Part shown: one piece after another, positions 1 to 64,000 of the stretch
How the letters are laid out: each line of letters opens with the position of its first letter
Position numbering within the stretch: position 1 is the first letter of the stretch
From: Gemmatimonadales bacterium
GTDB taxonomy: Bacteria; Gemmatimonadota; Gemmatimonadetes; Gemmatimonadales; GWC2-71-9
Direction of reading: 5' to 3'
DNA: 64,000 nt
Assembly (NCBI GenBank): GCA_035500495.1
Contig: DATJXC010000073.1
Location: 4,841 to 68,840, forward strand
The notes under the pieces: generated by a model
What the model saw: the letters and a program-made list of their open reading frames with translations, nothing else
What the model was told of the DNA's origin: nothing
Databases searched by the model: none
Translations under genes and position numbers: made by a program

Positions 1-191
1 GGTACCGCCAACACCACGACGTCCACGTCGCCGAGCCAGGGCGGCACGGTGTCGGCGCCGGTGGTGAGGGTCAGCGGAGCCGGCACCCGCTTGGAGTGAC
101 GGCCGTGAAGCTGGACCGTGTGCCCCGACCGGGCGAGCGCGAGGCCCAGCCCGGTGCCGGCCCGGCCGGGGCCCACGACCCCGATGATCAC
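1..191 (-). CDS. Rossmann-like/DUF2520 oxidoreductase (PanG-like), truncated at window start
   Basis: Hand translation from GTG at 191, overlapping the ctpA stop (GTGA): VIIGVVGPGRAGTGLGLALARSGHTV...DVDVVVLAVP, a GxGxxG dinucleotide-binding fold. Not in the ORF track. Confidence 0.75.
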   Translation of the reverse strand, partial: MIIGVVGPGRAGTGLGLALARSGHTVQLHGRHSKRVPAPLTLTTGADTVPPWLGDVDVVVLAV

Positions 192-1831
192 TTCGGCGGT
201 TGCACCGAAGACGCGGGAGCCGACGCCAGGAGATCGGCCGGGGTCTTGGCCTGGCGGGCGAAGTGCAGCGCTTCCTTGGCCTGCGTGTCGTCGCCCATCC
301 GGCGACGGAACTCAGCCGAACGCCCGAAGGAGTAGCGAGCCGCCTCGTAGCCAAGCTCGTCAGCGATCAGCCCCCGCGCGCCGCCCGTCACGACGCTGTC
401 GCTGGTCAGCGCCCCGCGGGCGTGCAACCGAGTGACGACCTGGTTCACCATGGCCGGGGTCACGGTGAAGGTCGGGCTCGCCACCAGGTGCCCCGCCTTC
501 AGCTCGAGGGCGTAGGTCGAGAGCACGTCGCGGAAAATCGGGATCTTGTTGCCGAGCGCCTTCATGAAATTGCGTTCCGCGGTGGTGTAGGTATCGACGG
601 CCACGAAAATGTCCGGTCGAATCCCTCCGCCGCCCAGCACCGTCCGCCCCATGTCGGTGTGGAACACGAGCGATGAGTCCACCTTGGTGGTGTCGTGCCC
701 GGCTGCGCCGTTCGGCGCGACGGCCTGCGCCGCGACCTGCGCCTCCTGATCTTCCTCGCTCTTGCTCTTCCGCTGAATCGTCCGGCCGCTCGGCGTGTAC
801 CAGCGCGCCGTGGTCAGCTTGAGCGCGGTGGGCGGGTTCTGCGTGAACGGGTACAGCGATTGCACCAGTCCCTTCCCGAAGGTCGGGGTCCCGATCACCA
901 GGGACCGGTCATGGTCCTGGAGCGCCCCGGCGATGATCTCCGCCGCGCTGGCCGTGCCCCCGTTGACCAGGGTGACGATGGGGAGCTGGGGCCACAGCTG
1001 TTTGTCGCTGTCTCTGGCGACCCGATTGGCGTCCGGGGCCCGGCCGCGGGTGGAGACTACCTCCTGCCCGGGATCGAGGAACAGCTCGCTCACTTTGATC
1101 CCCTGGTTCAACAAGCCGCCCGGATTGCCCCGCAGGTCGAAGATCAGGGACTTCATCCCGGCCTTCATCAGGCTGTCCACGGCCTCCTGCACTTCCTGCG
1201 CCGACGACTCGCTGACCGGCGAGAGCGCGATGTAGCCCACGTGGTCGTCCAGCATCATGGCGAGCTGGACGGAGTGCATGTGGATCGTCGCCCGCGTGAG
1301 CTTGAACGCGAGCGGCTGATCGACGCCGGCGCGCCGCACTTTCAACTCCACCTGGGTCCCAGGCGTGCCCCGCAGCTCCTTCACCGCCTGGTCGTTCTTC
1401 CAGCCTTCCGTGGACCGCCCATCCAGCCCGACGATCAGATCGCCGGACTGGATCCCCGCCCGCTCCGCCGGCGAATCGGGCAACGGCGCGACGACGGTGA
1501 TCCAGTTGTCCCGGACGTCGATTTGCAGCCCCAGTCCGCCGTAGTTGCCGCTGGTCTGCTCGGAGAGCGAGCGGAAGTCGTCCGGCTTCAGGAAGGTTGA
1601 ATAGGGATCGTGCAGCTGATCGAGCAGGCCGTCGATGGCCATCTGATACAACCTGCCCTCGTCGATCGAGTCGACGTAGAAGTCGGCGACGTGGGCGAGC
1701 ACGTCGTCGAAGGCCCGCGCCTGCTGGTACGCCGACGCCGGGGGGGCGCCCTCGCGCTGCAACAGCCAGGCGCCGGTCACGAGAGAAGCGGCCACGATCG
1801 CCAACACGATCACGATTCTGCGTTGCTTCAT
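188..1831 (-). CDS. ctpA: S41A carboxyl-terminal processing protease (PDZ + S41 catalytic domain)
   Basis: N-terminal anchor, PDZ GGLGL loop, DLRGNPGGLL, TASAAEI (Ser), TFGKG (Lys). Confidence 0.93.
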   Translation of the reverse strand: MKQRRIVIVLAIVAASLVTGAWLLQREGAPPASAYQQARAFDDVLAHVADFYVDSIDEGRLYQMAIDGLLDQLHDPYSTFLKPDDFRSLSEQTSGNYGGLGLQIDVRDNWITVVAPLPDSPAERAGIQSGDLIVGLDGRSTEGWKNDQAVKELRGTPGTQVELKVRRAGVDQPLAFKLTRATIHMHSVQLAMMLDDHVGYIALSPVSESSAQEVQEAVDSLMKAGMKSLIFDLRGNPGGLLNQGIKVSELFLDPGQEVVSTRGRAPDANRVARDSDKQLWPQLPIVTLVNGGTASAAEIIAGALQDHDRSLVIGTPTFGKGLVQSLYPFTQNPPTALKLTTARWYTPSGRTIQRKSKSEEDQEAQVAAQAVAPNGAAGHDTTKVDSSLVFHTDMGRTVLGGGGIRPDIFVAVDTYTTAERNFMKALGNKIPIFRDVLSTYALELKAGHLVASPTFTVTPAMVNQVVTRLHARGALTSDSVVTGGARGLIADELGYEAARYSFGRSAEFRRRMGDDTQAKEALHFARQAKTPADLLASAPASSVQPPK

Positions 1832-2451
1832 GAGATCCCTCGAGTGGAAAGGGCCGCGACCGCCTGAACCTCACGCCAAGCGGCGTCCAAAACGGCCTTG
1901 CGGTTCTGCGTTGCGTCGAAATGTATGATGCCCGGGCCCGACGCGGCGCGGTAGGCGGCGCGGACCCGTTCGTGAAAACTGTCCGCTTCGCGCTCAAAAC
2001 GGTCCTGCAGCTTGCGGGCCTTGCGCTGGCGCTCCCGGCCGATCTCGACCGGCACGTCCAGCACCAGGGTCAGATCCGGAGCCACCCCTCCCGTGGCCAG
2101 CCGCAGAGCCGCGTCCACCAGGTCGTGCGGCAAGCCCCGACCTGCGACCTGATAGGCCCTGGTGGAGAGGTCGAAGCGGTCGGCGAGTACCACTTCACCC
2201 GCTTCGAGCGCCGGCCGAATGACTCGATCGACCAGGTCCGCCCTCGCCGCCAGCATCAGGAACAGCTCCACCGCCGGAGATAGCTCGTGCTCCGACTTCA
2301 ACGCGAGCTTGCGGGCGGCTTCCGCCACCGGCGTACCGCCGGGCTCGCGTACACTGAGCACCGGCCGTCCCTCGGCCAGGAAGCGGGAAGCGAGCCCGCG
2401 CGTCAGCGTGGACTTTCCCGCCCCATCCGGTCCCTCGACCACCACGAACAT
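1828..2451 (-). CDS. tmk: Thymidylate kinase
   Basis: VEGPDGAGKST P-loop, REPGGT, LADRF, PDLTLVLD. Confidence 0.96.
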   Translation of the reverse strand: MFVVVEGPDGAGKSTLTRGLASRFLAEGRPVLSVREPGGTPVAEAARKLALKSEHELSPAVELFLMLAARADLVDRVIRPALEAGEVVLADRFDLSTRAYQVAGRGLPHDLVDAALRLATGGVAPDLTLVLDVPVEIGRERQRKARKLQDRFEREADSFHERVRAAYRAASGPGIIHFDATQNRKAVLDAAWREVQAVAALSTRGIS

Positions 2452-2459
2452 GAGCGGCC

Positions 2460-2813
2460 CTACCCGAGTGTGATGATGGGGCTCGCCGCCCCCTTCTGGA
2501 TGCCCTCGTAGATCCGGGCGTTCACCTTGGCCATCAGCTTGTCGAAATTGGCCTGGGCCGCCACCATCTGTTGATACACCGGACTGGCCTGGATGAGCTG
2601 AACGGCCCGTTCGTAGGCCTGCGCCTGCTCGGGGCTTGGCTCCTTACCCTGTTGCGCCTGGCGCTCGATCTCGGCGGCGAGCTTCTCCACCTCGCCCAGC
2701 TGGCGCTGGCACTCGGCATCCTCGCGCAGCCGTTCGCTCGCCCGGCGCAGCGCCTTGTACTCGTCACTCTGTCCGAGCAAACGCCCCAGCTCCTGCGCCT
2801 TATCCTCAATCAC
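2460..2813 (-). CDS. YlbF/YmcA (RicA/RicF-like) family protein
   Basis: 117-aa all-helical protein, AQELGRLLGQSDEYKALRRA...NF..LM..VN pattern; GAGGAGG RBS. Confidence 0.7.
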   Translation of the reverse strand: MIEDKAQELGRLLGQSDEYKALRRASERLREDAECQRQLGEVEKLAAEIERQAQQGKEPSPEQAQAYERAVQLIQASPVYQQMVAAQANFDKLMAKVNARIYEGIQKGAASPIITLG

Positions 2814-2822
2814 GCGTCCTCC

Positions 2823-3695
2823 TCATGAAGGATGCGCCAGCAGGTAGCGCGGGCGCCCGAACAGATCCAGATGAATGGTCACCTCACGCCATCCGTGCGC
2901 CGTGGCGAAGCCTTGTGCCGCCGCAGCGCGGCGCTCGTCGATCTCCAGCGCCAAGAGGCCCCCCGGCTCCAGCAGGCCGCCGGCCCCGGCCAGTATCGCC
3001 GCCGTCGCCACGAGCCCATCCGCTCCACTCGCCAGCGCGAGGCGGGGCTCGTAGGCCTTTACCGCGGGATCGAGCGCCTCCCATTCCGCGGCGGTCAGGT
3101 ACGGGGGATTGGCTACGATCACGCGGCTGCGGCGATTCCCGAGCGGTTGGAGCAAGTCGCCGAGCCGCACCTCGACCGGCACGCGGGGCCGCAAACGGGC
3201 CACGTTGCCCCGCGCCAGGGCCACGGCGTCGGGGGAGATGTCCACCGCCAGGACCGCCTCGAACGGCCCCTCGATCGCCAGCGACAGGGCGATGCACCCG
3301 CAGCCTGTACCGATGTCGGCAGCCACACCCCCTGCCTGACCGGCCGCCGCCGCCCACCGCAAGACCAGCTCGACCAGTCCCTCGGTCTCCGGCCTGGGGA
3401 TCAAGGCGCGCGGGTCCGTCTCCAGCTCGACGTTTCGGAACGACGTCCGACCTACGACGTACGCAAACGGCGCGCCGGAGGACCGCCGTTGGACGGCCTC
3501 CCAGAAGCTCGCCGCCGTTGCTCGATCGGCGACCTCCTCACGGCGCAAGAACACCTCGGCAGGTCGAATACCGCCGCAGGCCGCCCACAGCGCCGTCGCC
3601 TCGCGCCGGGCATGAGGAATCCCCCCGAGCTCGAGCTGCCGCGCGGCTTCGCCGAGCGCCGCGGCGATGGAGATCTCCGCCCCCGTTTCAGGCAC
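2823..3695 (-). CDS. prmC: Release factor glutamine methyltransferase
   Basis: [19 protein letters not shown]; directly downstream of prfA. Confidence 0.95.
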
Positions 3696-4746
3696 TGAGG
3701 CGCTCCTGCTCTCCGGCGAGCCGCAAGGCGCCGATCAGCTCGTCCAGGCCGCCGTCCATGATCCCGGCCAGACTGTGCGTCGTGAACCCGATGCGGTGGT
3801 CGGTCACCCGGTTCTGGGGAAAGTTATACGTGCGCACCTTGGCGGAGCGGTCGCCGGTCCCGACCTGCGCGCGTCGGTCCCGCGCCCGGGCCGCTTCCTG
3901 CTCCGCGATCATCCGGTCCAGGAGTCGCGAGCGCAGAATCTCGAGCGCCTTGATCTTGTTCTGCAGTTGGGACTTCTGGTCCTGGCATTGCACCACGATT
4001 CCGCTGGGGAGGTGAGTGATCCGGACGGCGCTGTCGGTCGTGTTCACACTCTGGCCCCCCGGCCCCGAGGAGCGGAACACATCGACCCGCAGGTCCTTGT
4101 CCTCCAGCTTGACGTCGATCTCCTCGGCTTCGGGAAGTACTGCCACGGTCGCGGCCGAGGTGTGAATGCGCCCCTGCGCTTCGGTGACCGGGACGCGCTG
4201 CACGCGGTGGACCCCGGATTCGTAGCGAAGCGTGCCGTAGGCCTTGGGACCGCGTGCGGCGAAGATCGCTTCTTTGAGCCCACCCAAGACGCCCTCCGAC
4301 AGTTCCAACAGCTCGACCTTCCAGCCCTGCCGCTCGCAGAAGCGCGTGTACATGCGGAACAGCTCCGCGGCAAACAGCGCCGCCTCGTCTCCTCCCGTGC
4401 CGGCACGGATCTCGACGATGGCGTCACGGTCGGCCAGCGGGTCGGGAGGCAGGAGCAGCTCAGCGAGAGCCGATTCGAGGCGGGCAATACCTGGAGTCAG
4501 GCGGTCGACATCCGCCCGGGCCAGCTGCGCGAGCTGCGGATCGGGATCCTGGAGCAGTTCTCGGGCCTGAGCCGCTTCGGCCTCGAGACGCGTCAAGCGG
4601 TCGTGGGTCTGCTGGATCTGCCCCAACCTCGCGTGCTCGCGGCCTAACTGCTTCAGCTTAGCCGGGTTCCGCGCGGTCTCGGGGTCGGCCAACAACCGGG
4701 CGACCTCCTCCGCCCGCGCGAGCGCCTGGCGGAGTCGGTTCTCCAT
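3688..4746 (-). CDS. prfA: Peptide chain release factor 1
   Basis: GGQ motif, PVT (PxT) specificity motif, [11 protein letters not shown]. Confidence 0.97.
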
Positions 4747-4749
4747 CGG

Positions 4750-4962
4750 TCAGCTGGCGGCTTTCTCCGTCCCGTACTTTTGGCGGAACCGCTCGACGCG
4801 CCCGGCGGTGTCGACCAGCTTCTGCTTGCCGGTGAAGAAGGGATGGCACTGGGCGCAGATTTCCACGTGGATTTCGGGCGTGGTCGACCGCGTCACAAAG
4901 GTGTTGCCGCAGGCGCACTGAACGACCGCTCGGCGGTATTGGGGATGGATTCCGGTTTTCAC
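4750..4962 (-). CDS. rpmE: 50S ribosomal protein L31, Zn-binding type
   Basis: MKTGIHP...CACG...[12 protein letters not shown]; start placed at GTG 4962 after GAGGAG RBS. Confidence 0.97.
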
Positions 4963-5064
4963 TGCCTGCACTCCTCAAGCAATCTGTAGAAACTGCGCCA
5001 GACAAAGAGGCGGAAATATAGTCAGCGCAAAAACTTGGCGGCAAGGCGAGTGCTCCCTGGCGAA

Positions 5065-5093
5065 TTGACACGGGCGCCCGGCAGCCGTAAGCT
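5065..5093 (+). promoter_or_regulatory. sigma-70 promoter for the crp cluster
   Basis: TTGACA-N17-TAAGCT; AGGAG RBS follows before GTG 5139. Confidence 0.8.
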
Positions 5094-5138
5094 TGCCACG
5101 GAACCTACGATCCACCGCCCACTTAGGAGACTGCCCGC

Positions 5139-5810
5139 GTGCCGGCGGAGGCCACGCTCAACAACGTGCCGCTGTTCAGTCAACTGACCCCTTCCGACCT
5201 CCAGCGAGTGGAAGAGCTGGCCCGCGAGCGGGTGTACCCCAAGAACTCGGTCATCTTGTTCGAGGACGACCCTGGGGACGCCCTGTACGTGGTCAAACAG
5301 GGTCAGGTCAAGGTGGTCCTGATCGGCGAGGATGGGCGCGAGGTCATTCTCTCGGTGCTGGGAGAAGGCCAGTTCTTCGGGGAAATGGCGCTCCTGGACG
5401 ACGAGCCCCGCTCCGCCCACGTGATCGCCATGGAAGACTCGACGCTCGTAGTCCTGCGACGGGAGGACTTCCAGGGGATTCTGGGCCAAAGTCCCGCCCT
5501 GGCCCTGGCCCTGCTGCGGGAACTCACTCGCCGGCTACGCCGCGCCGATGAAAAGGTGGGCAGTCTCGTCCTGCTGGACGTCAACGGCCGCGTCGCCCGC
5601 ATGCTGCTGGACATGGCGGACGAAGAGGGGGGCGACCGCATCACCCGACGGCTCACGCACCACACCATCGCCCAAATGATCGGGTCGTCCCGTGAGACCG
5701 TGAGCCGGACGATGCGAGAGCTCTCCGACAAGGGCTTCATCGACGTCACCCGCAAGGACATCGTGTTGCGGGACCGGCCGGGCCTCGAGGCCGCAGCCGG
5801 CCGGTCGTGA
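5139..5810 (+). CDS. crp: Crp/Fnr family transcriptional regulator
   Basis: cNMP-binding domain FFGEMALL..PRSA; HTH SSRETVSR. Confidence 0.92.
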   Translation: MPAEATLNNVPLFSQLTPSDLQRVEELARERVYPKNSVILFEDDPGDALYVVKQGQVKVVLIGEDGREVILSVLGEGQFFGEMALLDDEPRSAHVIAMEDSTLVVLRREDFQGILGQSPALALALLRELTRRLRRADEKVGSLVLLDVNGRVARMLLDMADEEGGDRITRRLTHHTIAQMIGSSRETVSRTMRELSDKGFIDVTRKDIVLRDRPGLEAAAGRS

Positions 5811-5821
5811 CCCGAGTCACA
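5806..5821 (+). promoter_or_regulatory. Putative CRP box overlapping the crp stop codon
   Basis: CGTGA-cccgag-TCACA, 9/10 match to TGTGA-N6-TCACA; TAACTT candidate -10 at 5867-5872. Confidence 0.55.
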
Positions 5822-5887
5822 CTCCGGTCGTGAGGCGGCGTCTGGTGATAGATGCCCATCGTGGCGTAACTTAGCTCAGGACACGGC

Positions 5888-6769
5888 GTGCCCGAACGGA
5901 TGGCCTACACGGTGACCTTCTGGGGGAGTCGGGGCTCAATCCCGACACCCGGAGCCCACACCGCGCGCTACGGCGGGAACACGCCGTGTGTCGCAGTGGA
6001 GGGCGCCGGGCAGCTCGTGATTCTCGATGCCGGCACCGGGATTCGCGGCCTCGGTCTGCTCCTCGCGGAACGACAGAACGGCGCGGTCAACGCGGAAATT
6101 CTGCTGTCGCACACGCACTGGGACCACATCCAGGGGCTGCCGCATTTCAAGCCCTTCTTCACCAAGGGCAACGTGGTCCGGATCTGGGGAGCCAAGCAGG
6201 GACGGACGTCGCTCGAAACCATTCTGCACCTGCAGATGGATCCCGCGGTGTTCCCGGTGCCGCTCTCCGCCGTGGCCGCCGAGCTGTCGGTGCGGGAAGT
6301 GGCGAGTGACGACGGTGAGTTCGAGGTCGGGCCGTTCCGGGTGCGCACGATGCCGCTCCGCCACCCAGGGACGACGCTGGCCTACCGGCTGACGCCGGTC
6401 GCCGGCGGGGCGAGCATGGCGTACGTGACGGATAACGAGCTCGGGCCGGGCGGTAACTACGAGGTCCCCGCCGGCTGGCGCGGCTCGCTGGTGAAGTTTT
6501 TGTCGGGAGTGGAGCTGTTGGTGCACGACGCGATGTACACCGGCCAGGAGCTGGAGACGCACCGGGGCTGGGGCCACTCCTCGATCGACGAAGCGGTGGC
6601 GCTCGCCGCGGAGGCGGGCGTGCGCCGGCTCGTACTGTTCCATCACGAGCCGGAACATGACGATCGGATAATGGACGGGCTGGTGGCGGACGCTTGCGCG
6701 GAAGCGAAGCGCCGCCGTGGCCCTCAAGAAGTGTTGGCGGCCCAGGACGGGCTGCGACTGACTCTCTGA
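5888..6769 (+). CDS. MBL-fold metallo-hydrolase (possible phosphodiesterase)
   Basis: GSRGSIP..GGNT, LDAGTG, SHTHWDHIQG (HxHxDH), LFHH; start may be ATG 5900. Confidence 0.85.
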   Translation: MPERMAYTVTFWGSRGSIPTPGAHTARYGGNTPCVAVEGAGQLVILDAGTGIRGLGLLLAERQNGAVNAEILLSHTHWDHIQGLPHFKPFFTKGNVVRIWGAKQGRTSLETILHLQMDPAVFPVPLSAVAAELSVREVASDDGEFEVGPFRVRTMPLRHPGTTLAYRLTPVAGGASMAYVTDNELGPGGNYEVPAGWRGSLVKFLSGVELLVHDAMYTGQELETHRGWGHSSIDEAVALAAEAGVRRLVLFHHEPEHDDRIMDGLVADACAEAKRRRGPQEVLAAQDGLRLTL

Positions 6770-6781
6770 CAGGAGTACCCT

Positions 6782-7486
6782 ATGCGCGCGCGTCTTCCCC
6801 TCGTCCTCTTTGGCCTGCTCGCCCTGGCCGGTGTCGCCAGTGTTGCCGCCCAGGGAGGCGGATCGGACACCCGGCCGGGCCTCGCCGTATTCGCGTTCGA
6901 CAACGGTGGCTCTTACGGCGCGGACAAGGAGGACTACGACGCGCTGCAACGCGGATTCGCCGGCATGCTGATCGCCGAATTGGCCGCGAATCCGGCGCTG
7001 CGCCTGGTGGAGCGGGATAACGTCCAGAAGCTGCTGGATGAGCAGAACCTCGCCGCTTCCGGTCGCGTGGACGCTCAAACCGCGGCGAAGGTCGGCAAGC
7101 TCGTGGGGGCCCGCTACGCGATCGTCGGCGACTTCGTCGAGCTCTCCGGCCAGTTCAACGTATCAGCACGCGTGGTCAACGTCGAAACCAGCGAGATCAT
7201 GAAGGTCGCGAGCGAACGGAACACCCGCGACCACTTGTTCGACATCGTGCGCGCGCTCGCCGCGGACCTGAACAAGCAGATGAACTTCCCGGCCCTGCCC
7301 AAACAGGTATCGGAACAGCGGATGAGCCGGGAGGTGCCGACCGAGGCGCTGACCTACTACAGCCGGGCGCTCCTCTACCAGGACCGTGGGCAGCGGGACA
7401 AGGCGATCGAGTACTACAACAAGGCGCTGACGGCTTTCCCGCAGTACACGGAGGCGTCGGAGGGCTTGAAGCGCCTGCAAGGCTGA
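6782..7486 (+). CDS. Exported CsgG/HfaB (TolB-N-like) domain protein with C-terminal TPR
   Basis: Sec signal; AVFAFDN...LRLVER..VQKLLDEQ..A.K.GKLVGA..AIVG; C-terminal A..YY.KAL...P.Y TPR pattern. Confidence 0.75.
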   Translation: MRARLPLVLFGLLALAGVASVAAQGGGSDTRPGLAVFAFDNGGSYGADKEDYDALQRGFAGMLIAELAANPALRLVERDNVQKLLDEQNLAASGRVDAQTAAKVGKLVGARYAIVGDFVELSGQFNVSARVVNVETSEIMKVASERNTRDHLFDIVRALAADLNKQMNFPALPKQVSEQRMSREVPTEALTYYSRALLYQDRGQRDKAIEYYNKALTAFPQYTEASEGLKRLQG

Positions 7487-7496
7487 CGGCGAGGCA

Positions 7497-8276
7497 GTGA
7501 ACGTCGTCACCCGACTCGGCGCAGCGACGGCGCGCCGGCTCTCCCGTTTGGGGGCGCTGGCGCGCTTCGGCTTTGGCGCCGTGCGGGCGGGGCTCACGCT
7601 GCCGCGCGCCGGGCGCGCGGTCGCGGTCCGGGTCACGATCAACCAGGTGCGGTTCACCGCGGTGAACGCGGTCGGCCTGATCCTGCTGCTGTCGAGCATC
7701 CTGTCGTTCCTCGTCATCTCCCAGGCGGTCCGCCAGCTCGGCCAGCTGGGCGTGACGGACCTGATCGGGACCCTGATGGTGGTCGCGATCGTGCGCGAGC
7801 TGGGCCCGCTCATCACCGCCCTCGCCGTAGCCGGGCGGTCGGGAACGGCGATCGCGGCGGAGCTGGCCACGAACAAGGTGATGGGCGAAGTCCGCGCTCT
7901 TGAAGCGATGGGCATCGATCCGCAGCAGTACCTGGTGGTGCCGCGGTTTCTGGGCGCCCTGATCAGCGTTTTCGCCTTGCTCGTGTTGTTCGACGTGGTG
8001 GCCATCGCCGCCGGATTCGCGGCCGCCAGCTTGAACGGGATGACCGGCGCCCGCTATTCCGAGATCGTGCTGCAACAGCTCTCGCTCATCGACGTCTGGC
8101 TGACCGTCGCCAAGGCCGCGGCGTTCGGCGTGATCGTCGGTCTCGTCCCCAGCTACTTCGGCCTGTCGGTGCGCCGCGCGCCCACCGAGGTACCGATCGC
8201 CGTCAGCCGGGCCACGGTGGTGCAGATCGTGGGGATCTTCGTCGCGTCGGCGCTGTTCGCGGCCGTGACACGGTGA
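7497..8276 (+). CDS. mlaE: MlaE-family ABC transporter permease
   Basis: VRELGPLITALAVAGRSGTAIAAEL..NKV..EV.ALEAMGIDP..YLVVPR. Confidence 0.92.
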   Translation: MNVVTRLGAATARRLSRLGALARFGFGAVRAGLTLPRAGRAVAVRVTINQVRFTAVNAVGLILLLSSILSFLVISQAVRQLGQLGVTDLIGTLMVVAIVRELGPLITALAVAGRSGTAIAAELATNKVMGEVRALEAMGIDPQQYLVVPRFLGALISVFALLVLFDVVAIAAGFAAASLNGMTGARYSEIVLQQLSLIDVWLTVAKAAAFGVIVGLVPSYFGLSVRRAPTEVPIAVSRATVVQIVGIFVASALFAAVTR

Positions 8277-8280
8277 TGCC

Positions 8281-8979
8281 GTGAGCACACCGCCCGCGCC
8301 TCAAGGCCCTCCGCTTTCGTTCGAGGACGTGCCGCTGTCGCCGCGCCACGCGCGGCCGCTGACCCTCGAAGTGCCGGAGCACGAAACGGTCGCGGTGCTG
8401 GGCGATGAGGACTCGGGGGTGAATGCCCTCGGCGGCTACGCGCTCGCACTCGAGGCGCCGCGCGGCGGGCGGATCCGCGTGTACGGGACGGCCCTGGAGG
8501 ACCTCCCGGAACACGAACGCTTGGCCTTCCGGCGCCGCGTGGGCTACCTTCCCGCCGGCGACGCCCTGCTGCAAAATCTCTCACTGCGGGACAACGTGGC
8601 GTTACCGCTGCGGTTCGGGAGCGGCCTCCCCGGCCGGGAAATCGACGGGCGGGTGAACGTGATGCTCGCGGCGGTCCGGCTCACGGAGCTGGCGAAACTC
8701 CGCCCGGCGCAGGTAAACGAGGAAGGGCGCCGGCGGGCTGGGTTTGCCCGTGCCATGGCCTTTGACCCGGCACTGTTGATCCTGGAGCAGCCGTTCGACG
8801 GCATCACCTCACGGGCCGCGGCCGAGCTGCTCGAGATCGCCCGGGGTGGAGAGACCGCGAGCGGGGCGCGGCGGACGATTCTCCTGACCGGCCAGGAGCT
8901 GCCGCCGCTGTTGTTGCGGCGCGCGGATCGCGTATACCGTCTCTCGCGCACAGGGGCGCTGGAGCTGGAGACGGCCTGA
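8281..8979 (+). CDS. MlaF-like ABC ATP-binding-fold protein with degenerate catalytic motifs
   Basis: ABC fold recognisable (L..NL.LRDNVALPL, RAMAFDP.LLIL) but Walker A, Q-loop, signature, Walker B and H-loop are all substituted. Confidence 0.8.
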   Translation: MSTPPAPQGPPLSFEDVPLSPRHARPLTLEVPEHETVAVLGDEDSGVNALGGYALALEAPRGGRIRVYGTALEDLPEHERLAFRRRVGYLPAGDALLQNLSLRDNVALPLRFGSGLPGREIDGRVNVMLAAVRLTELAKLRPAQVNEEGRRRAGFARAMAFDPALLILEQPFDGITSRAAAELLEIARGGETASGARRTILLTGQELPPLLLRRADRVYRLSRTGALELETA

Positions 8980-8990
8980 CTCGAGGCAGC

Positions 8991-9959
8991 GTGGACACCA
9001 CTCGCCAGGACTTCATCGTCGGCCTGCTGATCGTCACCGCCATCGCGGTCGTGGTGGGGGCGCTCCTCGCGACCAGCGGCTGGGGCGAGCGGCGCTACGA
9101 TCTCTACTTGCGCGCGGCGAACGCCGAAGGCCTGACCATCGACTCCCGAGTGCTGCTCCAGGGCCTGGAAGTGGGACGGGTGGTGAACGTCTCGCCGCGC
9201 GTGGATTCGATGACCCGGCACGTCTCGTTCATCGCCCGCCTCAAGGTCATCGAGCGATTCAGCGGCGGCGCGAACCTGCGCCTGCCGGTGGGGACATCGG
9301 CCCAGCTCGAGCAAGCCAACCAGCTCTCGCCCAACGTCCTCGTACGGCTGGTGCTCCCGGACACCGTGCGGCGGGGGGCGGGCAACGCCATGCTCGTCGC
9401 CGGCGACACCATCGACTCGGAGCGGAAGGCGCCGGTGTTGAACGAAGTGGCCGACGTCGCGACGCGCCTCTCGACGGAGGTGACCGACGTCCTCCACGCC
9501 GCGCACCAGACGCTGCTCGCCGTGCAGAGCACGCTGCGCCAGGCGAACACGACCATCGCCGACCTGCGCCCCGACGTGCGCCGGACCCTGGCCAACGTGG
9601 CCTCGACCATGGACCGGATCAATACCCTGGTGGCCCGCGTCGACCCGGGGCTCGCCGACACCGTGTCCCGGGCGGTCGTGCTCTCGACCCGCACCCTGGC
9701 CCGCCTCGACTCGCTGATCGCGAACGCGAACGCGATGACGGTGGAGAACCGCCAGGACATCCGCGGCACGATGCAGAACATCGACCATCTGACGCTGCAG
9801 CTCAATCACCTCGCCGAAGAAATGTCGCGGCGTCCCTATCGGTTTCTCACGGGCGTGAAGCCGCTCAGCTTCGACACCAATCCTCCTCCCGGGGCTTCGA
9901 CCGTCCACGCGGACTCGGTCCGCGCCTCGGCCGTGGCCAAAGACAGCACGCACCCGTGA
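8991..9959 (+). CDS. mlaD: MlaD/MCE-domain protein with long helical C-terminal tail
   Basis: N-terminal TM, A.GL...S.V..QGLEVG.V MCE motif, heptad-rich C-terminal half. Confidence 0.85.
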   Translation: MDTTRQDFIVGLLIVTAIAVVVGALLATSGWGERRYDLYLRAANAEGLTIDSRVLLQGLEVGRVVNVSPRVDSMTRHVSFIARLKVIERFSGGANLRLPVGTSAQLEQANQLSPNVLVRLVLPDTVRRGAGNAMLVAGDTIDSERKAPVLNEVADVATRLSTEVTDVLHAAHQTLLAVQSTLRQANTTIADLRPDVRRTLANVASTMDRINTLVARVDPGLADTVSRAVVLSTRTLARLDSLIANANAMTVENRQDIRGTMQNIDHLTLQLNHLAEEMSRRPYRFLTGVKPLSFDTNPPPGASTVHADSVRASAVAKDSTHP

Positions 9960-11896
9960 GCTACCTCCTGCTGCACCCGGAGACCTGGTCGCCCGGCACC
10001 CTGGCGCCCGCTCTCGCGTCGGCACGGGTCGAGACGCGCGTCGTGCGGAAACGCGAGGAGCTGGCTCCGGCCGATCACCCGACCGTCCTGTTGCTGGACG
10101 TGAGCGGACGGGCGCAGTTCCCGACGGAGCTGCTGCGGGCGTTCGTCGACGCGGGCGGCGCCATCGTCGCCCTGGCCCGGCCGGAGGAGTCAGACGTGCC
10201 CGACGACCTCCCCACCGAGCTGTTGACGGGGTTCATCCCGGCTAATGGCGGCACCCGGCAGCTGCTCGTGGCACTGCGCTCGGGGTACCGCGAGGCCGCC
10301 GCCCGTCAGGAGACGGCCCGGGCCCGCAATGAGGCCGCGCTCCGCAGTCGCGAGATCGGTGAGCTGACGCGCATCGGCGTCGCCCTCGGGACCGAGCGGG
10401 ACCTGGACACGCTGCTCGGTCTCATCCTGTCGCTGGCCCGCGACGTCACCCAATCGGATGCCGGCAGCCTCTACCTCGTGGAGCAACCCGAAGGGGGTAG
10501 CGGGAGCAAGCGCCTGAGCTTCCGGTTGGCCCAGAATCTCTCCAAACCTGACGTGCCGTTCGTCCAATTCACGATCCCGATGGACCGGACGAGCATCGCC
10601 GGGTACGCCGCGACGACGGGTGAGCCTCTCGTCCACGACGACGCGTATTTCCTGCCCCCCGATGTCGAGTACTCCATCAACCGGTCGTTCGACGAGCGCT
10701 ACGGGTATCGCACCAAGTCGATGCTGGTCATCCCGATGAAGGATCATAAGGACGACGTCATCGGCGTGCTGCAGCTGATCAACCGCAAGCGCGATACGCA
10801 AGCGATCCTCGCCACGCCGGCGGACGTCGACGCGCAGGTCGTGCCCTACTCGAAGCGCACGGTTGAGCTCGTTACGGCGCTCGCTGGCCAGGCGGGAGTG
10901 GCGATCGAGAACAGCAAGCTGTACGAGCAGATCGAGAAGATGTTCGAGAAGTTCGTGAACGCCGCCGTGCTCGCGATCGAGCAGCGCGACCCCACCACCT
11001 ACGGTCACAGCGGTCGCGTGGCGGGCTACACCGTCGGCCTGGCGCAAGTGGTGGACCGCGTTGCCGACGGCCCCCACCGCGGCACCAAGTTCACCAGGGA
11101 GCAGATCCGCGAGATCAAGTACGCGGGCCTGCTGCACGACTTCGGCAAAGTCGGCGTGCGGGAGCAGGTACTCGTCAAGGCCAAAAAGCTCTATCCGATG
11201 GACCTCACGGTGATCCGGCAGCGGCACGCGTTCGTGCGCCGCACCCTGGAGCGGGACTTCTGGCGCCAGCGGGCGGAGTTCCTCGAGGCGAAGGGTAAGG
11301 ATGGCTATGCCGCGTTCATCGGGCGCCTCGAGACGGACCAGCAACGCGAGCTGGCGGAGCTCGATCGCTTTCTCGAGATGGTGCTCCAGGCGAACGAGCC
11401 GAGCCTGTTGCCGGCCGAGCACGCGCAGGGTCTCACCGACTTCGCCCAGCGGACGTACGTGAATCTCGAAGGGGAGCCGCAGCCCCTCTTGAACCCCGAC
11501 GAGGTGCGGTTCCTGACGATTCCGAAGGGGAGTCTCGATGAATCCGAGCGACTCGAGATCGAGAGTCACGTCACCCACACTTTCAACTTCCTCCAGCAGA
11601 TTCCGTGGACCCCGGAGCTGGCGCATATCCCGTTGATCGCGTTCGGGCACCATGAAAAGCTGGACGGCAGCGGGTATCCCAAGCACAAGCGGGCGACCGA
11701 GATCCCGATTCAAACGCGGATGATGACGATCTCGGACATCTATGACGCCCTGACCGCCCAAGACCGCCCCTATAAGCGGGCCGTCCCGCCCACCCGGGCC
11801 CTCGACATCATGTCCTCTGAAGTGCAGCGCGGGCAGCTCGATGCCGACCTGTTCAAGGTCTTCGTCGACGCCAGGGTCTTCGAGGCGCCCGCCTAG
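9956..11896 (+). CDS. GAF + HD-GYP cyclic dinucleotide phosphodiesterase with degenerate REC-like N-terminus
   Basis: GAF (SIAGY, KSMLVIPM, GVLQLIN); EQRDPTTYGHS, LLHDFGK, HHEKLDGSGYP, DIYDALT..DRPYK; helical insertion splits the HD domain. Confidence 0.9.
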   Translation: MSYLLLHPETWSPGTLAPALASARVETRVVRKREELAPADHPTVLLLDVSGRAQFPTELLRAFVDAGGAIVALARPEESDVPDDLPTELLTGFIPANGGTRQLLVALRSGYREAAARQETARARNEAALRSREIGELTRIGVALGTERDLDTLLGLILSLARDVTQSDAGSLYLVEQPEGGSGSKRLSFRLAQNLSKPDVPFVQFTIPMDRTSIAGYAATTGEPLVHDDAYFLPPDVEYSINRSFDERYGYRTKSMLVIPMKDHKDDVIGVLQLINRKRDTQAILATPADVDAQVVPYSKRTVELVTALAGQAGVAIENSKLYEQIEKMFEKFVNAAVLAIEQRDPTTYGHSGRVAGYTVGLAQVVDRVADGPHRGTKFTREQIREIKYAGLLHDFGKVGVREQVLVKAKKLYPMDLTVIRQRHAFVRRTLERDFWRQRAEFLEAKGKDGYAAFIGRLETDQQRELAELDRFLEMVLQANEPSLLPAEHAQGLTDFAQRTYVNLEGEPQPLLNPDEVRFLTIPKGSLDESERLEIESHVTHTFNFLQQIPWTPELAHIPLIAFGHHEKLDGSGYPKHKRATEIPIQTRMMTISDIYDALTAQDRPYKRAVPPTRALDIMSSEVQRGQLDADLFKVFVDARVFEAPA

Positions 11897-11910
11897 CGCC
11901 CGCGCGACCC

Positions 11911-13788
11911 ATGAACCGCCGCGACTTCGTCCTGAGTACCGCTGCGCTGGCCACCCTGCCCCGCTGGCTGCGGCTCGCCCCGTCTGCCGGTCCGCTCCGC
12001 GTCCGACCGTTCGACCTGCGATCGGTGCGACTGCGCCCCGGGCCGTTCCTCGATGCGCTCCAGGTGAATCGCCGCTTTCTGATGGGGCTCGATCCAGACC
12101 GGCTGCTGCACATGTTCCGTCTCACCGCCGGGCTCCCTTCCACCGCCGAGCCACTGGGCGGGTGGGAGGCACCGGACAACGAGCTGCGCGGGCACTTTAC
12201 GGGACACTATCTCTCGGCCGGCGCCCTCCTGTCCGCCAGCCTGGACGATCCCGAGGTTCGCGCGCGAGTCGACCTGATGGTGGCCGAGCTCGCCAAGTGC
12301 CAGCAGGCGCTCGGCACGGGATACCTCTCCGCCTTCCCGGAAGAGCTGTTCGACCGGTTGCGGGACGGGAGGCCGGTGTGGGCTCCTTTCTATACGCTCC
12401 ACAAGATTCTCGCCGGGCTACTGGACGCCCACACCATCGGCGGCAACGTCCAGGCCTTGGACGTCGCGACTCGGCTCGCGCGCTGGACGGCGCGCTGGGT
12501 GCAGCCGCTGGGTGACGCGGCCATGGCGCGGGTCCTGGAGCGCGAATTCGGCGGGATGAACGAGGCGCTTTACAATCTGGCCGCCATCACCGGTGAGCCG
12601 GCGTGGCGCGATCTGGCGCACCGCTTCGACCACGAGCGCATCTTCGGCCCCTTGGCAGACGGGCGCGATGAGCTGAAGGGCCTGCACGTCAATACCACGA
12701 TCCCGAAGATCATCGGCGCGGCCCGACGCTACGAGGTGACGGGCGACGAGCGGGCCCGGCGCGTGGCGGAGTACTTCTGGCGCGAAGTCACTACCCGGCG
12801 GGCCTTCTGCACCGGGGGGACGAGCAACGGCGAAAGTTGGAACGCCGACCCCGGGATCATCGCCGGCGAGCTTTCGGCCTACACCCAGGAATGCTGCACC
12901 AGCTACAACATGCTGAAGCTCACCCGCCACCTGCTGCAATGGACCACGGACCCCAGAGTGGCGGACTACTACGAGCGCCTGCTCTGGAACGGCGTGCTGG
13001 GCGCGCAGCACCCGGCAGATGGGTCGAAGCTCTACTACGTCCCGCTGGCGAGCGGGTACTGGAAGCTGTTCGGCACTCCGCTGCACGACTTCTGGTGCTG
13101 CACCGGGACCGGGAGCGAGTCGTTCGCGAAGTTCGGCGACAGCATCTACTTCCACGATGCTGGCGGGCTGTACGTCAACCAGTTCATCGCGTCGGAGCTC
13201 GATTGGGCGGACCGGGGAGTGCGCCTGATTCAGGACACCCGGTTTCCGGAAGTCGGGAGCACGACCATCACTGTGCGCACCTCGCGATCGGTCCGCTTCG
13301 CCTTGCGCTTGCGGATCCCCGAGTGGGCGGGCGACGGAGGGTCGGCGGCCCTGAATGGCCGCACCCTCGAAGGATTCGCGGCCTCGGGGAGCTACTTCGT
13401 GCTCACGCGTAGCTGGAAGGACGGGGACCGGGTGGAGTTGACCCTGCCGCTGACTCTTCAGGTCGAGCCGACACCTGACGATCCCTCGCTCCAAGCCGTG
13501 ACCTACGGCCCGCTCGTTCTGATCGGCCGCCTGGGCGCCGCCGGGCTGACGCCCGAGCACCTGCGCGCGGAGCCGACCAAACCGCGCACCGTCCCCGAAT
13601 TCAAGCTCGAGCCCGTCGCCGCTCCCGCGCTCCGCATGCCCGCGCAAGGCGTCACCGCCCTCATCCAGGCCGTCCCGGAACGACCGCTGGAGTTCCGGAC
13701 CGTGGGGCAGAGCCAGGACGTGACCCTCGTTCCCTTCTACCGGCTGTTCGACGAGCGGTACGCGGTCTACTGGAAGGTCGTTACCTAG
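11911..13788 (+). CDS. Tat-exported GH127/GH146 beta-L-arabinofuranosidase-like glycoside hydrolase (DUF1680)
   Basis: MNRRDFV Tat motif; GHFTGHYLSA, E.GGMNE, QECCTSYNMLK, FWCCTGTG.E. Confidence 0.88.
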   Translation: MNRRDFVLSTAALATLPRWLRLAPSAGPLRVRPFDLRSVRLRPGPFLDALQVNRRFLMGLDPDRLLHMFRLTAGLPSTAEPLGGWEAPDNELRGHFTGHYLSAGALLSASLDDPEVRARVDLMVAELAKCQQALGTGYLSAFPEELFDRLRDGRPVWAPFYTLHKILAGLLDAHTIGGNVQALDVATRLARWTARWVQPLGDAAMARVLEREFGGMNEALYNLAAITGEPAWRDLAHRFDHERIFGPLADGRDELKGLHVNTTIPKIIGAARRYEVTGDERARRVAEYFWREVTTRRAFCTGGTSNGESWNADPGIIAGELSAYTQECCTSYNMLKLTRHLLQWTTDPRVADYYERLLWNGVLGAQHPADGSKLYYVPLASGYWKLFGTPLHDFWCCTGTGSESFAKFGDSIYFHDAGGLYVNQFIASELDWADRGVRLIQDTRFPEVGSTTITVRTSRSVRFALRLRIPEWAGDGGSAALNGRTLEGFAASGSYFVLTRSWKDGDRVELTLPLTLQVEPTPDDPSLQAVTYGPLVLIGRLGAAGLTPEHLRAEPTKPRTVPEFKLEPVAAPALRMPAQGVTALIQAVPERPLEFRTVGQSQDVTLVPFYRLFDERYAVYWKVVT

Positions 13789-14417
13789 GGCCAGAAGCGG
13801 TCGGCGAGCGCGGCGGTGCGATCGTCGCGCGGCACCGTTTCACCGGCGAGCGTGGCGATCTCGATTATCCCCCGTACGGCATTGGTCCCGAACAGGCTGC
13901 GGCCACGCAGCTCCGCGGGCCCCACCACCCGCTCCGTCACCTCCACCAGCTCCTTCACCCGCTCGCGGGCGACCCCCGGCAAGATGCCGAGGCTGAGCGG
14001 CGGGGTGACGAGGCCGCGGTCTTCCCACCAGAACAGATTCCACACCGTTCCCTCGGCCACCGCTCCGCCGACCGTGATGAGCAAGGCGTCATCGGCGCCG
14101 GCCGCTCGAGCTTCGGCAAAGGCGGCGTCGAACACGGCCCGAGCGGTGGTTTTCCGTGGATAGGGGGCGTGGGGGGTCGAGGCGAGGCTGAGTCGAAGCG
14201 CACCGGCGACCGGCACAGGACGCGTCGAGGTGGTCGATCCACCTGGCCCGACCTCAACGCGGACTACGGCCTCGCCGAGAGTCAGGTGCGGAGCGACGAG
14301 GTCGGTCAGACCAGGTTGGTGAACCCCGGCGCGCCGCAGTCTCGCCTCATGACGCGCCAGAAGCGGCGTTTGGCCCTCGCGCACGCGGATCGTCTCGAGG
14401 AGCGTCTCATGGGTCAT
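13785..14417 (-). CDS. pabC: Class IV aminotransferase / 4-amino-4-deoxychorismate lyase
   Basis: ETIRV..G, H.ARL, KTT (PLP Lys), AEGT.WN, GILPGV.R, TNAVRG; start ATG 14417 overlaps pabB stop (ATGA). Confidence 0.75.
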   Translation of the reverse strand: MTHETLLETIRVREGQTPLLARHEARLRRAGVHQPGLTDLVAPHLTLGEAVVRVEVGPGGSTTSTRPVPVAGALRLSLASTPHAPYPRKTTARAVFDAAFAEARAAGADDALLITVGGAVAEGTVWNLFWWEDRGLVTPPLSLGILPGVARERVKELVEVTERVVGPAELRGRSLFGTNAVRGIIEIATLAGETVPRDDRTAALADRFWP

Positions 14418-15688
14418 CGCTCGGCGTCGCCGTCGTCCGCCCCGAACGCGGCCCGCACTGCGGCAGCCTTGCGGAGGCTCTCCCGCCATTCCCGTTGGGG
14501 GATCGAATCGGCAACGATCCCGGCCCCCGCCTGGATCGCGACCTCCTCACCGGACACCACGGCGCTGCGAATCACGATGTTGAGCTGTAGCGCGTCAGGT
14601 TCGATCCATCCCAGCGCCCCGGTATACGCCCCGCGCGCCACCGGCTCCACCTCATGGATGATTTCCATCGCACGGATCTTGGGACACCCCGTGATCGTTC
14701 CCCCCGGGAAATAGCTCGCGATCACATCGGCGGCCTCGAGCTCGGGACGCAGCGCGCCCCGAACCTCCGACACCAGGTGAAATACGTGGGAGTACTCCTC
14801 CACCACTTCGCGTTCGGCCACGAGGACGCTGCCGTACCGGGCGACCCGCCCCGTGTCGTTGCGGGCCAGATCGAGGAGCATCACGTGTTCCGCCCGTTCC
14901 TTGGCGTCCAATCGTAGCTCGGCCCGCATTCGCGCATCGCGCTCCGCGTCTCCCGTCTTCTTGCGGGTGCCGGCGATCGGACGGGTGCGGAGACGCCCGC
15001 CCGGTTCCTCGGGCCCGCCGTTCCCCGCTGCTCGCGATAGCTCGACCAGAAGCTCCGGCGAGCCGCACACGAGCTGCCAGTCCCCGAAGTCCGCGTACCC
15101 CATCCAGGGAGAGGGATTGAGCGCGCGGAGTCGCCGGTAGGCGTCCCAGGGACGGCCCACGAGGGGCCACCGCTCGGCCACCGACAAGTTGACCTGGTAG
15201 ATGTCGCCGGCGACGATGTACTCGCGCGCCCGTTCCACGGCGGTGGCGAATCCGTCGGCGTCGAACGATCGCCACGGCCTGCCCCGCGCAGTGGTATCCG
15301 GGAAGACCGGCACGACGATCGATCCCGGGGTCATGCTCAGCGCGGCGCGCCAACGATCCTCCGCTTCAGGCCCCTCGCACAGCGGGGCGCCTGCGCCCGG
15401 GCGAAGGACGATGCGATTCGCCGGCTCAAATAGGTCGCACAGCGGTTGCGCCACGGTGGGTATGGCGGGGCGTAACGTGCCCGGGAGCCCCTGCTCGTAG
15501 GCGATCGTGCCGTACCAGCGACCGGCGGGAAGGCCGATGGGAAGCGGGACGAGGTCGTCCCAATGACGCCGCAGGCGGCGCCGCGCCCCCCAGGCGAGGT
15601 GGGTGGTGCCGCTCGCGCGCCCGTCCTCGAGCAGCACGAACGGCGGCTCGAGCGTGGCGGCAAGAGCGAGCAACCGGTCGAGGCTCAA
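14414..15688 (-). CDS. pabB: Aminodeoxychorismate/anthranilate synthase component I
   Basis: GDIYQVNLS, NPSPW, GSPE, TRPIAGT, KERAEHVMLLDLARND, FPGGTITGCPKIRAMEII, AGAGIV; adjacency to pabC favours PabB over TrpE. Confidence 0.85.
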   Translation of the reverse strand: MSLDRLLALAATLEPPFVLLEDGRASGTTHLAWGARRRLRRHWDDLVPLPIGLPAGRWYGTIAYEQGLPGTLRPAIPTVAQPLCDLFEPANRIVLRPGAGAPLCEGPEAEDRWRAALSMTPGSIVVPVFPDTTARGRPWRSFDADGFATAVERAREYIVAGDIYQVNLSVAERWPLVGRPWDAYRRLRALNPSPWMGYADFGDWQLVCGSPELLVELSRAAGNGGPEEPGGRLRTRPIAGTRKKTGDAERDARMRAELRLDAKERAEHVMLLDLARNDTGRVARYGSVLVAEREVVEEYSHVFHLVSEVRGALRPELEAADVIASYFPGGTITGCPKIRAMEIIHEVEPVARGAYTGALGWIEPDALQLNIVIRSAVVSGEEVAIQAGAGIVADSIPQREWRESLRKAAAVRAAFGADDGDAER

Positions 15689-15706
15689 TCGGAGATCGCG
15701 GACACC

Positions 15707-16192
15707 TTAGAGGTAGCGGCCGATCGCCATGGCGGCCGCGGTAATCGTGAGCAGGACGGCGACGATCTGTCCCGTGCGGGTCGAGCGGAGCCGCAACACC
15801 TGGGCCTCCGAGGCTCGCGCGGGGTCGGCGCCGATCAGCATCAGGCGCTTCATCGTCGGCCGCATGACCAGGATCCCCATGCCGAACGCCAGCAGGGCGG
15901 CGGCAGCGCCCACACTGTACGCCGTCCCGGAGCGGGAACGCATCCATTCGCCCGTGAAGCCGTTCGACATGATGGCCATCAGACGGAGCCCCGAGAGGAT
16001 CGTCACCAGAGCGACGACCGGCATGATCTGGAGTAAGCGCCTGGCCGCGAGCTGTTGCATCACCGGCGCCCCCGCCGGTCCAGCCGCCCGCAGGCTCGGC
16101 TCCAAGAACACCGCCATGAACACCAGCGACCCAGCCCAAAACACGCCCAGCAGGATGTGCACCAATCGCAGGGCGATCAACTCCGTATGCAT
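15707..16192 (-). CDS. Four-TM membrane protein (CopD/DUF2269-like)
   Basis: Four hydrophobic segments, LVHILLGVFWAG at the N-terminus, GGAGG RBS. Confidence 0.6.
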   Translation of the reverse strand: MHTELIALRLVHILLGVFWAGSLVFMAVFLEPSLRAAGPAGAPVMQQLAARRLLQIMPVVALVTILSGLRLMAIMSNGFTGEWMRSRSGTAYSVGAAAALLAFGMGILVMRPTMKRLMLIGADPARASEAQVLRLRSTRTGQIVAVLLTITAAAMAIGRYL

Positions 16193-16234
16193 GCGGCCTC
16201 CGGGAAGGAAAGCGCTCGAGTTCGGGGAGTGAAG

Positions 16235-16669
16235 CTAGGTCCCACGCTCCGGTTCGGCTATCGAGAAGTGATCGTGCAGCGATGGGTCGATCCTCCGGGG
16301 CCGGCCCGACGTGGCGTCGATCGGGCACCAGATGCTGCGGGCGCTGGCGAGCAGCTGGCGGTCACTCGCCCGCAGGATCTCGGTCACGCGCTCGAAGCGG
16401 GTTCCAGTGGCCTCACCGACCCAGGTGCAGGCGATCACCTGTTCCCCAGGCATCGCCGGGCGATGATAGTCGATCTCGTGGCGCAACACGACCCACACGA
16501 GGCTGCGCTGCAAATCGGGCGGAGCCGCGCTGCGCCAGTGGGCCCCGGCGATGTCCTGCACCCACCGCAGGTACACCACGTTGTTGACGTGACCGAGTAC
16601 GTCGATGTCCCCCGGCTCGACAGGGTAGCGCTCTTCGAACCGCACGGGGCGGCGCGACGGCGTCGTCAC
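16235..16669 (-). CDS. Acyl-CoA thioesterase (4HBT/YbgC hotdog fold)
   Basis: DIDVLGHVNNVVY motif; start placed at GTG 16669. Confidence 0.88.
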   Translation of the reverse strand: MTTPSRRPVRFEERYPVEPGDIDVLGHVNNVVYLRWVQDIAGAHWRSAAPPDLQRSLVWVVLRHEIDYHRPAMPGEQVIACTWVGEATGTRFERVTEILRASDRQLLASARSIWCPIDATSGRPRRIDPSLHDHFSIAEPERGT

Positions 16670-16784
16670 CGCAGCGTGACCGAGTTGAGCCCGGAGACCG
16701 GGGGCCCTTGGCTGCTTCCCGCGCAGCCGGCGAGCCAAGCGGTGGCGAACAGGATGCAGCGTCGTCCCCGCCGGCCCGGCCCGG

Positions 16785-18926
16785 TCAACCGGTGCTCGCG
16801 CCGGCGGCCCGCGAGGGTGCGGCCCCCATCCGCTCCTGCACTTTGGTCAGCAGGTCATCCAAGGCGAACGGTTTGGCCAGGATCTCGAACCCGGCATCGG
16901 GCGGCAGGTTCTTGAGCACCGGATCGTCCATGTACCCCGACATCAGCAGGACGGGGAGATCGATGCCCGCCGTGCGGACCCGTCGGACCAGCTCGACGCC
17001 GTTCACCCCCGGCATCGCGACGTCGCTCAGGAGGAAATCGACGGCGACCCGGCCTGCTTCCAGCACCTGCAGCGCGGTGGCGCCGTCCGGTGTCTCGATG
17101 ACCTCGTAGCCCCCGGCCTCCAGATGACGGCGGATCGCTCGGCGGGTCATCTCGTCGTCCTCAACGAGCAGGATTCTCCCGGTCCCGGTCGGCTGCCTCG
17201 TTTCCTTCAGCCCGCCCGCGGCCGCGGCCGCCGAGGGTCGCTCGCCCTCGGTTCGCGCCGTCGGCCAGAGCACCGTGAAGGTGGTCCCCCGCCCTGGAGC
17301 CGTATCCACCTCGATCCGTCCCCCCGCCTGGCTCACGATCCCGTGGACGGTGGACAAACCCAGTCCCGTACCTTTGTCTCGCGGTTTGGTGGTGAAGAAA
17401 GGCTCGAAGATGCGCGACCGGGTCTGCTCGTCCATCCCCGTCCCCGTATCGCGCACGCGCAGGGCCACCTGACCGAACGGGACCCCTACCGCTCCGGTTG
17501 TCCCCGATTCTCCCGCCACGACCTCGAGGGTCACCACCCCGCCGTCGGGGGTGGCATCGCGCGCATTCGCGACGAGGTTCAACAGCACCTGCTCGACCTG
17601 TCCGGTATCGGCGACGATCATGCCGGGGTCGCGGATCTCCACGCGTAAGGTCAAGGCCGCACCGGTCAACTTCCGCATCAAGGGCTCGAGATCAGCTACC
17701 ACTTCCCCGAGATTGATCGGCCGCGGTTGGGCGACTTCCCGGCGGGCGAAGGCGAGGAGGTGCCGCGTGAGGGCGGCCCCCCGCTGCTGCGCTCCCATGA
17801 TCTCCTCCGCGAGCGTCAACACCTCCGAGTCCATGGTGATGCGTTTCATGAACTGGGCGCCGCCGCCGATCACGGTCAGCAGGTTGTTGAAGTCATGAGC
17901 GACCCCGCCCGCGAGCCGCCCGACCGCCTCCATCTTCTGAGACTCCTGGAGCTGCTGCTGCAGCCGACGCTGCTCCGCCTCGGCGGCGCGACGGGCCGTC
18001 ACGTCGCGCAGCACCACCATGGTCCCGATGCTCCCATCGGTCCGCACGGTGCGGCGGGCTGTCACGTCGCAGCTGACGATGCGGCCGGGGCGGGGATGGA
18101 GCGTCACCGGGAAGCTGGAGTCCTCCCCGCGCTCGAGCCGCGCGGCGAGCGACCCGCTTTCACTGCCGACGGCCTCTCGCAAGATGTCTCCCAGCGAACG
18201 CCCGGCGACCTGCTTGACATCGCTGTTCAATAGCGCCGCCGCCGCCGGATTCATCGCCTCCACCCGACCCGCGGCGTCCACCGAGATCACTCCGTCCGGG
18301 GCCGCTCGGAACAGGTCGGCAAACCGGCGTTCGTTTTCGCGGGACTGCAGCAATACGGCGTTGAAACTGTCGAGGAACAGCGCGATCAGGATCGCCATCG
18401 CCACGATCGCGAGGTCGAGCACGGTCATGGTGAACACGTCGGTTCCGGTGACATGGGCTCCGTGCACCCAGCGATTCCCCGCGATGGCGAGGGGGCCGGC
18501 CACGCCCATCACGCCGGCCGCGATCAGCCCGATCCGCCCCCCCAGCAACAGGCCGGCACCCGCCACCAGCAGGGGAAACGCAGGCAGCGAAATCCATTGT
18601 CCCGAATTGGGCGTCAGCACCAGCGACAGGTTCATCTCGGCGGACACGGCCACGAGGGTGAGGGCGATGGCCGGGACCACCCAGCCGAGCTGGAAAAGCA
18701 GCAGCGCTATGGCGCAGGCGAGGAACGCGCCAAGGTCGGTGAACAGGTAGGGAAAGTGCTCGGCGCCGGTGAACCAGCCGATGACGAACGACACGCCATA
18801 CCCGGCCGTACCCATCAAGATGCTGACCCGTACCCAGCGCGAGTGGTGCTCGGTGGCGACCAGCCGCAGGCGCTGCAGCGACAACGGGCGTGGGGTCGGG
18901 GAAGCGGGGGGAACCGCGGGGAACAT
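16785..18926 (-). CDS. Membrane hybrid sensor histidine kinase (TM-PAS-HisKA-HATPase-REC)
   Basis: 5-6 TM helices, PAS, AHDFNNLL, DTGTGM, FEPFFTTK, GTGLGL, REC with SDVAMP and KPF. Confidence 0.93.
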   Translation of the reverse strand: MFPAVPPASPTPRPLSLQRLRLVATEHHSRWVRVSILMGTAGYGVSFVIGWFTGAEHFPYLFTDLGAFLACAIALLLFQLGWVVPAIALTLVAVSAEMNLSLVLTPNSGQWISLPAFPLLVAGAGLLLGGRIGLIAAGVMGVAGPLAIAGNRWVHGAHVTGTDVFTMTVLDLAIVAMAILIALFLDSFNAVLLQSRENERRFADLFRAAPDGVISVDAAGRVEAMNPAAAALLNSDVKQVAGRSLGDILREAVGSESGSLAARLERGEDSSFPVTLHPRPGRIVSCDVTARRTVRTDGSIGTMVVLRDVTARRAAEAEQRRLQQQLQESQKMEAVGRLAGGVAHDFNNLLTVIGGGAQFMKRITMDSEVLTLAEEIMGAQQRGAALTRHLLAFARREVAQPRPINLGEVVADLEPLMRKLTGAALTLRVEIRDPGMIVADTGQVEQVLLNLVANARDATPDGGVVTLEVVAGESGTTGAVGVPFGQVALRVRDTGTGMDEQTRSRIFEPFFTTKPRDKGTGLGLSTVHGIVSQAGGRIEVDTAPGRGTTFTVLWPTARTEGERPSAAAAAGGLKETRQPTGTGRILLVEDDEMTRRAIRRHLEAGGYEVIETPDGATALQVLEAGRVAVDFLLSDVAMPGVNGVELVRRVRTAGIDLPVLLMSGYMDDPVLKNLPPDAGFEILAKPFALDDLLTKVQERMGAAPSRAAGASTG

Positions 18927-18935
18927 GGGTGTAAC

Positions 18936-19385
18936 TTACATCGCCTCATCCCGGTCGCGAGGCGCGCCCGCCTGCTCCCCACGATCCCGCCCGATCCTCA
19001 ACTCAACCCAGGCGATCCGCCGCTCCTGGACGGCCTCACGAACCTGCCGCTCGCGAGGCGACAGGCTGGCGCTCGCGGTCTTCACCTCCACGAAGACGAC
19101 GCGGCGCACCAGGCCGTCCGCGAGGCCGTCGAACACGACGAAATCGACGGGAGATCCGAGAAACCGCGCGTCCTTGGGGTTCCAGACGAACTCCGGAAAG
19201 AACGGGACGATCTGCTCGGTGACCTTGCCGACCGTGACCGCGTGGCTGCGTTGCACGGCGTCGCTCCGCAGCGCCCGCGTGTAGCGCGCTTTCCACACCA
19301 GCACGTAGATCAGGGCGAGCAACGCGGTGAGTGCGACGCCGATCGCGATGCCGAGGCCGAGCCCTGCCAGGCTGGGGAGGCTCAC
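18936..19385 (-). CDS. Membrane-anchored archaeal-type Holliday junction resolvase-like PD-(D/E)xK protein
   Basis: N-terminal TM; GKVTEQIVPFFP.F..NPKDARFLGSPVDFVVFDG...FVEVKT. Confidence 0.8.
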   Translation of the reverse strand: MSLPSLAGLGLGIAIGVALTALLALIYVLVWKARYTRALRSDAVQRSHAVTVGKVTEQIVPFFPEFVWNPKDARFLGSPVDFVVFDGLADGLVRRVVFVEVKTASASLSPRERQVREAVQERRIAWVELRIGRDRGEQAGAPRDRDEAM

Positions 19386-19401
19386 GGATGCGGGGCCGGA
19401 G

Positions 19402-19758
19402 CTAGGTGAACAGCAGGCGCGCGGCGACGAGCAGCAGGAACCCGCCGAACGCCCGGCGCAAAGTCGTGTCGGTCACGTGGCCCGCCAGCTTGGCCCCGAG
19501 CAGGGCGCCAAAGAACAGCCCGATGGCGATGATCGCCGCGTAGGCCAGGTTCACCTGCCCCCGACGGTAGTACTGCAGGAATCCGAGCAATCCGACCGGC
19601 AGCAGCAGCGCGCCGAGCGAGGTGCCGTTCGCCGCGTGCTGGCTCTGCTTCGCGAGCAACACGAGTCCGGGTATGATGACCACCGCGCCGCCGACCCCGA
19701 ACAAACCGGACACGATCCCGCTCACGAGTCCGATCACCGCTACGAGCACGTAGTTCAT
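19402..19758 (-). CDS. Half-size TauE/SafE (TSUP) family transporter
   Basis: 118 aa from ATG 19758: G..SGLFGVGGAVVIIP, A.GTSL, G.LLGA. Confidence 0.8.
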   Translation of the reverse strand: MNYVLVAVIGLVSGIVSGLFGVGGAVVIIPGLVLLAKQSQHAANGTSLGALLLPVGLLGFLQYYRRGQVNLAYAAIIAIGLFFGALLGAKLAGHVTDTTLRRAFGGFLLLVAARLLFT

Positions 19759-21332
19759 GCCGTTCCTCCCGCGGCCGCCGGGGGCCGCCCCCAACCAAGC
19801 CGGTCGCGCGCGAACAGCGCGGCGCCCAGCACGACTATCGCCACCATCACCAGGGTGCCGACCCAATCGCCCCACCGCACGTACAACGTCAGGGCGTCGC
19901 TCGTGAGCAGGTGTCCCGTGACCACGGTCCTCGTCTCGAGCTGGCTCGCCGCTGTAGCACGACCCAGGGGGTCGACGAATTCCGAAATCCCCGAGTTGGC
20001 CGCGCGCGCCACCCCCAAACGCGTTTCGATCGCCCGCACCACCAGGTGTGTCGCGTGCTGATAGGGACCCGCCGTCCGCCCGTACCAGGCATCGTTCGTC
20101 ACGTTGACGAGGAAATCCGCGCCCAGGGCCCGGTAGCGGCGCGGCATGTCCTCGAACGCCGACTCGTAGCAGATGATCACGCCGAACCGCCCCAGCGCGG
20201 CCCCCCCCGGGTAGAGCGGCAGCTCCCGCCCGTGCCCGAACCCACCCGACCATCGGCCGAGCCAGGGGAGCGCGCGAAACCACGCCACCGGCACGAACGG
20301 TACTCGTTCGACGACCGGGACGAGGTCGTGCTTGGCGTACACGGGGTAGTCCTGCCACCGCCCCAACGAATCGAAATAGAACGCCGCGTTGAACACTTCG
20401 GCGGTACCGTCGGTGCGCCAGCGGGCATTCAACCCGCCGGTGACGAGAGGCGTTCGGCTCTCGGCGGCGAACCGGGAGATCTCGCCCGACCAGCCCGGAC
20501 GCTGGGCGAGATACCCGGGGACGGCCGCCTCCGGCCAGACGACCAGATCGGGGCGGGTGACGGCACGGGCCTCGCGCGAGAGCGACAGGAGCAGCGCGAC
20601 CTCGCTGTCTGCCTCCGCCTCGTTCCACTTCTCGTTGAACCCGATATTCGGCTGGACCAGCGCCACCTTGCCGACGTCGCGCAGCACGATGGTGCGCTCA
20701 CGCCAGAGCCCGTACCCCCACGCACAGGCGACCGACATTGCCACCGGGACCAGCCGCCGGACAACCCGTCCCCATTCACCCTTTCCACCTCCCATCAGGG
20801 CTTGTCCAATCACCACGCTACACCACGCCAGCCACACCCCCACCCCACGGGCCCCCGCGAGGTCCGCCCACTGGATCAGCACCGGGGCGTCGGCGAGCGA
20901 GGTGCCGAGGCCGAGCCACGGAAACGACAGCTCGCCGATATGCCCCACCAGCCACTCGGTCGCCGTCCATCCGAGCGGCAGCAGCAGGGCAAGGGGCAGC
21001 CCGAACGCCGCGCGAAGGCGCGTCACGAACCAGAACAGCGTCCCGGTCAAAGCCCCGAGGACGATGATGATGGCGAAGTACCCGACGGCGGCGAGCTTCG
21101 TAAAATGCCACAGGGCGACGACGAGCCAATGCAGCACCAATCCATAAGTCGCGAGCCCGTACCAGAACCCGAGGCGCCGGGCCGCTCCGGCGTCGCCCGC
21201 CACGCCCTCGAGTAGGAGGACGGCCGGGACGAGGGCGACGAAGCTGAGGAGCGGAAGGCGGAAGGGCGGGTAGCTGGCCGTGAGGAGCGCTGCGCCGAGC
21301 AGAATGAGCACCGCGGCGCGACGCGCGCTCAC
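19755..21332 (-). CDS. lnt: Apolipoprotein N-acyltransferase
   Basis: Multi-TM plus nitrilase domain with triad WPEAA, YAKHDLVP, ICYESAF; start GTG 21332 (GTGA overlap). Confidence 0.95.
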   Translation of the reverse strand: MSARRAAVLILLGAALLTASYPPFRLPLLSFVALVPAVLLLEGVAGDAGAARRLGFWYGLATYGLVLHWLVVALWHFTKLAAVGYFAIIIVLGALTGTLFWFVTRLRAAFGLPLALLLPLGWTATEWLVGHIGELSFPWLGLGTSLADAPVLIQWADLAGARGVGVWLAWCSVVIGQALMGGGKGEWGRVVRRLVPVAMSVACAWGYGLWRERTIVLRDVGKVALVQPNIGFNEKWNEAEADSEVALLLSLSREARAVTRPDLVVWPEAAVPGYLAQRPGWSGEISRFAAESRTPLVTGGLNARWRTDGTAEVFNAAFYFDSLGRWQDYPVYAKHDLVPVVERVPFVPVAWFRALPWLGRWSGGFGHGRELPLYPGGAALGRFGVIICYESAFEDMPRRYRALGADFLVNVTNDAWYGRTAGPYQHATHLVVRAIETRLGVARAANSGISEFVDPLGRATAASQLETRTVVTGHLLTSDALTLYVRWGDWVGTLVMVAIVVLGAALFARDRLGWGRPPAAAGGTA

Positions 21333-22339
21333 AGCAGGACGTCGCGCCCGGTATCCGCGGATCGGTAAATGGCGTCGAGCACACGATGCAGCGCGAGCTG
21401 ATCCTTGGGCGGCGGTGCGTTGATGTCGCCACGGATCACGGCGAGAAAGTAGGTCCACTCGGCGCGGTACGACTGAATGAAGGGCGACTCGCGTCCCGAG
21501 GCGCCGGTCGGCGTGACGTCGGTCGGAACCCCGTGCAGCTCCTTGTACACGCGCAACGGCCCGATCGACGCCGTGCCCTTCTTCCCGACCAGCTCGAACC
21601 AGAACCGCTCGCCCTCGCCAAGGTGGCGCCAGGAGACGTCCACCGTGATCGCCGTGCCGTTCTCACAGACGATGAGCACCGATCCCATGTCCTCGACGCC
21701 GCCGGGCTCCCGCCCCACGAGCTGCGCGGAAATGCGCTTGGGAATCGGCCACCCGGCGAGCCACAACCCCAGATCCACGAGGGGGGCGCCGAGATCGAGC
21801 AGTGCACCGCCGCCGGCTTCGGCCCGGCGCAACCGCCAGCCCAGCTCCGACCGGCTGGTCTGGAAGGTGAACCAGCCGCCGCGGATCACGTCGATGGTCC
21901 CGAGCTCACCCCCTGCCAGAAAGCCGCGGACCGCTTGCACGTCCGACCGGAACCGATGGTTCATCGCCACCATCACCCGCCGGCCGTGGCGCTCGCTCGC
22001 CTTGAGGACCCGTTCCACCCCTTCCGTGGACAGCGCGAGGGGACGCTCGCACAGCACATGGACGCCCGCCGAGAGCGCTGCGGTGACGTGGATCTCGTGC
22101 AGATGGTTCGGGGTGCAGATCACGACGGCATCAGGGTGGGCGTAGCGCAGCACGTCCTCGATGTCGTCGTAGGCCTCCTTGATCTCGAATCGGCCGGCCA
22201 GGGCCTGGGCCTTGGACAGGTCGTTGTCGCAGATCGCCGCGATCTCGACCGCCGGGAGCTTCCGCAGCACGGGGAGATGCGCGATCTGCGCGATGCCCCC
22301 GGCGCCGACGACCCCGATCCGCGTAACGGCCGCGGTCAC
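21329..22339 (-). CDS. Gfo/Idh/MocA family oxidoreductase
   Basis: GVVGAGGIA, ICTPNHLH, HVLCERPLA, GGALLDLG. Confidence 0.9.
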   Translation of the reverse strand: MTAAVTRIGVVGAGGIAQIAHLPVLRKLPAVEIAAICDNDLSKAQALAGRFEIKEAYDDIEDVLRYAHPDAVVICTPNHLHEIHVTAALSAGVHVLCERPLALSTEGVERVLKASERHGRRVMVAMNHRFRSDVQAVRGFLAGGELGTIDVIRGGWFTFQTSRSELGWRLRRAEAGGGALLDLGAPLVDLGLWLAGWPIPKRISAQLVGREPGGVEDMGSVLIVCENGTAITVDVSWRHLGEGERFWFELVGKKGTASIGPLRVYKELHGVPTDVTPTGASGRESPFIQSYRAEWTYFLAVIRGDINAPPPKDQLALHRVLDAIYRSADTGRDVLL

Positions 22340-22971
22340 CGGGCCCCCGGAAAGCGATACATCGCGCCGACCCGCACCGAGGCCGTGGAGAAGTCGCTGA
22401 GCAGCATACCCCGCAGATCGAGGGTGAGACGCCAGGGCGGGGTCAGGGCGTACTCCAGACCCAGGGTCGCGTTCAAGGCCGGCGCGACTCCATCGAGAGC
22501 GTCCTCCACGAACGTGCCGTTGATCCCTGGACCGTTCCCATTGCGGAAATGCACCCCGGCCCCCAACCCCAGGTAGGTCCAGAACCGCTTTCCCTGCGGA
22601 AACACGTATTGCAAGTCGACCTCGGCGGTGAGATCGGCCAGAGTGATCTTGCCGACGTCGATCTGAGCGTTCGAATCGGGATCCTGCACCAGCTTTTGCA
22701 GCTGACTGTTGAGCCGGGCGATCGATGAACCGGAGAACGACGACTTAGCGTACGACAACCCGGCCAGGAGACGCAACCGCGGCGCCAGGAAGCCGGCATC
22801 GAATCGCACGCCACCCACCAGCGTGCCATAAAAATCGTGTCCCGCGAGCGCTCCGAGGTCGAACTGGATCCCCGAAGGCGCAAGGCTGTCATAGGTCGCC
22901 TGCTCCAGGCCGGCCTGAGCGGCCACCGCGGCCGGCCAGCAGACGACCAGCACGCCGATCATGCGCCGCAC
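22336..22971 (-). CDS. Small outer-membrane beta-barrel protein
   Basis: Sec signal, alternating amphipathic strands (YLGLGAGVHF, LGLEY, VRVGAMYRF); start uncertain (22971 or 22962). Confidence 0.65.
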   Translation of the reverse strand: MRRMIGVLVVCWPAAVAAQAGLEQATYDSLAPSGIQFDLGALAGHDFYGTLVGGVRFDAGFLAPRLRLLAGLSYAKSSFSGSSIARLNSQLQKLVQDPDSNAQIDVGKITLADLTAEVDLQYVFPQGKRFWTYLGLGAGVHFRNGNGPGINGTFVEDALDGVAPALNATLGLEYALTPPWRLTLDLRGMLLSDFSTASVRVGAMYRFPGAR

Positions 22972-22972
22972 G

Positions 22973-24265
22973 CTAATAGAGCCGTTCAACCGTAGTCCCC
23001 GGGTAGTACGTCGAGAGGATCTTCTCGTAATTCTGCCCCGCCCGCGCTCGGCCGATCGCCCCCCACTGACACATCCCTACCCCGTGACCGGAGCCGTGTC
23101 CCTCGACGACCAGCCGGCTCACCACTCCCCCGGTCTTCGACACGTCCACTGAAAACACCGTGCTCTGCAACAGCCGGTCGGGCTGCGGCCGCAGTACTGA
23201 GCGGACGTCGGCGGCCCCAACGCGTACGTCTCCATGCGAGAACACGATCCGTAACTCGTCCACCCGCCCCGACTCGGTCGTGTGCGCGACTTCGACTCCG
23301 GTAATCGGCGGCAGCCCATCACCGGGCACCGTCATCACCTGCGCGAGGGTTCGCGTCAATATAGTGCGCAGGGTTTGGCCATCCCACTCCTCCCTCCACT
23401 GCCAGCGGGGAGAGATGTCGCAATACGAGTGTCCCCCACCCGACGCATCCGAGACCGGCTTCAGATAGGACGGCCGGGCGACGGTGCGGAACGCCTCCTC
23501 CGGTGCCGCCGTCTTCCCGCCGCAGGTCGAGTGGAAATACGCGTCGATCACCGCCCCGTGGTACTCGATGACCTGGCCCGCCGTCGCCCGGACCGCCTCC
23601 CAGGCTTGGGGCGACTCCCCGGCCACCCCGGGATACACCTGGTCGCGGGTATCGGCCCAGGCATCGAACCCTTCGCTCTCCCAGCGACCCCGGTTCCGGA
23701 CGGCGAAGGTCCGGGACACGATCGTCTGGGCCAGCAGCGCTTGCCGTTCATCGTCCCGGCGCGGCCCCATTTCCTGACCCAGGACCCCGGCCACGTACCC
23801 CTCCAGCGGCACACGGTTCATCACGGTCAGGCCGGCGGTCGTCCGGTAGACGTTGAGCCGCCCTCGATAGCGCCGCCCGTTCACCATGGCAAAGCGCCCC
23901 TCGGTGACGTTGACGGCGGAGAGTCCCAGGTGGCGCTCGGTACGGCTCCCCCCGGGCTTCACGAGGACTAGGCCACCGCCCGAATCCGGGATCAGGCTCC
24001 AGGTGACCCCCGCCGGAATCGCACCGACAGGTTTCCCATTCGCGTCGTCGGCCAGAAACAACTCGCCGTCGCCCCCGAGGCGTACCAGCGTCAGGCCGGT
24101 GTTCAAGCCGATCCGGAGCTCTGGCTCGCCACCGAGGGTCAGGGGTTGGGGATGGGCGCAGGCGGCAAGGGACAGGAACAAGGCGAGAAACGAGAGACGG
24201 GAGGCAGGAGGCGGTGCCCACGCCGCTTCCCGCCTCCCGTCTCCCGTCTCCTGGCGGTTCGTCAC
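22973..24265 (-). CDS. SpoIID/LytB domain peptidoglycan lytic lipoprotein
   Basis: LAAC lipobox, NRVPLEGYVAGV..EM, AYFHSTCGG, GHGVGMCQWGA; start GTG 24265 overlaps rimO stop. Confidence 0.88.
   Translation of the reverse strand: MTNRQETGDGRREAAWAPPPASRLSFLALFLSLAACAHPQPLTLGGEPELRIGLNTGLTLVRLGGDGELFLADDANGKPVGAIPAGVTWSLIPDSGGGLVLVKPGGSRTERHLGLSAVNVTEGRFAMVNGRRYRGRLNVYRTTAGLTVMNRVPLEGYVAGVLGQEMGPRRDDERQALLAQTIVSRTFAVRNRGRWESEGFDAWADTRDQVYPGVAGESPQAWEAVRATAGQVIEYHGAVIDAYFHSTCGGKTAAPEEAFRTVARPSYLKPVSDASGGGHSYCDISPRWQWREEWDGQTLRTILTRTLAQVMTVPGDGLPPITGVEVAHTTESGRVDELRIVFSHGDVRVGAADVRSVLRPQPDRLLQSTVFSVDVSKTGGVVSRLVVEGHGSGHGVGMCQWGAIGRARAGQNYEKILSTYYPGTTVERLY
24192..24251. repeat. Heptamer-unit inverted repeat (GAGACGG/CCGTCTC) inside the spoIID 5' end
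   Basis: GAGACGG GAGGCAG GAGGCGG, 8-nt loop, then CCGCTTC CCGCCTC CCGTCTC CCGTCTC. Confidence 0.75.
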
Positions 24266-25578
24266 CCGATCCCGACCGCCCTGAAATCGTAGTCTTCGCT
24301 CTCTGTCAGCCGTGCCTGCACGAAGCTGCCAACGCGGGCCCACCCCCCGCCGGTCAGGTAGGTCACGCCATCCACGTCGTCGGCCTGCCAGGGAACCCGC
24401 CCCACGTGGGTAGCACCACCGTCCAGCGGGTCGGCCACTCGATCCACCAGAAGCGGCACCTCCCGGCCCACGAAGCGCGCCAGCCGCTCGGCCGAGATAG
24501 CGCGCTGTACCTCCAGTAGCTCCTCCAGCCGGTCCCGTTTATCGGGCTCCGGGACATCGTCCGGGTACTGCATCGCCCGGGTGCCCTCCTGCGGGGAGTA
24601 CGCAAACGCGCCCAGTCGATCGAATTGCGCTTCCTCCAGGAAGGCCAGCAGGGCCCGAAAATCCGCGTCGGTCTCCCCCGGAAATCCCACCAGGCAGGTG
24701 GTGCGCAGGGCGAGGTCGGGAATGCTGCCACGCAACCAGCTGAGCTTCTCCCGCAATGAGGCAATGCGCTCCGGCCGGCGCATCCGTTCCAGCATGCGAT
24801 CGCTGGCATGTTGAATCGGCATGTCGAGGTACGGCACAATCCGAGGTTCCTGGGCGATCAACTCGACCAGCGCCGGCGTGATTCCCGCCGAATAGACATA
24901 CAGGAGGCGGTACCAAGGGACGGTCGTCTCGGCCAGAAGGGTCCGGAGTAGATCCGGGAGCTTCGGGCCGCCCAGACCCAGATCCCGACCCCAATGGCCG
25001 AGATCCTGCGCGACGAGATTGATCTCTTGGGCGCCCTGCGCCTCGAGGGCCTGGGCCTCCTGGACCAGGCGCGCCAGCGGCTCGGAGCGGTGCTTGCCGC
25101 GCATCAGCGGGATGGCACAGAAGGCACATGTGTGGTCGCACCCCTCGGAGATCTTCAAGTAGCGGACGTGGCGCTCGTCCCCGAGGAACTGGCGCACCCC
25201 GGGGTGGTGCTGGACGGGGTCCTCAATAAGGCCCCGCTTGGCCAGCTCCGGCACAAGGTGGTGAAGGTCGGAAAAACCGAGGAAGAGGTCGACTTCAGGG
25301 ATTTCCTGCCGCAGCTCCTGCTGGTATCGCTGCACCAGGCACCCGACCGCCACCACGGCCCGGACCCCTCCGTCCCGCTTCAGGCGGGCGGCGTCCAGAA
25401 TCGCGTTGATCGATTCCTGCTTGGCCGCGTCGATGAACCCGCAGGTATTGACCAGGACGACGTCGGCCTGGGGAAGGTCTGCGACGAGGGTGGCACCATG
25501 CCCGACCAGCTCGCCGACCAGCCGCTCCGAATCCACCGTCGCTTTGTCGCAGCCGAGAGAGATGACGCCCAGCTTCAT
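24262..25578 (-). CDS. rimO: Ribosomal protein S12 methylthiotransferase
   Basis: SLGCDKA, NTCGFI, CDHTCAFC radical SAM motif, C-terminal TRAM. Confidence 0.95.
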   Translation of the reverse strand: MKLGVISLGCDKATVDSERLVGELVGHGATLVADLPQADVVLVNTCGFIDAAKQESINAILDAARLKRDGGVRAVVAVGCLVQRYQQELRQEIPEVDLFLGFSDLHHLVPELAKRGLIEDPVQHHPGVRQFLGDERHVRYLKISEGCDHTCAFCAIPLMRGKHRSEPLARLVQEAQALEAQGAQEINLVAQDLGHWGRDLGLGGPKLPDLLRTLLAETTVPWYRLLYVYSAGITPALVELIAQEPRIVPYLDMPIQHASDRMLERMRRPERIASLREKLSWLRGSIPDLALRTTCLVGFPGETDADFRALLAFLEEAQFDRLGAFAYSPQEGTRAMQYPDDVPEPDKRDRLEELLEVQRAISAERLARFVGREVPLLVDRVADPLDGGATHVGRVPWQADDVDGVTYLTGGGWARVGSFVQARLTESEDYDFRAVGIG

Positions 25579-26078
25579 CCGCGGTAGTTCCCGAACTTGA
25601 GCTCGAGCCCGAAGTCCTGGCCGCGAAGGAAGGCGATGACCTCCTGCAGCTCGTCTTTGGAGGGGGCCTGAACGCGGATCTCTTCGCCCTGGATCGACGC
25701 CTGCGCCTTCTTGAACTTCTTGTCCTTGATCGCCTTCACGATCGCCTTGGCCTTGTCCTGCGGGATCCCCTGGGTGAGCGTGATCTCCCGCCGCACCGTG
25801 TCTCCCGCGGCTGGTGTGATGGCGCCGATGACCAGATTCTTCACGGGTACCCCGCGCTTGATCAGCTTCCCCTGCAGCACGTCGAACAGGGCCTTCATTC
25901 TGAAGTCGTCATCGGCGACCAGGGTGAGGGTCTTCTTTTCACGGTCGAAGGCGATGCTGCACTTCGATCCTTTGAAATCGTAGCGCTGCTGGACCTCCTT
26001 GGTCGCCTGATTGACCCCGTTGTCGACCTCCTGCAGGTCGGCGCCGGTGGAGATGTCGAAAGAAGCAAGGGAAGCCAT
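25575..26078 (-). CDS. yajQ: YajQ family nucleotide/c-di-GMP-binding protein
   Basis: SFDI..G.DLQEVDN.VNQA.KE..QRYDFKGS...K.QASIQGEEIRV...KDELQ. Confidence 0.95.
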   Translation of the reverse strand: MASLASFDISTGADLQEVDNGVNQATKEVQQRYDFKGSKCSIAFDREKKTLTLVADDDFRMKALFDVLQGKLIKRGVPVKNLVIGAITPAAGDTVRREITLTQGIPQDKAKAIVKAIKDKKFKKAQASIQGEEIRVQAPSKDELQEVIAFLRGQDFGLELKFGNYRG

Positions 26079-26090
26079 GGGACGAATATA

Positions 26091-26159
26091 GAAGGAAGAA
26101 GGGAGAGGGGAGAGGGCCGGCGCCGTGCCTTCCCCTCCCCTCCCCCGTCTTCCTCTTCC
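26091..26159. repeat. Purine/pyrimidine heptamer-like inverted repeat between the sigma gene and yajQ
   Basis: GAAGGAA GAAGGGA GAGGGGA GAGGG ... CCTTCCC CTCCCCT CCCCCGT CTTCCTC; immediately upstream of the yajQ -10 box. Confidence 0.6.
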
Positions 26160-26164
26160 GCCGT

Positions 26165-27022
26165 TTACCCGAGGAAGCTTTCCAGCGCGCGCGCCCGGCT
26201 CACGTGCCGCAGGCGGGCGAGCGCCTTCTCCTTGATCTGCCGGACCCGCTCGCGGGTGATGCCGAGCAGTGAGCCGATCTCTTCGAGCGTCATCGGCTCC
26301 TGGCCTTCGAGCCCGAAGTAGAGCTTCAGGATCTTGGCCTCGCGGTCCTTCAGGGTCGAGAGGACCCCCTCGATGGACTCGGTCAGCGCGTGCTCGAAGA
26401 TCTGGTCGTCGGGGCCGGGGTTCTGCGTGTCGGGGAGGTAATCGAGGAGCTTGTTGTCTTCGCCTGGGGTGAGCGGCGCATCGAGCGAGAGGTGCGCCTG
26501 CGAGATGGATAGTGTTTTCGCCACCTCATCCTGCGAAATATCCATGCCTTCGGCGATCTCTTCGACGGTCGGCTCGCGCCCCAGCTCCTGCAGCAACGCC
26601 GATGAGCGTTTTCCGATGCGGTGCAGCGTGCCGGCGCGGTTCAGCGGCACGCGAACGATGCGGGACTGTTCCGCCAGCGCCTGGAGAATCGCCTGCCGGA
26701 TCCACCACACGGCGTACGAGATGAACTTGATGCCCTTGGTCTCGTCGAACTTGTGAGCGGCGCGGATCAGCCCGAGGTTCCCTTCATTGATCAGATCGGA
26801 GAGGGAGACACCCTGGTTCTGATATTTCTTGGCGACGCTGACCACAAACCGCAGGTTCGAGCGCACCAGTTTGTCGAGGCACTCTTCGTCATTGACGCGG
26901 ATGCCCTGCGCGAGGCGCACCTCTTCTTCCCGGTTGATCAGCGGGTACTGACTGATCTCGCGCAGGTATTGGTCGAGCGATCCTTCGTCGAACGACGCCC
27001 GTCGTACGGTGTTCACGCGCAT
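26165..27022 (-). CDS. Short RpoD/SigA-family sigma-70 factor lacking region 1.1
   Basis: Regions 1.2-4: YLREI, NLRFVVSVAKKY, DLINEGNLGL, KFISYAVWWIRQAI, TLEEIG..LGITRERVRQI. Confidence 0.92.
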   Translation of the reverse strand: MRVNTVRRASFDEGSLDQYLREISQYPLINREEEVRLAQGIRVNDEECLDKLVRSNLRFVVSVAKKYQNQGVSLSDLINEGNLGLIRAAHKFDETKGIKFISYAVWWIRQAILQALAEQSRIVRVPLNRAGTLHRIGKRSSALLQELGREPTVEEIAEGMDISQDEVAKTLSISQAHLSLDAPLTPGEDNKLLDYLPDTQNPGPDDQIFEHALTESIEGVLSTLKDREAKILKLYFGLEGQEPMTLEEIGSLLGITRERVRQIKEKALARLRHVSRARALESFLG

Positions 27023-27037
27023 GGGCAGGAACCCCTC

Positions 27038-27808
27038 CTAGTGAATCAACGACAAGAGTCTGCTCCAGCGGATGTCCGTCAGCCAGGGGAGAGCGTCCTG
27101 CGCCTCCCGGTCATAGCTGAAGTACACGAGCAGCGTCCGACCCTTGATTGCGGACGCGTCCACGAACCCCCAATAGCGGGAGTCCAACGAATCGTCCCGG
27201 TTATCCCCCAGGACGAAATATTTCCCCACGGGCACGATGAGCGGGCCCCAGGTGTCCCGAGTCGGCAGGTAGCGGCGCCGCGCGTCGTCCGAAGAATCGG
27301 CGTAGTAATCGCGCTGCCACCGGAAGTCGGGACTGTAGACGTCGGTATGCGCGTTGGCCCGGTGGATGTACGGCTCTTCCTGGGCGACGCCGTTCACCTC
27401 CACCAGCCCCGAGCGCATCGCCACGGTATCGCCCGGTGCCCCGATGACGCGCTTGACGAAATCCTGGCGCGGATCCCGGGGATAGGCGAACACGACGATG
27501 TCCCCGCGGCGCGGCTCGCGAAAGCCCGGGAGCCGAGCGTGCGTGCCGGGAATCTGCGCCCCATAGAGCGCTTTGTTGACGAACAGGAAATCACCGGTGA
27601 GCAACGTGGCGGTCATGCTGCCGGAGGCGATCTGGAATGCTTCGACGAGGAAAGTCTTGATGATGAGGAAGAGGACGACGGCCATGCCCACCGAGCGCAT
27701 CCAGCTGTCGAACCATCGGGCCAGCGTGGAGCGCCCCCGTGCCGGAGGTGGGATGACCCCTGGCGCTGACGCGCCCATATCCCCCCGCGGCTCCCCCGGA
27801 CCGTGCAT
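27038..27808 (-). CDS. lepB: Signal peptidase I
   Basis: IASGSM (Ser), DFVKRVIG (Lys), GDNRDDSLDSRYWG; start 27808 or 27778. Confidence 0.93.
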   Translation of the reverse strand: MHGPGEPRGDMGASAPGVIPPPARGRSTLARWFDSWMRSVGMAVVLFLIIKTFLVEAFQIASGSMTATLLTGDFLFVNKALYGAQIPGTHARLPGFREPRRGDIVVFAYPRDPRQDFVKRVIGAPGDTVAMRSGLVEVNGVAQEEPYIHRANAHTDVYSPDFRWQRDYYADSSDDARRRYLPTRDTWGPLIVPVGKYFVLGDNRDDSLDSRYWGFVDASAIKGRTLLVYFSYDREAQDALPWLTDIRWSRLLSLIH

Positions 27809-27878
27809 GTAACTCACACTAGTATGGGAGGTTCCGTCGCGCAACCCACTCCCCCCAGCCCCCCCTCCCCCCTCCCTG

Positions 27879-27943
27879 GTGCGAAGTGCGAAGTGGGCGG
27901 CCGGGTGGGGGGACTTCGCGCTTCGCGTTTCGCACTTCGCGCT
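27879..27943. repeat. Heptamer-unit inverted repeat (GCGAAGT/ACTTCGC)
   Basis: GTGCGAAGTGCGAAGT ... ACTTCGC GCTTCGC GTTTCGC ACTTCGC; same unit as 49045-49138. Confidence 0.8.
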
Positions 27944-29435
27944 ACTTGTCATACGTGTCGATCTGCGCCCGCTGCAGCGTCCCCGAGAAGTCCACGTACA
28001 GCGTCTTGGTCTCGGAATAGAAGTGGTAGACCTCCCATCCACCTTCGCGGTGCCCGTTCCCGGTCTGCTTGACACCGCCGAAGGGCATGTGCGCTTCGGC
28101 GCCGATCGTGGGCGCGTTGATGTAGGTGATCCCGTTGTCGAGCTCGTTCATCGCCCGGAACGCCCCGTTCACGTCCCGGGTGTACAGCGATGACGACAAA
28201 CCGTATTGGACGTCGTTGTTGACCCGAATGGCCTCGTCCAGGGAGCCCACCTTGATCACCGACAGCACGGGCCCGAAGATCTCCTCCTGTTCCACCCGCA
28301 TCCCCGGACGCACCCCGGCGAGCACGGTGGGGCGATAAAACCAGCCTCGTTCGAGGCCCTTCCCTGTCGCCGCCTTGCCGCCGATCGCGACCGTCGCCCC
28401 TTCTTTGGCGCCGATCCCGACGTACTTCTCGACGTTCTGTCGCGAAGATTCGTGGATCAGCGGACCGACCTCGGTTTCGGGTTCGAGGCCTGGGCCGAGC
28501 CGCAGGGTGTCCGCCCGGTCGCAGAGCATCTTCAAGAACTTGTCGTGGATGCCGTCCTGGAGGATGAGGCGGCTCGTGGCGGTGCACCGCTGCCCGGTGG
28601 TCCCGAACGCGCCCCACAGGACGCCGTCCAAGGCCAGGTCGAGATCGGCGTCGTTCATCACGATCATGGCGTTCTTGCCGCCCATCTCGAGCGACAGGCG
28701 TTTATGCATCTTGCCGCAAGTGGCCCCGATGATGGAACCGACCTCGGTGGAGCCGGTGAACGAGATCACCGGCACATCGGGATCCTCGACGAGGGCCCGC
28801 CCCACCACCGAACCCTGGCCGTGCACCAGCTGCACCACCTCCGGTGGCAACCCCGCCTCGAGCAGCACCTCCACCAACCAGTGCCCGCTATGCGGGACGT
28901 CCTCGGCGGGCTTGAAGACCACCGAGTTCCCGCACAGGAGTGCGGGGAACATCTTCCAGGTGGGAATGGCGAGCGGGAAATTGAACGGGGTGATCAAGCC
29001 GCACACGCCGATCGGCCGCCGCATCGACATCGCCCACTTGTTGCGGAGCTCCGAGGGCGCCACATATCCGAACAGGCGACGGCCTTCGGTGGCCGCGTAG
29101 AAAGCCGTGTCGATGCCCTCCTGCACGTCGCCACGCGTTTCCGCCAGGACCTTGCCCATCTCGCGCGTCATCGCCCGGGCGATCGTTTCCTTTTTCTCGA
29201 GCAGCAGCTCGCCGACCCGGCGCAGCACGTCGCCCCGCAGGGGCGCGGGTGTGCGCGACCAGACCGTGAAGCCCCGTTTGGCGGACGCGATCGCCCACCG
29301 CACGTCGTCGGCGCCCGACCGGGGGAACCGACCGATGACGTCGTTGCAATCCGCCGGGTTGCGGTTCTCGAAGTACTCACCCGTTGCGGGAGCGACCCAC
29401 TCGCCCCCGATGAAGTTCTTGAACGTTTCAGTCAT
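27942..29435 (-). CDS. Aldehyde dehydrogenase family protein
   Basis: ITPFNFP, FTGSTEVG, LEMGGKNA, GQRCTA, EEIFGP. Confidence 0.95.
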   Translation of the reverse strand: MTETFKNFIGGEWVAPATGEYFENRNPADCNDVIGRFPRSGADDVRWAIASAKRGFTVWSRTPAPLRGDVLRRVGELLLEKKETIARAMTREMGKVLAETRGDVQEGIDTAFYAATEGRRLFGYVAPSELRNKWAMSMRRPIGVCGLITPFNFPLAIPTWKMFPALLCGNSVVFKPAEDVPHSGHWLVEVLLEAGLPPEVVQLVHGQGSVVGRALVEDPDVPVISFTGSTEVGSIIGATCGKMHKRLSLEMGGKNAMIVMNDADLDLALDGVLWGAFGTTGQRCTATSRLILQDGIHDKFLKMLCDRADTLRLGPGLEPETEVGPLIHESSRQNVEKYVGIGAKEGATVAIGGKAATGKGLERGWFYRPTVLAGVRPGMRVEQEEIFGPVLSVIKVGSLDEAIRVNNDVQYGLSSSLYTRDVNGAFRAMNELDNGITYINAPTIGAEAHMPFGGVKQTGNGHREGGWEVYHFYSETKTLYVDFSGTLQRAQIDTYDK

Positions 29436-29453
29436 GGAGCCTCTAGAGGAGGT

Positions 29454-29918
29454 TCAGGGGCAGAACCACGTCGCCGTTTCTCTAGCGTAGTGAACGCGTG
29501 GCAAGATCTCCCGGGCCGCGAGGACCAGTGCCCAGATGATAAGCCCTTGGGACAGGATATGGGCGAAGCTCAAGCGGCGTCGCCAGGAGGACACACTGCT
29601 CCACAACCCCGCCACGAGGACGACCGCGACGCCGCCCAGGTAGAAGTAGAGCTTCAAACCACAGCCGTGGGTGTACGGCCATTGCGTCATGCCGATCCCC
29701 ACGAGGAGGCCAAGCCCGACCCGCGCCCAAGTGCCGATCCATGCGCGCGTCGAGAGGCCCGGGTCGGCCGCCCCATGCGCGGCTGGGGGCACCGCCGCGC
29801 TCCGCGCTTGCGCCGCCTTGGTCGCGGCCTGCTCCTCGCGATAGGTCGGGAGCTGGTTCAGGAGCTTGTCGACCTCCTTCAGCTCCTTATCCCAATCCCG
29901 TTCCTTCTCTTTCGCCAC
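29454..29918 (-). CDS. Hypothetical membrane protein (3 TM)
   Basis: Charged N-terminus, then three hydrophobic helices; in operon context. Confidence 0.65.
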   Translation of the reverse strand: MAKEKERDWDKELKEVDKLLNQLPTYREEQAATKAAQARSAAVPPAAHGAADPGLSTRAWIGTWARVGLGLLVGIGMTQWPYTHGCGLKLYFYLGGVAVVLVAGLWSSVSSWRRRLSFAHILSQGLIIWALVLAAREILPRVHYARETATWFCP

Positions 29919-31322
29919 CTAGCTCTCCCGCGTCAGTCCGTAGCGCTCGATCTTCTTGTACAGGTTACTACGAGGCATGGCTAATGTGCGTGCCGTCTCC
30001 GAAACGTTCCAGTCGTGCTCCTTGAGCTTGGCCAGCAAGAACGCCCGCTCGGCCGCCTGTTTGAACTCTTCGAAGGTACCGGCGCGCAGAATCGACCCGA
30101 TCGCCGGGGCCGCGGATACGCCATCGGCGCCCGCGTAAGCCCGTCCTCCCACTCCCACCAGGCGTTCCACGTCCGCCTCGGTCACCTGATCGCCCGGTGC
30201 GAGAATCAGCAGCCGCTCGACCGCGTTGCGCAGCTCCCGGATGTTCCCGGGCCAATCGTAGGTCGCGAGGCGGGTGATCGCCCCCTGGCTCAGGGTCCGG
30301 GGCTTGAGCCCCCCGCCTCCGCGCTCCGTGGCCGTGAGGTGGCCCGCGAAATGCTGAACGAGCTGCGGGATGTCGCCGCGCCGGTCGCGCAAGGGCGGCA
30401 CCTCGATCGGGACGACGTTGAGGCGGTACAACAGGTCCTCCCGGAACCGGCCTGCGGCGATCTCGTGCGTCAGGTCTTTGTTGGTCGCCGCGAGCACGCG
30501 AACATCGACCGTGACGGTGCGCGCCGAACCGATGCGCGCGATGATGCCCTCCTGCAGGGCCCGCAGCACCTTGGCCTGAGCGGAGAGGCTCATGTCCCCG
30601 ACTTCGTCGAGAAACAGCGTTCCCCCTTCCGCCTGCTCGAACTTCCCGGCGCGGTCGGCGAACGCACCGGTGAAGCTCCCTTTCATATGACCGAACAGCT
30701 CGCTCTCGATCAGCTCCGCGGGGATGGCGGCGCAGTTCACGGCGATGAATGGCTCGCGCGCCCGGGGGGAGAGCGCATGGATCGCCCGCGCCACGAGCTC
30801 CTTGCCAGTCCCGTTTTCCCCGGTGATGAGCACCCGGGCCGGGGTCGGCGCGACCTTTTCGATCCGCTCGATGACCTGCTTGATGACCCGCGACGACCCG
30901 ACGATGGCATACTGCGCATCGACTTCGGCGCGCAATCGGACGTTTTCGACCGCCAGGTCCGACTGCTGGAGCGCGTTGCGGAGGACCAGCAGGATCCGAT
31001 CGGTGTCCAGGGGCTTCTGCAGAAAATCGTAGGCCCCGAGCTGGGTCGCCTCGACCGCGGTCTGAATCGTCCCGTGGCCAGAGATCATCACGATCTGCGC
31101 GTGGCCATCGAGCTCGCGCAGCCGCTTGAGCGTCTCGAGTCCGTCCATGCCCTGCATCTTCACGTCGAGGAACACGAGGTGGGGACGGAACTCGGGGTAG
31201 GTGCGCAGCGCGTCATGCCCGGATCCGCAGGTCTGCACCTCGAGATCCTCGAACTCGAGCACCTGCTTCAGCGCGTCGCGGATCCCTTTCTCGTCATCGA
31301 CCACCAGCACGCGGCGTTTCAT
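29919..31322 (-). CDS. Sigma-54-dependent response regulator (NtrC/NtrX family)
   Basis: REC (VVDDE, LDVKM), [24 protein letters not shown]; start ATG 31322. Confidence 0.93.
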
Positions 31323-31978
31323 CGGCGTCGGTGGCGGTACAGCACCACGCCGGTGGGGTGCACCGCCACGGCGGCGATCGCCGGGTCGATCTTCAGCGGG
31401 ACGGCGCCGCTCGAGTCGGCGCCCGCCGCCTGGCGAGCCAACGAGCGCACCGCCGGCGGCGGGAACGGCACGCCGCGCAGCATGAACTCGCGCACGGCCC
31501 AACGCGCGAGACCCGGCCGGGCGACGGTGATCGGCCCTGCGATGCGGATCGGCTCCCAGGCGGCGAGCAGCCCCTTGAGCGGTCCCAGCGATTGCGTGGG
31601 AATCACCCTCGTGTCGAGCCGCGCGAACACCGCGATGTCGCCCTCGTGCAGCTCGACCTTCAATGAATCGAACGACTTGCGCACGTTCCAGTCGATGCTC
31701 GACCCCACCAGCGCCGCCATCTCGTTCGCCGTCAACGTCACGGAGTCGGGCCCGCCCCGCGCACCCAGGGCGCGCAGTTTCGTCTGCCCACTGGCGAGCG
31801 CCGACGGCGTGGGAGCGCCGACGCCCGGATCGACGACCGATGGAAGGGTCGCGCGCCTCCCGAGCCAGCGCCGTCCCGCGTCCAGCAGTGGCTGCCGGTA
31901 CCACCAGGCCGCGACCAGGACGAGGGCCAGGAGGACCAGCAGGAGCAGGCGAAAGATGCCCTTAAGACAACCGCTCAT
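31319..31978 (-). CDS. Hypothetical membrane-anchored protein (possibly DUF2993/LmeA-like)
   Basis: N-terminal TM, beta-rich soluble domain; family assignment weak. Confidence 0.55.
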   Translation of the reverse strand: MSGCLKGIFRLLLLVLLALVLVAAWWYRQPLLDAGRRWLGRRATLPSVVDPGVGAPTPSALASGQTKLRALGARGGPDSVTLTANEMAALVGSSIDWNVRKSFDSLKVELHEGDIAVFARLDTRVIPTQSLGPLKGLLAAWEPIRIAGPITVARPGLARWAVREFMLRGVPFPPPAVRSLARQAAGADSSGAVPLKIDPAIAAVAVHPTGVVLYRHRRR

Positions 31979-32525
31979 GATGTACCACTTGATACACCGC
32001 CCCCGACCGTTGGAGGGTGCTTTCCATCAGGTCCAACCGGTCTGCGACGACGCTGGCACTGAACGCCAGGCGCGAGAGCTCTGCCTCGAGCCCGCCAAAA
32101 TCCCCTGGAGCAGCATTCCGGGTCGCCCGCCCGAGGGTGATGTGAGGGCGGAAGGGACGTCCCTCCGGTGGAAATCCCAGAGGACCGAATTCCTGCTCCA
32201 CCCGGTGTTGCAGCAGCTCGAGCGCCGGCTCCGCCGTCACGGCCGCCCACACCACCCGGGGTCGATGCAAGTCGGGGAACGCCCCGAATCCCCCCTCCCC
32301 GACCGCCAAGGTCAGCGGTCGCGTCCCCTGAACCGCCCGTCCCGACGCGGTCTTCATCTCCGGCAGACGCTCCGCCTCTACGTCCCCCAGAAACTTGAGC
32401 GACAGGTGCAGCTGATCGACGCCCACCCATTTGATGGGGAAGTTCTTCCGGATCAAAGGCTCGATCGACTGCCATAGCGCGGTGCGGACATCGGCCGGGA
32501 AATTGATGGCGAGAAACAGCCTCAC
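31962..32525 (-). CDS. thpR: RNA 2',3'-cyclic phosphodiesterase (2H family)
   Basis: RLFLAI, HLSLKFLG and HITLGR (two HxT/S motifs); start GTG 32525. Confidence 0.9.
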   Translation of the reverse strand: MRLFLAINFPADVRTALWQSIEPLIRKNFPIKWVGVDQLHLSLKFLGDVEAERLPEMKTASGRAVQGTRPLTLAVGEGGFGAFPDLHRPRVVWAAVTAEPALELLQHRVEQEFGPLGFPPEGRPFRPHITLGRATRNAAPGDFGGLEAELSRLAFSASVVADRLDLMESTLQRSGAVYQVVHHERLS

Positions 32526-33340
32526 GGGGCAGCGGTCGCGCGGTCGGCCAGCAGACCCCCCCGACGGTAGCCGCGCGGATCCAGCTCCACCCCGGCGAAC
32601 CCCAGGGCGGCGAAGCGCCCACGAATCTCGAGTAGGCGCGGCTCGATGCGGGCCAGCCAGGCTGGCTCTACTTCGATCCAAGCCACCGCGCCCCGGTGCC
32701 GCACCCGAAGATCGCCGGTCACCCCGAGCTCCCGCAGGTAGGCTTCCGATGCCTCAACCTGTCGCAGGCGGTCGGGGGTGATCTGCAGACCGTACTGCAC
32801 CCGCGACGAGAGACACGGAGCCGCCGGCGCGTTCCAGTTGGGCAGGCCGAAGTCCAGGGCGCTGGCCCGAATCGCCGCCTTGTCGAGACCCGCCTCGGCC
32901 AGCGGCGAGCGCACGCCGGCGCGGACGCCCGCGGCAAACCCGGGACGATGCTCTCCGGGACTCAGGTCGTCGGCGTTGGTCCCGTCGCACACCACCGCCA
33001 TCCCTCGCTCGCGTGCGACCGCGCCGAGCCGGGCCCATAGCTCGGTCTTGCAGAAGAAGCAGCGGTTGGTCGGGTTCGCGAGGTAGCGCGGATCCTCGAG
33101 CTCGTGCGTCTCGATCTCAACGATCGGAATGTCGAACCGGGCCGTCACTTCGCGCGCAGCACGCCATTGGGCTTCGGGGTAGCTCGCGCTGCGGCCTACC
33201 CCCGCGAGCATGCGGTCGGGGCCCAGCTCCTGCCGCAACACGACGGCGAGCAGCGCCGAATCGACGCCGCCAGAATACCCGAGGAGTGCCGAGGGGAACG
33301 ACCGGACGATGGCGCGAAGAGTGTCGAGCGAGCCGGCCAT
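32522..33340 (-). CDS. larE: ATP-dependent sulfur transferase LarE (PP-loop)
   Basis: YSGGVDS PP-loop, NRCFFCK, DGTNADD, RPG, CLSSR; start ATG 33340. Confidence 0.9.
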   Translation of the reverse strand: MAGSLDTLRAIVRSFPSALLGYSGGVDSALLAVVLRQELGPDRMLAGVGRSASYPEAQWRAAREVTARFDIPIVEIETHELEDPRYLANPTNRCFFCKTELWARLGAVARERGMAVVCDGTNADDLSPGEHRPGFAAGVRAGVRSPLAEAGLDKAAIRASALDFGLPNWNAPAAPCLSSRVQYGLQITPDRLRQVEASEAYLRELGVTGDLRVRHRGAVAWIEVEPAWLARIEPRLLEIRGRFAALGFAGVELDPRGYRRGGLLADRATAAP

Positions 33341-33516
33341 GGGGCAAACGTAGCCGGGCGCAATGTCCTGTTTCAAGGACACTGCGATTCGACCAGGAGT
33401 TTGGCTGTCGCTCGCGGATAGCCCACCCGAGGGAAACCAATTACTCTGTGATTGCGTTAAACAAAGCACACCGATTACCGTCGTTTCGTCCGCTACAAGC
33501 CTAGGAGGCCGTCTAA

Positions 33517-33996
33517 ATGACTGCCAAACTAGAACTTGACGCAACCGATCGCCGCATCCTCCACATCCTCTCGCACGACGGACGCTCCAGTTACCAGTCG
33601 CTCGCGGACGCAGTCGAATTGTCCCGCCCGGCAGTCATGGAACGGGTCAAGCGGCTCGAGGAGCACGGTTACATCACCGGATACGGCGCGCATGTCGATC
33701 GCGCCAAACTCGGCTTTCCCGTGACGGCCTTCGTCGCCGTGCGGTACGGCAACACGAGCTATGTCGGCGACGAGCCCCGGATGCGGGAGATCGCGCAGCA
33801 CCCCGGCGTGCTCGAATGTCATCACGTCGCGGGTGACGATTGCTACATCCTCAAGGTGGTGGCGCCCGATCTGGAAGGAGTGCAGGACATTCTGCGCGCC
33901 ATGGCCGGCGGGCAACACACGTTTAACACTCGCACGACGATCGTTCTCTCCACGTTGTTCGAAAAGCCGGGGCTTGTCCCCGTGGCCTTGGACTGA
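33517..33996 (+). CDS. Lrp/AsnC family transcriptional regulator
   Basis: LD..D.RIL..L..DGR.SY..LA..V.LS, RVKRLEE.G.I.GY, ECHHVAG; AGGAGG RBS. Confidence 0.93.
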   Translation: MTAKLELDATDRRILHILSHDGRSSYQSLADAVELSRPAVMERVKRLEEHGYITGYGAHVDRAKLGFPVTAFVAVRYGNTSYVGDEPRMREIAQHPGVLECHHVAGDDCYILKVVAPDLEGVQDILRAMAGGQHTFNTRTTIVLSTLFEKPGLVPVALD

Positions 33997-33997
33997 C

Positions 33998-34951
33998 GTG
34001 GCCGGTCTGCGCGGGAAGGCGCTCGTCGCCTACCTCCTGGTGTGCCTCTTCTGGGGCTCGACCTACCTCGCGATCAAGGTGGGCGTCGCCGTGCTGCCGC
34101 CGCTGCTCTTCGCGGGGCTGCGCTTCTTGGTGGCCGGCGGGCTCCTGTTCGGCGGCGCGCTGGCCTTCGGGGACGCGCTCCCTCGCAACAGGGCCGAATG
34201 GCGCATCGCGGCGATCGCTGGACTGTTCCTGCTCGCCGGTGGCAACGCACTCGTGGTCTGGGCCGAGCAGTTTACGGCATCGGGTGTGACCAGCGTGTTC
34301 GTCGTCACCGTCGCCCTGTGGATGGCGTTCTTCGACGCGATCATTCCCGGCGGTGGCGGCAGCCTCACCTGGCGCGTCGTGATCGGCCTGGCGGCGGGAT
34401 TCCTCGGGACCGCGCTGCTGGTCGGCGCGTCCCCGCGGGAGATCTTCGCCGCGGATCTGCGCGGGCCGATCGCCCTCACCTGTGCTTCCGCCTCCTGGTC
34501 GATCGGGTCGATCTACTCGAAGCGGCATCGCACGACCTTGAGCCCCTACATGACCGCAGCGATCCAGATGCTCGCCGGCGGGGCGTTCGTGACCATGCTC
34601 GGCACCGCGGCGGGCGAGTGGCACGTCTGGCACCTTACCCCACGGGGCACGGCCGCGTTCGCCTACCTCGTCGTCTTCGGGTCGATCCTGGGATACAGCG
34701 CCTACGCGTACGCCCTGCACCACGCGTCGGCGACCATCGTCGGCACTTACGCCTACGTGAACCCCGTGATCGCCGTGCTGCTCGGGGCGCTGCTGCTGCA
34801 CGAGCCGGTGACTCCGCGCACGGTCCTGGCGATCGTCATTATTCTCGCGGCGGTTCTCTGGATTCAATTCTCCCATGCCCTGCCCGTCGTTGGCCGGAGG
34901 CCCACGGGCAAGAACCGACCGATCGGAACGGAGGCGGAGACCCTCGGATGA
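33998..34951 (+). CDS. EamA/DMT family transporter
   Basis: FWGSTY.AIK, ~10 TM, YAYVNPVIAVLLG; start GTG 33998. Confidence 0.9.
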   Translation: MAGLRGKALVAYLLVCLFWGSTYLAIKVGVAVLPPLLFAGLRFLVAGGLLFGGALAFGDALPRNRAEWRIAAIAGLFLLAGGNALVVWAEQFTASGVTSVFVVTVALWMAFFDAIIPGGGGSLTWRVVIGLAAGFLGTALLVGASPREIFAADLRGPIALTCASASWSIGSIYSKRHRTTLSPYMTAAIQMLAGGAFVTMLGTAAGEWHVWHLTPRGTAAFAYLVVFGSILGYSAYAYALHHASATIVGTYAYVNPVIAVLLGALLLHEPVTPRTVLAIVIILAAVLWIQFSHALPVVGRRPTGKNRPIGTEAETLG

Positions 34952-36411
34952 GTCGCAACCAGCCGGAGCTCACGCTCGACCCTGCGGACTGGAGCGACCT
35001 CCGGGCGCTCGGCCACCGCATGCTGGACGATATGTTCGACTACCTGGCGCAGGTGCGCGATCGCCCCGTCTGGCAGCCGATGCCAGACGACGCCAGAGCG
35101 CGACTGGCCGAGCCCGTGCCGCGCGCCCCCCAGGAGCCTGAGGCGGTCTACGATCAATTCGCGCGCGACGTGCTCCCCTACCCTCTGGGGAACATTCACC
35201 CGCGCTTCTGGGGGTGGGTTATCGGCACCGGGACCCCGCAGGGAATGCTGGCCGACATGCTCGCGTCAGGGATGAACACCCAGGCGGCCGGTGTCCGCGA
35301 AGCGGGCCGCTATGTCGAGGAGCAGACCCTGGCCTGGTTCGCGGAGCTGTTGGGATTCCCCCGGGGATCGAGCGGCCTGTTCGTCTCCGGCGGTTCGATG
35401 GCGAATCTGGTCGCGCTGGCCGTGGCGCGGCAGGCCAAGGCAGGGTTCGCGGTGCGGGAGCTTGGCTTACAGGGCAGCGCCGCGCCGCTCACGGTTTACG
35501 CCTCGACCGAGGTGCACAGCTCCGTTCGGAAGGCCATCGAGCTGATGGGCATCGGCAACGCGAATCTGAAACTCATCCCGGTCGACCAGGAGTACCGCAT
35601 CGTCGTTCCGGAGCTCCGGGCGGCGATAACCCGCGATCGTGCCGCCGGCGCGCGGCCTATCGCGGTGGTGGGGAACGCCGGGACCGTCAACACCGGCGCC
35701 ACCGACGATCTCCAGGCGCTGGCCCAGATCTGCCGGACCGAGGGGCTCTGGTACCACGTCGATGGGGCCTTCGGCGCCCTGGTCGCCCTTGCTCCGGAGC
35801 TCAAGCCGATCCTGGCTGGGCTGGAGCAGGCGGATTCAGTGGCCTTCGACCTCCACAAGTGGATGTACCTCCCGTTCGAAGTGGGCTGCACCCTGGTGCG
35901 CCATCCCGAGCTGCACCGCGACACCTTCGCCGTGGCGCCGAGCTACCTCGGTGCCACGGCACGCGGCCCCGCCGCGGGCGGGGTGCTGTTCGCGGACCTC
36001 GGGGTCCAGCTGTCGCGAGGGTTTCGCGCGCTCAAGGTATGGATGGCGCTGAAGACGCACGGTACCGAGCTGATCGGGCGTCTCATCGCTCAAAACGTCG
36101 CCCAGGCCCGTTACCTGGCCGAGCTCGTGGACCAGCACCCGCAGCTCGAGCGGCTCGCCCCAGCTCCGCTCAACATCGTGTGTTTCCGCTTCGACGCCCC
36201 CCTCCAGGACGAGGCCGCCTTGAATGCGCTCAATCAGGAGATCCTGTGGCGCATCCAGGAGACCGGGGTCGCCTTGCCGTCTCACACGATGCTCGGGGGC
36301 AAGTTCGCGATCAGGGTCGCGATCACGAACCATCGCAGCCGTCGCGAAGACTTCGAGGTACTGGTGCGCGCGGTCGCTGACACGGGAGCAGCTATTCTGG
36401 AAGGGCGGTGA
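34948..36411 (+). CDS. Group II PLP-dependent amino acid decarboxylase (aromatic-L-amino-acid decarboxylase-like)
   Basis: HPRFWG, SGGSMAN, WYHVDGAFG, FDLHKW (PLP Lys), LSRGFRALKVW; start ATG 34948. Confidence 0.88.
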   Translation: MSRNQPELTLDPADWSDLRALGHRMLDDMFDYLAQVRDRPVWQPMPDDARARLAEPVPRAPQEPEAVYDQFARDVLPYPLGNIHPRFWGWVIGTGTPQGMLADMLASGMNTQAAGVREAGRYVEEQTLAWFAELLGFPRGSSGLFVSGGSMANLVALAVARQAKAGFAVRELGLQGSAAPLTVYASTEVHSSVRKAIELMGIGNANLKLIPVDQEYRIVVPELRAAITRDRAAGARPIAVVGNAGTVNTGATDDLQALAQICRTEGLWYHVDGAFGALVALAPELKPILAGLEQADSVAFDLHKWMYLPFEVGCTLVRHPELHRDTFAVAPSYLGATARGPAAGGVLFADLGVQLSRGFRALKVWMALKTHGTELIGRLIAQNVAQARYLAELVDQHPQLERLAPAPLNIVCFRFDAPLQDEAALNALNQEILWRIQETGVALPSHTMLGGKFAIRVAITNHRSRREDFEVLVRAVADTGAAILEGR

Positions 36412-36423
36412 GCGAGCGACCAA

Positions 36424-36454
36424 CCCTCTCCCCTCTCCCTTCTCCCCTCTCTCT
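36424..36454. repeat. Tandem heptamer CCCTCTC x4 between convergent genes
   Basis: CCCTCTC CCCTCTC CCTTCTC CCCTCTC. Confidence 0.65.
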
Positions 36455-37362
36455 TACGCCGGTCGCGTCCCCGGCTTCCCCTCCTCCGGATTCCGGAATT
36501 GCCGGATCGTCTGGTATGCAAAATCGATGTCGGGACAGGCGGCGAACTCGTCCAACACATCCTGCCAGATCGCCTGTTCGCTGCCGCGTCGGTGGCGGGG
36601 TTGAATCAGATAGCGCATGGTCAGCCGCACCCCGATCTCCACGACGCTGGTGTATACGATCGGTGTAAGCCGCGTGTACGATATGAAGAACTGCCGTGAA
36701 GCCTCCAGCAGGTCCTTCTCCGCCTGCTCGGTGAGGTGCTCGGCGTGCTTCACGGCGATCCGCTCGAGGATCGCCTTGGCCAGCTTCCAGTTGCTTTCGA
36801 AGGTGACCACGACAGGGATCTCATTCCAGATGTAACGGAATCCCTTGTCGTAGTTGGCCACCGCCTCGGTGAACACCCTCCCATTGGGTATGTGGATGAT
36901 GCGTCCAGTGCTCTGGTCGGCATCCACCCAGTTGCCGATTTCGTTCAGCGTGAAGTTGAACACGTGCAGGTCGATCACGTCGCCGGCATTGGCGCCGATC
37001 TGGACGCGATCCCCCACCTCAAACGGCCGCCGCCAGACCAGGTAGATCCACCCCGCGAGGTTCACGATCGGATCGCGCAGCGCAATGGCCAGCCCGGCTG
37101 AGACGAGCCCCAGGAAGGTGGCCACGGCGGCCACGCTCTCCACCCAGATATGCCCGAGCAGCACCACGCCCAGGACGAACGCGAGGTAGGTGAGCGACTT
37201 GCGCCACCGGTATCGGGTCCAGGGGTCGCGGGAACGGCGATAGACCAGCGCCAGGACGAGCCGGTGCACCAACCACAGGCCCCCCACCGTGAGGAGGGTC
37301 TCCAACAACTTGCTCTGCACCCCCGGCGGGAGCGGGAGGTAGTCCTGGATCCAGTGGTCCAA
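36454..37362 (-). CDS. MscS small-conductance mechanosensitive channel
   Basis: GL.IALRD...N..GW.Y....RPF.VGDRVQIG...GDV, IIHIPN. Confidence 0.9.
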   Translation of the reverse strand: MDHWIQDYLPLPPGVQSKLLETLLTVGGLWLVHRLVLALVYRRSRDPWTRYRWRKSLTYLAFVLGVVLLGHIWVESVAAVATFLGLVSAGLAIALRDPIVNLAGWIYLVWRRPFEVGDRVQIGANAGDVIDLHVFNFTLNEIGNWVDADQSTGRIIHIPNGRVFTEAVANYDKGFRYIWNEIPVVVTFESNWKLAKAILERIAVKHAEHLTEQAEKDLLEASRQFFISYTRLTPIVYTSVVEIGVRLTMRYLIQPRHRRGSEQAIWQDVLDEFAACPDIDFAYQTIRQFRNPEEGKPGTRPA

Positions 37363-37447
37363 AATGTTGCCCTGCGTGAGGTTGGCCTAAGGTATGGAGT
37401 GGCGCGAATCACCGCCAGCGGCATATTTCTTGTTCCCGTTATCGGAT

Positions 37448-39748
37448 ATGGCCGTGACCAGCACCCAAATCTGCAGCCATTGCGGAGAGGAGATCTCGCC
37501 CGGCGCTCGATTCTGCGCCAAGTGCGGCTCCGACGTCTCCGGGCAGCAGGGGGGGGTGGCGACTGTTCACGTGGATTCGTCGCCATTCGCGACGATGACT
37601 CAGGCCGGCCTCCTCGAAGCCCTGCGCCAGGCTACGCTCGGCGAATACGAGCTGATGGGCGAGCTCGGGCGTGGTGGGATGGCGACCGTCTTCCTGGCTC
37701 ACGACATCGCGCTCGATCGCAAGGTCGCGATCAAGGTGATGTCGCCGCAGCTCTTGTCGGGCGAAGGCATGGCCGAGCGGTTCAAGCGGGAAGCCCGCAC
37801 CGCCGGCGCGCTCAGCCATCCTCACATCATCCCCATCTACGCCGTCAAGGAGTCGGGCCAGCTCCTCTACTTCGTGATGAAGTTTGTGGAGGGCCGGCCG
37901 CTCGACTCGATCATGAAGGAAGTCGGCCCGCTGCCGATCGCCATGGTACAGACGATCCTGCAGCAGGTCGGTTCCGCGCTGGGTTACGCGCATCGGCGTG
38001 GCGTCGTGCACCGCGACATCAAGCCGGCCAATATCATGCTCGACGCCGAAGGCTGGGCGGTCGTCACCGATTTCGGGATCGCCAAGGTGTCTGAGAAACA
38101 GGGGCTTACGATGACCGGGGCCACCATGGGCACCCCGTCCTACATGAGTCCCGAGCAGTGCGCGGCGAAGGAGCTGACCGGCGCCTCCGATCAGTACTCG
38201 CTCGGTATCGTGGCGTGGGAGATGCTGGCCGGAAAGCTCCCGTTCGTGGCCGAGTCGGTGATGGCGGTGATGTACGCGCACTTCAACGAGCCGCCGCCTC
38301 CGGTCCAGGATGTGCGCGCCGATTGCCCGCCCGAAATCGCGGCCGGGGTCATGCGGATGTTGGAGAAGGACCCGGTCGCCCGCTTCCCCAACATCGAAGC
38401 GGCGGTGGCGGCGATCGGGGGAGCACCGCTCGCGCCCGACGATCCGGTCCGCACGCAGATGATGACATTGGCGGCCGCGGGTGACAACCTGAAAGTGGCG
38501 CAGCGATTCTCCACTCCGATCAGCGGAACCCCGATCGGCGTGAAAGCCGGGGGCACGAGCGCCTCCGGCCGACAATCCGTCGCCTCGATCGTCATTTCGC
38601 CGATGCAGGTCACCGTAAGCGTCGGGGCCGCGGTGCAACTGCTGGCTACGCCCAAGGCTCGCGGCGGATCCACGATCGCCAACAAGCGGGTGACGTGGGC
38701 GTCCACCAACACCGGCGTGGCCAAGGTTTCGCCGTCGGGGCTGGTGACCGGCATTGGGCCGGGTGTTGTCACCATCACCGCGTCGACGGAAACGACGAGC
38801 GCCACGGCGACCATCACCGTCGTCGCCGAGCAGGCACGGCGACGTAAGGTGCTGTACGCCGTCGCCGCGGTGTTGCTGCTCGTCGCTGGCGCCGGTGCCT
38901 ACCTGTTCGGACCATGGTTCCCCGGCCACAACGTGGCGGGACCCGGTAGCGCGGCGGCCCCCGATTCAGCAACCGGGCACGTTGCCGCCGTGCCCAGCGC
39001 GCCGCCACCGACGCCGCCGGCAGCGCAACCGGAATCCACCGCGCCCTCCGCCCGACCGGCCGATCGCCGGGGTGCCCGGCAGGCCCCGCCGCCCGCACCT
39101 TCCACCGCTTCAGCGACCGCGGTGCGCGATAACGCCGACGCCGCCGCCGCGCGGACCGCCGCGCAAACCGCACATGATCAGGCCGTCGGAGCCGGGGCCC
39201 CTGCGCTGGATCTGACCGCCGGCGACGCCGAAGTGCGGACTGGAGATCTACTGGTCCAGCGTGGGCAGCCGCGGGATGCGATCGGCCACTTCAGCAATGC
39301 CATGGTGAGCTACAACGCTGCGGCCGCCCGGGCCCGCGCGGCCGCCTCGCAACAGGCCGCCCGTCCAGTCGAGCCGCCCCCGACGACCGCCCCGGTCACG
39401 CCAACCGCCGATCCGCGCCCCCAGATCCAGGCGGTGGTACAGGCGCAATTGCACGCCATCACGCAAGCCTTCGCCGCGCGGGACTTGAAGCAGCTTCAGA
39501 ACTCCTACCCGGGCATTTCCGCCGACAAGGTCGACGGGTTCAAGGAATTCTTCAAGAACGCTAGCGAAGTGACCGCCGTGCTAACGCCGGGTGAGATCCA
39601 GTGGGACGGCGACAGGGCGGAGGTGCCGATTACCGAAACGCTGCATTACCGCGACGGGGAAGGCAAGCACGAAGTCCCTGCCCAGAATCTGCGCGCCCAT
39701 CTCGAACGCCAGGCCAACGGGACCTGGCGTATCACCACCATCCAGTAG
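37448..39748 (+). CDS. Membrane Ser/Thr protein kinase: Zn ribbon, kinase, Big_2 Ig, TM, periplasmic helical + NTF2-like domain
   Basis: CSHC..CAKC; LGRGGM, VAIK, HRDIKPAN, DFG, GTPSYMSPEQ; V.W.S.N..VA.V...G Ig motif; TM after RRRK; start ATG 37448. Confidence 0.92.
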   Translation: MAVTSTQICSHCGEEISPGARFCAKCGSDVSGQQGGVATVHVDSSPFATMTQAGLLEALRQATLGEYELMGELGRGGMATVFLAHDIALDRKVAIKVMSPQLLSGEGMAERFKREARTAGALSHPHIIPIYAVKESGQLLYFVMKFVEGRPLDSIMKEVGPLPIAMVQTILQQVGSALGYAHRRGVVHRDIKPANIMLDAEGWAVVTDFGIAKVSEKQGLTMTGATMGTPSYMSPEQCAAKELTGASDQYSLGIVAWEMLAGKLPFVAESVMAVMYAHFNEPPPPVQDVRADCPPEIAAGVMRMLEKDPVARFPNIEAAVAAIGGAPLAPDDPVRTQMMTLAAAGDNLKVAQRFSTPISGTPIGVKAGGTSASGRQSVASIVISPMQVTVSVGAAVQLLATPKARGGSTIANKRVTWASTNTGVAKVSPSGLVTGIGPGVVTITASTETTSATATITVVAEQARRRKVLYAVAAVLLLVAGAGAYLFGPWFPGHNVAGPGSAAAPDSATGHVAAVPSAPPPTPPAAQPESTAPSARPADRRGARQAPPPAPSTASATAVRDNADAAAARTAAQTAHDQAVGAGAPALDLTAGDAEVRTGDLLVQRGQPRDAIGHFSNAMVSYNAAAARARAAASQQAARPVEPPPTTAPVTPTADPRPQIQAVVQAQLHAITQAFAARDLKQLQNSYPGISADKVDGFKEFFKNASEVTAVLTPGEIQWDGDRAEVPITETLHYRDGEGKHEVPAQNLRAHLERQANGTWRITTIQ

Positions 39749-39763
39749 CGCGAGCGGGGTCGC

Positions 39764-42700
39764 ATGCGAATCCGGCGGGCCGTCGTCGCCCTCGCAGCAG
39801 GTGCCCTCTTCGCCTGCACGACCGACAATGTGGTGGGGCCGAAGTCCGTCAAGGACCTGGTCGTTTCTCCCCCCAACCCGTCTCTCGTCGTCGGGGATAC
39901 GCTGATCCTCGCGGGGATCGCCACCGACGAGCACGGCGTGCAGTTCATCAGTACGGCCACTACCTGGCGGTCGAGCGATCCAGCGGTCGCCACGTTCGGC
40001 AGCGGGGGGCACCTGATCGCCGTGAGCCCGGGGACCACCACCGTCACCGCCACCCTGTCGGGTGTCTCGGCCACCACCACGGTGACCGTCACGCCGCCGC
40101 CCGCCATCGGCCTGAGCCGGGACAGCGTCGCATTCGCGACCATCGGGCACGGCACCGTGCCCGCCGCACAGACCGTGACCGTCGCCAACACGAGCGGGGG
40201 CACCCTGACCGGCCTCACCGACTCAATCGCCTACTCGGGAACCGACTCGAACTGGCTCCAGGTCGCGATTTCGAACCCCACCGCCCCCGACACCGTCACC
40301 CTGGCCCCGGTGCGCAGCGATCTCACGATCGGAACGCACACCGCCACCGTGTTCCTGCGGGCGCCCAAGGCCACCAACTCGCCCCAGATGGTTACCGTCA
40401 CCTACGTCCTCAGCGCGGGCGCGCCCGCGTCGGAGGTGATCGATTCGGGCAACGGCCAAGCCGCTCCGGTCAACACGGCGGTGCCGAAGGTCCCCGTGGT
40501 TCGGGTTCTCGATGCGTTCGCGAACCCGGTGCCGAGCGTACCCGTGACCTTCACGGTCCTCTCGGGCGGCGGCGTTGTAGTCCCGACGTCCGCCGTGCTC
40601 ACGGACGCCAACGGCCGAGCCCGGGTTACCTCCTGGACGCTCGGGACCAGTGTGGGCCCCGATTCGCTCACCGCGACGGCCGGGCCGCTGCCCTCGGCTC
40701 CCGTGATGTTCGTCGCGACCGCGATCGCCGGAGCGCCCGCCCACCTCCAGAAGGTGCTGGGCGACAGCCAGACCACATCCGTCGGGCTGAGCGTCCCCGC
40801 CGCTCCGACGGTCAAGGTCACCGATCAGTTCGGCAACCTGGTCGCCAATTCAGTGGTGACGTTCAGCGTGAAGTCCGGTGGCGGCAGCGTCACCGGAGCG
40901 ACCCCGACGACCGACGTAGCCGGTCAGGCGAGCGTGGGATCCTGGACCCTTGGAACGACCGCCGGGACACAACAGCTGCGGGCCGGGATCGCGACGGATT
41001 CGGTGTTCTTCACCGCGACGGCCACCCCCGATGCCGCCAGTCAGCTCACCCTCGTCACCGGGAACGGGCAGACCGCCACCGTCGGCACGGCGGTGCCCAT
41101 CGCGCCCAAGACGAAGGTGACGGATCAGTACGGCAATCCGGTGTCCGGCGTCGCGGTGACGTTCGCGATCGCTTCCGGCGGCGGCAGCGTCACCGGCGCG
41201 TCCGCCATCAGCGATGCGCTCGGTGAAGCAGCGGTCGGGAGCTGGACCCTCGGGACCAGCGCCGGTTCGAACAGCCTCACGGCCACCGCCCCGGGTCTCA
41301 CCGGCAGCCCTCTGACGTTCACGGCCACGGGAACGGCCGGTGCGGCGACACAGATCGCCCTCAACGCCGGGAACGGACAATCGGCCACGGTGAACACCGC
41401 GGTGGCCACCGCTCCGGCCGTCATCGTGGAGGATCAATTCGGCAACGCGGTCTCGGGAGTGAGCGTGACCTTCGCCGTGGCGTCGGGCGGTGGTACGGTG
41501 AATCCCACGACCGCCGTGCTGACCAACGCGAGCGGGATTGCCGCAGTCACCTCCTGGACGCTCGGCACCGCGGTCGGCTCGAACTCACTCACCGCCTCCT
41601 CGACCGGCCTCTCGGGCAGCCCCCTCACTTTCACCGCAACCGCCACGGCCGCGCCTGCCAGTCAGGTCGCCGTCAACGGCGGGAACGGCCAGTCGGCAAC
41701 GGTGAACACTGCCGTCGCGGTGGCGCCCTCGGTGATCGTGAAAGACCAGTTCGGCAACCCGGTGGCCGGCGTGAGCGTGACCTTCGCGGTGGCGAGCGGG
41801 GGGGGCAGCATCACCGTCGGAGCCGCGACCACTAACGCGAACGGGATCGCGACGGTCGGCAGCTGGACGCTCGGCACCACCGCCGGGAGCAATACCCTCA
41901 CCGCCACCTCCGGCAGCCTCACCGGCTCCCCCGTCACCTTCACCGCCACCGGGCTCCACGGCGCCGCGACGCAGATCGCGAAGTTCGCGGGCGACTCCCA
42001 GACCGCCGCGGTGGGCACCGCCGTGAGCACGCCGCCGGCCGCGGTCGTCCAGGATCAATTCGGCAATCCGGTTCCCGGCATCAGCGTCTCGTTCAGCGTG
42101 GGTTCGGGGGGCGGGAGTCTCACCGGGGGAGTCACGACGACCAACGCGAGCGGCATCGCCACGGTGGGAAGCTGGACCCTCGGCACCACCGCCGGCGCGA
42201 ACACGCTCGGCGCCACTTCGGTCGGCCTCTCCGGGAGTCCGCTCAGCTTCACCGCGACGGGGACTGCGGGCGCCGCGACGCAGATGGCGCTGAATGCGGG
42301 CAATGGCCAGACCGTGGCCGCCGGCAGCGCGGTTCCCATCGCTCCGTCGGTGACCGTCCGCGACCAGTTCAATAACCCCGTGGCGGGCGTCTCCGTGACC
42401 TTCGCCGTCGCCACGGGGGGCGGCAGTGTCACGGGCGGCAACGCCACGACCAACACGGTGGGCGTCGCGACAGTCGGCAGCTGGACGCTCGGCACCACGG
42501 CCGGCAGCAACTCCATCACGGCGACGTCGATCGGCCTCAGCGGCTCCCCGGTGAATTTCAGCGCGACCGGTACCGCCGGTGCGGCGACCCAGATCGCGCT
42601 GAACGCCGGGAACAACCAGTCGGCGACCGCCGGCACGCCGGTCGCGATCCCGCCGTCGGTGATCGTGAAGGACCAGTTCAACAACCCGGTGTCGGGAGTC

Positions 42701-45700
42701 GGCGTGACCTTCGCGGTCGCGACGGGGGGCGGCAGCGTCACGGGCGGCAGTACCACGACCAACGCGAGCGGGATCGCGACCGTCGGCAGCTGGACCCTGG
42801 GCACCACCGCGGGGACGAACACCCTCACCGCCACCTCCGGCAGCCTCACCGGCTCGCCCGTGACTTTCACCGCCACCGGCACCGCCGGCGGCGCGACGCA
42901 GGTCGCGCTCAACGCCGGTGACGGCCAGACCGCCGCTGTGGGAAGCGCCGTCGCCCTCCCGCCCTCGGTGATCGTCAAAGACGCGTTCAATAACCCGGTT
43001 TCGGGCGTGAACGTAACCTTCGCCGTTGTCACGGGCGGCGGCAGCGTCACAGGCGGGAGCGCCACCACCAACGCGGGCGGGATCGCGACGGTCGGCAGCT
43101 GGACTCTCGGCACGACGGCCGGGAGCAACACATTGAACGCCACCTCCGGTAGCCTGTCCGGTTCGCCGATTACCTTTACGGCGACGGCCACCGCGGGTGG
43201 CGCGACCCAGATCGTGCTGAACGCCGGGAACAACCAGTCGGCGACGGTCGGCACCGCAGTCACGATCCCACCGTCGGTGATCGTCAAGGACGCGTTCAAT
43301 AATCCCGTATCCGGGGTGAGCGTGACCTTCGGCGTCGCCACGGGCGGCGGCAGTCTCACAGGCGGCAGCGCCACGAGCAACGCGAGCGGGATCGCGACCG
43401 TCGGCAGCTGGACCCTGGGCACCACCGCGGGGACGAACACTCTCACCGCCACCTCCGGCAGCCTCACCGGGTCGCCCATCACCTTCACCGCTACGGGCAC
43501 CGCCAGCGGCGCGACGCAGATCGCGCTCAACGCCGGGAACAACCAGAGCGCGACGGTGGGGACCGCGGTGGCCGTGGCCCCATCCGTGATGGTGAAGGAC
43601 CAGTTCAACAACCCGGTGTCCGGAGTGTCGGTGACCTTCGCGGTCGCCACGGGGGGCGGCAGCGTCACGGGCGGTAGTGCCACGACCAATGCGAGCGGGA
43701 TCGCGACGGTCGGCAGCTGGACCCTTGGCACAACGGCCGGCAGCAATTCCCTGACGGCCACGTCCGGCAGCCTCACCGGCTCCCCGATCACCTTCACCGC
43801 CACCGGGACGGCCGGCGCCGCGACGCAGATGGCGCTGAATGCCGGGAACGGACAGGCGGCGACCGTGAACACGGCGGTCGCGGTGGCACCCTCGGTGATC
43901 GTGAAGGACCAGTTCAACAACCCGGTGTCGGGAGTCGGCGTGACCTTCGCGGTCGCGACGGGGGGCGGGAGCGTCACGGGCGGGGCGACGACGACGAACG
44001 CGAGCGGGATCGCGACGGTCGGCAGCTGGAGGCTCGGCACCGCGGCGGGAAGCAATTCGCTCACCGCCACGTCCGGGAGCCTGAACGGCTCGCCGGTCAC
44101 CTTCACCGCTACCGGGACCGCCGGCGGCGCGTCCCAGATCGCCACCTTCGCCGGCGACAGTCAGAGCGCGATCGTCGGCACGGTGGTCGGCGTCCCCCCC
44201 GCCGTCATCGTCAAGGACCAGTTCGGCAATCCGGTGGCGGGGGTTGCGGTGACCTTCGCGGTGGCCTCCGGAGGCGGCAGCATCACCGGAGCGAGCCCCA
44301 GCTCGAACGCGAGCGGCGTGGCTACGGTGGGCAGCTGGACCCTGGGTGCCGTCGCTGGCAAGAACACCCTGACCGCCACCTCGAGCGGCCTCACCGGGTC
44401 GCCGCTCACCTTCACGGCGACCGGCCTTGCGAGCGCCGCGACGACGATGGCCGCGGTGAGCGGCACGGGCCAGACCGACACGATCGGCGCGACCCTCGCC
44501 TCGCCCTACGTCGTGATCGTCACCGACGGGGTGAATCCGGTCTCCGGGGTCCCGGTCACCTGGGCCGTGGTTTCGGGCGGGGGATCGCTCACGGCGGTGG
44601 TCGCGACGACCGACGTGAACGGCCACTCCAGCGCGAAGCAGATCCTCGGGCTCGCGGGCGGCGCCCAGGCGGTCACGGCCTCGGTGGGCGGTCTCACGGG
44701 GTCGCCCGTGACGTTCACCTCCACGGCCACGCACGGGAACGCCGCGAGCATCGCCCTGAAGGACGGTTCCGCGCAGAGCGACACCATCGGCGCCACGCTG
44801 GCCAATCCCTACCGCGTCACCGTGAGCGATCGCGGCGGGAATCCCGTGCCGGGCGTCACCGTCAGTTGGGCGGTCAATTCGGGCGGCGGCTCGATCACGG
44901 CCTCCTCGAGCAGCGACGCGAGCGGCATCGCCACCGCAACCCGCACCCTCGGCACGACAGTCGGGGTCACCGCTGACCAGGCCACGGCCACGGGGCTCGC
45001 CGGGTCGCCGGTCGCGTTCAGCGCCACCATCACGAACGGGCAGGCGAAGACGATCGCGCTCACAGGCGGGAACGCGCAGACCGACACCGTCGGCAAGACG
45101 CTGCCCGTGCCCTACACCGTCACCATCACAGACCGCGGCGGCAATCCGGTTTCGGGCTACACCGTCACCTGGGCCGTGACCTCCGGTGGCGGCTCGATTA
45201 CGCCCACCTCCATCTCCAACGCCGCCGGCGTCGCGAGCGCCTCCCGGACGCTGGGGCCGACGGCCGGCGCGCAGACCGCGACGGCGAGTGGCACGGGGCT
45301 CACGGGATCACCGGTAACGTTCACGGCGACGGGTGTGAACGGCGCGGCGGCGACTATCGCCCTTTCGGCCGGAAACGCGCAGACCGATACCATCGGCGCC
45401 ACGCTCGCCACGCCCTACAGCGTGCTCGTTACCGATGCCGGGAGCAATCCCGTGGCCGGGGTGACCGTCACGTGGGCGGCGACGGGCAGCGTTGGGTCGA
45501 TCACGCCGTCCTCGATCACCAACGCGAGCGGCATTGCGACCGCCACGCGCGTTCTTGGTAGCCCGCTTGGCGCCCAAACGGCAACCGCCACCGTGACCGG
45601 GCTCACCGGCTCTCCGGTGACCTTCACCGCCACCGCGACAGCCGGGAACGCGAAGACGATCGCCCTGAACGGCGGCAACACCCAGACCGATACCATCGGG

Positions 45701-48700
45701 GCGACGCTCGCCACGCCGTATGCCGTGCTCGTTACCGACCGTCTTGGCAATCCGGTGTCCGGAACCACGGTCTCCTGGGCGGCGACCGGCGGCGGTGGCT
45801 CGATCACCCCGTCCTCGATCTCTAACGCGAGCGGTCTTGCCACTGCGACCCGGGTGCTCGGTTCCGTCCTCGGCAGCGAGACCGCCTCCGCCACGGTGTC
45901 CGGACTCACCGGGTCCCCGGTGAATTTCAGCGCGACCGCCACGGCCGGGCATGCTACGACCATCGCGCTCGCCGGCGGGAATTCCCAGACCGACACCATC
46001 GGAGCGACGCTCGCCACGCCCTACACCGTGCACGTTACCGACCGCCTCGGGAACGATGTCTCCGGGACCACGGTGACCTGGGCGGTGACCGGCGGCGGCG
46101 GCTCGATCACCTCGTCGTCGATCTCGGACGCCGGCGGGATCGCCAGCGCCACGCGGACACTCGGGAACGCCACCGGGGCCAACGCGCAGACGGCGACCGC
46201 CACGGGGACGGGTCTCACGGGGTCGCCGGTGACCTTCCTCGCCACGGCGACGGCCGGTCTGGCGGCGAACATCGCCCTCAACGCCGGAAACGCCCAGACC
46301 GACACCATCAACGCCACCCTGCCGACGCCGTACTCGGTCCTCGTCACCGATCGGGGCGGGAACCCCGTGTCCGGCACCACCGTGACCTGGGGCGTGACGG
46401 GCGGCGGCGGCTCGATCACGCCGTCTTCGAGCTCCAACGCGAGCGGCATCGCGAGCGCCACTCGGGTCCTCGGGACGACCGTGGGAGCCGGCTTCCAGAC
46501 CGCTCAGGCCGGCGTGACCGGGCTCGCCGGATCTCCGGTGACGTTCAGCGCCAGCGCGATCGCCGGAAACGCCACGACAATGGCGTTGAACGCTGGAGAC
46601 GCGCAGACCGATACGATTGGCGCCACCCTCGCCACCGCGTACTCCGTCCTCGTGACCGATCGACTGGGAAACCCCGTGGCCAACCAGACGATCGCCTGGG
46701 CCGCGACGAGCGGTGGGGGCAACATGACGCCGGCCTCGAGCTCGACCAACGCCCTGGGCATCGCCTCCTCGGTACGGACCCTTGGAACGAGCCTCGGATC
46801 CCAGACGGCGAACGCGACGGCCGCGCTCACCGGCTCGCCGATCGGCTTCACCGCCACCGCGACCCACGGCAATCCGGCCGCCATCTCCGTCAGCGGCGGT
46901 GACGCGCAGACTGACACGATCGGCGCGACGCTCGCCATCCCCTACAGCGTGACCGTGACGGACCGCGCGGCCAACCCCGTCGCGGGCGTGACCGTGAACT
47001 GGAGCGCAGGGGGCGGTGGATCGATCACCACATCGTCCGTAACGAGCGGGGGCGGCGTCGCGACCGCCAGCCGCACCCTTGGAACGACTGCCGGGACGCA
47101 AACGGCGCAGGCCGACCCGGGCTTCGGCGTGACGCCCGCTTCCTTCACCGCGACGGCCATGCCCGGCAATGCCAAGACCATCGCGCTGAACGCCGGCAAC
47201 GCCCAGATCGACACGATCGGCGCGACGCTGGCGACGCCGCTCAGCGTGCTCGTGACCGACCGTGGCGGCAATGCCGTCCCCGGAGTGACCGTCACCTGGA
47301 CCGGCTCGGGTGGCGCGACCCCGTCCACTGGGTCCAACACCACTAACGGCAGCGGGATCGCGAGCGTCTCCTTGACGCTCGGGACCGTGGCCGGGGGCCA
47401 GGGCGCGACGGCGACTTCGGGCGTCCTCACCGGTTCCCCGGTGAACTTCAGTGAGACCGGGACGGCCGGTCACGCGACGCAGATCGCCATCAACGGCGGC
47501 AATGGACAATCGGCGACGGTCAACACGAATGTGGCGACGGCCCCGTCGGCGATCGTGCGCGACCGCGCCAATAACCTGGTTCAGGGAACCGGGGTCACCT
47601 TCGCCGTGACGGGCGGGGGCGGGAGCGTCAGCCCGACCTCGGCGATCCTGACGAACTCGAGCGGCATCGCGCAGGTGACGTCCTGGACCCTCGGCACCGT
47701 CGCCGGGACCAACAACAACACCCTCTCGGCGACGTCGGGCACCCTCAGTGGAAGCCCCCTCGCCTACACCGCCTCCGCCACGCCGGGCGCCGTCAGCGCG
47801 GCCCAGTCCACCGTGGCGGCCGGGACCGCCTCGATCACCGCCTGCAGCACGAGCTGCGTCGCGGGGACGACAGCGTCGGTCATCACCGTCACGGCAAAGG
47901 ATCAGTTCGGTAATCCGGAAGGTGCAGGCCTGACCGTGAACCTGAGCGGAAGCACGGGAACGAACAACAGCTTCTCCCCCTCGGCCAGCGGGACTACCAA
48001 CGGGAGCGGGCAATTCACCGCCACCTTCAGTTCCACGAAGGCGGAAGCCAAGACGATCATCGCTTCGGTCGGAGGCACGACCGTCACCACACAGCCGACC
48101 GTGACCGTGAACCCGGACGTCGTGCTTCTCACCCTGTCCACGTTCACGGCCGGGACGGCCAGCATCACGGCCTGCTCAACGAGCTGCGTCGCCGGTAGTA
48201 CCGCCTCCACCCTGACCGCGACGGTAAAGGATCAGTTCTCGAATCCAATCAGCGGGAAGACGGTGACACCGAGTTGCTCCGTCGGCACGAGCTGCACCTT
48301 CTCGCCTACCAGCGGATCCACCAACGGCAGTGGCGTATTCCAGTCGAACTTCAACTCGACGCTGGCTCAAGCGAAGACGATTCAGGCCGCGGTGACGGGC
48401 TCCGGGACAATCACGCAAACGGCCGGAGTCACTGTGAACGCGGCGGCGCCGTTCTCGGTATCGGTAAGCAATCAGGCACAGGCGGCGCGCATCACGACCG
48501 GTGTTGGCACTCGGCCTACCTACACGGTGTTCGACCAGTTCTCGAACCCCGTCCCCACAACGGCGTTCACCGTCGCCGCGGCGGGTGGCGGGAGTGTCAG
48601 TCCGACTTCGGGGTCAACGAATGCCAGTGGCCAGGTCACCCTGACCAGCTGGACCATGGGCAGCAGCGGGACTGAAACCGCTCGCGGCGGGTTCGTGAAT

Positions 48701-49039
48701 ACGGCGACGCTCACGGCCGGCTCGGCGAATGGAGTCGCGACTGACACCGGGTTCTACTCGTATGCGAACGACGTGCAGCCCGTCTACAACGCGAACTGCA
48801 CCAGCTGCCACGGCATCGCCCCGATCCTGACGACCGGCAACTCCTACAGCCAGACCGTCAACGTCGCCTCGACCTGCGTCGCCGGTACACGAATTGTTCC
48901 CAGCTCGGCATCGACGAGCGTGCTCTATCTGCGGGTGACCGGAGGGAGTTGTGGCGTGATGCCGCCGAGTGGGCAGATATCCGCTCCCCAGCAGACCATC
49001 CTTCGAGCGTGGATCAACCGGAGCGCGCTCAACAACTAA
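39764..49039 (+). CDS. Giant (3091 aa) lipoprotein with ~29 Ig-like domains and a C-terminal monoheme cytochrome c domain
   Basis: Lipobox LFAC (Cys18); Big_2 and BACON-like domains, ~27 Big_1-like repeats; CTSCH at 48797-48811 and distal MPP at 48959. Confidence 0.9.
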   Translation: MRIRRAVVALAAGALFACTTDNVVGPKSVKDLVVSPPNPSLVVGDTLILAGIATDEHGVQFISTATTWRSSDPAVATFGSGGHLIAVSPGTTTVTATLSGVSATTTVTVTPPPAIGLSRDSVAFATIGHGTVPAAQTVTVANTSGGTLTGLTDSIAYSGTDSNWLQVAISNPTAPDTVTLAPVRSDLTIGTHTATVFLRAPKATNSPQMVTVTYVLSAGAPASEVIDSGNGQAAPVNTAVPKVPVVRVLDAFANPVPSVPVTFTVLSGGGVVVPTSAVLTDANGRARVTSWTLGTSVGPDSLTATAGPLPSAPVMFVATAIAGAPAHLQKVLGDSQTTSVGLSVPAAPTVKVTDQFGNLVANSVVTFSVKSGGGSVTGATPTTDVAGQASVGSWTLGTTAGTQQLRAGIATDSVFFTATATPDAASQLTLVTGNGQTATVGTAVPIAPKTKVTDQYGNPVSGVAVTFAIASGGGSVTGASAISDALGEAAVGSWTLGTSAGSNSLTATAPGLTGSPLTFTATGTAGAATQIALNAGNGQSATVNTAVATAPAVIVEDQFGNAVSGVSVTFAVASGGGTVNPTTAVLTNASGIAAVTSWTLGTAVGSNSLTASSTGLSGSPLTFTATATAAPASQVAVNGGNGQSATVNTAVAVAPSVIVKDQFGNPVAGVSVTFAVASGGGSITVGAATTNANGIATVGSWTLGTTAGSNTLTATSGSLTGSPVTFTATGLHGAATQIAKFAGDSQTAAVGTAVSTPPAAVVQDQFGNPVPGISVSFSVGSGGGSLTGGVTTTNASGIATVGSWTLGTTAGANTLGATSVGLSGSPLSFTATGTAGAATQMALNAGNGQTVAAGSAVPIAPSVTVRDQFNNPVAGVSVTFAVATGGGSVTGGNATTNTVGVATVGSWTLGTTAGSNSITATSIGLSGSPVNFSATGTAGAATQIALNAGNNQSATAGTPVAIPPSVIVKDQFNNPVSGVGVTFAVATGGGSVTGGSTTTNASGIATVGSWTLGTTAGTNTLTATSGSLTGSPVTFTATGTAGGATQVALNAGDGQTAAVGSAVALPPSVIVKDAFNNPVSGVNVTFAVVTGGGSVTGGSATTNAGGIATVGSWTLGTTAGSNTLNATSGSLSGSPITFTATATAGGATQIVLNAGNNQSATVGTAVTIPPSVIVKDAFNNPVSGVSVTFGVATGGGSLTGGSATSNASGIATVGSWTLGTTAGTNTLTATSGSLTGSPITFTATGTASGATQIALNAGNNQSATVGTAVAVAPSVMVKDQFNNPVSGVSVTFAVATGGGSVTGGSATTNASGIATVGSWTLGTTAGSNSLTATSGSLTGSPITFTATGTAGAATQMALNAGNGQAATVNTAVAVAPSVIVKDQFNNPVSGVGVTFAVATGGGSVTGGATTTNASGIATVGSWRLGTAAGSNSLTATSGSLNGSPVTFTATGTAGGASQIATFAGDSQSAIVGTVVGVPPAVIVKDQFGNPVAGVAVTFAVASGGGSITGASPSSNASGVATVGSWTLGAVAGKNTLTATSSGLTGSPLTFTATGLASAATTMAAVSGTGQTDTIGATLASPYVVIVTDGVNPVSGVPVTWAVVSGGGSLTAVVATTDVNGHSSAKQILGLAGGAQAVTASVGGLTGSPVTFTSTATHGNAASIALKDGSAQSDTIGATLANPYRVTVSDRGGNPVPGVTVSWAVNSGGGSITASSSSDASGIATATRTLGTTVGVTADQATATGLAGSPVAFSATITNGQAKTIALTGGNAQTDTVGKTLPVPYTVTITDRGGNPVSGYTVTWAVTSGGGSITPTSISNAAGVASASRTLGPTAGAQTATASGTGLTGSPVTFTATGVNGAAATIALSAGNAQTDTIGATLATPYSVLVTDAGSNPVAGVTVTWAATGSVGSITPSSITNASGIATATRVLGSPLGAQTATATVTGLTGSPVTFTATATAGNAKTIALNGGNTQTDTIGATLATPYAVLVTDRLGNPVSGTTVSWAATGGGGSITPSSISNASGLATATRVLGSVLGSETASATVSGLTGSPVNFSATATAGHATTIALAGGNSQTDTIGATLATPYTVHVTDRLGNDVSGTTVTWAVTGGGGSITSSSISDAGGIASATRTLGNATGANAQTATATGTGLTGSPVTFLATATAGLAANIALNAGNAQTDTINATLPTPYSVLVTDRGGNPVSGTTVTWGVTGGGGSITPSSSSNASGIASATRVLGTTVGAGFQTAQAGVTGLAGSPVTFSASAIAGNATTMALNAGDAQTDTIGATLATAYSVLVTDRLGNPVANQTIAWAATSGGGNMTPASSSTNALGIASSVRTLGTSLGSQTANATAALTGSPIGFTATATHGNPAAISVSGGDAQTDTIGATLAIPYSVTVTDRAANPVAGVTVNWSAGGGGSITTSSVTSGGGVATASRTLGTTAGTQTAQADPGFGVTPASFTATAMPGNAKTIALNAGNAQIDTIGATLATPLSVLVTDRGGNAVPGVTVTWTGSGGATPSTGSNTTNGSGIASVSLTLGTVAGGQGATATSGVLTGSPVNFSETGTAGHATQIAINGGNGQSATVNTNVATAPSAIVRDRANNLVQGTGVTFAVTGGGGSVSPTSAILTNSSGIAQVTSWTLGTVAGTNNNTLSATSGTLSGSPLAYTASATPGAVSAAQSTVAAGTASITACSTSCVAGTTASVITVTAKDQFGNPEGAGLTVNLSGSTGTNNSFSPSASGTTNGSGQFTATFSSTKAEAKTIIASVGGTTVTTQPTVTVNPDVVLLTLSTFTAGTASITACSTSCVAGSTASTLTATVKDQFSNPISGKTVTPSCSVGTSCTFSPTSGSTNGSGVFQSNFNSTLAQAKTIQAAVTGSGTITQTAGVTVNAAAPFSVSVSNQAQAARITTGVGTRPTYTVFDQFSNPVPTTAFTVAAAGGGSVSPTSGSTNASGQVTLTSWTMGSSGTETARGGFVNTATLTAGSANGVATDTGFYSYANDVQPVYNANCTSCHGIAPILTTGNSYSQTVNVASTCVAGTRIVPSSASTSVLYLRVTGGSCGVMPPSGQISAPQQTILRAWINRSALNN
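40421..48751 (+). repeat. Tandem array of ~100-103 aa Big_1-like repeats (~309-nt unit in the A block)
   Basis: 13 type A (SWTLG), 10 type B (TDTIGATL..PY..V.W), 1 A, 2 type C (CSTSC), 1 A-like; counted by eye. Confidence 0.9.
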
Positions 49040-49044
49040 ACTCA

Positions 49045-49138
49045 GTGGGAAGTACGAATGCGAAGTGCGAAATATCAATGGGATGCCGAGATTCGACCTC
49101 CCATTTTAATTTCGCACTTCGCGTTTCGTACTTCGCAC
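49045..49138. repeat. Long heptamer-unit hairpin between convergent genes, likely bidirectional terminator/REP-like element
   Basis: GTGGGAAGTACGAATGCGAAGTGCGAAAT..AATGGGA pairs with TCCCATT..ATTTCGCACTTCGCGTTTCGTACTTCGCAC. Confidence 0.8.
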
Positions 49139-50434
49139 TCAGAAGTTGTACTCAATCCCTCCCGTCCACGTTGCCGACGGCTGCATCCCGGAATTCCGCA
49201 GCGGGAACAGTCCGTTCGCCACGATCCGCATCCCCGCCCGCGTCTGGAACTTGAACCCGACCGCGAGCGACAGGTAATTGTCTTCCGAGCCCGGGATGTT
49301 CGTGACGTTCACCGATCGCGTATAGGGATACTGGTACTCGACGGGCGGAGGGATCTGCAGGGCGCTCTCGCCAACCCGCCATTCGCCCAAAACATCCAGC
49401 GCCATCGTGGCAAAGGACGACACCAGCTGATCGAACCCCGCTACCATGCTGAGCGAGTTGTTCTGGTCTTTCGCGTCCCGGAGCGTGTAGCCGAAGTTGA
49501 CGTGGGGGTTGAAGTTCCCCCACGTGGCCGAGACGATGCCGAGCCCGCGGCCCATGAACGCCCCCGAGCCCAGCAAATTGTCGGCGTCGCCGGTCGGGAA
49601 CCGCGCGTCGACGAACATGCCGACGCCCACGTGGCTCGTCTGCGCGATGTTGATCTTGAGTCGGGCTCCCACGTCCCCGAGACCCGACGCGGTCCCTTGC
49701 GTCGAGGACGTCGCGGTGAGCGTCGGGTTTGCCGTGTCGCCGAAGAAGTGCACGTTCGTTCCCGAAATCGGCAGGATCTGCGCCAGGCTCGTGCCGCTCT
49801 CACTCACGTGCACGAACGGGACCACCACGCCCAGGTCGAGCCCGTCCACGATCCCCCAGGTCAGGCTCGCCGTCGACACGATCGTGCTCGCGTTGAACGC
49901 GACCTGCACCTGCACCAGGTCGTTCTCGAACGTCGGCATCCCCATCGTATCGAGCGGGGGCACGTTCTCGTGCGTGAAATTGAATTGTAGGTTCGAGAGG
50001 GGGATCCCCCGGAGCCGCTCGAAGGTGGTGCTGGTGACGTTCAGACTCGCGAAGAACCGCCCTTTCCCGAGGGTCTGGGCGCGCTCGGCGAAGATCGGGC
50101 CGGCGGAGGTCGAGGTCTTGATCGGCACCCCGCCCTCGAATCGGAACGTCGTGCCCGAGGAGGACGACGCGATCGGGGTGTTGGAGACGCTGATGGCGAT
50201 GGAGCTCGCGATCAGGCCGATCAGCACTCCGCCATTCTGCTCCGCCGCCGGGATGAAGTGCTCCCCGTGGCCGGCCAGTGAGCCGCCGAGGCACAGCGGC
50301 TGACCGCAGTCCCCGAACGTGAACAGGTCGTGCTCGATCTCCTGGCGGAGGCCCTGAGCCGCAAGCGCGGCGGACATGCCGGTAACGAGCGAGACGAGGG
50401 CCACCAAGGATCCAACGACGCGAGGTCGTTGCAT
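49139..50434 (-). CDS. Outer-membrane beta-barrel 'transporter' (SphA/MetA-pathway-like) with N-terminal extension
   Basis: Sec signal from ATG 50434; G.GD...R.K..., RFPTG, amphipathic strands, C-terminal YNF; family call tentative. Confidence 0.7.
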   Translation of the reverse strand: MQRPRVVGSLVALVSLVTGMSAALAAQGLRQEIEHDLFTFGDCGQPLCLGGSLAGHGEHFIPAAEQNGGVLIGLIASSIAISVSNTPIASSSSGTTFRFEGGVPIKTSTSAGPIFAERAQTLGKGRFFASLNVTSTTFERLRGIPLSNLQFNFTHENVPPLDTMGMPTFENDLVQVQVAFNASTIVSTASLTWGIVDGLDLGVVVPFVHVSESGTSLAQILPISGTNVHFFGDTANPTLTATSSTQGTASGLGDVGARLKINIAQTSHVGVGMFVDARFPTGDADNLLGSGAFMGRGLGIVSATWGNFNPHVNFGYTLRDAKDQNNSLSMVAGFDQLVSSFATMALDVLGEWRVGESALQIPPPVEYQYPYTRSVNVTNIPGSEDNYLSLAVGFKFQTRAGMRIVANGLFPLRNSGMQPSATWTGGIEYNF

Positions 50435-50552
50435 GCACGCTCCTGCTGGGGTCAGGGGTCGGAGGCCAATGATACGACCGGGTGTGCGGGCCCGCAAACG
50501 GCCCCTTCGGCTTGACGAATGAATCCGGAGACCCGGATATATTGGATCCATC

Positions 50553-52586
50553 ATGCCCGACCCGACCTGTTCCCGTTGCGGCACCGCGGTGCCACCGGGC
50601 GCCCGGAACTGCCAGAACTGCGGCGCCGACATCACGGGACAGCAGGGTCAGGTCGCCACCGCCTACGTCGCCCCGACCCTGGCCGTTCCCCCGGACCTGC
50701 GCGAGGCCCTCGCCCGCGCCACGATCGGCGAATATGAGATCAAGGGTGAGCTGGGCCAGGGCGGGATGGCGTCGGTGTTTCTGGCCCACGAGATCGCCCT
50801 CGATCGCAAAGTCGCCATCAAGGTGATGGCCCCCTCCCTCGCCTCAGTGCCGGGGATGGTGGAGCGGTTCAAGCGGGAGGCACGCACCGCGGCCGCGCTC
50901 TCGCATCCCCACATCATTCCCATCTACGCGGTGAAGGAAGGCGCGGGGGTCGTCTTCTTCGTCATGAAGTTCGTGGAAGGCCGGTCGCTCGAGTCGGTGA
51001 TCCGGCAGGTGGGACAGCTGCCGCTCGCCCTGGCGCAGGGGCTCCTCTACCAGGTGGGCCAGGCCCTGGGTCACGCCCACCGCCGCGGGGTCATTCACCG
51101 CGACGTGAAACCGGCCAACGTGATGCTCGACGCCGACGGCTGGGCGGTGGTCACCGATTTCGGCATCGCCAAGGTGGCGGAGAAACAGGGGCTGACGCAG
51201 ACCGGGGCCACAATCGGGACGCCGTCTTACATGAGCCCCGAACAGTGCGCGGCCAAACGGGAGCTCACCGGGGCGTCGGATCAGTATTCGCTCGGCGTCG
51301 TCGCCTACGAAATGCTCGCGGGGCAGCTGCCCTTCTCCGCCGAAACGACGGTCGGGCTGCTCTACGCCCACGTGCATGAGCCCCCGCCCCCGATCAGCGA
51401 GCTGCGCCCCGATTGTCCTCCGGAAGTCGCCGACGCGTTGATGCGGATGCTCGAGAAAGATCCCGAAGCCCGCTGGCCCGACGTCGAGACCGCGGTCGGG
51501 GCGTTGGGCGGGGCTCCCCTCAGTCACGACGATCCGATTCACGCCCAGCTCGTAGAGCTGGCGGGAGGACGCTCCCCCTCTCCGGCCGAGACGATTCGAA
51601 CGCCGGTCAGTCCCGTGCCTCCTGGGAAGGCGGCGCCGCGAGCGCCGACCCGGACTTCGGCACCGCCCGGGCGTCGCCCCCCGACCCGCACGGCGGCCCC
51701 GCTCGCGAAAGGCGCCGCCGCCCAGGCGGCACCAGCACGGCGGGCCAGCTGGGTCCTTTGGGCGATTCCGGCCGTTGCGCTGGTCGCGGCGGGAGTGTGG
51801 TGGAAGCTGGGACGCGGGACGGGGGAAGTGGGACGGGGGGGACTCGGCGCGAGTCCCGAGTCACTGCCGACGGTTGCAGCGGTCACCCCCCCCCATCAAG
51901 GGCCGGAGACGGTCGTGGTCGTGCAGCGCCCGCCGGTCGAGACGGTGAAGGTGACGGCACCGGTCGTGCCGTCGCAGCTCGCCTCTCCCGGAAGATCTGT
52001 CGGCGGGGCGCCGCCCGACGTCTCGTTCCGGATGGCCGAAACTCGCGCGCTCTCGAACCGGATGCGCGCGGCTTCCGCCGGCGCCACACCACCAGAGCTG
52101 GCCGGCGGCGACGCCCTCGCCAGGACGGCGGAAAGTCTCTCCACGGCGGGACGTCCTCGACTGGCGACAACCAAGCTGCAGGCCGCCGAACGGTCATGGG
52201 CCTCGGCGGAAGCCGCGGCGAATCAGCGTCCCCATCCCCAGGCTCAAACCGAGTCCGCCCCTCGCATCCCGGCCGAGCGGCTGGCGATCGAGTTCGCCAC
52301 GGCGTTCGAGGAAAAGCGCATCGATCACTTGCGGCAGGCCTACCCCGGGATCACTTCCCAGCAGATCGACGAATGGAACCAGCTGTTCATGCGGGCCAAG
52401 GGGTTGCGGATGCGGCTGCGGGCCACGATCGCGCAGCCCACCGGAGGGGGCGAGGCGCAGTCCCAGTTCGACGGATTTTACGAGTACCAGGATCTGAACT
52501 CCGGAGCGAACCAGCACCAGAACGTGTCGTGGACGGCGACGCTGACCGATACACCATCAGGCTGGCGGATCACAGGCTTGCGGTAG
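50553..52586 (+). CDS. Membrane Ser/Thr protein kinase, paralog of 37448-39748 lacking Big_2
   Basis: CSRC..CQNC, LGQGGM, HRDVKPAN, DFG, GTPSYMSPEQ, TM, homologous C-terminal domain. Confidence 0.92.
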   Translation: MPDPTCSRCGTAVPPGARNCQNCGADITGQQGQVATAYVAPTLAVPPDLREALARATIGEYEIKGELGQGGMASVFLAHEIALDRKVAIKVMAPSLASVPGMVERFKREARTAAALSHPHIIPIYAVKEGAGVVFFVMKFVEGRSLESVIRQVGQLPLALAQGLLYQVGQALGHAHRRGVIHRDVKPANVMLDADGWAVVTDFGIAKVAEKQGLTQTGATIGTPSYMSPEQCAAKRELTGASDQYSLGVVAYEMLAGQLPFSAETTVGLLYAHVHEPPPPISELRPDCPPEVADALMRMLEKDPEARWPDVETAVGALGGAPLSHDDPIHAQLVELAGGRSPSPAETIRTPVSPVPPGKAAPRAPTRTSAPPGRRPPTRTAAPLAKGAAAQAAPARRASWVLWAIPAVALVAAGVWWKLGRGTGEVGRGGLGASPESLPTVAAVTPPHQGPETVVVVQRPPVETVKVTAPVVPSQLASPGRSVGGAPPDVSFRMAETRALSNRMRAASAGATPPELAGGDALARTAESLSTAGRPRLATTKLQAAERSWASAEAAANQRPHPQAQTESAPRIPAERLAIEFATAFEEKRIDHLRQAYPGITSQQIDEWNQLFMRAKGLRMRLRATIAQPTGGGEAQSQFDGFYEYQDLNSGANQHQNVSWTATLTDTPSGWRITGLR

Positions 52587-52593
52587 TAGAAGA

Positions 52594-52623
52594 CGGAGCT
52601 GACTCTTCCGCGAGTCAGCTCCG
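52594..52623. terminator. Perfect 12-bp hairpin between convergent genes
   Basis: CGGAGCTGACTC-ttccgc-GAGTCAGCTCCG; no U-tract. Confidence 0.65.
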
Positions 52624-52644
52624 CCCTCGCCCCAACGGTACGAC

Positions 52645-52953
52645 CTAGCGGCGCGAACGACGGACGCGGCGTTTGGGTCGCGCCATCCGCTTGGTCCGCT
52701 TCTTTCCCCCCGACCGCATTTCACGACGAGCCGCCGCCGCGCCCGCGACTATCGCGGCCTTCCCAGCCGCAGCCAGCAGCTTGGCCTGGCCCTCGAGCTT
52801 CTTCTGGAGGCGACGCCGCGCGACGGCGCTCGTCGCCGCCTTCTTTGCTTCGCGGGCGAGGCGATCGGCCTCCCGCATCGCGGCCAACGCCGCCGTGCGA
52901 GCCTGCTTGGCAGCCTGCACCGCCCTGCGCTGCCACTGGTTCAATCCCGCCAT
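52645..52953 (-). CDS. Small Ala/Arg/Lys-rich basic protein
   Basis: GGAGGTGA RBS, upstream TATGCT -10, strongly basic C-terminal tail. Confidence 0.65.
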   Translation of the reverse strand: MAGLNQWQRRAVQAAKQARTAALAAMREADRLAREAKKAATSAVARRRLQKKLEGQAKLLAAAGKAAIVAGAAAARREMRSGGKKRTKRMARPKRRVRRSRR

Positions 52954-53043
52954 GATTCACCTCCGCACACGGGGAACGCCAAACTGCCTCACCCAGCATA
53001 CCGCCGGGCGGGTGCCTGCGTCAGGGTGGGGTGCAGACCCGTC

Positions 53044-54576
53044 CTACCCCCGCCGGTCCAGACTGCGGTACTGAATCGCCTCGCTGACGTGTTTCGGCGC
53101 CAGCTCCGGCGCTCCCTCCAGGTCGGCGATCGTTCGCGCAATCTTCAAGATCCGGTGATACGCCCGGGCCGATAGCGCCAAGCGGGTGATCGCGGTCCGC
53201 AGCAGCGCATCGGCGCCGTCCGATACGCGGCAGTGGGTGCGGATGTCCCGCGCGCCCATGTGGGCGTTGGCGTAGATCCCCGCGCGGCCGGCGAAGCGCT
53301 CCCGTTGGATCACCCGCGCGCGGTCGACGCGATCGCGAATGGCGGCCGAGGGCTCTCCCACCCCCTGGTCGGCCAGGGCCCGGTATTTCACGGCTGGCAC
53401 CTCCAAGTGCAGATCGATCCGGTCGAGCAGCGGCCCCGAGACGCGAGCCAGATAGCGCTGCACGCCGACCGGGCCGCAAGCACAGTTGTGTTGCGGGTCG
53501 CCGAAGTACCCGCACGGGCACGGGTTCATCGCCGCCGCGAGCATGAACCGCGCCGGGTAGGTGAGGCTCATCGCCGCCCGCGCGATCGTCACGACCCCGT
53601 CTTCCATCGGCTGGCGCAGCACCTCGAGGACGTTCTTGCGGAACTCTGGCAGCTCGTCCAGGAACAACACGCCACCGTGCGCCAGGCTCACCTCCCCCGG
53701 CCGGGGGAACGACCCGCCCCCGATCAGCCCCGCATCCGAGATCGTGTGGTGCGGCGCCCGGAACGGGCGGCGCGCCACGAGCGACTCGCCGAGGGGCAGC
53801 ACGCCCGCCACCGAGTGGATCTTCGTGGTCTCGAGGGCTTCATCGAGGCTCATCCGGGGGAGGATCGTGGGGAGTCGGCGCGCCAGCATGGTCTTCCCGG
53901 AGCCGGGAGGGCCGATCAAGATGAGGTTATGCCCGCCCGCAGCGGCTACCTCGAGGGCCCGCTTGGCGTGCTGCTGGCCTTTCACTTCGGCGAAGTCCAC
54001 GTCGTCCTGCGCCCGCTCGGCAAAGAGGCGGGCGATGTCGACGGACGGAGTCGGCAGCTCGGCTTTGCCGTCCAGAAACTCCGCGATTTCCGCGAGGGTG
54101 CTCGCGCCAAGGACCCGGAGCCCTGAGACGACGCCCGCTTCAGGGAGGTTTTCCCGCGGCAGGATCAGGGCGTCGAGCCCGGCGGCGCGCGCGGCCAGAG
54201 CCACTGGTAATGCCCCGCGGACCGGGCGAACCGCGCCCTCGAGCCCCAACTCTCCCAGCACCACGACCGTGCCGAGTCGATCACCCGCGATCTGTTCGGT
54301 GGCGGCGAGGAGACCGAGGGCGATGGGGAGGTCGAAGGCGGAGCCTTCTTTGCGGATGTCGGCGGGGGCGAGGTTGACGGTGATGCGCTTCAAGGGGAAG
54401 GTGAACCCGGTGTTGGCCAGCGCGGCGTAGACCCGCTCGCGGCCCTCCTTCACCGCCCCCTGCGGCAGCCCCACGGTGACGAAGGTGGGGAGGCCGTTGG
54501 CGATGTCGGTCTCGACGTCGACCAAGTAGGCATCGATGCCGAGGATGGCGGCCGAGCGCACGCGGGCGAGCACCAC
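53044..54576 (-). CDS. comM: YifB/ComM Mg-chelatase-like AAA+ ATPase
   Basis: VNLAPAD..KEGS.FDLP, GPPGSGKT, PFRAPHH, GEVSLAH.GVLFLDE, CPCG...C.C, SGPLLDRID. Confidence 0.93.
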   Translation of the reverse strand: MVLARVRSAAILGIDAYLVDVETDIANGLPTFVTVGLPQGAVKEGRERVYAALANTGFTFPLKRITVNLAPADIRKEGSAFDLPIALGLLAATEQIAGDRLGTVVVLGELGLEGAVRPVRGALPVALAARAAGLDALILPRENLPEAGVVSGLRVLGASTLAEIAEFLDGKAELPTPSVDIARLFAERAQDDVDFAEVKGQQHAKRALEVAAAGGHNLILIGPPGSGKTMLARRLPTILPRMSLDEALETTKIHSVAGVLPLGESLVARRPFRAPHHTISDAGLIGGGSFPRPGEVSLAHGGVLFLDELPEFRKNVLEVLRQPMEDGVVTIARAAMSLTYPARFMLAAAMNPCPCGYFGDPQHNCACGPVGVQRYLARVSGPLLDRIDLHLEVPAVKYRALADQGVGEPSAAIRDRVDRARVIQRERFAGRAGIYANAHMGARDIRTHCRVSDGADALLRTAITRLALSARAYHRILKIARTIADLEGAPELAPKHVSEAIQYRSLDRRG

Positions 54577-54706
54577 CCATGGTGGCGGTCGCGGGTCACG
54601 GCAGCGGTATCTGAATTACGCTGGTGGTACCGGAATGCCGCTGCGAGGCGGACGAACGGGGGGCGGCGATCACCGTCGCCCCCCGCCGCCCCTTCCAGTT
54701 GGCGCC

Positions 54707-55222
54707 TTACCGACCCGGCGGCGGGCCCGGGGGACCCATGATGATGAACCCGTTGCGCGCCGCGATCGGCGCGAGCTTCGCAATGTCCGGAGGGGGCCCG
54801 TCGTGGTGAGGCGGGAGCTCGCGCGCCGGCGCGGGCTGTCCCACGGTCCGCATGAACCCCTCGAACTGCATTGGCGAGAACCCGACGAGGGCACGGGTCG
54901 TGGGCGCTGAGCCATAAAAGGTGTGCGGCACGCCCTTGGGACCGAAGGCGAAGCCGCCGGACGTCAATTCGAGCTTCGTGTCGCCGACCCAGAAGGTGAG
55001 GGCGCCGTCGAGGACGTAGAACCACTCGTCCTCCTCGGGGTGCACGTGCCACGGGGAGCCGAGGCCCTCGGGTACGAGGATCTCGAGCATGCCGAAACGC
55101 CCATCGGTGTCCGCCTTACCGATCTTGACTGTTTGAAGCATGCCGAGGAGCCAGAATGCCTCGCCTTCGTCACGGGCCAGGGCGTATCCCGCCTGGCTCC
55201 GAGCTTCCATGACCGCTTCCAT
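54707..55222 (-). CDS. Cupin protein (quercetinase/QdoI-like)
   Basis: HVHPEEDEWFYVLDG and P.GVPH.F cupin motifs. Confidence 0.82.
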   Translation of the reverse strand: MEAVMEARSQAGYALARDEGEAFWLLGMLQTVKIGKADTDGRFGMLEILVPEGLGSPWHVHPEEDEWFYVLDGALTFWVGDTKLELTSGGFAFGPKGVPHTFYGSAPTTRALVGFSPMQFEGFMRTVGQPAPARELPPHHDGPPPDIAKLAPIAARNGFIIMGPPGPPPGR

Positions 55223-55313
55223 GAGACCCTCCGTGTTACGAGTGAATGAGCGTCAACAGTCGTCCAACCGATTATCGTTGAAACAGGTATATGGTGTCAG
55301 GAACACGGGTTCC

Positions 55314-55796
55314 TCAGGGATACGTTCCCATCCCGTCCAGCACCTGGGCGAGCAGCTGGGACAGCTGGCGGAGCTTCCGCGACCCCACGTGGCCGATGAG
55401 CGCGCGCGGCATCCGCTGGGAGTGCGGGTCCAGCTCGCGCAGCAGCTCGAGCCCCTTCCCCGTGATCTCGACCTCGACCACTCGGCGGTCCTGCTCGCTC
55501 CGCGCCCGCTTCACAAGGCCCCGGGCGTCGAGCCGGTCCACGAGCCGCGTGACGTCCGGCTCGCGGGCAATCGTCCGCTCGCCGATCTCGCCGGCTGTGA
55601 GCGACTGCGGGTGACTCCCCCGCAGGATGCGGAGCACGTTGTACTGGCTGGTGGTCAGGTCGGCTTCGGACTTGAGGAAGCGCTCCCACGGCGCCAGGAT
55701 CCGCGCCGCGACCATGCGGATCCCGAGCATCGCCTCCTGCTCCGGAGAGCCGAACGCCCGTCGTTGCTTGATCTCGTGACCGATGGTGGGATGCAC
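55314..55796 (-). CDS. MarR family transcriptional regulator
   Basis: LT.SQYNVLRILR, DVTRLVDRL..RGLV.R..S.QDRRVV; start placed at GTG 55796. Confidence 0.9.
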   Translation of the reverse strand: MHPTIGHEIKQRRAFGSPEQEAMLGIRMVAARILAPWERFLKSEADLTTSQYNVLRILRGSHPQSLTAGEIGERTIAREPDVTRLVDRLDARGLVKRARSEQDRRVVEVEITGKGLELLRELDPHSQRMPRALIGHVGSRKLRQLSQLLAQVLDGMGTYP

Positions 55797-55803
55797 GGTG
55801 AGG

Positions 55804-55840
55804 AGATTAGTTGTTGGCACGAATATTGTCAAGACTGACA
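55804..55840 (-). promoter_or_regulatory. sigma-70 promoter for marR-cupin with overlapping palindromes (candidate operator)
   Basis: TTGACA (55832-55827)-N17-TAATCT (55809-55804); palindromes TTGGCA-N7-TGTCAA and TGTCA-N4-TGACA. Confidence 0.8.
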
Positions 55841-55860
55841 TCTACCGCTCTTGAACGGGC

Positions 55861-55990
55861 TGTTAGCTTTTCAGTGACGCGTGAAGGTGCGCGTCCCAGG
55901 TTGGGAGCGATCCGCCAGCTTCGACGGATCGAGGCGTTGCCCAAACGGCCCCCCAGCCCCGGTTCCCACAACCAATGGGAGCAGCGCCCG
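55861..55990 (+). promoter_or_regulatory. Extended -10 promoter and structured 5' leader of nadA (riboswitch candidate)
   Basis: TGtTAGCTT at 55861-55869; several hairpins; SD GGGAG within a hairpin. Confidence 0.5.
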
Positions 55991-56959
55991 ATGACCGCAG
56001 GGACCACCACCCCCAGCACCCGCCGCTTGATCGCCGAAATTCAGGAGCTCCGCGTCGAGCGCGGCGCCGCGATTCTCGCGCACAACTACCAGCGCCCGGA
56101 GATCCAGGACCTGGCCGACGTCGTCGCCGACTCGCTGAAAATGGCGCGGAGCGCGACCGAGATCGACGCCGCGGTGCTCGTGATCTGCGGCGTGCACTTC
56201 ATGGCCGAGACCGCCGCGATCGCGAACCCCGGCAAGCGGGTCCTGATCCCCGACCCTACCGCCGGCTGCTCGCTCGCCGCCACGATCCAAGCGGCCGACG
56301 TGCGCGCCTGGCGCGCCACCCACCCGGACGGCCTGGTCGTGTCCTACGTCAATACGTCGGCGGAGGTGAAGGCCGAATCGGATTACTGCTGTACCTCCGG
56401 CAATGCGGTGGCCGTGATCAACGCCCTCCCACCCGACGTGCCGGTGCTGTTCCTGCCCGACTTCTTCCTTGGGAACTACCTGCGACGGGTGACCGGGCGA
56501 GCACTCGACGTCTGGATGGGGGAGTGCCATGTCCACGCCGGATTGACCCGAGAGGCGCTGGAGCAGCGCCGCGCCGAGTATCCCGACGCGGAATTCCTGG
56601 TGCACCCGGAGTGCGGCTGCGTCACGAGTGCCATGTACTACGCCGCAGCCGAAGGCGACGTGGCGAACGGCCGGATGCGGATCGTCTCGACCGAACAGAT
56701 GACCCGGCGAGCCCGGGACTCCAAGGCCCGCCGCTTCGTCGTCGCCACCGAGACCGGCGTCTTGCACCGCCTGCGCCGGGAGAACCCTGGTAAAGATTTC
56801 ATCGCCGCCGCTGAAACCGCCGAGTGCCGTTACATGAAGCAGATCACGCTCGAGAACCTGCGCGATGCCCTGCGTGAGAATCAATACGAGGTGACCGTGC
56901 CGTCCGCGACCGCGGCGCGGGCACGCCGCGCGATCGAGCGGATGCTGGCGATTGGCTGA
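55991..56959 (+). CDS. nadA: Quinolinate synthase
   Basis: ILAHNYQ, CGVHFMAETA, AGCSLA, YVNTSA, CTSGNA, C.VH, HPECGC, C.YMK; start ATG 55991. Confidence 0.96.
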   Translation: MTAGTTTPSTRRLIAEIQELRVERGAAILAHNYQRPEIQDLADVVADSLKMARSATEIDAAVLVICGVHFMAETAAIANPGKRVLIPDPTAGCSLAATIQAADVRAWRATHPDGLVVSYVNTSAEVKAESDYCCTSGNAVAVINALPPDVPVLFLPDFFLGNYLRRVTGRALDVWMGECHVHAGLTREALEQRRAEYPDAEFLVHPECGCVTSAMYYAAAEGDVANGRMRIVSTEQMTRRARDSKARRFVVATETGVLHRLRRENPGKDFIAAAETAECRYMKQITLENLRDALRENQYEVTVPSATAARARRAIERMLAIG

Positions 56960-57803
56960 GCCCGCCTTCGCACTCACGGAAGTGCGTGAGGCCCTGGCGG
57001 AGGACCGGGCCACCGAAGACGTCACCACCCGCCTGTTGGGCGCAGCCGCCGACGGTCCCGCCGTAGCGCGGTTCATTGCCGAGGCTCCTTGCGTCATCGC
57101 CGGTCTCCAGGTCGCCACGACCGTGTTCCGCGAGCTCGACAGAGAAGCCCATCTCGAGGCGGCTCCGGGAATCCGGGACGGCAGTCAGGTCAAGGCGGGT
57201 ACCGTCTTCGCCACCGTGCGCGGTCGGGCCGGCGCGCTGCTCGCCGGGGAACGGGTCGCCCTCAATTTCCTGCAGCGCCTCTCCGGCATCGCCACGCTGA
57301 CCCGTCAGGCCGTCGACGCCGTGGCGGGCACCCGCGCGAAAATCACCCACACGCGGAAGACCACTCCCGGGCTGCGGGCCCTCGAGCTCTATGCCGTGCG
57401 GGCGGGTGGCGGCGTGGAGAACCGGGTGTCACTCGCCGATGCGGTGCTCTGGAAGGACAATCACTGGGCGCTGCTGGAGCGCGACGGGCAAGGCAAGACG
57501 TTGGCCGATCTGCTGCGGTCTGCACCTGCCGTCCCGGTGATCGTAGAGGTAGAGAACGAAACGCAGCTCGAGGCCGCGCTCGCAGCCGGCGTTTCCCATC
57601 TGTTGATCGACAATCAATCGCCCGAGCGCCTCGCCTCCTGGGCCCGGCGCGTGGGGGGGGGCCCCAAGGTCACGATCCAGGCCTCAGGGGGCATCACCTC
57701 AGCGAACGCCCGCGCCTACGCCGAGGCCGGGGCCACCCTCATCGCGATCGGCGCTCTGACTCATTCCGCCCCGGCCATTCCGATCCGCTGCGACCTCTCC
57801 TAG
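56952..57803 (+). CDS. nadC: Quinolinate phosphoribosyltransferase
   Basis: ERVALNFLQRLSGIATLT, TRKTTPG, KDNH, VEVE, ASGGI. Confidence 0.95.
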   Translation: MAEPAFALTEVREALAEDRATEDVTTRLLGAAADGPAVARFIAEAPCVIAGLQVATTVFRELDREAHLEAAPGIRDGSQVKAGTVFATVRGRAGALLAGERVALNFLQRLSGIATLTRQAVDAVAGTRAKITHTRKTTPGLRALELYAVRAGGGVENRVSLADAVLWKDNHWALLERDGQGKTLADLLRSAPAVPVIVEVENETQLEAALAAGVSHLLIDNQSPERLASWARRVGGGPKVTIQASGGITSANARAYAEAGATLIAIGALTHSAPAIPIRCDLS

Positions 57804-59575
57804 GCCCACTCCTTGGCCCGTGCGATCACCGCGGCCATCTGATCTCGGTACTTGGTGAACGTGTCGTCCACCACGTTGAGCGTAGGAATCAACCCGGGCC
57901 GCTTGGACAAGGACAAGGTCGCCGGTTCCCAAGTGCTGAACCCCGACTCATGCACGCCGCTCGAGCCACGCCCCGGCGCCGGATGGGAGAGGTGGGAGAA
58001 ATAGCGCGCGTACGGGACGCCGTGCGGTGAATAGACGTGATACAGCGGAATGAACTCGAGTAGGGCGTCGTAGTGGAATTCTCCGCAGGCGAGCACATGC
58101 GGGTAGCGCGCCCGCAAGTCGGCGACCAGCCGGCGGGTCCCCTCATGCATGTCGGCCGCCGGATTGTTGACCCAGCCGCCGGCGATGTCCAGGAAGTAAG
58201 CATCCACGCCGTAGCGCTCGATGGTGTCGGCGATGCGTCCCCCGAGCCAGCGGCGCCATGACTCGACCCCGAGATTCATGTAGGCGCCCCACCCTTCCTG
58301 GTGCCGGTCGTTGTCCCAGTCCACCCAGTTCAGGTCGAAGCGGTCACCGTCCACTCTGGCGGTCGCGCCATCCGCGATCTGCGAGAAACCGGGCAGGCGA
58401 CGGTTGGCGGCATTCGCACCGAACATCGGCATGAACCGGAAACCGAGGCGGCGCCCCTCCTGCACCAGGCGCCGGAATTCCGTCTCGCCGCCCAGGCGGG
58501 TGGCCGCCTGATAGGTCGGGTAGTCCCAGTAGTAGCGGCCGTCCCAGGCCGGGATGAATGCGAGCACCCGGTCGGCCGGGATCTGCGTGGCGATCCATTG
58601 CAGGATCTCGAGCATCCGGGCGAAATCGTTGAAGACGTATCCCGTGTAGTGCATGCCGTGCAACGTGACAACGAGCGCGGTCTGCCGCAGCCAGGCCGGG
58701 ACGTCGGGGCGCGATTCCCAGGACGGCAGCCGATATGCCCGCTCGAGGTGGGCGTAGTGCGGTGCCACGGCCGCTTCGAGTGTCGCGGCGCGACCGGCTC
58801 GCCACGTCGGCACCCGCACGCGCATCTGATCCAACCACCCTTCGACCTCGTGGACCAGCTCCACCCGATACCCCTGCTCCCCCGGCTGGAAGAAGAAGCG
58901 CTTGGTGCGCACGTGGTCGTCGAGCGAGGACAACGCGACCACGTGCTGGTCAGCGGCCTGGACCGCGACGAGCGGCGTCCCCATCCCCCAGGCGGTGTTA
59001 CCGCCGAACAGGTCGCCGCCGCCGAATGGGTATCCGTAGAGGACCTCGTCGTCCTTGGGATCGAACGGCTCCCCGCCACCCGAAGCAAGGCGGCCGCGCG
59101 GGATACCCCGGAGCACGGTCGTCACGGCCTTGATCGGCTGCGGCAGCTCGGCAGTGATGTCCCATTCCACGGCGTCGTCGACGCGACGCAGCTTCGCTTC
59201 GAGGCGGCCCGTCGCCCGCTCCTGCCCTCCGGCCCAGACGAATCCGGTAGCCGTGAGCGACAGCTCGGCGTCGGTCGCGGTCGCGGTGATCGTGCTTGTA
59301 TCGAGAGTGTAGGCGTTCTCGCGCGTGAACACCAGAAACCCGAAGCGGAATCCGGCAAACTCGACCGCGGGTTCGGGGAAATCAAAACTGACCTTGTTGA
59401 ACGCGCGGCCGCGGGGCGGGATGAAGACCTCCGTAGTGGAAGTGAGCGGCAAGATGGGAACGGGAACACCGAGGACAGGCTCGGATGACGGCGATCCAGG
59501 AGCGGGAGGGATGAGCGCCCCCGCCCCCGCGGCACCCATGGCTTTCAACCAGTCACGTCGCGAAACGGGATCCAC
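57800..59575 (-). CDS. Tat-exported uncharacterised protein with probable glycoside-hydrolase-like TIM barrel
   Basis: SRRDWL Tat motif; aromatic-rich barrel segments WDGRYYWDYP, NLG..SWR.WL, GVDAYFLD. Confidence 0.6.
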   Translation of the reverse strand: MDPVSRRDWLKAMGAAGAGALIPPAPGSPSSEPVLGVPVPILPLTSTTEVFIPPRGRAFNKVSFDFPEPAVEFAGFRFGFLVFTRENAYTLDTSTITATATDAELSLTATGFVWAGGQERATGRLEAKLRRVDDAVEWDITAELPQPIKAVTTVLRGIPRGRLASGGGEPFDPKDDEVLYGYPFGGGDLFGGNTAWGMGTPLVAVQAADQHVVALSSLDDHVRTKRFFFQPGEQGYRVELVHEVEGWLDQMRVRVPTWRAGRAATLEAAVAPHYAHLERAYRLPSWESRPDVPAWLRQTALVVTLHGMHYTGYVFNDFARMLEILQWIATQIPADRVLAFIPAWDGRYYWDYPTYQAATRLGGETEFRRLVQEGRRLGFRFMPMFGANAANRRLPGFSQIADGATARVDGDRFDLNWVDWDNDRHQEGWGAYMNLGVESWRRWLGGRIADTIERYGVDAYFLDIAGGWVNNPAADMHEGTRRLVADLRARYPHVLACGEFHYDALLEFIPLYHVYSPHGVPYARYFSHLSHPAPGRGSSGVHESGFSTWEPATLSLSKRPGLIPTLNVVDDTFTKYRDQMAAVIARAKEWA

Positions 59576-59603
59576 GAAATCGCCTCCGTGTATGACGCGG
59601 GCC

Positions 59604-60395
59604 TCAAGCCGTCGCGCCGCGAAAAGCCCAGGCGCGCGCGGTCAGGCGAATTCTGCCGTCGGGCTCGACGCCCATGCGGCGACGGATTTCCTGTTCCAGC
59701 CGGCCTCGCCGTTCGGGGGACAGGCGCATCGCGTACGTCGGCGCCGGCCCCTGCCCACCGAGGAAGGGGCGCCAATAGTCGTCGAAATCCGGAAACTCCG
59801 TTGGCACGTCGATCTCGCGTACGGCGACGTCCCGAAGGCCGCACTCGTGATACAGGCGCCGCAAGGGTTCCGGTCGACAGAGCGGGAATCGCCGTCCCTC
59901 GTCCAGGGCGCGCGCCGCGGGATCAAGCGCCACGGCGGCATCCCAGAACACGCGCATCAGCTCCATCCCCTCGGCGTAATCCCACACATAGCCGGCGATC
60001 GTTACGCCGGGCCGGGCCCGGGACATGAGCGCCTCGATTCCGGCCCGGGGATCGGGCAGGAAGTTGAGCACGAGCCCGGCGACGCAGGCGTCGAATCCAC
60101 CCTCGGTGCCCGGCAGGTCAGACAGCTCCGCCACCACGAACCGGGCGCGCGCATCCGGCATCCGCCGTGCGGCGAAGTCCACATAGCTCGGCGAGCGGTC
60201 GCAGCCGATCACCAATCGCGGATCGGCGTGCTCGAAAATCGCGCCGGTCAGCGCGCCGGTCCCGCAACCGAAATCGAGCCAGGCGGATTGTGCTGGGAGA
60301 TCGAGCCAGCGGACGAATTGCGGGGCCACCAGTCGACTCCATCGGCCCACGTACAGTTCATATCGGTCGCCATCCGCCCAGACGTCCGCCGGCAT
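59604..60395 (-). CDS. Class I SAM-dependent methyltransferase
   Basis: YE.YVGRWS, WLDFGCGTG, CDRS; start ATG 60395. Confidence 0.88.
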   Translation of the reverse strand: MPADVWADGDRYELYVGRWSRLVAPQFVRWLDLPAQSAWLDFGCGTGALTGAIFEHADPRLVIGCDRSPSYVDFAARRMPDARARFVVAELSDLPGTEGGFDACVAGLVLNFLPDPRAGIEALMSRARPGVTIAGYVWDYAEGMELMRVFWDAAVALDPAARALDEGRRFPLCRPEPLRRLYHECGLRDVAVREIDVPTEFPDFDDYWRPFLGGQGPAPTYAMRLSPERRGRLEQEIRRRMGVEPDGRIRLTARAWAFRGATA

Positions 60396-60814
60396 TACTC
60401 CCCTGCCTGTGCCTGCATGCGGCGCAGCAACCAGCGGCCGTCGCGCTCCTCGCGCCAAAGCGCAACGAAGTGCCCGGTGGCCGTGGCGGGCGGTCGATCG
60501 GGAACGATGGCTCGCTGGTAGAACTGTCCCCATTGCATCACGCCGGAATCGGTGGTGACGACCGAGTCGGCCCACATGGCGGTTGAATCCACTCGCACAT
60601 TCGTGAAGGTTGCGAGAAAGGCCCCAATCGCCGCCGGTCCGCGGATCGACCGGCTCGGGGTGACGAGCTCTCCATCTGGGGCGTAGAGCGCCGCGATGGA
60701 GTCGCCCTGCTCATGGCGCACGAAGCTGTTGTATCGCACCAGCGTGGCGGTCAGATCCGGAGTCGGGGCGACGCGGCAACCCATGATCCCGCAGAGCAGG
60801 ACGAGCCTCGTCAC
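60395..60814 (-). CDS. Exported NTF2-like (DUF4440/SnoaL) protein, possible lipoprotein
   Basis: IAALYA.DG, GPAAI..F, G.F...W.....G.W; IMGC possible lipobox. Confidence 0.7.
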   Translation of the reverse strand: MTRLVLLCGIMGCRVAPTPDLTATLVRYNSFVRHEQGDSIAALYAPDGELVTPSRSIRGPAAIGAFLATFTNVRVDSTAMWADSVVTTDSGVMQWGQFYQRAIVPDRPPATATGHFVALWREERDGRWLLRRMQAQAGE

Positions 60815-61101
60815 ACCGGGGTCCGGGCCTCCGGCTCCGGCAGACGCGGGGACTCACGCTCCTGCACGAGGCGCCGCTCGACGAAGTCCAGCCGCTCCTC
60901 GAGCTCGACGATCCGCTGCCCCAGCTCCGCCTCGAGCCGCTCGGCGTCCTCGCGCAGCCCCTGGACGATCGAGTCCGGTTCACCCGGGGGCAGCGGCTTA
61001 GCCCGGGCGCGGAGCCACATCCGGAGCGCCGTCAACCCGGTTCCCGCGCACAGGAGAAAGGCGATGACTGCTTTGATGAATGCGACGTCCGATGGATCCA
61101 T
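60811..61101 (-). CDS. Small TM + coiled-coil protein
   Basis: ATG 61101; one TM, then LEERLDFVERRL heptads. Confidence 0.65.
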   Translation of the reverse strand: MDPSDVAFIKAVIAFLLCAGTGLTALRMWLRARAKPLPPGEPDSIVQGLREDAERLEAELGQRIVELEERLDFVERRLVQERESPRLPEPEARTPV

Positions 61102-61114
61102 GGGTCCCCCTCGA

Positions 61115-61408
61115 CTACTTCGGGGTGACGATCCGGTCCTCGGCTTGCTTGAGCCTCGGTGCCGGTACCCGATCAGCCACGATGCGCGACAGGAACTCCT
61201 GCCCGTTCGCGAGCTGATTGAGCTGATCGGCGAGGGTCGCGATGTCCTGCTCCAGGCGGTCCACGGCCGATTCGGGGGGCGCGCCGCTGAGCTGTCGCTC
61301 CAGGCTCCTGATGCGGCGATGGGCTCGCAGCCAGCCGATCCCGAACACCACCGTGAGGGTACCGGTGACCGCGAACATAGTGGCGAGGATGGCGAAGGCT
61401 TCATTCAT
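61115..61408 (-). CDS. Small TM + coiled-coil protein (similar architecture to neighbour)
   Basis: One TM, then LEQDIATLADQLNQLANGQEFL heptads. Confidence 0.65.
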   Translation of the reverse strand: MNEAFAILATMFAVTGTLTVVFGIGWLRAHRRIRSLERQLSGAPPESAVDRLEQDIATLADQLNQLANGQEFLSRIVADRVPAPRLKQAEDRIVTPK

Positions 61409-61445
61409 AGTAGATTCTTACCGTCCCCTCGAGAGAGCGTCAATC

Positions 61446-63119
61446 GTGCGACTCGTGATCCTCGTGGCATCCCTCACGTCGCTCGGCAGCTCCGCCGCGG
61501 CGGCCCAGAACCCACGCGCATTCAGCCACGCGGATACGCTGCGCGGCTCCCTGACCGCTCCGGCCAGAACGTGGTGGGACGTCACGTTCTACGATCTGCA
61601 TGTCGCGATCACCCCGGCCGATTCGAGCATCCGTGGCTGGAACGGCATCACCTACCGCGTCCTTACCCCATCTGCCGAGATGCAGATCGACCTGATGGTG
61701 CCCCTGGACGTCGATAGCATGATCCAGGACGGCGCGCGCGTCCAGTACCGGCGCGACGGGAATGCTTTCTTTGCCGAGCTCACCGCCGCCCAACCAAAGG
61801 GCGCGGTGAAGACCATCACCGTCTATTACCACGGGCATCCCCAACCGGCCAAACGGCCGCCCTGGGACGGCGGTTTCACCTGGACCACGGACAGCCTCGG
61901 CCGGCCCTGGATCGTGACGACCGACCAGGATCTGGGCGCGTCCGTCTGGTGGCCCGACAAAGACACCCAGGCCGACGAGCCCGACAGCCAGCGCATCGCC
62001 CTGACCGTCCCCGATCCGTTGATCGACGCGTCGAACGGACGGTTGCGTAACACGACTCACAACCCGGACGGCACGACGACCTACGAGTGGTTCGTCGTGA
62101 ACCCGATCAATAACTACGCCGTCGCGGTCGGGGCCGGTTCCTACACCCATTTCAGCGACACGCTGCAGGGGGAGCGCGGTCCGCTCACCATGGACTTCTG
62201 GCCGCTCGATTACCACCTCGACGCCGCCAAACGCCAGTTCGCCCAGGCGAAGTCGATGCTGCACTGCTTCGAGCACTGGTTCGGGCCCTACCCCTGGTAC
62301 GAGGATGGCTACAAGCTGGTCGAGGTCCCGCATCCCGGCATGGAGCACCAGAGCGCCGTGGCGTATGGGAACTACTACGCCAACGGCTACCGGGGCCGGG
62401 ACGCCTCGGGCACGGGGCTCGGCATGAAGTGGGACTTCATCATCGTGCACGAGAGCGCCCACGAATGGTTCGGCAACAACATCACGGCCAAGGATGAAGC
62501 CGATATCTGGGTGCACGAGAGCTTCGCGAATTATGCCGAGAATCTCTACACGGAGTGCCTGTTCGGCCGGGACTCGGGCGCCGCGTACGTCATCGGCACC
62601 CGGCGCGGCATCCGCAACGACATCCCGATCGAGGGACCGTTCGGCGTCAACGCCGACGGCTCCGGAGACCGTTACCCCAAGGGCGGTAACCTGCTGCATA
62701 CGATCCGGCAGATCGTGGGCGACGACGAGAAGTGGCGCGGCATCCTGCGCGGCTTGAACCAGACCTTCTGGCACCAGACGGTGACGGGGGCGCAGATCGA
62801 AGCCTACATTTCAGAGCACGCCGGCACTGACCTCACCAAAGTGTTCGATCAGTACCTGCGGACCACCAAGATCCCGGTGCTCGAGTACAAGACCGAGGGG
62901 TCAACCCTCAGTTTTCGCTGGACCAATGTGGTGCCGGGGTTCGCCATGCCCGTGAAGGTGACGCTCAGCGATGGACAGTTCAGCCTGATCCATCCCAGCG
63001 AAGCATGGCAAACGACCGGGGTGCAGCTCTCGAATCCCGCCTCGTTCAAGGTGGACCCGAATTATTACGTGACCACGCACAACGGCGCCGTGGCCGACTC
63101 GACGGCACCGGGTAAGTGA
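61446..63119 (+). CDS. Exported M1 family Zn aminopeptidase
   Basis: Signal peptide from GTG 61446; GMEHQ (GxMEN-like), HESAHEWFGN (HExxH), downstream E in HESF. Confidence 0.9.
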   Translation: MRLVILVASLTSLGSSAAAAQNPRAFSHADTLRGSLTAPARTWWDVTFYDLHVAITPADSSIRGWNGITYRVLTPSAEMQIDLMVPLDVDSMIQDGARVQYRRDGNAFFAELTAAQPKGAVKTITVYYHGHPQPAKRPPWDGGFTWTTDSLGRPWIVTTDQDLGASVWWPDKDTQADEPDSQRIALTVPDPLIDASNGRLRNTTHNPDGTTTYEWFVVNPINNYAVAVGAGSYTHFSDTLQGERGPLTMDFWPLDYHLDAAKRQFAQAKSMLHCFEHWFGPYPWYEDGYKLVEVPHPGMEHQSAVAYGNYYANGYRGRDASGTGLGMKWDFIIVHESAHEWFGNNITAKDEADIWVHESFANYAENLYTECLFGRDSGAAYVIGTRRGIRNDIPIEGPFGVNADGSGDRYPKGGNLLHTIRQIVGDDEKWRGILRGLNQTFWHQTVTGAQIEAYISEHAGTDLTKVFDQYLRTTKIPVLEYKTEGSTLSFRWTNVVPGFAMPVKVTLSDGQFSLIHPSEAWQTTGVQLSNPASFKVDPNYYVTTHNGAVADSTAPGK

Positions 63120-63137
63120 ATGCGACCGGGAGGTCGG

Positions 63138-63668
63138 TCAGGTGGTGCGAAACAGGCAGTGCGGCTCGCCCCCGTGTATCACCTCCCGCTCGTACGCCAG
63201 CCCTGCCTTCTGCAAGACGCGCTGCGACGCCAGGTTGCTCGGCCGGGTCACCGCCACGAACGAGGTCCGCGTGAGCTCGCGGCGTCCCAACGCCAGGCAC
63301 GCCAGCGTCACCTCGGTCGCGAGACCCTGCCCCCAGAACGGCTGATAGAAGGCATAGCCGACCTCGATCTCGTCGACGGCATCGACCAGGAGATGTCGTA
63401 ACACGGCCCGCCCGATCGGCTCGCCGCCTCCCCGCTCGCGCAGGATCCAGAGACCGAACCCATAGTCGGCCCAGTGCTGCAGGTTGCGGGCGAGGTAGAC
63501 CGCGGTTTCCGCATCATCACGCACGCCACCGAGATGCCGCATCACCGCGGGGTCGCGATGCATGCGCCGGATCTCGGAGAGGTGTTCGGGCGTCAGACGC
63601 TCGGCCCGGAGGCGGGCGGTCGTGAACGCATCGAGCGCGGGCAGGCCCGAGCTCGTGGCATCGGTCAT
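63138..63668 (-). CDS. RimJ/RimL-type GNAT acetyltransferase
   Basis: T.RL..ER, IEVGYAF...FWGQGLATE, N.ASQRVL.K.G. Confidence 0.88.
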   Translation of the reverse strand: MTDATSSGLPALDAFTTARLRAERLTPEHLSEIRRMHRDPAVMRHLGGVRDDAETAVYLARNLQHWADYGFGLWILRERGGGEPIGRAVLRHLLVDAVDEIEVGYAFYQPFWGQGLATEVTLACLALGRRELTRTSFVAVTRPSNLASQRVLQKAGLAYEREVIHGGEPHCLFRTT

Positions 63669-64000
63669 GTGGTGACCAGGACGCCCTTCCGGAGGTAGGT
63701 CCGGTCCTCGATTTGGGCCAGAAGGACGGACGCCAGGTCGGCCCGGGAAATCCGCGGGAGGCCTGCCAGCTGGAGGCGCTCACCGGCGCGAATGGCACCG
63801 GTCTTGGGTCCGTTGGTCAGCGTCGTCGGGTATACGAGCGTCCAATCGAGGCCACTCCGCCGGAGGATCTCCTCGCCCGAGTGCTTGTCGGCGTACAGAT
63901 CACGCAACAGCACTCGGATCAGAGCGCGTGGCAGCAGCGGCACGTCCTGGAACGTCGTGCCCACTCCGTAGGCCGACGTGATGATCAGACGGCGAACTCC
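63665..64000 (-). CDS. Atypical SDR NAD(P)H-binding protein (flavin reductase-like), truncated at window end
   Basis: GVRRLIITSAYGVG...K...E..L..SGLDWT.V.P..L..GP...ISRADLA. Confidence 0.85.
   Translation of the reverse strand, partial: GVRRLIITSAYGVGTTFQDVPLLPRALIRVLLRDLYADKHSGEEILRRSGLDWTLVYPTTLTNGPKTGAIRAGERLQLAGLPRISRADLASVLLAQIEDRTYLRKGVLVTT

Follow-up and report, generated by a model that had tools for sequence, protein, structure and literature searches.

The window analysed here is a stretch of 64,000 nucleotides from a Gemmatimonadales bacterium, in which seven co-directional genes span positions 5139-11896: crp, the gene for an MBL-fold enzyme, the gene for a TolB-N/TPR protein, mlaE, an mlaF-like gene, a long mlaD, and the gene for a GAF-HD-GYP protein. 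All seven were recovered with Pfam, and both the gene list and the existence of the cluster agree with an earlier, sequence-only reading of this DNA. As that reading had also noted, the gaps from the MBL gene onward do not exceed 12 nt (12, 10, 4, and 11 nt), and the mlaD stop and the HD-GYP start overlap by 4 nt (GTGA). This spacing, together with the conserved operator described below, suggests that the genes from MBL to GAF-HD-GYP are co-transcribed, and the locus is best read as two predicted transcription units, one comprising crp alone and the other running from the MBL gene through the GAF-HD-GYP gene. All features described here lie on the plus strand.

The first gene, crp (5139-5810), encodes a cNMP-binding transcription factor of the Crp family with 223 aa (Pfam cNMP_binding, 100.8 bits; HTH_Crp_2, 75.5 bits). 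Its best solved relatives are the CRPs of Mycobacterium tuberculosis (Rv3676) and Thermus thermophilus, GlxR from Corynebacterium glutamicum, and E. coli CAP, with which it shares the pair of a cNMP-binding domain and a Crp-type HTH. Read from the sequence, it also holds the phosphate-binding cassette FGE...RSA (G81-E82...R91-S92-A93) and a recognition helix RETVSR, of the RETVxR type found in those proteins. In contrast to them, it reaches only 127.7 bits against the NCBIfam equivalog for E. coli CRP, below the cut-off of 266. Upstream of crp, a promoter can be read from the sequence at 5065-5093, consisting of TTGACA (5065-5070), a 17-nt spacer, and TAAGCT (5088-5093). It had been called a consensus promoter, a description that holds for the -35 hexamer, while the -10 hexamer agrees with TATAAT at just 3 of 6 positions, which is why the promoter is absent from the list produced by a generic sigma-70 scan. 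Across 25 related loci the -35 hexamer is invariant and the -10 hexamer is either TAAGCT or TAAACT, and because both hexamers are conserved, the crp promoter looks real, though not consensus.

A candidate Crp-type operator lies at 5807-5833, where it overlaps the stop codon of crp itself, a position that sets it apart from the operators of the known CRPs. It consists of the palindrome GTGACCCGAGTCAC (5807-5820) and a conserved downstream GTGA half-site (5830-5833). The pattern GTGA-N6-TCAC, which resembles the CRP operators TGTGA-N6-TCACA in sequence and in its location upstream of a promoter, occurs five times in the window against 0.82 matches expected. Of the 25 related loci, 24 have the palindrome at the same place ahead of the MBL gene, and 24 have the second GTGA at +16 from the palindrome centre. 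A -10-like hexamer of the predicted MBL-operon promoter, TAACTT (5867-5872), follows; in 22 of the 25 loci, the distance from the palindrome centre down to a TAnnnT hexamer is exactly 53 nt, and the MBL start codon is located at +72 to +79 from the same centre. A palindrome at a fixed spacing upstream of the MBL gene implies that Crp controls the genes from MBL to HD-GYP, and from spacing and conservation we infer that this control is an activation. One point of geometry counts against this explanation: measured from the expected start site, the operator centre is about 65 nt upstream, while the textbook position is -61.5.

The MBL gene (5888-6769) encodes an MBL-fold phosphodiesterase-like enzyme of 293 aa (Pfam Lactamase_B_2, 75.6 bits), whose metal ligands, including the HxHxDH motif, do not vary among 21 orthologues. 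According to its AF2 model (pLDDT 86.7), the closest folds retrieved with Foldseek are an ElaC homologue, YhfI (6KNS), RNase Z, PhnP (3G1P), and the anti-Pycsar cyclic-nucleotide nuclease Apyc1 (7U2S), with E values from 1e-15 to 1e-8 for YhfI, PhnP, RNase Z, and Apyc1. The modelled fold and the shared HxHxDH set would assign the protein to the RNase Z/YhfI/PhnP/Apyc1 phosphodiesterase clade, although identity to these proteins is only 13-22%. The earlier suggestion of a class II 3',5'-cNMP phosphodiesterase fails both family tests, as the protein has no Pfam PDEase_II match and reaches 46.1 bits with NF041851, for which the cut-off is 400; there is also no class II phosphodiesterase among its top 50 fold matches.

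The last gene of the cluster (9956-11896) encodes a protein of 646 aa with an N-terminal domain of unrecognised family followed by GAF and HD-GYP domains (Pfam GAF, HD, and HD_5, the latter with 101.3 bits). Its best solved relative is PmGH, the c-di-GMP phosphodiesterase from Persephonella marina (PDB 4MCW), which holds GAF and HD-GYP in the same order and aligns over both with an E value of 3.4e-33; V-cGAP3 comes next (the next closest structure is 5Z7C, a 3'3'-cGAMP-specific enzyme). The metal and GYP residues of the family (H...HD...HHExxDGxGYP) are retained as H351, H394-D395, and HHEKLDGSGYP (565-575) in the alignment with PmGH. Compared with PmGH, the protein of the cluster adds the N-terminal domain, whose ~141-145 residues have no Pfam match, and an insert of ~115 residues within the HD-GYP domain. 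These residues and relatives suggest that its substrate is most likely c-di-GMP or cGAMP.

The cyclic-nucleotide context proposed by the sequence-only reading is upheld by the cNMP cassette of Crp, by its nearest structures, which are cAMP-binding CRPs, and by the sister families, where the MBL and HD-GYP genes enclose one for a CHASE2 nucleotidyl cyclase and adjoin another for a cNMP-binding phosphatase. Outside the seven-gene order, too, MBL and HD-GYP genes occur side by side, sometimes with the CHASE2 cyclase between them. The genome itself encodes one class III cyclase and nine GGDEF proteins.

Between these two enzymes, the gene at 6782-7486 encodes an exported soluble protein of 234 aa, with a domain of the TolB-N/LpoB/PelC/CsgG-N type (the N-terminal part of Pfam CsgG, 52.6 bits) and a TPR-like helical domain (Pfam TPR). 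Foldseek searches with its AF2 model (pLDDT 84.1) retrieved TolB, LpoB, PelC, CsgG, and the periplasmic domain of CadC, with TolB-N, LpoB, and PelC matching as well as CsgG or better. A CsgG channel was considered and rejected, given that only positions 9-99 of the 210 in the profile are matched and that the signal peptide lacks the lipobox Cys. This protein had also been put forward as a possible periplasmic partner of the Mla-like genes. Its gene, however, predates the arrival of those genes and is retained in clusters that do not have them, so the protein is not a dedicated MlaC-like partner.

The three genes that follow make up the MCE module. The gene mlaE (7497-8276; Pfam MlaE, 181.8 bits), which encodes a divergent permease, is the third MlaE paralogue of the genome, the other two copies scoring ~231 bits. 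The gene mlaD (8991-9959) encodes 322 aa with an N-terminal TM helix, one MCE domain (Pfam MlaD, 28.5 bits; cut-off 25.1), and a long helical stretch at the C-terminus that weakly matches helical families; it matches NCBIfam Mtu_fam_mce with 43.8 bits over residues 9-277 and, at 30-36% identity between families, is less conserved than any other gene of the cluster. A permease and an MCE protein flanking a nucleotide-binding subunit, in the order E-F-D in 20 loci, correspond to the core of MlaEFD systems. As the earlier reading had stated for the cluster, mlaC and mlaA are missing, and the whole genome (98.7% complete) has no match to PF05494 or PF04333, in searches where E. coli and Caulobacter served as positive controls. 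This absence is nothing special, because systems consisting only of MlaEFD are the ancestral norm, and where their MlaD is long they span the envelope with neither MlaA nor MlaC (PMC10665443). With the minimal MlaEFD of Veillonella parvula (PMC10665443) and the MlaFEDB of E. coli and A. baumannii, the cluster shares the order of permease, nucleotide-binding subunit, and MCE protein, a permease of the MlaE family, a single MCE domain with an N-terminal anchor and a long C-terminal extension, and a genome without MlaA or MlaC. In contrast to them, the cluster has no MlaB, its triplet is placed between the TolB-N/TPR and HD-GYP genes within an operon predicted to be controlled by Crp, and its nucleotide-binding subunit has lost the ATP site.

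This subunit, pseudo-MlaF, is encoded at 8281-8979 and is recognised as an ABC nucleotide-binding domain with only 39.2 bits by Pfam ABC_tran (cut-off 25), while its 60.1 bits against NCBIfam MlaF are far below the cut-off of 441. In an alignment with the two canonical MlaF paralogues of the same genome and 20 orthologues, the Walker A position (8401-8424) reads GDEDSGVN in the window and G[DE]ExSG[VI]x in the orthologues, against GPSGVGKS and GFSGSGKS in the paralogues. The ABC signature has become VNEEG ([AV]NEE[EDG] in the orthologues; LSGGM in the paralogues), and Walker B and the H-loop are LLILEQP and LTGQ, in place of LLYDEPT and VTHD, with the orthologues sharing hhhE[QAL]PF and T[GAS][QR] at these positions. 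The Walker A Lys, the signature (LSGGQ), the Walker B Asp-Glu, the Q-loop Gln, and the H-loop His are therefore all absent from a protein that still belongs to the ABC nucleotide-binding-domain family. Relatives are rare, amounting to only ~10 clusters (50% identity, E<1e-30) among 1.84 billion representatives. The dN/dS values of pseudo-mlaF (0.10-0.37) resemble those of its neighbours and, since the replacement residues are themselves conserved, these motifs and ratios identify a selected pseudo-ATPase. By its motifs, the operon's only nucleotide-binding subunit would be unable to drive transport with ATP, and the predicted MCE complex is in this respect non-canonical. No MlaE-based system working without ATP hydrolysis has been described in the literature.

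There are precedents among other MCE proteins. The Pqi and Let systems reportedly function without an ABC ATPase, as assemblies of MCE proteins (PqiABC and LetAB) that span the periplasm. Their membrane partners PqiA and LetA are unrelated to MlaE, whereas the cluster keeps both MlaE and an ABC-fold subunit in which only the catalytic site is gone.

The synteny search that the sequence-only reading had asked for revealed the seven-gene order in 20 of 20 fetched loci, which belong to two Gemmatimonadales families. Its view of the MCE genes as an integral part of the signalling cluster did not survive: the triplet mlaE-pseudo-mlaF-mlaD is optional, having been inserted in a single event and lost again on at least three or four occasions with remnants left behind, and the older core of crp, MBL, TolB-N/TPR, and HD-GYP genes persists without it. 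In a sample of 301 genomes from the phylum, 43 carry the pseudo-ATPase gene, in every case ~1 kb upstream of the HD-GYP gene and on the same strand.

Taken together, these data lead us to favour, tentatively and at slightly less than an even chance, a Crp-activated operon for the degradation of messengers, with an ATP-independent MCE accessory. According to this model, crp would be driven by its own conserved promoter, and Crp bound to a cyclic nucleotide would act at the GTGA-N6-TCAC operator on its stop codon to switch on the promoter just upstream of the MBL gene, yielding a single packed mRNA for the MBL protein, the TolB-N/TPR protein, MlaE, pseudo-MlaF, MlaD, and the GAF-HD-GYP protein. 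The old core would serve to remove messengers by means of two phosphodiesterases, the MBL enzyme and the GAF-regulated HD-GYP enzyme. The former would act either on the cNMP that activates Crp, closing a negative feedback loop, or on the linear product released by the latter. The MCE module would have entered between the TolB-N/TPR and HD-GYP genes in an ancestor of the two families. Pseudo-MlaF would neither bind nor hydrolyse ATP and may be retained as a structural clamp on MlaE, in a putative MlaE2-pseudoF2-MlaD6 complex whose long helical MlaD tail would cross the periplasm as a passive lipid conduit or tether. As this complex would be produced only under an active Crp signal, it would act as an output of the circuit at the envelope. 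Mce complexes of mycobacteria are destabilised when MceG, the ATPase that they share, carries Walker B mutations (PMC9947336), and the stabilisation of a permease by a dead subunit is therefore an assumption of the model.

The sequence-only reading had offered an MCE complex either regulated by second messengers or repurposed as a sensor; the non-canonical complex and the Crp-type operator stand. Were the complex a sensor, which we consider unlikely, MlaE-pseudoF-MlaD would move no lipid, but would sense the state of the envelope or its lipids through MlaD and MlaE, and signal via the dead nucleotide-binding domain to the GAF-HD-GYP protein, perhaps through its N-terminal domain. On this view, the MCE module would provide input to c-di-GMP signalling rather than act as an output, and c-di-GMP (or cGAMP) levels would be determined by the status of the envelope, under the control of cNMP and Crp. 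The purifying selection on the pseudo-ATPase and its conserved replacement motifs are consistent with a receptor, as are the overlap between mlaD and the HD-GYP gene, the CHASE2 cyclase, an extracytoplasmic sensor, in the equivalent slot of the sister families, and the fact that the core offers no other membrane protein as a link from the TolB-N/TPR protein in the periplasm to the enzymes in the cytoplasm. The module adjoins the HD-GYP gene in all 43 genomes, but this adjacency stems from a single insertion and thus counts as one event, not 43. Moreover, a contact between the pseudo-ATPase and the HD-GYP protein is only hypothetical, the latter keeps its N-terminal domain in clusters without MCE genes, and the module is missing from 76 of the 119 genomes with HD-GYP orthologues.

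Losses on this scale also raise the possibility of a historical accident, in which the triplet landed once in an unrelated signalling operon, shares no more than its transcript, and is now being lost as a redundant, motorless third Mla paralogue. The repeated losses indicate that the module is dispensable and, as the four-gene core functions without a membrane component, the module may be functionally unrelated to its neighbours. Traces of decay are visible as a 20-residue mlaE remnant in genome G098 (L054), an mlaD fragment in G168 (L072), and mlaE and pseudo-mlaF each split across two frames in G182 (L073); the genome of the window has two other MlaE systems with canonical ATPases, and synteny extends to the neighbouring housekeeping genes rpmE and prfA, so gene order is generally stable in this clade. 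Nevertheless, the frames are open in 42 of the 43 genomes at 47-72% identity, dN/dS is ~0.2 for all three MCE genes, the gaps within the module and to its neighbours stay tight in both families, and decay would not yield degenerate motifs conserved between families, all of which makes an accident quite improbable.

Least probable is a complex still driven by ATP, in which the MlaE of the cluster would recruit a canonical MlaF from one of the two other loci of the genome, as MceG serves several mycobacterial Mce systems (PMC9947336), leaving pseudo-MlaF as a regulator or assembly factor: this protein is encoded where the ATPase belongs in the operon and is under evolutionary constraint, the MlaE of the cluster diverges from the two canonical copies, and any dimer including a subunit without Walker A and signature would lack a canonical ATP site.

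Returning to the messenger-degrading operon with its MCE accessory, an ATP motor that has lost every motif for handling ATP and yet is conserved indicates that these uncultured Gemmatimonadales probably possess an MCE machine that is ATP-independent and tied to signalling.

The mlaF-like protein encoded at 8281-8979 (+) in the window has lost every ATP-site motif. The alignment behind this finding includes the two canonical MlaF paralogues encoded in the same genome as well as 20 orthologues. Where the paralogues hold a Walker A GPSGVGKS, a signature LSGGM, a Walker B LLYDEPT and an H-loop THD, the orthologues of this protein show G[DE]ExSG[VI]x, [AV]NEE[EDG], hhhE[QAL]PF and T[GAS][QR], respectively, and the Gln of the Q-loop is mostly lost too. 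These replacement residues are conserved between the family of the window (f1) and a second family (f3), pairwise dN/dS (0.10-0.37) is similar to that of the neighbouring genes, and the reading frame is open in 42 of 43 genomes. On these sequence data, the protein is a selected pseudo-enzyme (hereafter pseudo-ATPase), and its gene is not in decay. Binding of a cyclic nucleotide instead of ATP was considered and set aside, as the acidic P-loop (GDEDSG) would argue against any phosphate.

This family is narrow, comprising only about 10 clusters (50% identity) at E<1e-30 among 1.84 billion representatives. A word-indexed protein search returned close Gemmatimonadales relatives only, while a single-protein scan of genome contigs yielded one true orthologue, from a Gemmatimonadales MAG, the rest being ordinary ABC proteins, and identified no cultured carrier. 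Public annotation names the orthologues 'MlaF' or 'ATP-binding cassette domain-containing protein'. The next relatives (P0137, P0141, P0147, P0152 and P0157) are MlaF-like proteins with the Walker A Lys intact, altered signatures (LSPAE, LSVSQ, LNEGE), an altered H-loop and a Walker B of LDDP, LEDP or, in P0147/P0157, VDRFFEG. They are encoded in mlaE-mlaF-long-mlaD triplets on unrelated metagenomic contigs, without signalling genes (loci L059:2255-5798 and L062:4185-7667). Erosion of ATP sites may come in degrees among MCE systems and may extend beyond this clade. A gene of ~260-310 aa without an assigned family follows these triplets.

The gene for the pseudo-ATPase is the fifth of seven on the + strand of a wetland Gemmatimonadales MAG (3.36 Mb, 98.7% complete), in a stretch that was detected in three wetland DNA sequencing runs. 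The cluster comprises crp (5139-5810), an MBL-fold hydrolase gene (5888-6769), a gene whose exported product combines a CsgG-N-like domain with TPR (6782-7486), mlaE (7497-8276), pseudo-mlaF, a mlaD with a long helical tail (8991-9959) and a gene for a 646-residue protein with an N-terminal domain, GAF and HD-GYP (9956-11896). Counted from the MBL gene, the intergenic gaps are 12, 10, 4 and 11 nt, and mlaD and the HD-GYP gene overlap by 4 nt. The sequence-only reading had described seven genes, with gaps of at most 12 nt from the MBL gene, and the strand and spacing of the genes confirm that observation. The divergently transcribed rpmE and prfA lie upstream. In this genome only, a GH127 beta-L-arabinofuranosidase gene (11911-13788) begins 14 nt past the HD-GYP stop codon and may be read through from the operon.

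Orthologues of the pseudo-ATPase separate cleanly from ordinary ABC ATPases (E of 1e-44 or better versus 1e-20 or worse). They occur in the genus of the window, in other f1 genera and in all sampled f3 members, and are absent from a third family, f2. When ~18 kb were fetched around each of 20 orthologues, all 20 loci showed the seven genes closely packed and in identical order, with protein identity as low as 30-60%, and the gene order proposed for a synteny check is thus conserved. Among the 301 genomes of the phylum sample, 43 carry the pseudo-ATPase, and in every one of them the gene for the HD-GYP orthologue follows ~1 kb downstream in the same orientation. Gene order alone is weak functional evidence, since the housekeeping neighbours rpmE and prfA are likewise syntenic; operon-like packing adds to its weight.

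The MCE genes (mlaE, pseudo-mlaF and mlaD) are not an integral part of the signalling cluster: they form an optional insert, without which the rest persists. The HD-GYP orthologue is far more widespread than the pseudo-ATPase (119/301 genomes), and five genomes without the latter keep crp, the MBL gene, the TolB-N/TPR gene and the GAF-HD-GYP gene beside rpmE/prfA, with exactly the three MCE genes missing. Remnants are also found. Genome G098 keeps a 20-residue piece of the MlaE N-terminus at the junction, in G168 MlaD is reduced to residues 71-299, encoded immediately downstream of the TolB-N/TPR gene, and in G182 mlaE and pseudo-mlaF are each divided between two reading frames, which could be real decay or an assembly error. 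Phylogeny of the HD-GYP protein groups the loci with MCE genes into a single f1+f3 clade (support 93/93). Nested within this clade are at least four lineages that lack the MCE genes or keep remnants, and the module is absent from all outgroups (f2, f4, f7, f8 and f10). The simplest history consistent with this tree would be a single gain followed by a minimum of three or four losses.

The MBL and HD-GYP genes still adjoin outside the seven-gene order (loci L063, L065 and L068). The interval between them in families f7 and f4 encodes a caspase-domain/DUF4384 protein together with a CHASE2-domain class III nucleotidyl cyclase (L064:1931-9669, L069:2068-10006), and crp is replaced by a divergently transcribed gene for a cNMP-binding SpoIIE-type phosphatase. 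The same two loci show an ORF of ~400 aa, with no Pfam match, ahead of the HD-GYP gene. Given this arrangement and the pairing of MBL and HD-GYP outside the order, the stable unit is a cNMP-binding regulator, an MBL protein and a GAF-HD-GYP protein, with a variable slot between the last two for envelope-associated modules. Through the sister-family cyclase and phosphatase, the cluster has a link to cyclic mononucleotide signalling that does not depend on Crp. The genome of the window encodes nine GGDEF proteins and one class III nucleotidyl cyclase, on another contig (G000:C133 ~76660-78625; L076:5664-7625), which is cytoplasmic, has an FHA-GAF-cyclase architecture and is the likely source of the cNMP sensed by Crp.

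Upstream of crp, the sequence-only reading had placed a consensus promoter. The element (TTGACA, a 17-nt spacer and TAAGCT, 5065-5093) is conserved, with both hexamers kept at the same place in 25 related loci, but its -10 matches the E. coli consensus at only 3/6 positions and a generic promoter scan did not list it; conservation is better evidence here than the consensus match. On the minus strand, the divergent rpmE-prfA pair has a promoter-like TTGCCG-18-TATATT (5015-5044), whose CTTGGCGGCAAG and AAATATAA elements are kept in most related loci.

At 5807-5820, overlapping the stop codon of crp, is a GTGA-N6-TCAC palindrome. Matches to this pattern number five in the window versus 0.82 expected, and this one alone is conserved, being present in 24 of the 25 loci and with one mismatch in the remaining one. 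A second GTGA lies 16 nt from its centre in 24/25 loci, a TAnnnT hexamer, which reads TAACTT at 5867-5872 of the window, at +53 in 22/25, and the MBL start codon at +72 to +79. If transcription starts ~7 nt past the hexamer, the full site would be centred near -65 and the half-site near -42, a layout like that of class I and class II activator sites in tandem, and the leader would be very short. Crp keeps its FGE...RSA phosphate-binding cassette and a RETVSR recognition helix, and among solved structures it comes closest to the cAMP-binding CRPs of M. tuberculosis and T. thermophilus, C. glutamicum GlxR and E. coli CAP. The conserved palindrome, its rigid geometry, these features of Crp and its cAMP-CRP relatives make activation of the MBL-to-HD-GYP operon by Crp a well-motivated prediction.

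A second box at the mlaE start codon (7497-7510) occurs in none of the 25 related loci and is attributed to chance; further exact matches (28756-28769, 45593-45606 and 61806-61819) apparently fall within long ORFs. In the crp-MBL intergenic region of L054, the G098 locus, 23 bp of the promoter region are missing, which shortens the distance between the palindrome centre and the TAACTT hexamer from 53 to 30 nt and moves the full site to a class II-like position. This genome has also deleted its MCE genes. At the TolB-N/TPR-mlaE junction, the f3 loci L043-L050 share a TGATAAGCT or TGATATGCT element ~10 nt ahead of the mlaE start. This conserved element is similar to the crp -10 (TAAGCT) with an extended TG, and in f3 it may act as an internal promoter of the MCE genes.

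The best match to the HD-GYP protein is PmGH (4MCW, E 3.4e-33), followed by a 3'3'-cGAMP-specific enzyme. The HD-GYP protein retains H351, H394-D395 and HHEKLDGSGYP, and contains an insert of ~115 residues. In a sequence search of solved structures its GAF resembles the cNMP-binding GAF domains of PDE2, PDE5 and CyaB2. Its N-terminal 141 residues match no Pfam family, and a receiver-like fold considered for them thus has no sequence support. Family tests do not place the MBL protein among the class II cAMP phosphodiesterases. Its metal ligands are all kept in 21 orthologues, its model (pLDDT 86.7) is closest in a fold search to an ElaC homologue, YhfI, RNase Z, PhnP and the cyclic-nucleotide nuclease Apyc1, and sequence search of solved structures gave only weak RNase Z matches. 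By the fold of its model it belongs to the phosphodiesterase clade, and it could either clear the cNMP responsible for Crp activation or complete the breakdown of the linear dinucleotide that the HD-GYP enzyme produces; the conserved pairing of the two genes is compatible with both roles.

The signal peptide of the exported protein is cleavable and lacks a lipobox cysteine. In fold searches of its model (pLDDT 84) the N-terminal domain matches TolB-N, LpoB, PelC and CsgG, and the protein as a whole is similar to the CadC periplasmic sensor domain. It had been suggested as the periplasmic partner of the MCE complex; since it is older than the insert and persists where the insert has been lost, it is no dedicated substitute for MlaC. 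The lack of recognisable mlaA and mlaC extends to the whole genome (98.7% complete), which in having MlaEFD without MlaA or MlaC is like Veillonella parvula, where an ancestral MlaEFD-only condition has been described (PMC10665443).

Our preferred reading, held tentatively and at a little under an even chance, is that of a Crp-activated, messenger-degrading operon that also makes an ATP-independent MCE conduit or tether with a dead structural subunit. Crp bound to cNMP would turn on an operon whose old role is the degradation of nucleotide messengers; in two families, this operon would also produce an MCE complex unable to use ATP, in which the dead nucleotide-binding subunit is retained as a structural partner of MlaE, and the complex would act as a passive conduit or tether across the envelope. 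It would be comparable in principle to the Pqi and Let systems, which are ATPase-free MCE systems. A different role, that of a receptor feeding the HD-GYP enzyme, is suggested by the translational coupling of mlaD to the HD-GYP gene, the constant adjacency of pseudo-mlaF and that gene, and the sensor that occupies the corresponding slot in sister families; we consider it unlikely, at about one chance in five. The repeated losses of the module would fit an insert functionally unrelated to the operon and slowly being lost, but the selection data on the module speak against this, and it seems more doubtful still. With both Walker A and the signature lost, any dimer containing the pseudo-MlaF lacks a canonical ATP site, and a complex powered by a canonical MlaF from another locus is quite improbable.

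The component parts of the cluster are all of known kinds. Literature searches found no description of a degenerate MlaF or MCE pseudo-ATPase, nor of a Crp/MBL/GAF-HD-GYP cluster. Two things are thus new relative to the literature searched: an MlaE/MCE system whose nucleotide-binding subunit has lost all ATP-site motifs while under selection, and the fixation of such a system inside a predicted Crp-controlled operon with an HD-GYP enzyme. To our knowledge, all MlaE-based MCE systems studied to date are ATP-driven, and the energisation and direction of MCE transport are still debated. Here, a motor subunit with every ATP-handling residue gone has remained under selection across the divergence of two bacterial families, which makes the system a natural test of what MlaE and MlaD do without ATP, and its repeated clean losses offer natural knock-outs for comparison. 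If the functional link to the operon is true, it would directly connect envelope lipid machinery to second-messenger signalling.

Follow-up and report, generated by a model that had tools for sequence, protein, structure and literature searches.

ABC transporters are defined by the ATP-driven closure of a dimer of nucleotide-binding domains (NBDs). In MlaFEDB of E. coli, residues K47, T48 and S146 of the NBD subunit MlaF contact ATP, the exchange E170Q lowers ATPase activity by ~80% and causes a growth defect, and the coupling helix of the permease MlaE sits between TM2 and TM3 (PMC7784689). For MlaEFD of Veillonella parvula, a trans-envelope bridge rather than a shuttle has been proposed (PMC10665443). 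The MCE lipid conduits LetAB and PqiABC work without an ABC ATPase (PMC13017536; bioRxiv 10.64898/2026.09.15.751761). Neither an Mla/MCE operon with a dead NBD nor a homodimeric ABC system that is degenerate on both faces was described in the full text that we searched.

Here we analyse a 64,000-nucleotide stretch of DNA (the window) from a soil Gemmatimonadales bacterium, whose genome comprises 3.36 Mb and is 98.7% complete. The window encodes a protein in the position of MlaF, here called psF. Judging from its sequence, psF serves a divergent Mla-like MCE system, the third in this genome, as a conserved NBD subunit that is ATP-blind.

A third E-F-D operon with a divergent F subunit

Three E-F-D operons account for all MlaE and MCE genes of the genome, exactly three of each kind. 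Two of these operons have a canonical F subunit (GxxGxGKS, LSGGM, DEP, VTHD). The third operon has the same gene order, E-psF-MCE, and lies in the window among the following genes:

5139-5810, + strand: Crp-family regulator, head of a conserved co-directional cluster
5888-6769, + strand: MBL-fold hydrolase, following the Crp gene at the head of the cluster
6782-7486, + strand: exported CsgG/LpoB-like and TPR protein, directly upstream of mlaE; kept in genomes that lack the trio mlaE-psF-mce
7497-8276, + strand: partner permease of psF, 259 aa, a member of the MlaE family (PF02405, 182 bits) and of a divergent lineage within it
8281-8979, + strand: psF, 232 aa, GTG start; ABC nucleotide-binding-fold protein in the MlaF position with all ATP-site motifs substituted (Pfam, AlphaFold2, Foldseek, orthologues, dN/dS)
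8991-9959, + strand: MCE protein, 322 aa (PF02470, 28.5 bits; TIGR00996, 43.8 bits)
9956-11896, + strand: GAF and HD-GYP protein with intact HD, HHE and GYP motifs; kept in genomes that lack the trio

An earlier note, made from the window alone, had described the psF reading frame as intact and tightly coupled to mlaE and to the mlaD position. This holds, with gaps of 4 nt between the mlaE stop (8276) and psF and of 11 nt between psF and the mce start (8991). The start of the GAF/HD-GYP gene in turn overlaps the mce stop by 4 nt. The PF02405 and PF02470 scores are both above their cut-offs, so that a permease and an MCE-domain protein are present. In agreement with the note, which had seen no second ABC ATPase-fold gene in the window, psF was the sole ABC-fold match in a profile search of the contig that holds the window. 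MlaA (PF04333) and MlaC (PF05494) were not found in the 98.7%-complete genome with profiles that matched the E. coli and Caulobacter controls.

psF keeps the NBD fold and has lost the ATP-site motifs

The protein scores 39 bits against Pfam ABC_tran (PF00005; cut-off 25) and stays far under the cut-off of every NCBIfam ABC equivalog, including MlaF (NF008809; 60 versus 441 bits). The FtsE, CysA and NikE models match psF as well as the MlaF model does, FtsE and CysA at ~65 bits. An AlphaFold2 model built with 57 orthologues (pLDDT 91.6, pTM 0.89) was compared by Foldseek with FtsE, the NBD of MacB, MlaF (6xgz, 6xbd), LolD and MJ0796, giving TM scores of 0.8-0.84 (~0.82 for MlaF, FtsE and LolD). 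The profile match, the model and the structural comparison agree that the RecA-like core and the helical subdomain of an ABC NBD are kept. With its 232 aa, psF aligns over only ~227-230 of the 260-269 MlaF residues, which would leave no space for the C-terminal extension with which MlaF embraces its partner MlaF and MlaB.

Within this fold, the former ATP-site motifs read as follows:

8401-8424, + strand: ex-Walker A, GDEDSGVN, residues 41-48; family pattern G-[DE]-E-x-S-G-[VI]-x, without Lys and without Ser/Thr
8542-8619, + strand: ex-Q-loop GYLPAGD (residues 88-94; Gln replaced by Ala) and start of the helical subdomain, residues 88-113; the most conserved block
8713-8736, + strand: ex-signature VNEEGRRR (VNEEG, residues 145-149, at 8713-8727) in place of LSGGM-RKR
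8773-8808, + strand: ex-Walker B and D-loop, LLILEQPF-DGIT (LLILEQP, residues 165-171, at 8773-8793); Asp replaced by a conserved Glu
8887-8898, + strand: ex-H-loop TGQE (LTGQ, residues 202-205); His replaced by Q or R, average conservation only

The claim that all five catalytic motifs are replaced is thus borne out at these positions, and the D-loop is changed as well (DGIT or DGLT versus S/A-G-L-D, SGLD, in canonical proteins). Among orthologues, G41 and G46 of the ex-Walker A are invariant and E43 and S45 are 95% and 93% conserved, with E43 placing a negative charge within the P-loop; the position of the fourth Walker A glycine varies in the family (D/E/N/A/H). Canonical F91-Q92 has become P91 (95% conserved) and A92 (73%). 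The ex-signature follows the pattern [NT]-E-E-x-[RC]-R-R with invariant E148, R151 and R152. In the ex-Walker B, E169 is 95% conserved and P171 and F172 are invariant, whereas the position of the catalytic Glu, 170, is variable (Q/L/A/R), with Q in only 56% of genomic orthologues. The numbering of psF coincides with that of E. coli MlaF, and the four residues named above correspond to V47, N48, N146 and Q170 in psF.

With these replacements, psF cannot form a canonical ATP site on either face. Since both faces are degenerate, no dimer that contains psF can have a consensus site. It could be argued that psF still binds or hydrolyses ATP through non-canonical residues, as the whole fold is kept and the A-loop position retains an aromatic residue (F14, 81% conserved). 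We consider this highly improbable: the Walker A Lys and Ser/Thr, the Q-loop Gln, the signature Ser-Gly-Gly, the Walker B Asp-Glu and the H-loop His are all lost, the P-loop is acidic, the catalytic-base position varies, and in E. coli MlaF the lone E170Q exchange is already enough for the loss of activity cited above (PMC7784689). Annotation pipelines name such proteins "MlaF / ABC transporter ATP-binding protein", a label that is functionally misleading.

A stretch of psF with the form ExSxxG was also considered as PilZ-like; this reading was dropped as a chance resemblance.

The substitutes are conserved and the gene is under purifying selection

A search of 5.8 billion proteins returned more than 1,000 matches to psF. 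The best 120 are 65-92% identical, and all of them (120/120) carry GDEDSG[VI]G, GYLPAGD, NEEERRR, LEQPF and ITGQE. Where the source names an organism for these 120, it is Gemmatimonadales; the JGI label is often MlaF. Together with 41 genomic orthologues, the substitutes are common to more than 160 orthologues with identities down to 43%. The genomic orthologues, from two families, keep the pattern to ~47% identity with the window protein (G[DE]E-x-SG[VI]; GY-x-[PQ]-x-GD; [NT]EE[DE][CR]RR; hhhhE-x-PF; T-x-[QR][DE]).

Across the 41 genomic orthologues (minimum pairwise identity 43%), the six ex-motif stretches have a mean entropy of 0.75 bits, compared to 1.32 bits elsewhere. E43, S45, G46, E148, R151, R152, E169, P171 and F172 are invariant or nearly so, while H-loop position 205 and catalytic-base position 170 vary. 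Pairwise NG86 dN/dS within the genus gave medians of 0.16 for psF and mce, 0.12 for mlaE and 0.13 for the lipoprotein gene upstream; these medians take in genome G018, flagged as unpublished, and the genomic motif table also takes in G004, but none of our conclusions hinges on these two genomes.

The earlier note had proposed a retained pseudo-ATPase and had named dN/dS and the motifs of the orthologues as checks, with canonical motifs among the latter pointing to merely local decay. The 120 database and 41 genomic orthologues all share the substitutes, psF evolves at a dN/dS close to that of its neighbours, and the fold is kept while every motif is lost. By these criteria of sequence evolution, psF is a putative intact pseudo-ATPase retained by purifying selection and not a product of local decay. 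The notion of a neutral relic, a decaying gene that happens to be as yet undisrupted, could appeal to the loss of the trio in many relatives and to the single-contig genome G171, in which both mlaE and psF carry frameshifts. Nevertheless, an intact frame in more than 40 genomes of two families, the dN/dS of 0.16, the invariance of the replacement residues and the confident AlphaFold2 model leave this explanation with next to no probability.

The conservation also hints at a function of the former active site itself. The ex-ATP site appears more conserved than a pure scaffold would need, owing to E43, S45, E148, E169, R151 and R152, so the pocket or dimer interface may still do something specific.

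psF is likely matched to its own MlaE

The best-conserved block of psF spans approximately residues 81-113 (entropy 0.39-0.44 bits versus 1.22 overall, top 3-4% of windows) and comprises the Q-loop plus the helix that opens the helical subdomain. The coupling helix of the permease generally fits into a groove made by this part of an ABC transporter. The block shares L96, N105 and L108-P109-L110-R111 with canonical MlaF. On the permease side, the loop at ~120-142 of the psF-linked MlaE is highly conserved (n = 42) and reads AELATN-x-VMGEVRALE, whereas the matching loop of canonical Gemmatimonadales MlaEs reads AELG-t-MRVTEQ-x-DALE. From the conserved groove and the conserved but non-canonical coupling-helix loop, we infer that psF still docks on its own MlaE and that both surfaces are co-adapted.

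These observations bear on the suggestion of the earlier note that the complex borrows an ATPase in trans. A canonical MlaF paralogue could power the psF-linked MlaE, either by replacing psF or by forming a heterodimer with it. Mycobacterial Mce systems share the ATPase MceG and so provide a precedent for a shared ATPase, and a search of the genome for canonical mlaF genes, which the note had called for, did find two. Each of them, however, adjoins an MlaE gene of its own, and the 98.7%-complete genome yielded no orphan MlaF-like gene. Further, the coupling-helix region of the psF-linked MlaE has diverged from the canonical one, and a psF/MlaF heterodimer would have no consensus site, because psF is degenerate in Walker A/B, H-loop and signature, that is, in both halves of the ATP sandwich. 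Additionally, the 4-nt spacing between mlaE and psF suggests that the two may be produced 1:1. The idea of an ATPase in trans is therefore left without support, and we regard it as distinctly improbable.

The trio occurs and is lost as a unit

psF was found in 21 of 23 genomes of the same genus and in 8/8 genomes of a second family (f3; ~50% identity), and in 0/8 of a third. Sampling 301 genomes across the phylum gave 39/125 for family f1 and 3/3 for f3, with no match in the sister family f2 (0/69) or in f4-f12. The trio is dispensable in many relatives.

The genes mlaE, psF and mce were adjacent at every locus fetched, and all loci with wide flanks showed the order Crp - MBL hydrolase - CsgG/LpoB-like+TPR - MlaE - psF - MCE - GAF/HD-GYP. 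The psF-linked MlaE is 58-77% identical to its orthologues, which are always found beside psF. Between families, the trio has diverged in step with its flanking genes, a pattern that fits vertical inheritance of the trio. The MlaEs of psF-less genomes are only 29-38% identical to the psF-linked MlaE, as are the canonical MlaEs; thus, no orthologous version of the operon with a canonical ATPase was found among these genomes.

Two psF-less genomes, G081 from the same family and G025 from f2, have the Crp-MBL-CsgG/TPR-GAF/HD-GYP genes and miss the trio. The junction in G081 still encodes the first ~28 codons of mlaE (...ARRLSRFGALARFGFGAL), fused to four further codons and then a stop, which overlaps the start of the GAF/HD-GYP gene. 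Two genomes of the genus of G081 have the full trio. The junction marks a single deletion of ~2.4 kb, by which the trio was lost secondarily and as a unit. Taken with the invariable adjacency, mlaE-psF-mce acts as a unit of three genes.

Dead NBDs beside MlaE and MCE genes in Myxococcota

In an NBD tree, psF proteins form a clade (support 99) outside both the canonical MlaF clade (97) and a generic ABC clade; given long branches and open forks, the tree does not place psF any further relative to MlaF and other ABC families. We propose that psF descends from the ABC nucleotide-binding subunit of an MlaE-MlaF-MCE transporter; the term "MlaF-derived" is based on the gene order and not on the tree.

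An all-against-all HMMER search of 1.84 billion representatives yielded only 10 proteins at E<=1e-30, followed at weaker E-values by further MlaF-like proteins with partial or full degeneration. Protein HEV8320934.1, from a Myxococcota MAG that also has a canonical MlaE, is encoded at a locus with the order GGDEF - MlaE - dead NBD - MCE - TPR. At this locus (L090), mlaE begins 1 nt after the stop codon of the GGDEF cyclase, which is intact (GGDEF and RxxD sites), and the MCE domain is encoded in the frame at 6702-7835. The trio recurs in a second Myxococcota genome (identities of 41%, 45% and 25%), there with no recognisable c-di-GMP gene nearby. In both genomes, the trio of MlaE, dead NBD and MCE exists beside a canonical MlaE.

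A 301-genome Myxococcota search (E<=1e-25) returned mostly generic ABC NBDs, with G584 (44% identity) as the only true relative, and a scan of genome contigs with the Myxococcota protein recovered its own locus and generic ABCs only. A metagenome scan with P0160, the nearest relative in the NBD tree from outside Gemmatimonadales, gave only generic ABC genes with 21-28% identity.

The psF and Myxococcota proteins have in common a Gly-Tyr in the Q-loop, the exchange of the Walker B Asp for Glu (hhhhE[DQ]P) and the stretch NVALPLR[FY]. In an MlaE tree, the psF-linked and the Myxococcota MlaEs fall on the same side of a split (100/99) from the canonical MlaEs, a grouping that may be an artefact of the long Myxococcota branch.

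A separate observation concerns the neighbouring genes. Genes for c-di-GMP turn up near the trio in both phyla: the Gemmatimonadales trio is followed by an HD-GYP gene, and that of one Myxococcota MAG is preceded by a GGDEF gene.

A signalling role had been put forward in the earlier note, and a minority reading along these lines can be formulated: the remodelled ex-ATP site or the psF-psF interface would bind a ligand other than ATP and thereby gate the MlaE-MCE conduit. This ligand, whose binding would close or open the psF dimer, could be a second messenger (c-di-GMP, for instance) or a divalent cation that links the conserved carboxylates. The substitutes at the old site are themselves conserved (E43, S45, G46, E148, E169, R151, R152), the Gemmatimonadales trio is part of a co-directional cluster that ends with an intact GAF/HD-GYP gene overlapping the mce stop, and the Myxococcota trio that abuts an intact GGDEF cyclase at a distance of 1 nt strengthens the idea. 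It is weakened by G081 and G025, in which the Crp-MBL-CsgG/TPR-GAF/HD-GYP cluster is unchanged without the trio, so that the adjacency may be positional. In addition, the second Myxococcota locus lacks a c-di-GMP gene nearby, and no known c-di-GMP-binding motif has been demonstrated in psF. All in all, we consider a ligand-gated psF possible but unlikely.

More speculatively, psF and its Myxococcota counterparts could represent an old class that spans at least Gemmatimonadota and Myxococcota, in which the NBD has been turned into an ATP-blind clamp controlled by a ligand or cation; we find this rather doubtful. A single origin of such a class would be supported by the shared derived traits and, with the long-branch caveat, by the MlaE grouping. 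E43, E148 and E169 would then replace the ATP phosphates at the dimer interface, a passive lipid conduit would be gated, and local c-di-GMP signalling would feed in, a picture that we hold to be equally doubtful.

Proposed role of psF in an ATP-independent conduit

The reading that we favour, and hold to be moderately probable, makes psF a clamp or regulatory subunit, non-catalytic in either case, in an MCE lipid conduit that needs no ATP and is possibly gated. psF is predicted neither to bind nor to hydrolyse ATP and would be kept as a non-catalytic subunit. Two copies would dock on the cytoplasmic coupling helices of the MlaE dimer and clamp it, and the resulting MlaE2-psF2-MCE6 complex would act as an ATP-independent, possibly gated lipid conduit, to which the MCE protein would contribute the tube by way of its long helical domain. 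For this system, we infer the absence of nucleotide binding, the docking on MlaE, the 2:2:6 stoichiometry, the lipid substrate and the passive or gated transport. The complex itself probably consumes no ATP for its work or its gating. The two Myxococcota genomes offer an independent parallel in favour of this reading. Against it count the retained aromatic F14, the marked conservation of the ex-ATP site and the dispensability of the trio in many relatives.

The MCE protein consists of an N-terminal TM helix, one MCE domain, ~140 helical residues and a disordered tail. In its AlphaFold2 model (pLDDT 64, with low confidence for the helices), residues 3-29 form a helix, 35-145 strands and 149-287 helices. 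Since the genome yielded neither MlaA nor MlaC, the architecture is most likely that of a bridge-type conduit. At the former ATP site, the retained acidic residues E43, E148 and E169, which would face R151 and R152, suggest either a nucleotide-free dimer contact, with carboxylates standing in for phosphates, or a putative cation or ligand site.

Comparison with known systems

Like MlaFEDB of E. coli, A. baumannii and P. aeruginosa (6xbd, 6xgz, 7d06; PMC7784689), the psF locus combines genes for an MlaE, an NBD-fold subunit and an MCE protein. The psF model matches MlaF with a TM score of ~0.82, and L96, N105 and LPLR after the Q-loop are common to both. In contrast to MlaF, psF is without any ATP motif and falls outside the canonical MlaF clade in the NBD tree; its score with the MlaF model is 60 bits where 441 are required. 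Its 232 aa (269 in MlaF) cover no more than the NBD core, apparently without the C-terminal extension. Moreover, its genome is without detected MlaA or MlaC, and the linked MCE protein is long (322 aa) with a helical domain.

The minimal MlaEFD of V. parvula with its long MlaD (PMC10665443) is likewise a three-gene E-F-D system without MlaA/MlaC and with an elongated MCE protein. Its MlaF closely resembles proteobacterial MlaF (PMC10665443), whereas psF is predicted to be ATP-blind. P. aeruginosa PA3211-PA3214 and Brucella MpcEFDA (PMC13631591, PMC12436622) also combine an MlaE-like permease and an NBD with an MCE protein bearing a C-terminal helical needle, and the modelled psF-linked MCE protein is similar to these needle-type proteins and to the one of V. 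parvula. The NBDs of PA3211-PA3214 and MpcEFDA are described as ATPases, with no mention of degenerate motifs (PMC13631591, PMC12436622), while psF is degenerate. Both of these systems include a PqiC-like lipoprotein; at the psF locus, the CsgG/TPR neighbour persists without the trio.

Mycobacterial Mce operons, which use MceG, are likewise without a working ATPase of their own. They encode no NBD and rely on an orphan ATPase, whereas the psF operon has its NBD-fold subunit and the genome search turned up no orphan MlaF-like ATPase. Heterodimeric ABC transporters with a degenerate site (PMC7756269) have, like psF, lost catalytic residues while keeping the NBD for allosteric or structural roles. 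In these transporters, one consensus site is invariably retained, and the degenerate site continues to bind ATP (PMC7756269). psF, on the other hand, shows degeneration of both faces, and neither its operon nor its contig holds a second NBD gene. The single NBD subunit of a presumably homodimeric transporter has thus lost both faces of both sites, yet is kept with its permease and MCE protein across two families.

If the complex is active, an ABC-type permease would be usable without an ATP cycle. It would then provide a natural experiment on what an NBD contributes besides energy, and on how MCE lipid conduits are energised or gated, including LetAB, PqiABC and the direction of Mla transport. 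In energetics, the proposed psF conduit would be comparable to LetAB and PqiABC. Their membrane partner, LetA or PqiA, has a different fold and no NBD-like subunit, whereas the psF system appears to have kept the ABC architecture and disarmed it.

The mlaE-psF-mce trio within a conserved host cluster

The trio of mlaE, psF (the MlaF-position ABC protein in which all ATP-site motifs are replaced) and mce lies within a cluster encoding a Crp regulator, an MBL hydrolase, a CsgG/LpoB-like TPR protein and a GAF/HD-GYP protein.

Window 5139-7486 and 9956-11896: Crp regulator, MBL hydrolase, CsgG/LpoB-like TPR protein and GAF/HD-GYP protein genes
Window 11911-13788, + strand: 625-aa ORF, 3' of this cluster

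The cluster is conserved in three Gemmatimonadales families, whether the trio is present or missing; where present, the trio is found between the third and fourth cluster genes (CsgG/LpoB-like TPR protein and GAF/HD-GYP). A tblastn search detected no counterpart of the 625-aa ORF at the loci of the relatives.

Deletion and frameshifts of the trio in relatives

In two other Gemmatimonadales genomes, the trio is deleted (G081) or split by frameshifts (G171).

L086 (G081:C8) 7901-8038: deletion scar in a psF-less genome whose genus otherwise carries the trio
L088 (G171:C1) ~6870 and ~7575: frameshifts splitting mlaE and psF, in a single-contig genome

At the G081 scar, the initial ~28 codons of mlaE are still present, and their reading frame runs on through four more codons to a stop that overlaps the start of the GAF/HD-GYP gene. 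A single deletion of ~2.4 kb accounts for the loss of mlaE, psF and mce. The G171 frameshifts represent either genuine decay of the trio or indel errors of the assembly. One of the two falls within the conserved RRRAALARA stretch, and the five genes flanking the trio each align in a single piece.

Degenerate and canonical Mla systems

Outside the psF family, the nearest database matches (P0137-P0270) include many MlaF-like NBDs that are partly degenerate. One pattern among them combines an intact Walker A with the signature LSxxxRR and the Walker B hhhhDDP; another lacks the Walker A Lys and has hhhhE[DE]P. An example of a dead-NBD Mla-like trio is also found in a second phylum.

L090, Myxococcota MAG DASYRF010000092.1, 4492-8853: GGDEF cyclase, MlaE, fully degenerate NBD, MCE and TPR protein, in this order

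The cyclase has both GGDEF and RxxD intact, and an ECF sigma factor and a zf-HC2 anti-sigma factor are encoded downstream of the TPR protein. The genome of this MAG also encodes a canonical MlaE.

The Gemmatimonadales genome carrying psF itself encodes two canonical Mla operons (contigs C37 and C49) with a MlaE-MlaF-MCE order identical to that of the psF operon. The MCE open frame is long in one or more of these two operons (364 aa on C49). Therefore, all three Mla systems of this genome look like 'bridge' types that lack MlaA and MlaC.

Follow-up and report, generated by a model that had tools for sequence, protein, structure and literature searches.

A kinase–barrel gene pair with a facultative cytochrome-tipped lipoprotein: a candidate envelope-sensing module of Gemmatimonadales

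Genes and features of the locus

Here we describe a locus in a 64,000-nucleotide stretch of a Gemmatimonadales genome (the window), in which two Hanks Ser/Thr kinases, kin1 and kin2, flank the genes for a giant lipoprotein and an outer-membrane beta-barrel (Table 1). The layout given in the initial annotation was borne out: kin1 and the lipoprotein gene share a strand with a measured gap of 15 nt, the barrel gene converges on the lipoprotein gene with a 99-nt hairpin separating the two, and the second kinase, divergent from the barrel, is a close relative of the first, their kinase domains being 73% identical (the genome's next closest paralogue reaches 51%). The kin1/lipoprotein and lipoprotein/hairpin/barrel junctions are each spanned, with 0-1 differences, by contigs from three wetland metagenome runs, whereas the locus was found in no RNA run. 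The arrangement, which is found again in many species, is not a product of chance.

Table 1. Coordinates of the genes and intergenic elements at the locus (positions within the window).
Feature	Coordinates	Strand	Basis
MscS-like channel gene, 302 aa	36454..37362	-	PF00924 E 4e-11, NF007662 6e-14; divergent from kin1
kin1, 766 aa	37448..39748	+	Pkinase 1e-45, Big_2 4e-9, Zn_Ribbon_1 1e-8 (Pfam)
Giant lipoprotein, 3091 aa	39764..49039	+	Lipobox Cys18, Big_1/Invasin_D3 repeats, C-terminal cytochrome domain
Mono-heme class-I-type cytochrome c domain of lipoprotein	48737..49036	+	Alignment, PDB profile match
Palindromic intergenic hairpin, 99 nt, lipoprotein/barrel	49040..49138	.	dG, z
Outer-membrane beta-barrel, 431 aa	49139..50434	-	AF2 model and Foldseek
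Barrel/kin2 divergent intergenic region, 118 nt	50435..50552	.	
kin2, 677 aa	50553..52586	+	Pkinase 3.9e-47
Hairpin 3' of kin2	52594..52623	+	12-bp GC-rich stem, dG -26.5, z -5.3

The block had been described as bounded by mscS on one side and a terminator hairpin on the other. Both elements exist, but the hairpin lacks a T-run and is not called by a consensus terminator scan; it is a possible terminator. Within the genus the MscS-like gene and kin1 are syntenic, and 13 of 80 related loci have it adjoining a kin1 orthologue. Both elements are boundaries only; the genes flanking the block are housekeeping genes that are not conserved beyond the genus. The intergenic hairpin between the lipoprotein and barrel genes folds as a single long structure on either strand (dG -56 and -58 kcal/mol, z -9.7 and -10.4) and is probably a bidirectional terminator; its arms belong to a REP-like repeat, the arm sequence recurring ~15 times genome-wide. 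On the contig, neither an FHA protein nor any other candidate kinase substrate was found.

Both kinases begin with a zinc ribbon and a Hanks kinase domain (37646-38386 in kin1), whose catalytic motifs (GxGxxG, VAIK, HRDIKPAN, DFG and SPE) are complete. In kin1, but not in kin2, these are followed by a cytoplasmic Big_2 domain (38579-38821) ahead of the single TM (38849-38905); the TM of kin2 lies at about 51744-51800. Each protein then continues with a Pro/Ala-rich periplasmic linker of 170 aa in kin1 and 149 aa in kin2, and ends in a C-terminal domain (39371-39745 and 52209-52583, respectively). Initially proposed as periplasmic receiver domains, these ectodomains are instead NTF2-like sensor domains, as judged from an AF2 model of pLDDT 93 and Foldseek matches to NTF2-like folds. 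The genome, at 3.36 Mb, carries at least 55 Hanks kinase loci, often in tandem clusters, and a hidden Markov model of the NTF2 tail matches only kin1 and kin2 among them. The pair would stem from a duplication in this genome.

The lipoprotein has a signal peptide ending in the lipobox LFA-C18, followed by a stalk of an N-terminal Big_2 domain, 26 Big_1 stretches (E 1.6e-163) and 2 Invasin_D3 domains, so that about 26-30 Ig-like Big_1/Invasin_D3 repeats can be counted. A stalk of about 100 nm would be too long for the periplasm. Two tandem arrays are visible in the gene (41724-44424, 309-nt period, and 44678-46678, 303-nt period), and tandem duplication would have lengthened the stalk here to about 30 Ig domains. 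The last ~100 aa hold CTSCH (48797-48811) and a Met-Pro axial-ligand motif beginning at 48959, and the protein ends in ...ALNN. Across an alignment of 24 species, C21, C24, H25, C47, C72, M75, P76, W92 and I93 of this domain are invariant. Its profile matches FoxE (1.2e-5) and cytochrome c6 (4.6e-4) in the PDB, and Pfam Cytochrome_CBB3 matches 14 of the 24 members, with the window's copy below the gathering score. The heme tip originally suggested for this protein is thus upheld at the level of motif and profile, with CxxCH, Met-Pro and a second Cys pair all invariant; cytochrome c maturation genes are present in the genome. Orthologues share the lipobox motif AC-TTD..IGP and span about 230-3165 aa; the family is variable and dispensable, and the giant stands at its extreme of length. 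It looks to be co-transcribed with kin1, kinase-to-lipoprotein gaps in 6 species running from -25 to +26 nt.

The barrel protein starts at the ATG at 50434, rather than the GTG at 50635, because of its signal peptide and homologues of 425-431 aa. The signal peptide leads into a highly conserved N-terminal segment (LFTFGxCGxxxCL...HGxHF and a helix), a Ser/Thr-rich linker and the barrel proper, with the C-terminus ...IEYNF. Several His and Cys are invariant, and the invariant residues cluster in the pre-barrel segment. Although the protein, which is single-copy in the genome, has zero matches in Pfam or NCBIfam, its AF2 model (pLDDT 76, pTM 0.76) aligns in Foldseek with FapF (1.6e-11) and a COG4313 channel (1.4e-8), with TM 0.63-0.70 on target. 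The modelled fold is that of a plugged channel for polypeptides or hydrophobic molecules, and is compatible with the suggestion that the barrel exports or docks the lipoprotein. A folded heme domain is unlikely to traverse a 12-stranded barrel of the FapF type.

Conservation of the kinase–barrel pair and reach of its partners

In an even sample of 250 Gemmatimonadota genomes from 107 genera, the barrel occurs in 90, and 74 of these carry an NTF2-kinase tail within 12 kb of it. At 58 of 105 barrel places the two lie less than 500 nt apart, in 39 cases convergent and in 19 co-directional with the kinase first (gaps 6-50 nt); the two arrangements indicate that the linkage outlived rearrangement. 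Among Gemmatimonadales, practically all genomes with the barrel have a kinase of this subfamily as its neighbour. Relatives agree, with a kinase adjoining the barrel in 20/20 of their 20-kb neighbourhoods. Adjacency likewise holds in 40/40 loci with at least 4 kb on each flank: in 36 the kinase domain is at least 55% identical, in 3 the convergent kinase is more divergent, and in 1 a 24-repeat lipoprotein extends to the locus end. It is kept over 35 genera, between barrels as little as about 40% identical, and in at least three gene orders, tight kinase-then-barrel operons among them. Phyletic co-occurrence is strong (odds ratio 48, p 5e-33, not corrected for phylogeny), the evidence coming from one phylum and mostly one order, in which related sequences are non-independent samples. 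In one genus of a different family the barrels are more distant (32-35% identity) and lack a neighbouring kinase. Furthermore, NTF2-type kinases occur without the barrel in 21 sampled genomes, and 68 of 150 NTF2 matches have no barrel nearby; the sensor domain can therefore act independently of this barrel.

The lipoprotein reaches less far. A Big_1 stalk lipoprotein with a mono-heme cytochrome tip is found at about 30% of barrel loci, and its absence from the remaining 70% or so means that it is not essential to core function. Where both genes are present, the cytochrome-encoding 3' end of the lipoprotein gene abuts the barrel 3' end in 21 of 27 loci. The 11 best cytochrome-domain matches in the phylum sample are all adjacent to, and convergent on, the barrel, out of 27 barrel-adjacent matches in total. 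This adjacency occurs in both main barrel clades, with at least 10 changes on the tree. A second kinase in the kin2 position, beside the barrel, was observed in no lineages other than the window's genus and a few of its close relatives.

The expectation that the gene types would co-occur in other genomes is thus borne out for the kinase–barrel core, while the lipoprotein is facultative and the kin2 position restricted: by gene content this is not a fixed four-gene cassette, but a core pair plus a facultative third member. What is conserved, judged by gene order, is the pairing of a putative plugged barrel with a Hanks kinase whose C-terminal periplasmic domain is predicted to be NTF2-like, and a functional linkage of the two is well supported by their shared neighbourhood. 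Since convergent genes are not co-transcribed, the barrel–lipoprotein link and most barrel–kinase links draw on conserved position only.

A candidate envelope-sensing module and its alternatives

The gene set recurs across dozens of related genera and is therefore probably a previously undescribed envelope-sensing system of Gemmatimonadales; a literature search found no description of such a kinase–barrel–lipoprotein module. We give roughly even odds (about 0.5) to a lineage-specific envelope-sensing module whose core is the kinase and the plugged barrel, with the lipoprotein as third partner. In such a module an inner-membrane Hanks kinase would be paired with an outer-membrane barrel of the FapF/COG4313 class and would carry its NTF2-like head at the tip of a 150-170-aa Pro/Ala-rich periplasmic linker. 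The barrel is assumed to be the input device, with information flowing from barrel to kinase. Either its conserved N-terminal periplasmic/plug segment would touch the NTF2 head, or the barrel would let in a hydrophobic or redox-active ligand to be bound by the NTF2 pocket; in both cases Ser/Thr phosphorylation in the cytoplasm would come to reflect the state of the exterior or of the outer membrane. The cytochrome end of the lipoprotein would dock on or in the barrel, its Ig-like stalk acting as an adhesin-like or redox/metal-probing antenna. We infer a relay from surface probe through barrel to kinase.

Big_1 repeats are passengers exported by intimin and invasin through 12-stranded barrels. 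This agrees with a secretion or surface-display module, a minority possibility in our judgement, in which the kinases would be regulators, not receivers. The cargo exported or anchored by the FapF-like barrel would be the Ig-repeat lipoprotein or, at loci lacking it, some other unfolded substrate, and the kinases would tune this from the cytoplasm via substrates of their own, as PpkA gates the H1-T6SS. The best structural match of the barrel is indeed a polypeptide secretion channel, FapF (PMC5557850), and the abutting 3' ends of the lipoprotein and barrel genes and the apparent co-transcription of kin1 with the lipoprotein point the same way. However, about 70% of barrel loci keep the kinase without the lipoprotein, and the loci hold no conserved alternative candidate substrate. 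A covalently hemylated domain would be a poor substrate for a narrow barrel, and an NTF2 domain on a long periplasmic linker appears built for periplasmic input.

Unlikelier still is a split porin-cytochrome redox device, in which barrel and lipoprotein would oxidise or reduce some substrate, for example Fe(II), in the periplasm or outside the cell, in the manner of the fused porin-cytochrome Cyc2 or of FoxE, with the kinases loosely associated. The Fe(II) oxidase FoxE is the best solved relative of the cytochrome-domain profile, the DNA comes from a wetland metagenome, barrel and cytochrome genes are consistently paired wherever the lipoprotein exists, and the invariant His and Cys of the barrel would fit such chemistry. 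Against this, a lone heme capping a stalk of as many as 30 or so Ig domains is no electron conduit, the locus has no respiratory or electron-transfer genes besides the cytochrome lipoprotein, and the kinase is nearly always present where most barrel loci go without a cytochrome partner. Least probable is inherited synteny without functional coupling, a kinase sitting beside the barrel by happenstance, in a phylum very rich in Hanks kinases, in an arrangement not yet decayed: the many, often clustered kinase loci and the phylogenetically uncorrected statistics from one phylum leave it some room, but the neighbour kinase is always of one NTF2-tailed subfamily (in this genome confined to the two barrel-flanking kinases), and adjacency persists over 35 genera and several gene orders even though conservation of the flanking genes stops at the genus.

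Relation to known systems

The envelope-sensing module proposed here resembles the RcsF/OMP-IgaA-Rcs envelope stress system of Enterobacteria, in which an outer-membrane lipoprotein and a beta-barrel inform an inner-membrane phospho-signalling machine about the outer membrane or surface, the lipoprotein meeting the barrel's periplasmic face with its C-terminal domain (PMC4942254). Rcs relies on a small lipoprotein, a His-Asp phosphorelay and the general porins OmpA/C/F, which BAM assembles (PMC4942254), whereas the module would use a dedicated FapF/COG4313-like barrel, an Ig-stalk heme lipoprotein of 230-3165 aa and Hanks Ser/Thr kinases; there is zero sequence homology. In the TagQRST-PpkA system of the Pseudomonas aeruginosa H1-T6SS, an outer-membrane lipoprotein complex activates an inner-membrane Hanks kinase with a periplasmic sensor domain upon envelope events (PMC13713981). 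That domain is vWA-like rather than NTF2-like, there is no barrel partner, and the outputs Fha1 and T6SS are encoded alongside (PMC13713981), whereas no FHA or T6SS gene lies near the locus here. FecA-FecR-FecI cell-surface signalling follows the same logic, a barrel N-terminal extension talking to an inner-membrane transducer that spans the periplasm, by way of the transducer's C-terminal periplasmic domain, but both the TonB-dependent 22-stranded transducer and the anti-sigma/ECF sigma pair are missing here, and the output would be a Ser/Thr kinase.

The closest structures to the barrel, the FapF channel and the COG4313 (PF13557) channels (PMC5557850; for the two together, PDB 5O65 and 4RL8), have the same layout, in which a linker joins an N-terminal periplasmic/plug segment to a small barrel. 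Relative to the FapF barrel domain, the protein here is about 130 aa longer, possibly with 12-14 strands, and it differs from both in its own invariant N-terminal Cys-hairpin/HGxHF motif and in having no fap or aromatic-degradation genes near the locus; PF13557, the family of the COG4313 channels, matches 4 of 44 relatives and not the window's barrel.

Long Ig-like arrays with a distinct C-terminal tip are likewise found in intimin/invasin (Big_1/Invasin_D3) and in the leptospiral Lig proteins (Big_2), the latter also lipoproteins. Big_1 passengers of intimin/invasin go with a small outer-membrane barrel, as here, but the stalk protein lacks a barrel of its own; the barrel is encoded separately, by the convergent gene, and belongs to another fold family. 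Its tip, moreover, is a predicted c-type cytochrome rather than a lectin-like/adhesin domain. That domain has in common with FoxE and PSCyt1-type mono/di-heme cytochrome c domains its CxxCH, the Met-Pro ligand motif downstream of it and the WI..GA helix at the C-terminus; FoxE is a soluble periplasmic di-heme protein, whereas the single domain here is fused to an Ig-repeat lipoprotein and has in addition an invariant Cys pair and ...NN as its invariant C-terminus.

Locus layout and kinase-barrel pairing

The initial annotation had described a kinase, a heme-tipped giant lipoprotein, an outer-membrane barrel and a second kinase as one cassette, and these four genes do occupy 37448-52586 of the window in that layout, which is confirmed by the open reading frames, by domain profiles and by contigs of three wetland metagenome runs that reproduce the gene junctions. 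We refer to the two Hanks kinases as kin1 and kin2; related loci, genomes and contigs carry L-, G- and C-numbers, respectively.

Features of the locus, in window coordinates
Feature	Position	Strand	Description
MscS-like channel gene	36454-37362		Divergently paired with kin1
kin1	37448-39748	+	Zinc ribbon, Pkinase, Big_2, one hydrophobic segment, Pro/Ala-rich stretch, C-terminal domain
Big_2 domain of kin1	38579-38821		
Transmembrane segment of kin1	38849-38905		
Lipoprotein gene	39764-49039	+	3091 aa; begins 15 nt past the kin1 stop
Hairpin	49040-49138		99 nt between lipoprotein and barrel genes
Barrel gene	49139-50434	-	431 aa; convergent with the lipoprotein gene
kin2	50553-52586	+	Divergent from the barrel gene; kin1 architecture without Big_2

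The source organism is an uncultured Gemmatimonadales bacterium with a genome of 3.36 Mb, and gene calling by GC3 was dropped since it left sense and antisense frames unseparated in this genome of 68% GC. The start of the barrel gene was set at ATG 50434 from its signal peptide and from homologues of 425-431 aa; the longest open reading frame, starting with GTG at 50635, was rejected because it would overlap kin2 and disagrees with both the signal peptide and the homologue lengths. The flanks are housekeeping on both sides, with an EamA transporter, a PLP decarboxylase and the MscS-like channel next to kin1 and a ComM/YifB-like ATPase and NadA beyond kin2, and a GC-rich hairpin lies 3' of kin2. 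The entire spacer between the lipoprotein and barrel genes forms one long hairpin (dG of -56 kcal/mol, z about -10, on both strands). Its arms consist of a REP-like palindromic repeat, TTTCGCACTTCGCGTTTCGTACTTCGCAC, which recurs at about 15 other sites of the genome (e.g., C133:95016-95061 and C19:61549-61576) and is AT-rich, in contrast to the genome as a whole.

With at least 55 Hanks-type kinase loci in the genome, or about one per 60 kb, adjacency to a kinase means little by itself. Among relatives, the barrel adjoins a kin1-type kinase in all 20 of the 20-kb neighbourhoods considered, and a kinase is adjacent in 40 of 40 loci that offer at least 4 kb on both sides among 80 further species. 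We additionally sampled 250 genomes evenly over 107 genera of the phylum; in this set, the barrel is present in 90 genomes, the NTF2 tail (the NTF2-like C-terminal domain of kin1-type kinases) in 100 and both in 79, giving an odds ratio of 48 that is not corrected for phylogeny. Of the 90 barrel genomes, 74 have no more than 12 kb between the barrel and an NTF2 tail; the 16 exceptions comprise 5 fragmented assemblies and 11 genomes of a single genus in another family (g79), whose barrels share 32-35% identity, have no kinase nearby and neighbour an S58 peptidase and a GMC oxidoreductase that offer no functional clue. At closer range, 58 of 105 barrel places fall within 500 nt of an NTF2 tail (39 convergent, and 19 co-directional with the kinase followed by the barrel at gaps of 6-50 nt). 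Within the window's own genome, the NTF2 HMM matches kin1 and kin2 only, and outside the genus the genes around the module are not conserved.

Across species, the barrel gene thus lies beside the 3' end of a gene for an NTF2-tailed kinase, and the two make up a conserved gene module. In about 35 genera the pair has stayed linked despite several rearrangements, which is good evidence of a functional linkage. Chance adjacency arising from the abundance of kinases was rejected on the basis of subfamily specificity and of the multiple gene orders. The original interpretation of the locus therefore stands in part: the core linkage of kinase and barrel is strongly supported by co-occurrence counts, gene orders and the NTF2 HMM, whereas a fixed four-gene cassette was rejected, as the lipoprotein is facultative and the kin2-type position, divergent from the barrel, occurs among the loci compared only within the window's genus and in a few close relatives, and the proposed surface-sensing relay is still a hypothesis.

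Kinases, barrel and lipoprotein

Both kinases score far above the Pkinase cut-off of 31.7 bits (PF00069; 156.6 bits for kin1, with an E-value of 1e-45, and 161.3 bits for kin2) and both retain an intact Gly-rich loop, VAIK lysine, HRDxKPxN, DFG and SPE; the N-terminus of kin1 carries a CxxC...CxxC zinc ribbon. The kinase domains of kin1 and kin2 share 73% identity, with the next paralogue in the genome at 51%. The predicted topology, a cytoplasmic kinase domain followed by one transmembrane segment, would place the NTF2-like domain in the periplasm, at the end of a Pro/Ala-rich linker of 150-170 residues (170 aa in kin1). Direct BLAST comparison of the C-terminal domain of kin1 (about 120 aa) with that of kin2 gives no match at 1e-3; an HMM built from 61 orthologous tails matches both (E-values of 1e-30 and 1e-34), so that the two can be regarded as the same domain. 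No Pfam family matches the tail above its cut-off, and its sequence profile matches NTF2-like PDB chains. The AlphaFold model (AF2, 36-sequence alignment) is an NTF2-like cone with a pLDDT of 93 and the element order H-H-H-E5, and its Foldseek matches (E-values of 1e-5 to 1e-4) include SnoaL/KSI-like (ketosteroid-isomerase-like) proteins, the CaMKII hub and the NTF2 domain of the anti-sigma factor RsgI9. As modelled, with three helices on a curved antiparallel sheet, the ectodomain of these kinases has a predicted NTF2-like fold.

The Big_2 domain of kin1 is located between the kinase domain and the sole transmembrane segment and hence on the cytoplasmic side, which is unusual for Big_2; it shares 31-40% identity with the N-terminal Big_2 of the lipoprotein. 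Related kinases (L036, L037, L042) carry one to three Big_2 domains before the transmembrane segment and up to four after it. Elsewhere in the genome (G000), kinase loci often form tandem clusters, for example of 3-4 on contigs C8, C87 and C88, and none of the genome's 10 FHA domains is found on the window's contig.

The barrel protein has a signal peptide and ends in ...IEYNF. It has no Pfam or NCBIfam match; specifically, PF13557 (Phenol_MetA_deg) does not match the window's barrel even at an E-value of 10, placing it outside that family by sequence, and is reached by 4 of 44 barrel relatives (best 2.3e-8). The top 20 Foldseek PDB matches of its AlphaFold model (pLDDT 76, pTM 0.76) are FapF and the Pseudomonas putida COG4313 channel (E-values of 1.6e-11 to 6e-8, TM(target) 0.63-0.70), led by FapF at 1.6e-11 and then the COG4313 hydrophobic-molecule channel at 1.4e-8, and the predicted fold is accordingly nearest to the FapF/COG4313 class of plugged small barrels, in which an N-terminal helix plugs the lumen, joined in FapF by a trimeric periplasmic coiled coil. 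FapF is a plugged 12-stranded amyloid secretion channel whose pore is gated by a periplasmic N-terminal extension, a linker and a plug helix (PMC5557850). Like FapF, the window's barrel has a pre-barrel N-terminal segment, and it is this segment that holds most of the family-invariant residues (LFTFGxCGxxxCL...HGxHF, a helix and a Ser/Thr-rich linker); in the model, the N-terminal helix (residues 57-85) and the conserved segment reach a pLDDT of 56-69 only.

The signal peptide of the giant ends in a lipobox, MRIRRAVVALAAGALFA-C18, that fits the consensus [LVI][ASTG][GA]C, and the motif ..FAC-TTD..IGP is kept in orthologues; by its lipobox, the giant is a bacterial lipoprotein with predicted lipidation and membrane location. 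Pfam assigns it a Big_2 domain, then 26 Big_1 stretches (E-value of 1.6e-163) and two Invasin_D3 domains, and two internal tandem arrays (309 nt x 8.7 copies and 303 nt x 6.6 copies) indicate that the stalk grew by module duplication. An inverse autotransporter (intimin/invasin, type Ve) was considered and rejected, as there is no N-terminal IAT barrel and the N-terminus is a lipoprotein signal. The last ~100 residues contain CTSCH, and in an alignment of this cytochrome domain from 24 species (A2), C21, C24, H25, M75 and P76 are invariant, with a second Cys pair, a WI..GA helix and a terminal NN also kept. The family profile matches FoxE, an Fe(II)-oxidising cytochrome (1.2e-5), and cytochrome c6 (4.6e-4) in the PDB. 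Pfam Cytochrome_CBB3 matches 14 of the 24 members; the window copy scores below the curated thresholds of PF13442 (21.7 vs 27 bits) and PSCyt1 (16.1 vs 22 bits). Cytochrome c maturation proteins are encoded in the genome (PF01578, two copies), and a heme tip on the giant is a well-supported prediction. In several orthologues (L127, L078, L052 and L091 in A2), Cx4CH replaces CxxCH, for example as CATSGCH or CAFSSCH.

Possible workings and competing readings

We favour, with a probability of roughly 0.5, a lineage-specific envelope-sensing module made up of the NTF2-tailed kinase and the barrel, in which we infer that the barrel feeds the kinase. It is possible that the long linker lets the NTF2 head (that is, the tail domain) extend as far as the barrel and attach to the N-terminal segment there, following the same logic as FecA-FecR or RcsF/OMP-IgaA. 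Alternatively, the barrel may let in a small molecule, hydrophobic or redox-active, which would then bind in the NTF2 pocket; hydrophobic molecules are what COG4313 channels transport, and a hydrophobic pocket is typical of NTF2 folds. Both options are equally compatible with the data. Where the lipoprotein is present, it probably docks its cytochrome end on the barrel and would add an adhesin-like or redox/metal-probing function. Surface exposure of the giant can be argued, as its ~30 Ig domains (roughly 100 nm) exceed the periplasm, but a domain with covalently attached heme would pass poorly through a barrel of the FapF/COG4313 class.

A secretion or display module regulated by the kinases is an unlikely alternative. 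We are more doubtful of Hanks-kinase cell-surface signalling in which a dedicated FapF-like barrel holds the cytochrome c end of a projecting Ig-stalk lipoprotein and relays the state of this heme antenna to the kinase. Here, the redox state, the metal-ligation state or the mechanical load of the antenna would pass via the conserved N-terminal segment of the barrel to the NTF2 head of the periplasm-spanning kinase, and, if true, this would be a trans-envelope sensor of a new class, Rcs-like in logic but made of unrelated parts. A porin-cytochrome redox device with the kinases as bystanders seems quite improbable. Least credible is synteny without functional coupling, given a pair that has survived repeated rearrangement.

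For the favoured kinase-barrel sensing module, the closest known systems in logic are the Rcs lipoprotein/barrel sensor (PMC4942254), TagQR-PpkA, the only well-studied example of Hanks kinase activation by way of an outer-membrane lipoprotein (PMC13713981), and Fec-type cell-surface signalling. Its individual parts have their nearest counterparts in FapF/COG4313 barrels, the intimin/invasin and Lig Ig-repeat proteins and the FoxE/PSCyt1 cytochromes, and none of all these combines the module's components. The barrel and the cytochrome domain both fail strict Pfam membership, and our literature search found no description of the module and nothing on Hanks kinases in Gemmatimonadetes. We thus rate the module as candidate trans-envelope signalling from a previously undescribed combination of parts.

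Gemmatimonadota, Acidobacteriota and Myxococcota are very rich in Hanks-type kinases, but to our knowledge the input of almost all of them is still to be found. In the present case, a specific barrel, and often also a heme-tipped Ig-stalk lipoprotein, is tied to one kinase subfamily, as argued by a gene order conserved in about 35 genera and by a sensor domain that, in the window's genome, is confined to those kinases. This yields a concrete, testable hypothesis of how a diderm Ser/Thr kinase could sense its outer membrane or the outside, and would widen the known uses of FapF/COG4313-class barrels. It further delineates a lipoprotein family that combines an Ig stalk with a predicted cytochrome c tip, varies more than ten-fold in length and may be relevant to redox or metal sensing at the cell surface in soils and wetlands.

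Facultative members and variant loci

The cytochrome lipoprotein is a facultative third member of the module. Of the 90 barrel genomes, 27 encode a cytochrome-domain protein no more than 3 kb from the barrel, convergent with it in 21, and the 11 best-scoring cytochrome matches of the whole 250-genome sample are all barrel-adjacent and convergent. The barrel-adjacent forms range from about 230 to 3165 aa; on the barrel tree, both main clades include the association, and at least 10 gains or losses are needed to account for it. In six species with the order kinase, lipoprotein, barrel, the gap between kinase and lipoprotein is -25 to +26 nt, which suggests that the two are co-transcribed; among RNA runs, none contains the window's locus. 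Lower-ranked cytochrome matches are mostly small stand-alone proteins of 150-250 aa located elsewhere. Lipoprotein-like proteins of that size with little beyond the same cytochrome c domain are found, for example, at L040:1893-2459, on C125 of G096 and on C4 of G199; such stand-alone small cytochromes are widespread in the phylum, without linkage to the barrel, and may represent the ancestral form of the giant's tip.

In some other genera, the place of kin2 is held by a small kinase of 363 aa directly upstream of the barrel and co-directional with it (L055:8341-9432, Pkinase E-value of 4.6e-21; also L058 and L138). Relatives within the genus that have no lipoprotein often carry two tandem paralogous barrels between both kinases (L075, L080, L086, L088, L076, L082, L089 and G057), and none of the seven two-barrel loci in the 80-locus set has a convergent cytochrome neighbour. 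The giant may thus replace a second barrel, but the window's barrel falls outside both paralogue clades on a long branch of the barrel tree. Finally, an MscS-like gene is divergent from the kin1 orthologue in 13 of 80 related loci (among them L072, L075, L076, L080, L082, L084-L089 and L092, the last from a more distant genus), as it is in the window, and the channel could belong to the module as an additional, loose associate.

Follow-up and report, generated by a model that had tools for sequence, protein, structure and literature searches.

NAD+ is among the few universal cofactors for which almost no RNA sensors are known. The regulators NiaR, NadR, and NrtR are DNA-binding proteins that act on operators, and their regulons take in nadB, nadA, nadC, and salvage amidase genes. 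Control of translation by an RNA is exemplified by the SAM-II and preQ1-II riboswitches, which are H-type pseudoknots in which the loop of a hairpin pairs with the downstream ribosome-binding site and in which the ligand stabilizes the pseudoknot.

The published NAD+ riboswitches fall into two classes. NAD+-I (the nadA motif, RF03013), from Acidobacteria, is composed of two tandem bulged stem-loops, each with a ACANCCCC bulge; in its domain 1, the strand opposite the bulge carries a GYG loop at a distance of 7 bp (PMC6859854; PMC7297122). NAD+-II (the pnuC motif) is an RNA of ~50-65 nt with helices P1/P1a and a pseudoknot, which precedes pnuC transporter genes and occurs in Streptococcus only (PMC7749635; PMC10085692). 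Each class is thus confined to a single lineage, with ~100 copies in Acidobacteria and ~130 in Streptococcus, and the scarcity of NAD+ riboswitches is a question that their discoverers raise explicitly (PMC6859854; PMC7749635). In the literature on NAD+ riboswitches, nadA, and Gemmatimonadetes that was covered, which lies mostly outside the subscription journals, no description of the RNA considered here was found.

This RNA forms the leader of nadA in the window, i.e., the whole 64,000-nt stretch of Gemmatimonadales DNA that was analyzed. The start codon of nadA is the ATG at 55991, its product is NadA, and the leader (55876-55990) is one member of a conserved RNA family of ~115 nt. An earlier note, made on the same DNA, had read from the letters a set of elements that are all present: TAGCTT (55864-55869) preceded by TGT, GGGAG (55977-55981), GTTCCCA (55962-55968), TGGGAGC (55976-55982), GGTTGGGAGC (55899-55908), TCCCA and TGGGA (55894-55906), and the pairs GACGCG/CGCGTC and GATCCG/CGGATC. 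Comparison across the family assigns several of them a different role, and the features of the locus, all on the plus strand, are as follows:

55864-55869, plus strand: -10-like box TAGCTT, a predicted promoter element resting on TANNNT conservation, which would place the transcript start at ~55875-55876.
55876-55895, plus strand: P0, the 5'-terminal hairpin (7 bp, 6-nt loop), whose stem is perfect in 90 of 96 copies.
55896-55898, plus strand: CCA linker between P0 and P2 (the C-tract), with two C kept in 89 of 96 copies and less conserved than loop L4.
55899-55905, plus strand: 5' strand of P2, GGUUGGG, which pairs with 55952-55958.
55906-55907, plus strand: invariant AG at the P2-P3 junction, at least 97% in the family consensus.
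55908-55931, plus strand: P3 hairpin (7 bp, variable loop), with compensatory changes at 7 of 8 pairs and 95.9% of cells paired.
55932-55951, plus strand: invariant core, composed of an A, stem P4 (GGCG with C-G-GCC), the 9-nt loop L4, and then a C, with near-total identity.
55937-55945, plus strand: loop L4, UUGCCCAAA, which caps P4.
55952-55958, plus strand: 3' strand of P2, CCCAGCC, which pairs with 55899-55905.
55959-55975, plus strand: variable 3' segment with the small hairpin P5 (GGUU/AACC, 55961-55964 with 55970-55973), ending in a conserved ACCAA.
55976-55982, plus strand: UGGGAGC, the ribosome-binding site at the invariant 3' end of the motif and the proposed partner of L4, with U, GGG, and G each kept in 92-96 of 96 copies.
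55991-56959, plus strand: nadA (quinolinate synthase), the regulated gene (Pfam NadA, E = 1e-108).
56952-57803, plus strand: nadC (quinolinate phosphoribosyltransferase), whose start overlaps the end of nadA (Pfam QRPTase_C, 5.8e-40; QRPTase_N, 4.1e-19).

The 5' end of the transcript was placed by comparison. A TANNNT box ends 6-7 nt 5' of P0 in 55 of the 96 copies, and the transcript therefore probably begins with P0, at ~55876, giving a leader of ~115 nt. The earlier note had reached the same length from an extended -10 element; the box itself is recovered in these relatives, whereas its TG extension is not conserved. A scan with the sigma-70 consensus returned no full promoter, and a scan for intrinsic terminators found none, which makes transcription attenuation of the terminator type unlikely. 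Folded as a single sequence, the leader is not more stable than expected by chance (z = -1.09; 29 of 200 shuffles reached an equally good fold). Upstream of nadA lies a divergent gene of the MarR type (55314-55841, minus strand). At the start of this gene, in an AT-rich patch, there is a perfect inverted repeat, TGTCA-agac-TGACA (55827-55840), which may be the operator of the MarR-family gene itself; the repeat is not conserved beside nadA in the relatives.

Conservation of the leader was first apparent among close relatives of the window genome. Forty related genomes were searched with the NadA protein, and nadA was present in only part of them. All seven genomes of the same genus whose NadA is 75-85% identical to that of the window carry a block of ~115 nt directly upstream of the gene, whereas genomes with a more distant NadA (53-60% identity) are without it. 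The genes farther upstream of the leader all differ among these seven relatives. Across the window and the seven, the identity of the leader core is 0.86, as compared with 0.80 for the nucleotides of nadA and 0.63 for its third codon positions, indicating that this non-coding stretch is more constrained than the gene that it precedes. As a side observation, a search of 23 other genomes of the genus, several of which are more than 90% complete, detected nadA in no more than 8, and de novo NAD synthesis thus seems patchy within the genus.

Wider searches were made with sequence patterns and with covariance models, the latter built from the sequences that the patterns had found and then run on samples of genomes. 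A 20-nt core pattern was located in 24 genome contigs, which come almost entirely from soil Gemmatimonadales metagenome-assembled genomes (MAGs), one being labeled Vicinamibacterales, and a gapped form of the core pattern occurs in at least 120 metagenome stretches among the matches listed. By covariance model, the element is present in 22 of 151 genomes in a sample of the phylum. The family of the window genome accounts for 19 (71 genomes sampled) and a second family for 2 (31 sampled), and ten other families gave none among 48 genomes. In a second order, labeled Vicinamibacterales, it was detected in 4 of 121 genomes, and in none of 150 further genomes of the phylum to which that order belongs. 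The window genome has a single copy. The final alignment (A7) comprises 96 distinct copies, the majority belonging to a single family of Gemmatimonadales. Two thirds of the copies were collected by a fixed 16-20 nt pattern, and it is from the 34 located by protein or by model that the invariance of the pattern stretch is judged.

Counted on A7, 93.3% of cells are paired in the model structure, as compared with 85.1% in shuffles and 30-56% when the partners are slid by 1-3 columns; 21 of the 29 model pairs change on both sides, and mutual information selects the same pairs. Alignments of the A7 type were fitted to the model, and the independent check is a fresh alignment and fold of 34 diverse copies with MAFFT and RNAalifold, which returns P2, P3, and the outer pairs of P4 and finds compensation at 14 of 17 pairs. 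The comparison of leaders that the earlier note had called for thus yields both conservation and covariation, and P0, P2, and P3 are supported by covariation. P0 and P3 are the two "further hairpins" of that note. The arms of P0 occur in 44 distinct pairs, its loop measures 3-13 nt, and its pair types change in step (e.g., A-U to G-C); such variable spacing fits an RNA hairpin better than the operator of a protein. In P2, all 8 pairs of the family helix change on both sides, and mutual information adds one outer pair.

The interior of the motif behaves in the opposite manner. The four pairs of P4 and the L4 positions UU, CCC, and AA are identical in 95-96 of the 96 copies, and this also holds in the 34 copies that were found without a sequence pattern; the family loop is UUNCCCAAN, in which only loop positions 3 and 9 vary. 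Since P4 and the proposed pseudoknot never vary, covariation can neither support nor refute them. Of the inner P4 pairs drawn by RNAalifold (U-A, U-A), one was rejected, as its 3' partner varies freely (A, U, C, G). The GG/CC pairs of P5 are kept in 88 and 74 of the 96 copies with little variation. The motif closes with an invariant ACCAAUGGGAG, and an invariant AAUGGGAG carries the ribosome-binding site. Taken together, the unpaired bases kept in at least 95% of copies are the AG of the junction, the A before P4, the loop UUNCCCAAN, and ACCAAUGGGAG.

The element is also constant in the genes that it precedes. Directly downstream lies nadA, followed by nadC, in 46 of the 96 copies, a hydrolase of the isochorismatase family in 22, and nadB, confirmed as L-aspartate oxidase, in 3. 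In a further 16 copies, the gene is nadB (of a nadB-nadA-nadC operon), reached through a reading frame of 13 codons, and in 6 copies it is nadA, reached through a frame of the same kind; 3 copies run into the end of a contig. No other kind of downstream gene was found among the 96 copies, of which 93 have readable downstream sequence. These 93 copies end 5-12 nt before the start codon of nadA, of nadB (or the coupled leader frame), or of the hydrolase. Because GGGAG is followed by a start codon at this distance in every gene context, it can be identified as the ribosome-binding site and, at the same time, as part of the conserved RNA.

The 13-codon frame starts 7-8 nt after the ribosome-binding site (L032, L033, L043, L053, L054, L091, and 16 other loci) and encodes a peptide of approximately M-S-x-x-G/S-I-K/R-G-S-x-T-x-x. 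The TGA stop of the frame and the GTG start of the following gene, nadB or nadA, overlap in the sequence GTGA. The arginines of the peptide are encoded by AGA, AGG, CGG, or CGA, or are replaced by lysine, and this variety of codons, together with the lysine exchange, points to selection on the peptide. The frame resembles a relay that would carry the effect of the switch to the operon by way of translation. Two genomes carry two copies of the element each, G015 (L177 and L198) and G134 (L194 and L199), with one copy before nadA or nadB and the other before the hydrolase; as predicted from the placement of the copies, this is a small RNA-controlled regulon inside one genome.

The motif-linked hydrolase belongs to the Pfam family Isochorismatase (3e-40). 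Its relatives of solved structure include several nicotinamidases (e.g., 3o90, at 5.5e-17), and its best match is an unassigned amidase-related protein. For a more precise name, the Atlas offers generic names only, and the NCBIfam matches of the hydrolase to RutB, BiuH, and PncA all lie below their cut-offs. The protein has a D-x-H ... W-P-x-H stretch, which we take to resemble the metal site of nicotinamidases. It is plausible from these resemblances that the hydrolase is a nicotinamidase and, thus, has a role in NAD salvage. No close homolog of it was found in the window genome.

These data establish that the nadA leader, as read by comparative sequence analysis, is a conserved, structured, cis-regulatory RNA of NAD-pathway genes that belongs to no catalogued family. 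The corresponding proposal of the earlier note, a structured cis-acting leader tied to the NAD pathway, is borne out by the covarying helices and by the gene association in 93 of 96 copies. As to what the leader would sense, we consider it rather probable that it represents a new class of riboswitch for NAD+ or for an intermediate of the pathway (synthesis or salvage), and that it probably switches translation off through a pseudoknot formed by L4.

The alternative that survives best is that the binding partner of the leader is a protein or some other trans-acting factor reporting NAD status, such as an unrecognized RNA-binding regulator or an enzyme of the pathway, rather than a small molecule. 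The evidence for a cis-regulatory structured RNA applies equally to such a leader, direct ligand binding being something that we infer, and the regulons of NiaR, NadR, and NrtR cover the same set of genes. Those proteins, however, act on DNA operators, whereas the conserved element here is a transcribed RNA with covarying helices, and no 3H domain of the NiaR type was found in the window genome. Furthermore, no conserved candidate for a protein regulator lies nearby: the upstream neighbors of the element differ among the relatives, and the divergent MarR gene is not common to them. The many invariant unpaired bases of the junction and the built-in ribosome-binding site are typical of riboswitch aptamers, and the hydrolase-linked element in the second order would need its partner protein there too. 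A protein-bound leader is thus an unlikely explanation.

If the leader is a riboswitch, it could in principle be a distant or rearranged member of NAD+-I, a class that binds the ADP moiety of NAD+. Like that class, it is a 5' leader of nadA whose 3' end includes the ribosome-binding site, OFF logic would be expected of it, and it is rare and restricted to a lineage; the AGCG beside a helix end and the C-run after A-N-C-G-G loosely recall the AGYG loop and the ACANCCCC bulge. The earlier note had seen such a likeness in ACAACC and in GGUUGGG..AGCG; the former has turned out to be a variable stretch in the family and the G-run to be the strand of a helix. In layout, the two RNAs differ: in place of two tandem bulged stem-loops, there is one multi-helix junction, in which P2 encloses P3 and P4, together with a 5' hairpin. 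ACANCCCC occurs in 1 of the 96 copies, and the window has ACAACCAA, in a variable segment. Unlike NAD+-I, the element is also associated with nadB and the hydrolase. Even a rearranged NAD+-I does not fit, as P2 has AGCG and the C-run at one and the same end, whereas the bulge and the GYG loop of NAD+-I lie at opposite ends of a 7-bp helix and on opposite strands; moreover, AGCG becomes AG-AG in copies of the hydrolase type.

Searches of Rfam agree with this. No family matched the whole window at the gathering score. With permissive thresholds (E ≤ 10 on 55780-56060 and E ≤ 5 on 12 diverse members), only chance matches to miRNA and lncRNA models were obtained and none to an NAD+ class, so that the search with nadA and NAD+ models foreseen by the earlier note came out empty. 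Membership in NAD+-I is therefore very improbable, and between the two options which that note had left standing, a variant or a new class, the latter is the better one: this is not ordinary NAD+-I. With NAD+-II, the element would share a pseudoknot that includes the ribosome-binding site and a translational OFF response to an NAD-related ligand, and both combine high conservation with little covariation within the pseudoknot. However, at ~115 nt with another arrangement of helices, it differs from NAD+-II in sequence, size, and fold, it precedes nadA, nadB, or the hydrolase and never pnuC, and it has no Rfam match to that class.

Since the ribosome-binding site forms part of the conserved RNA and is likely hidden by it, the question of its partner arises. 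Base-pair probabilities across the family gave no consistent partner for the site, and three candidates were compared. The first is that of the earlier note, which had proposed three mutually exclusive hairpins: a local one (55962-55982) that hides the site, a second pairing (55899-55908 with 55962-55973) that opens it, and a third hairpin (55894-55906) that blocks the second. In the window genome, the local hairpin is real and stable by ~7.4 kcal/mol: with it, the energy of the consensus fold drops from -42.0 to -49.4 kcal/mol and thereby reaches the unconstrained optimum (-49.6). Its 5' arm (55962-55968), on the other hand, lies in the least conserved segment of the motif, and its complementarity to the site equals that of shuffled sequences over the family (mean z +0.07; -10.2 kcal/mol here, as compared with ~-3 kcal/mol in most relatives). 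The G-run that was taken for an anti-sequestor forms the 5' strand of P2, in which GGTTGGG pairs with CCCAGCC at 55952-55958, a partner that is fixed by covariation; its proposed pairing with 55962-55973 is not conserved. The TCCCA/TGGGA hairpin is not conserved either, being missing from groups in which those positions read CCCCUUGCUGGG or CCCCGCGCUGGG. As a set, the three hairpins are thus not conserved, and we regard this scheme as highly doubtful; what stands of it is that the ribosome-binding site lies within a conserved RNA that likely hides it, and that the site may be concealed and exposed in alternation.

The second candidate is the C-tract between P0 and P2, whose complementarity to the site exceeds that of shuffled sequences (mean z -1.10). 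Its pairing with the ribosome-binding site appears both in the RNAalifold structure and in that of the covariance model, where one pair changes from G-C to C-G in 12 copies. Conservation of the tract (83-89 of 96) is below that of L4, and only two of its C are free once P0 forms; a closing helix of this kind was rejected as the main structure and is kept only as a rival. The third candidate is loop L4, which exceeds shuffled sequences to about the same degree as the C-tract (z -1.18) and whose CCCA is complementary to the UGGG of the site, both being invariant. The position that flanks this pairing is G.A in 67 copies, G-U in 20, U-A in 3, and A.A in 3. L4 is favored because the partner of an unchanging site must itself stay fixed. 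The geometry would be that of an H-type pseudoknot, with a 4-bp stem, a 1-nt loop, a second stem of 5-6 bp, and a 2-nt loop, and from these invariant complementary bases we infer an L4/ribosome-binding-site pseudoknot.

Regulation by the preferred riboswitch could proceed as follows. The transcript would begin at ~55876 with the stable hairpin P0, and the long-range helix P2 would close a junction that holds the variable P3 and the invariant P4/L4. The invariant AAUGGGAG, which is the ribosome-binding site, is located ~25 nt farther on. Upon binding of the putative ligand, the CCCA of L4 would pair with the UGGG of the ribosome-binding site, forming an H-type pseudoknot with connecting loops of 1 nt and 2 nt. 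This pseudoknot would hide the site and thereby turn off the translation of nadA-nadC. In the relatives, the same element would control nadB-nadA-nadC, by way of the translationally coupled 13-codon leader frame, and the nicotinamidase-like hydrolase. The proposed mechanism resembles that of SAM-II and preQ1-II, including the short connecting loops; in sequence, ligand, and architecture, the RNAs are unrelated, and the pseudoknot here is deduced only from invariant complementary bases.

A conserved 5' untranslated structure that senses nothing, serving in mRNA stability or in the constitutive tuning of translation, would account for P0, which resembles protective hairpins in lying at the very 5' end; such an element would have no need for ~35 invariant bases in the junction and loops or for a strict link to one pathway, and we give this reading scant credence. 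The same holds for its variant, an N-terminal coding extension of NadA, for which the reading frame is indeed open from TTG 55811 in the window and through the leader in 59 of 93 copies, but which is excluded as the cause of the conservation by in-frame stops in 34 of the 93 leaders, by start-codon spacing that varies by non-multiples of three, by compensatory changes at the RNA level, and by the presence of the element before three unrelated proteins.

The open frame is of practical note for annotation. From TTG 55811, NadA would have 382 amino acids instead of 322, and automatic gene calls may extend the protein by 60 residues over the non-coding leader. Reading the leader as a non-coding RNA corrects such an annotation.

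A fuller form of the favored reading, to which we would assign about an even chance, is that the element constitutes a third, structurally unrelated class, which responds to NAD+ or to an intermediate sensed by no known RNA (NaMN, nicotinate, or nicotinamide), is common in soil Gemmatimonadales, acts through a CCCA-loop pseudoknot, and employs the 13-codon relay in operons that begin with nadB. If true, a third class with an unrelated fold and ~100 distinct copies would be placed over nadB, nadA, nadC, and a probable salvage gene, and would provide a new aptamer. Its ligand may then be a pathway intermediate that no known RNA senses. The element would also be a regulatory marker of NAD metabolism in an abundant and mostly uncultured phylum of soil bacteria.

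Two further observations concern the history of individual copies. The hydrolase-type copies of the second phylum (L055/L200 and L201-L203) precede a protein that is ~70% identical to those of Gemmatimonadales, which suggests, for the copies labeled Vicinamibacterales, either that the gene and its leader were transferred together or that the contigs were mis-binned. The locus L097:628-1642 of genome G010 (also L002 and L052) contains, besides the intact motif, a degenerate copy of its 5' half ~760 nt upstream. Between the two, on the opposite strand, are reading frames that, as read from their translations, resemble a PIN-domain protein and a ribbon-helix-helix protein, and the arrangement looks as if a putative VapBC-type toxin-antitoxin pair had been inserted into the leader of nadA and had duplicated part of it.
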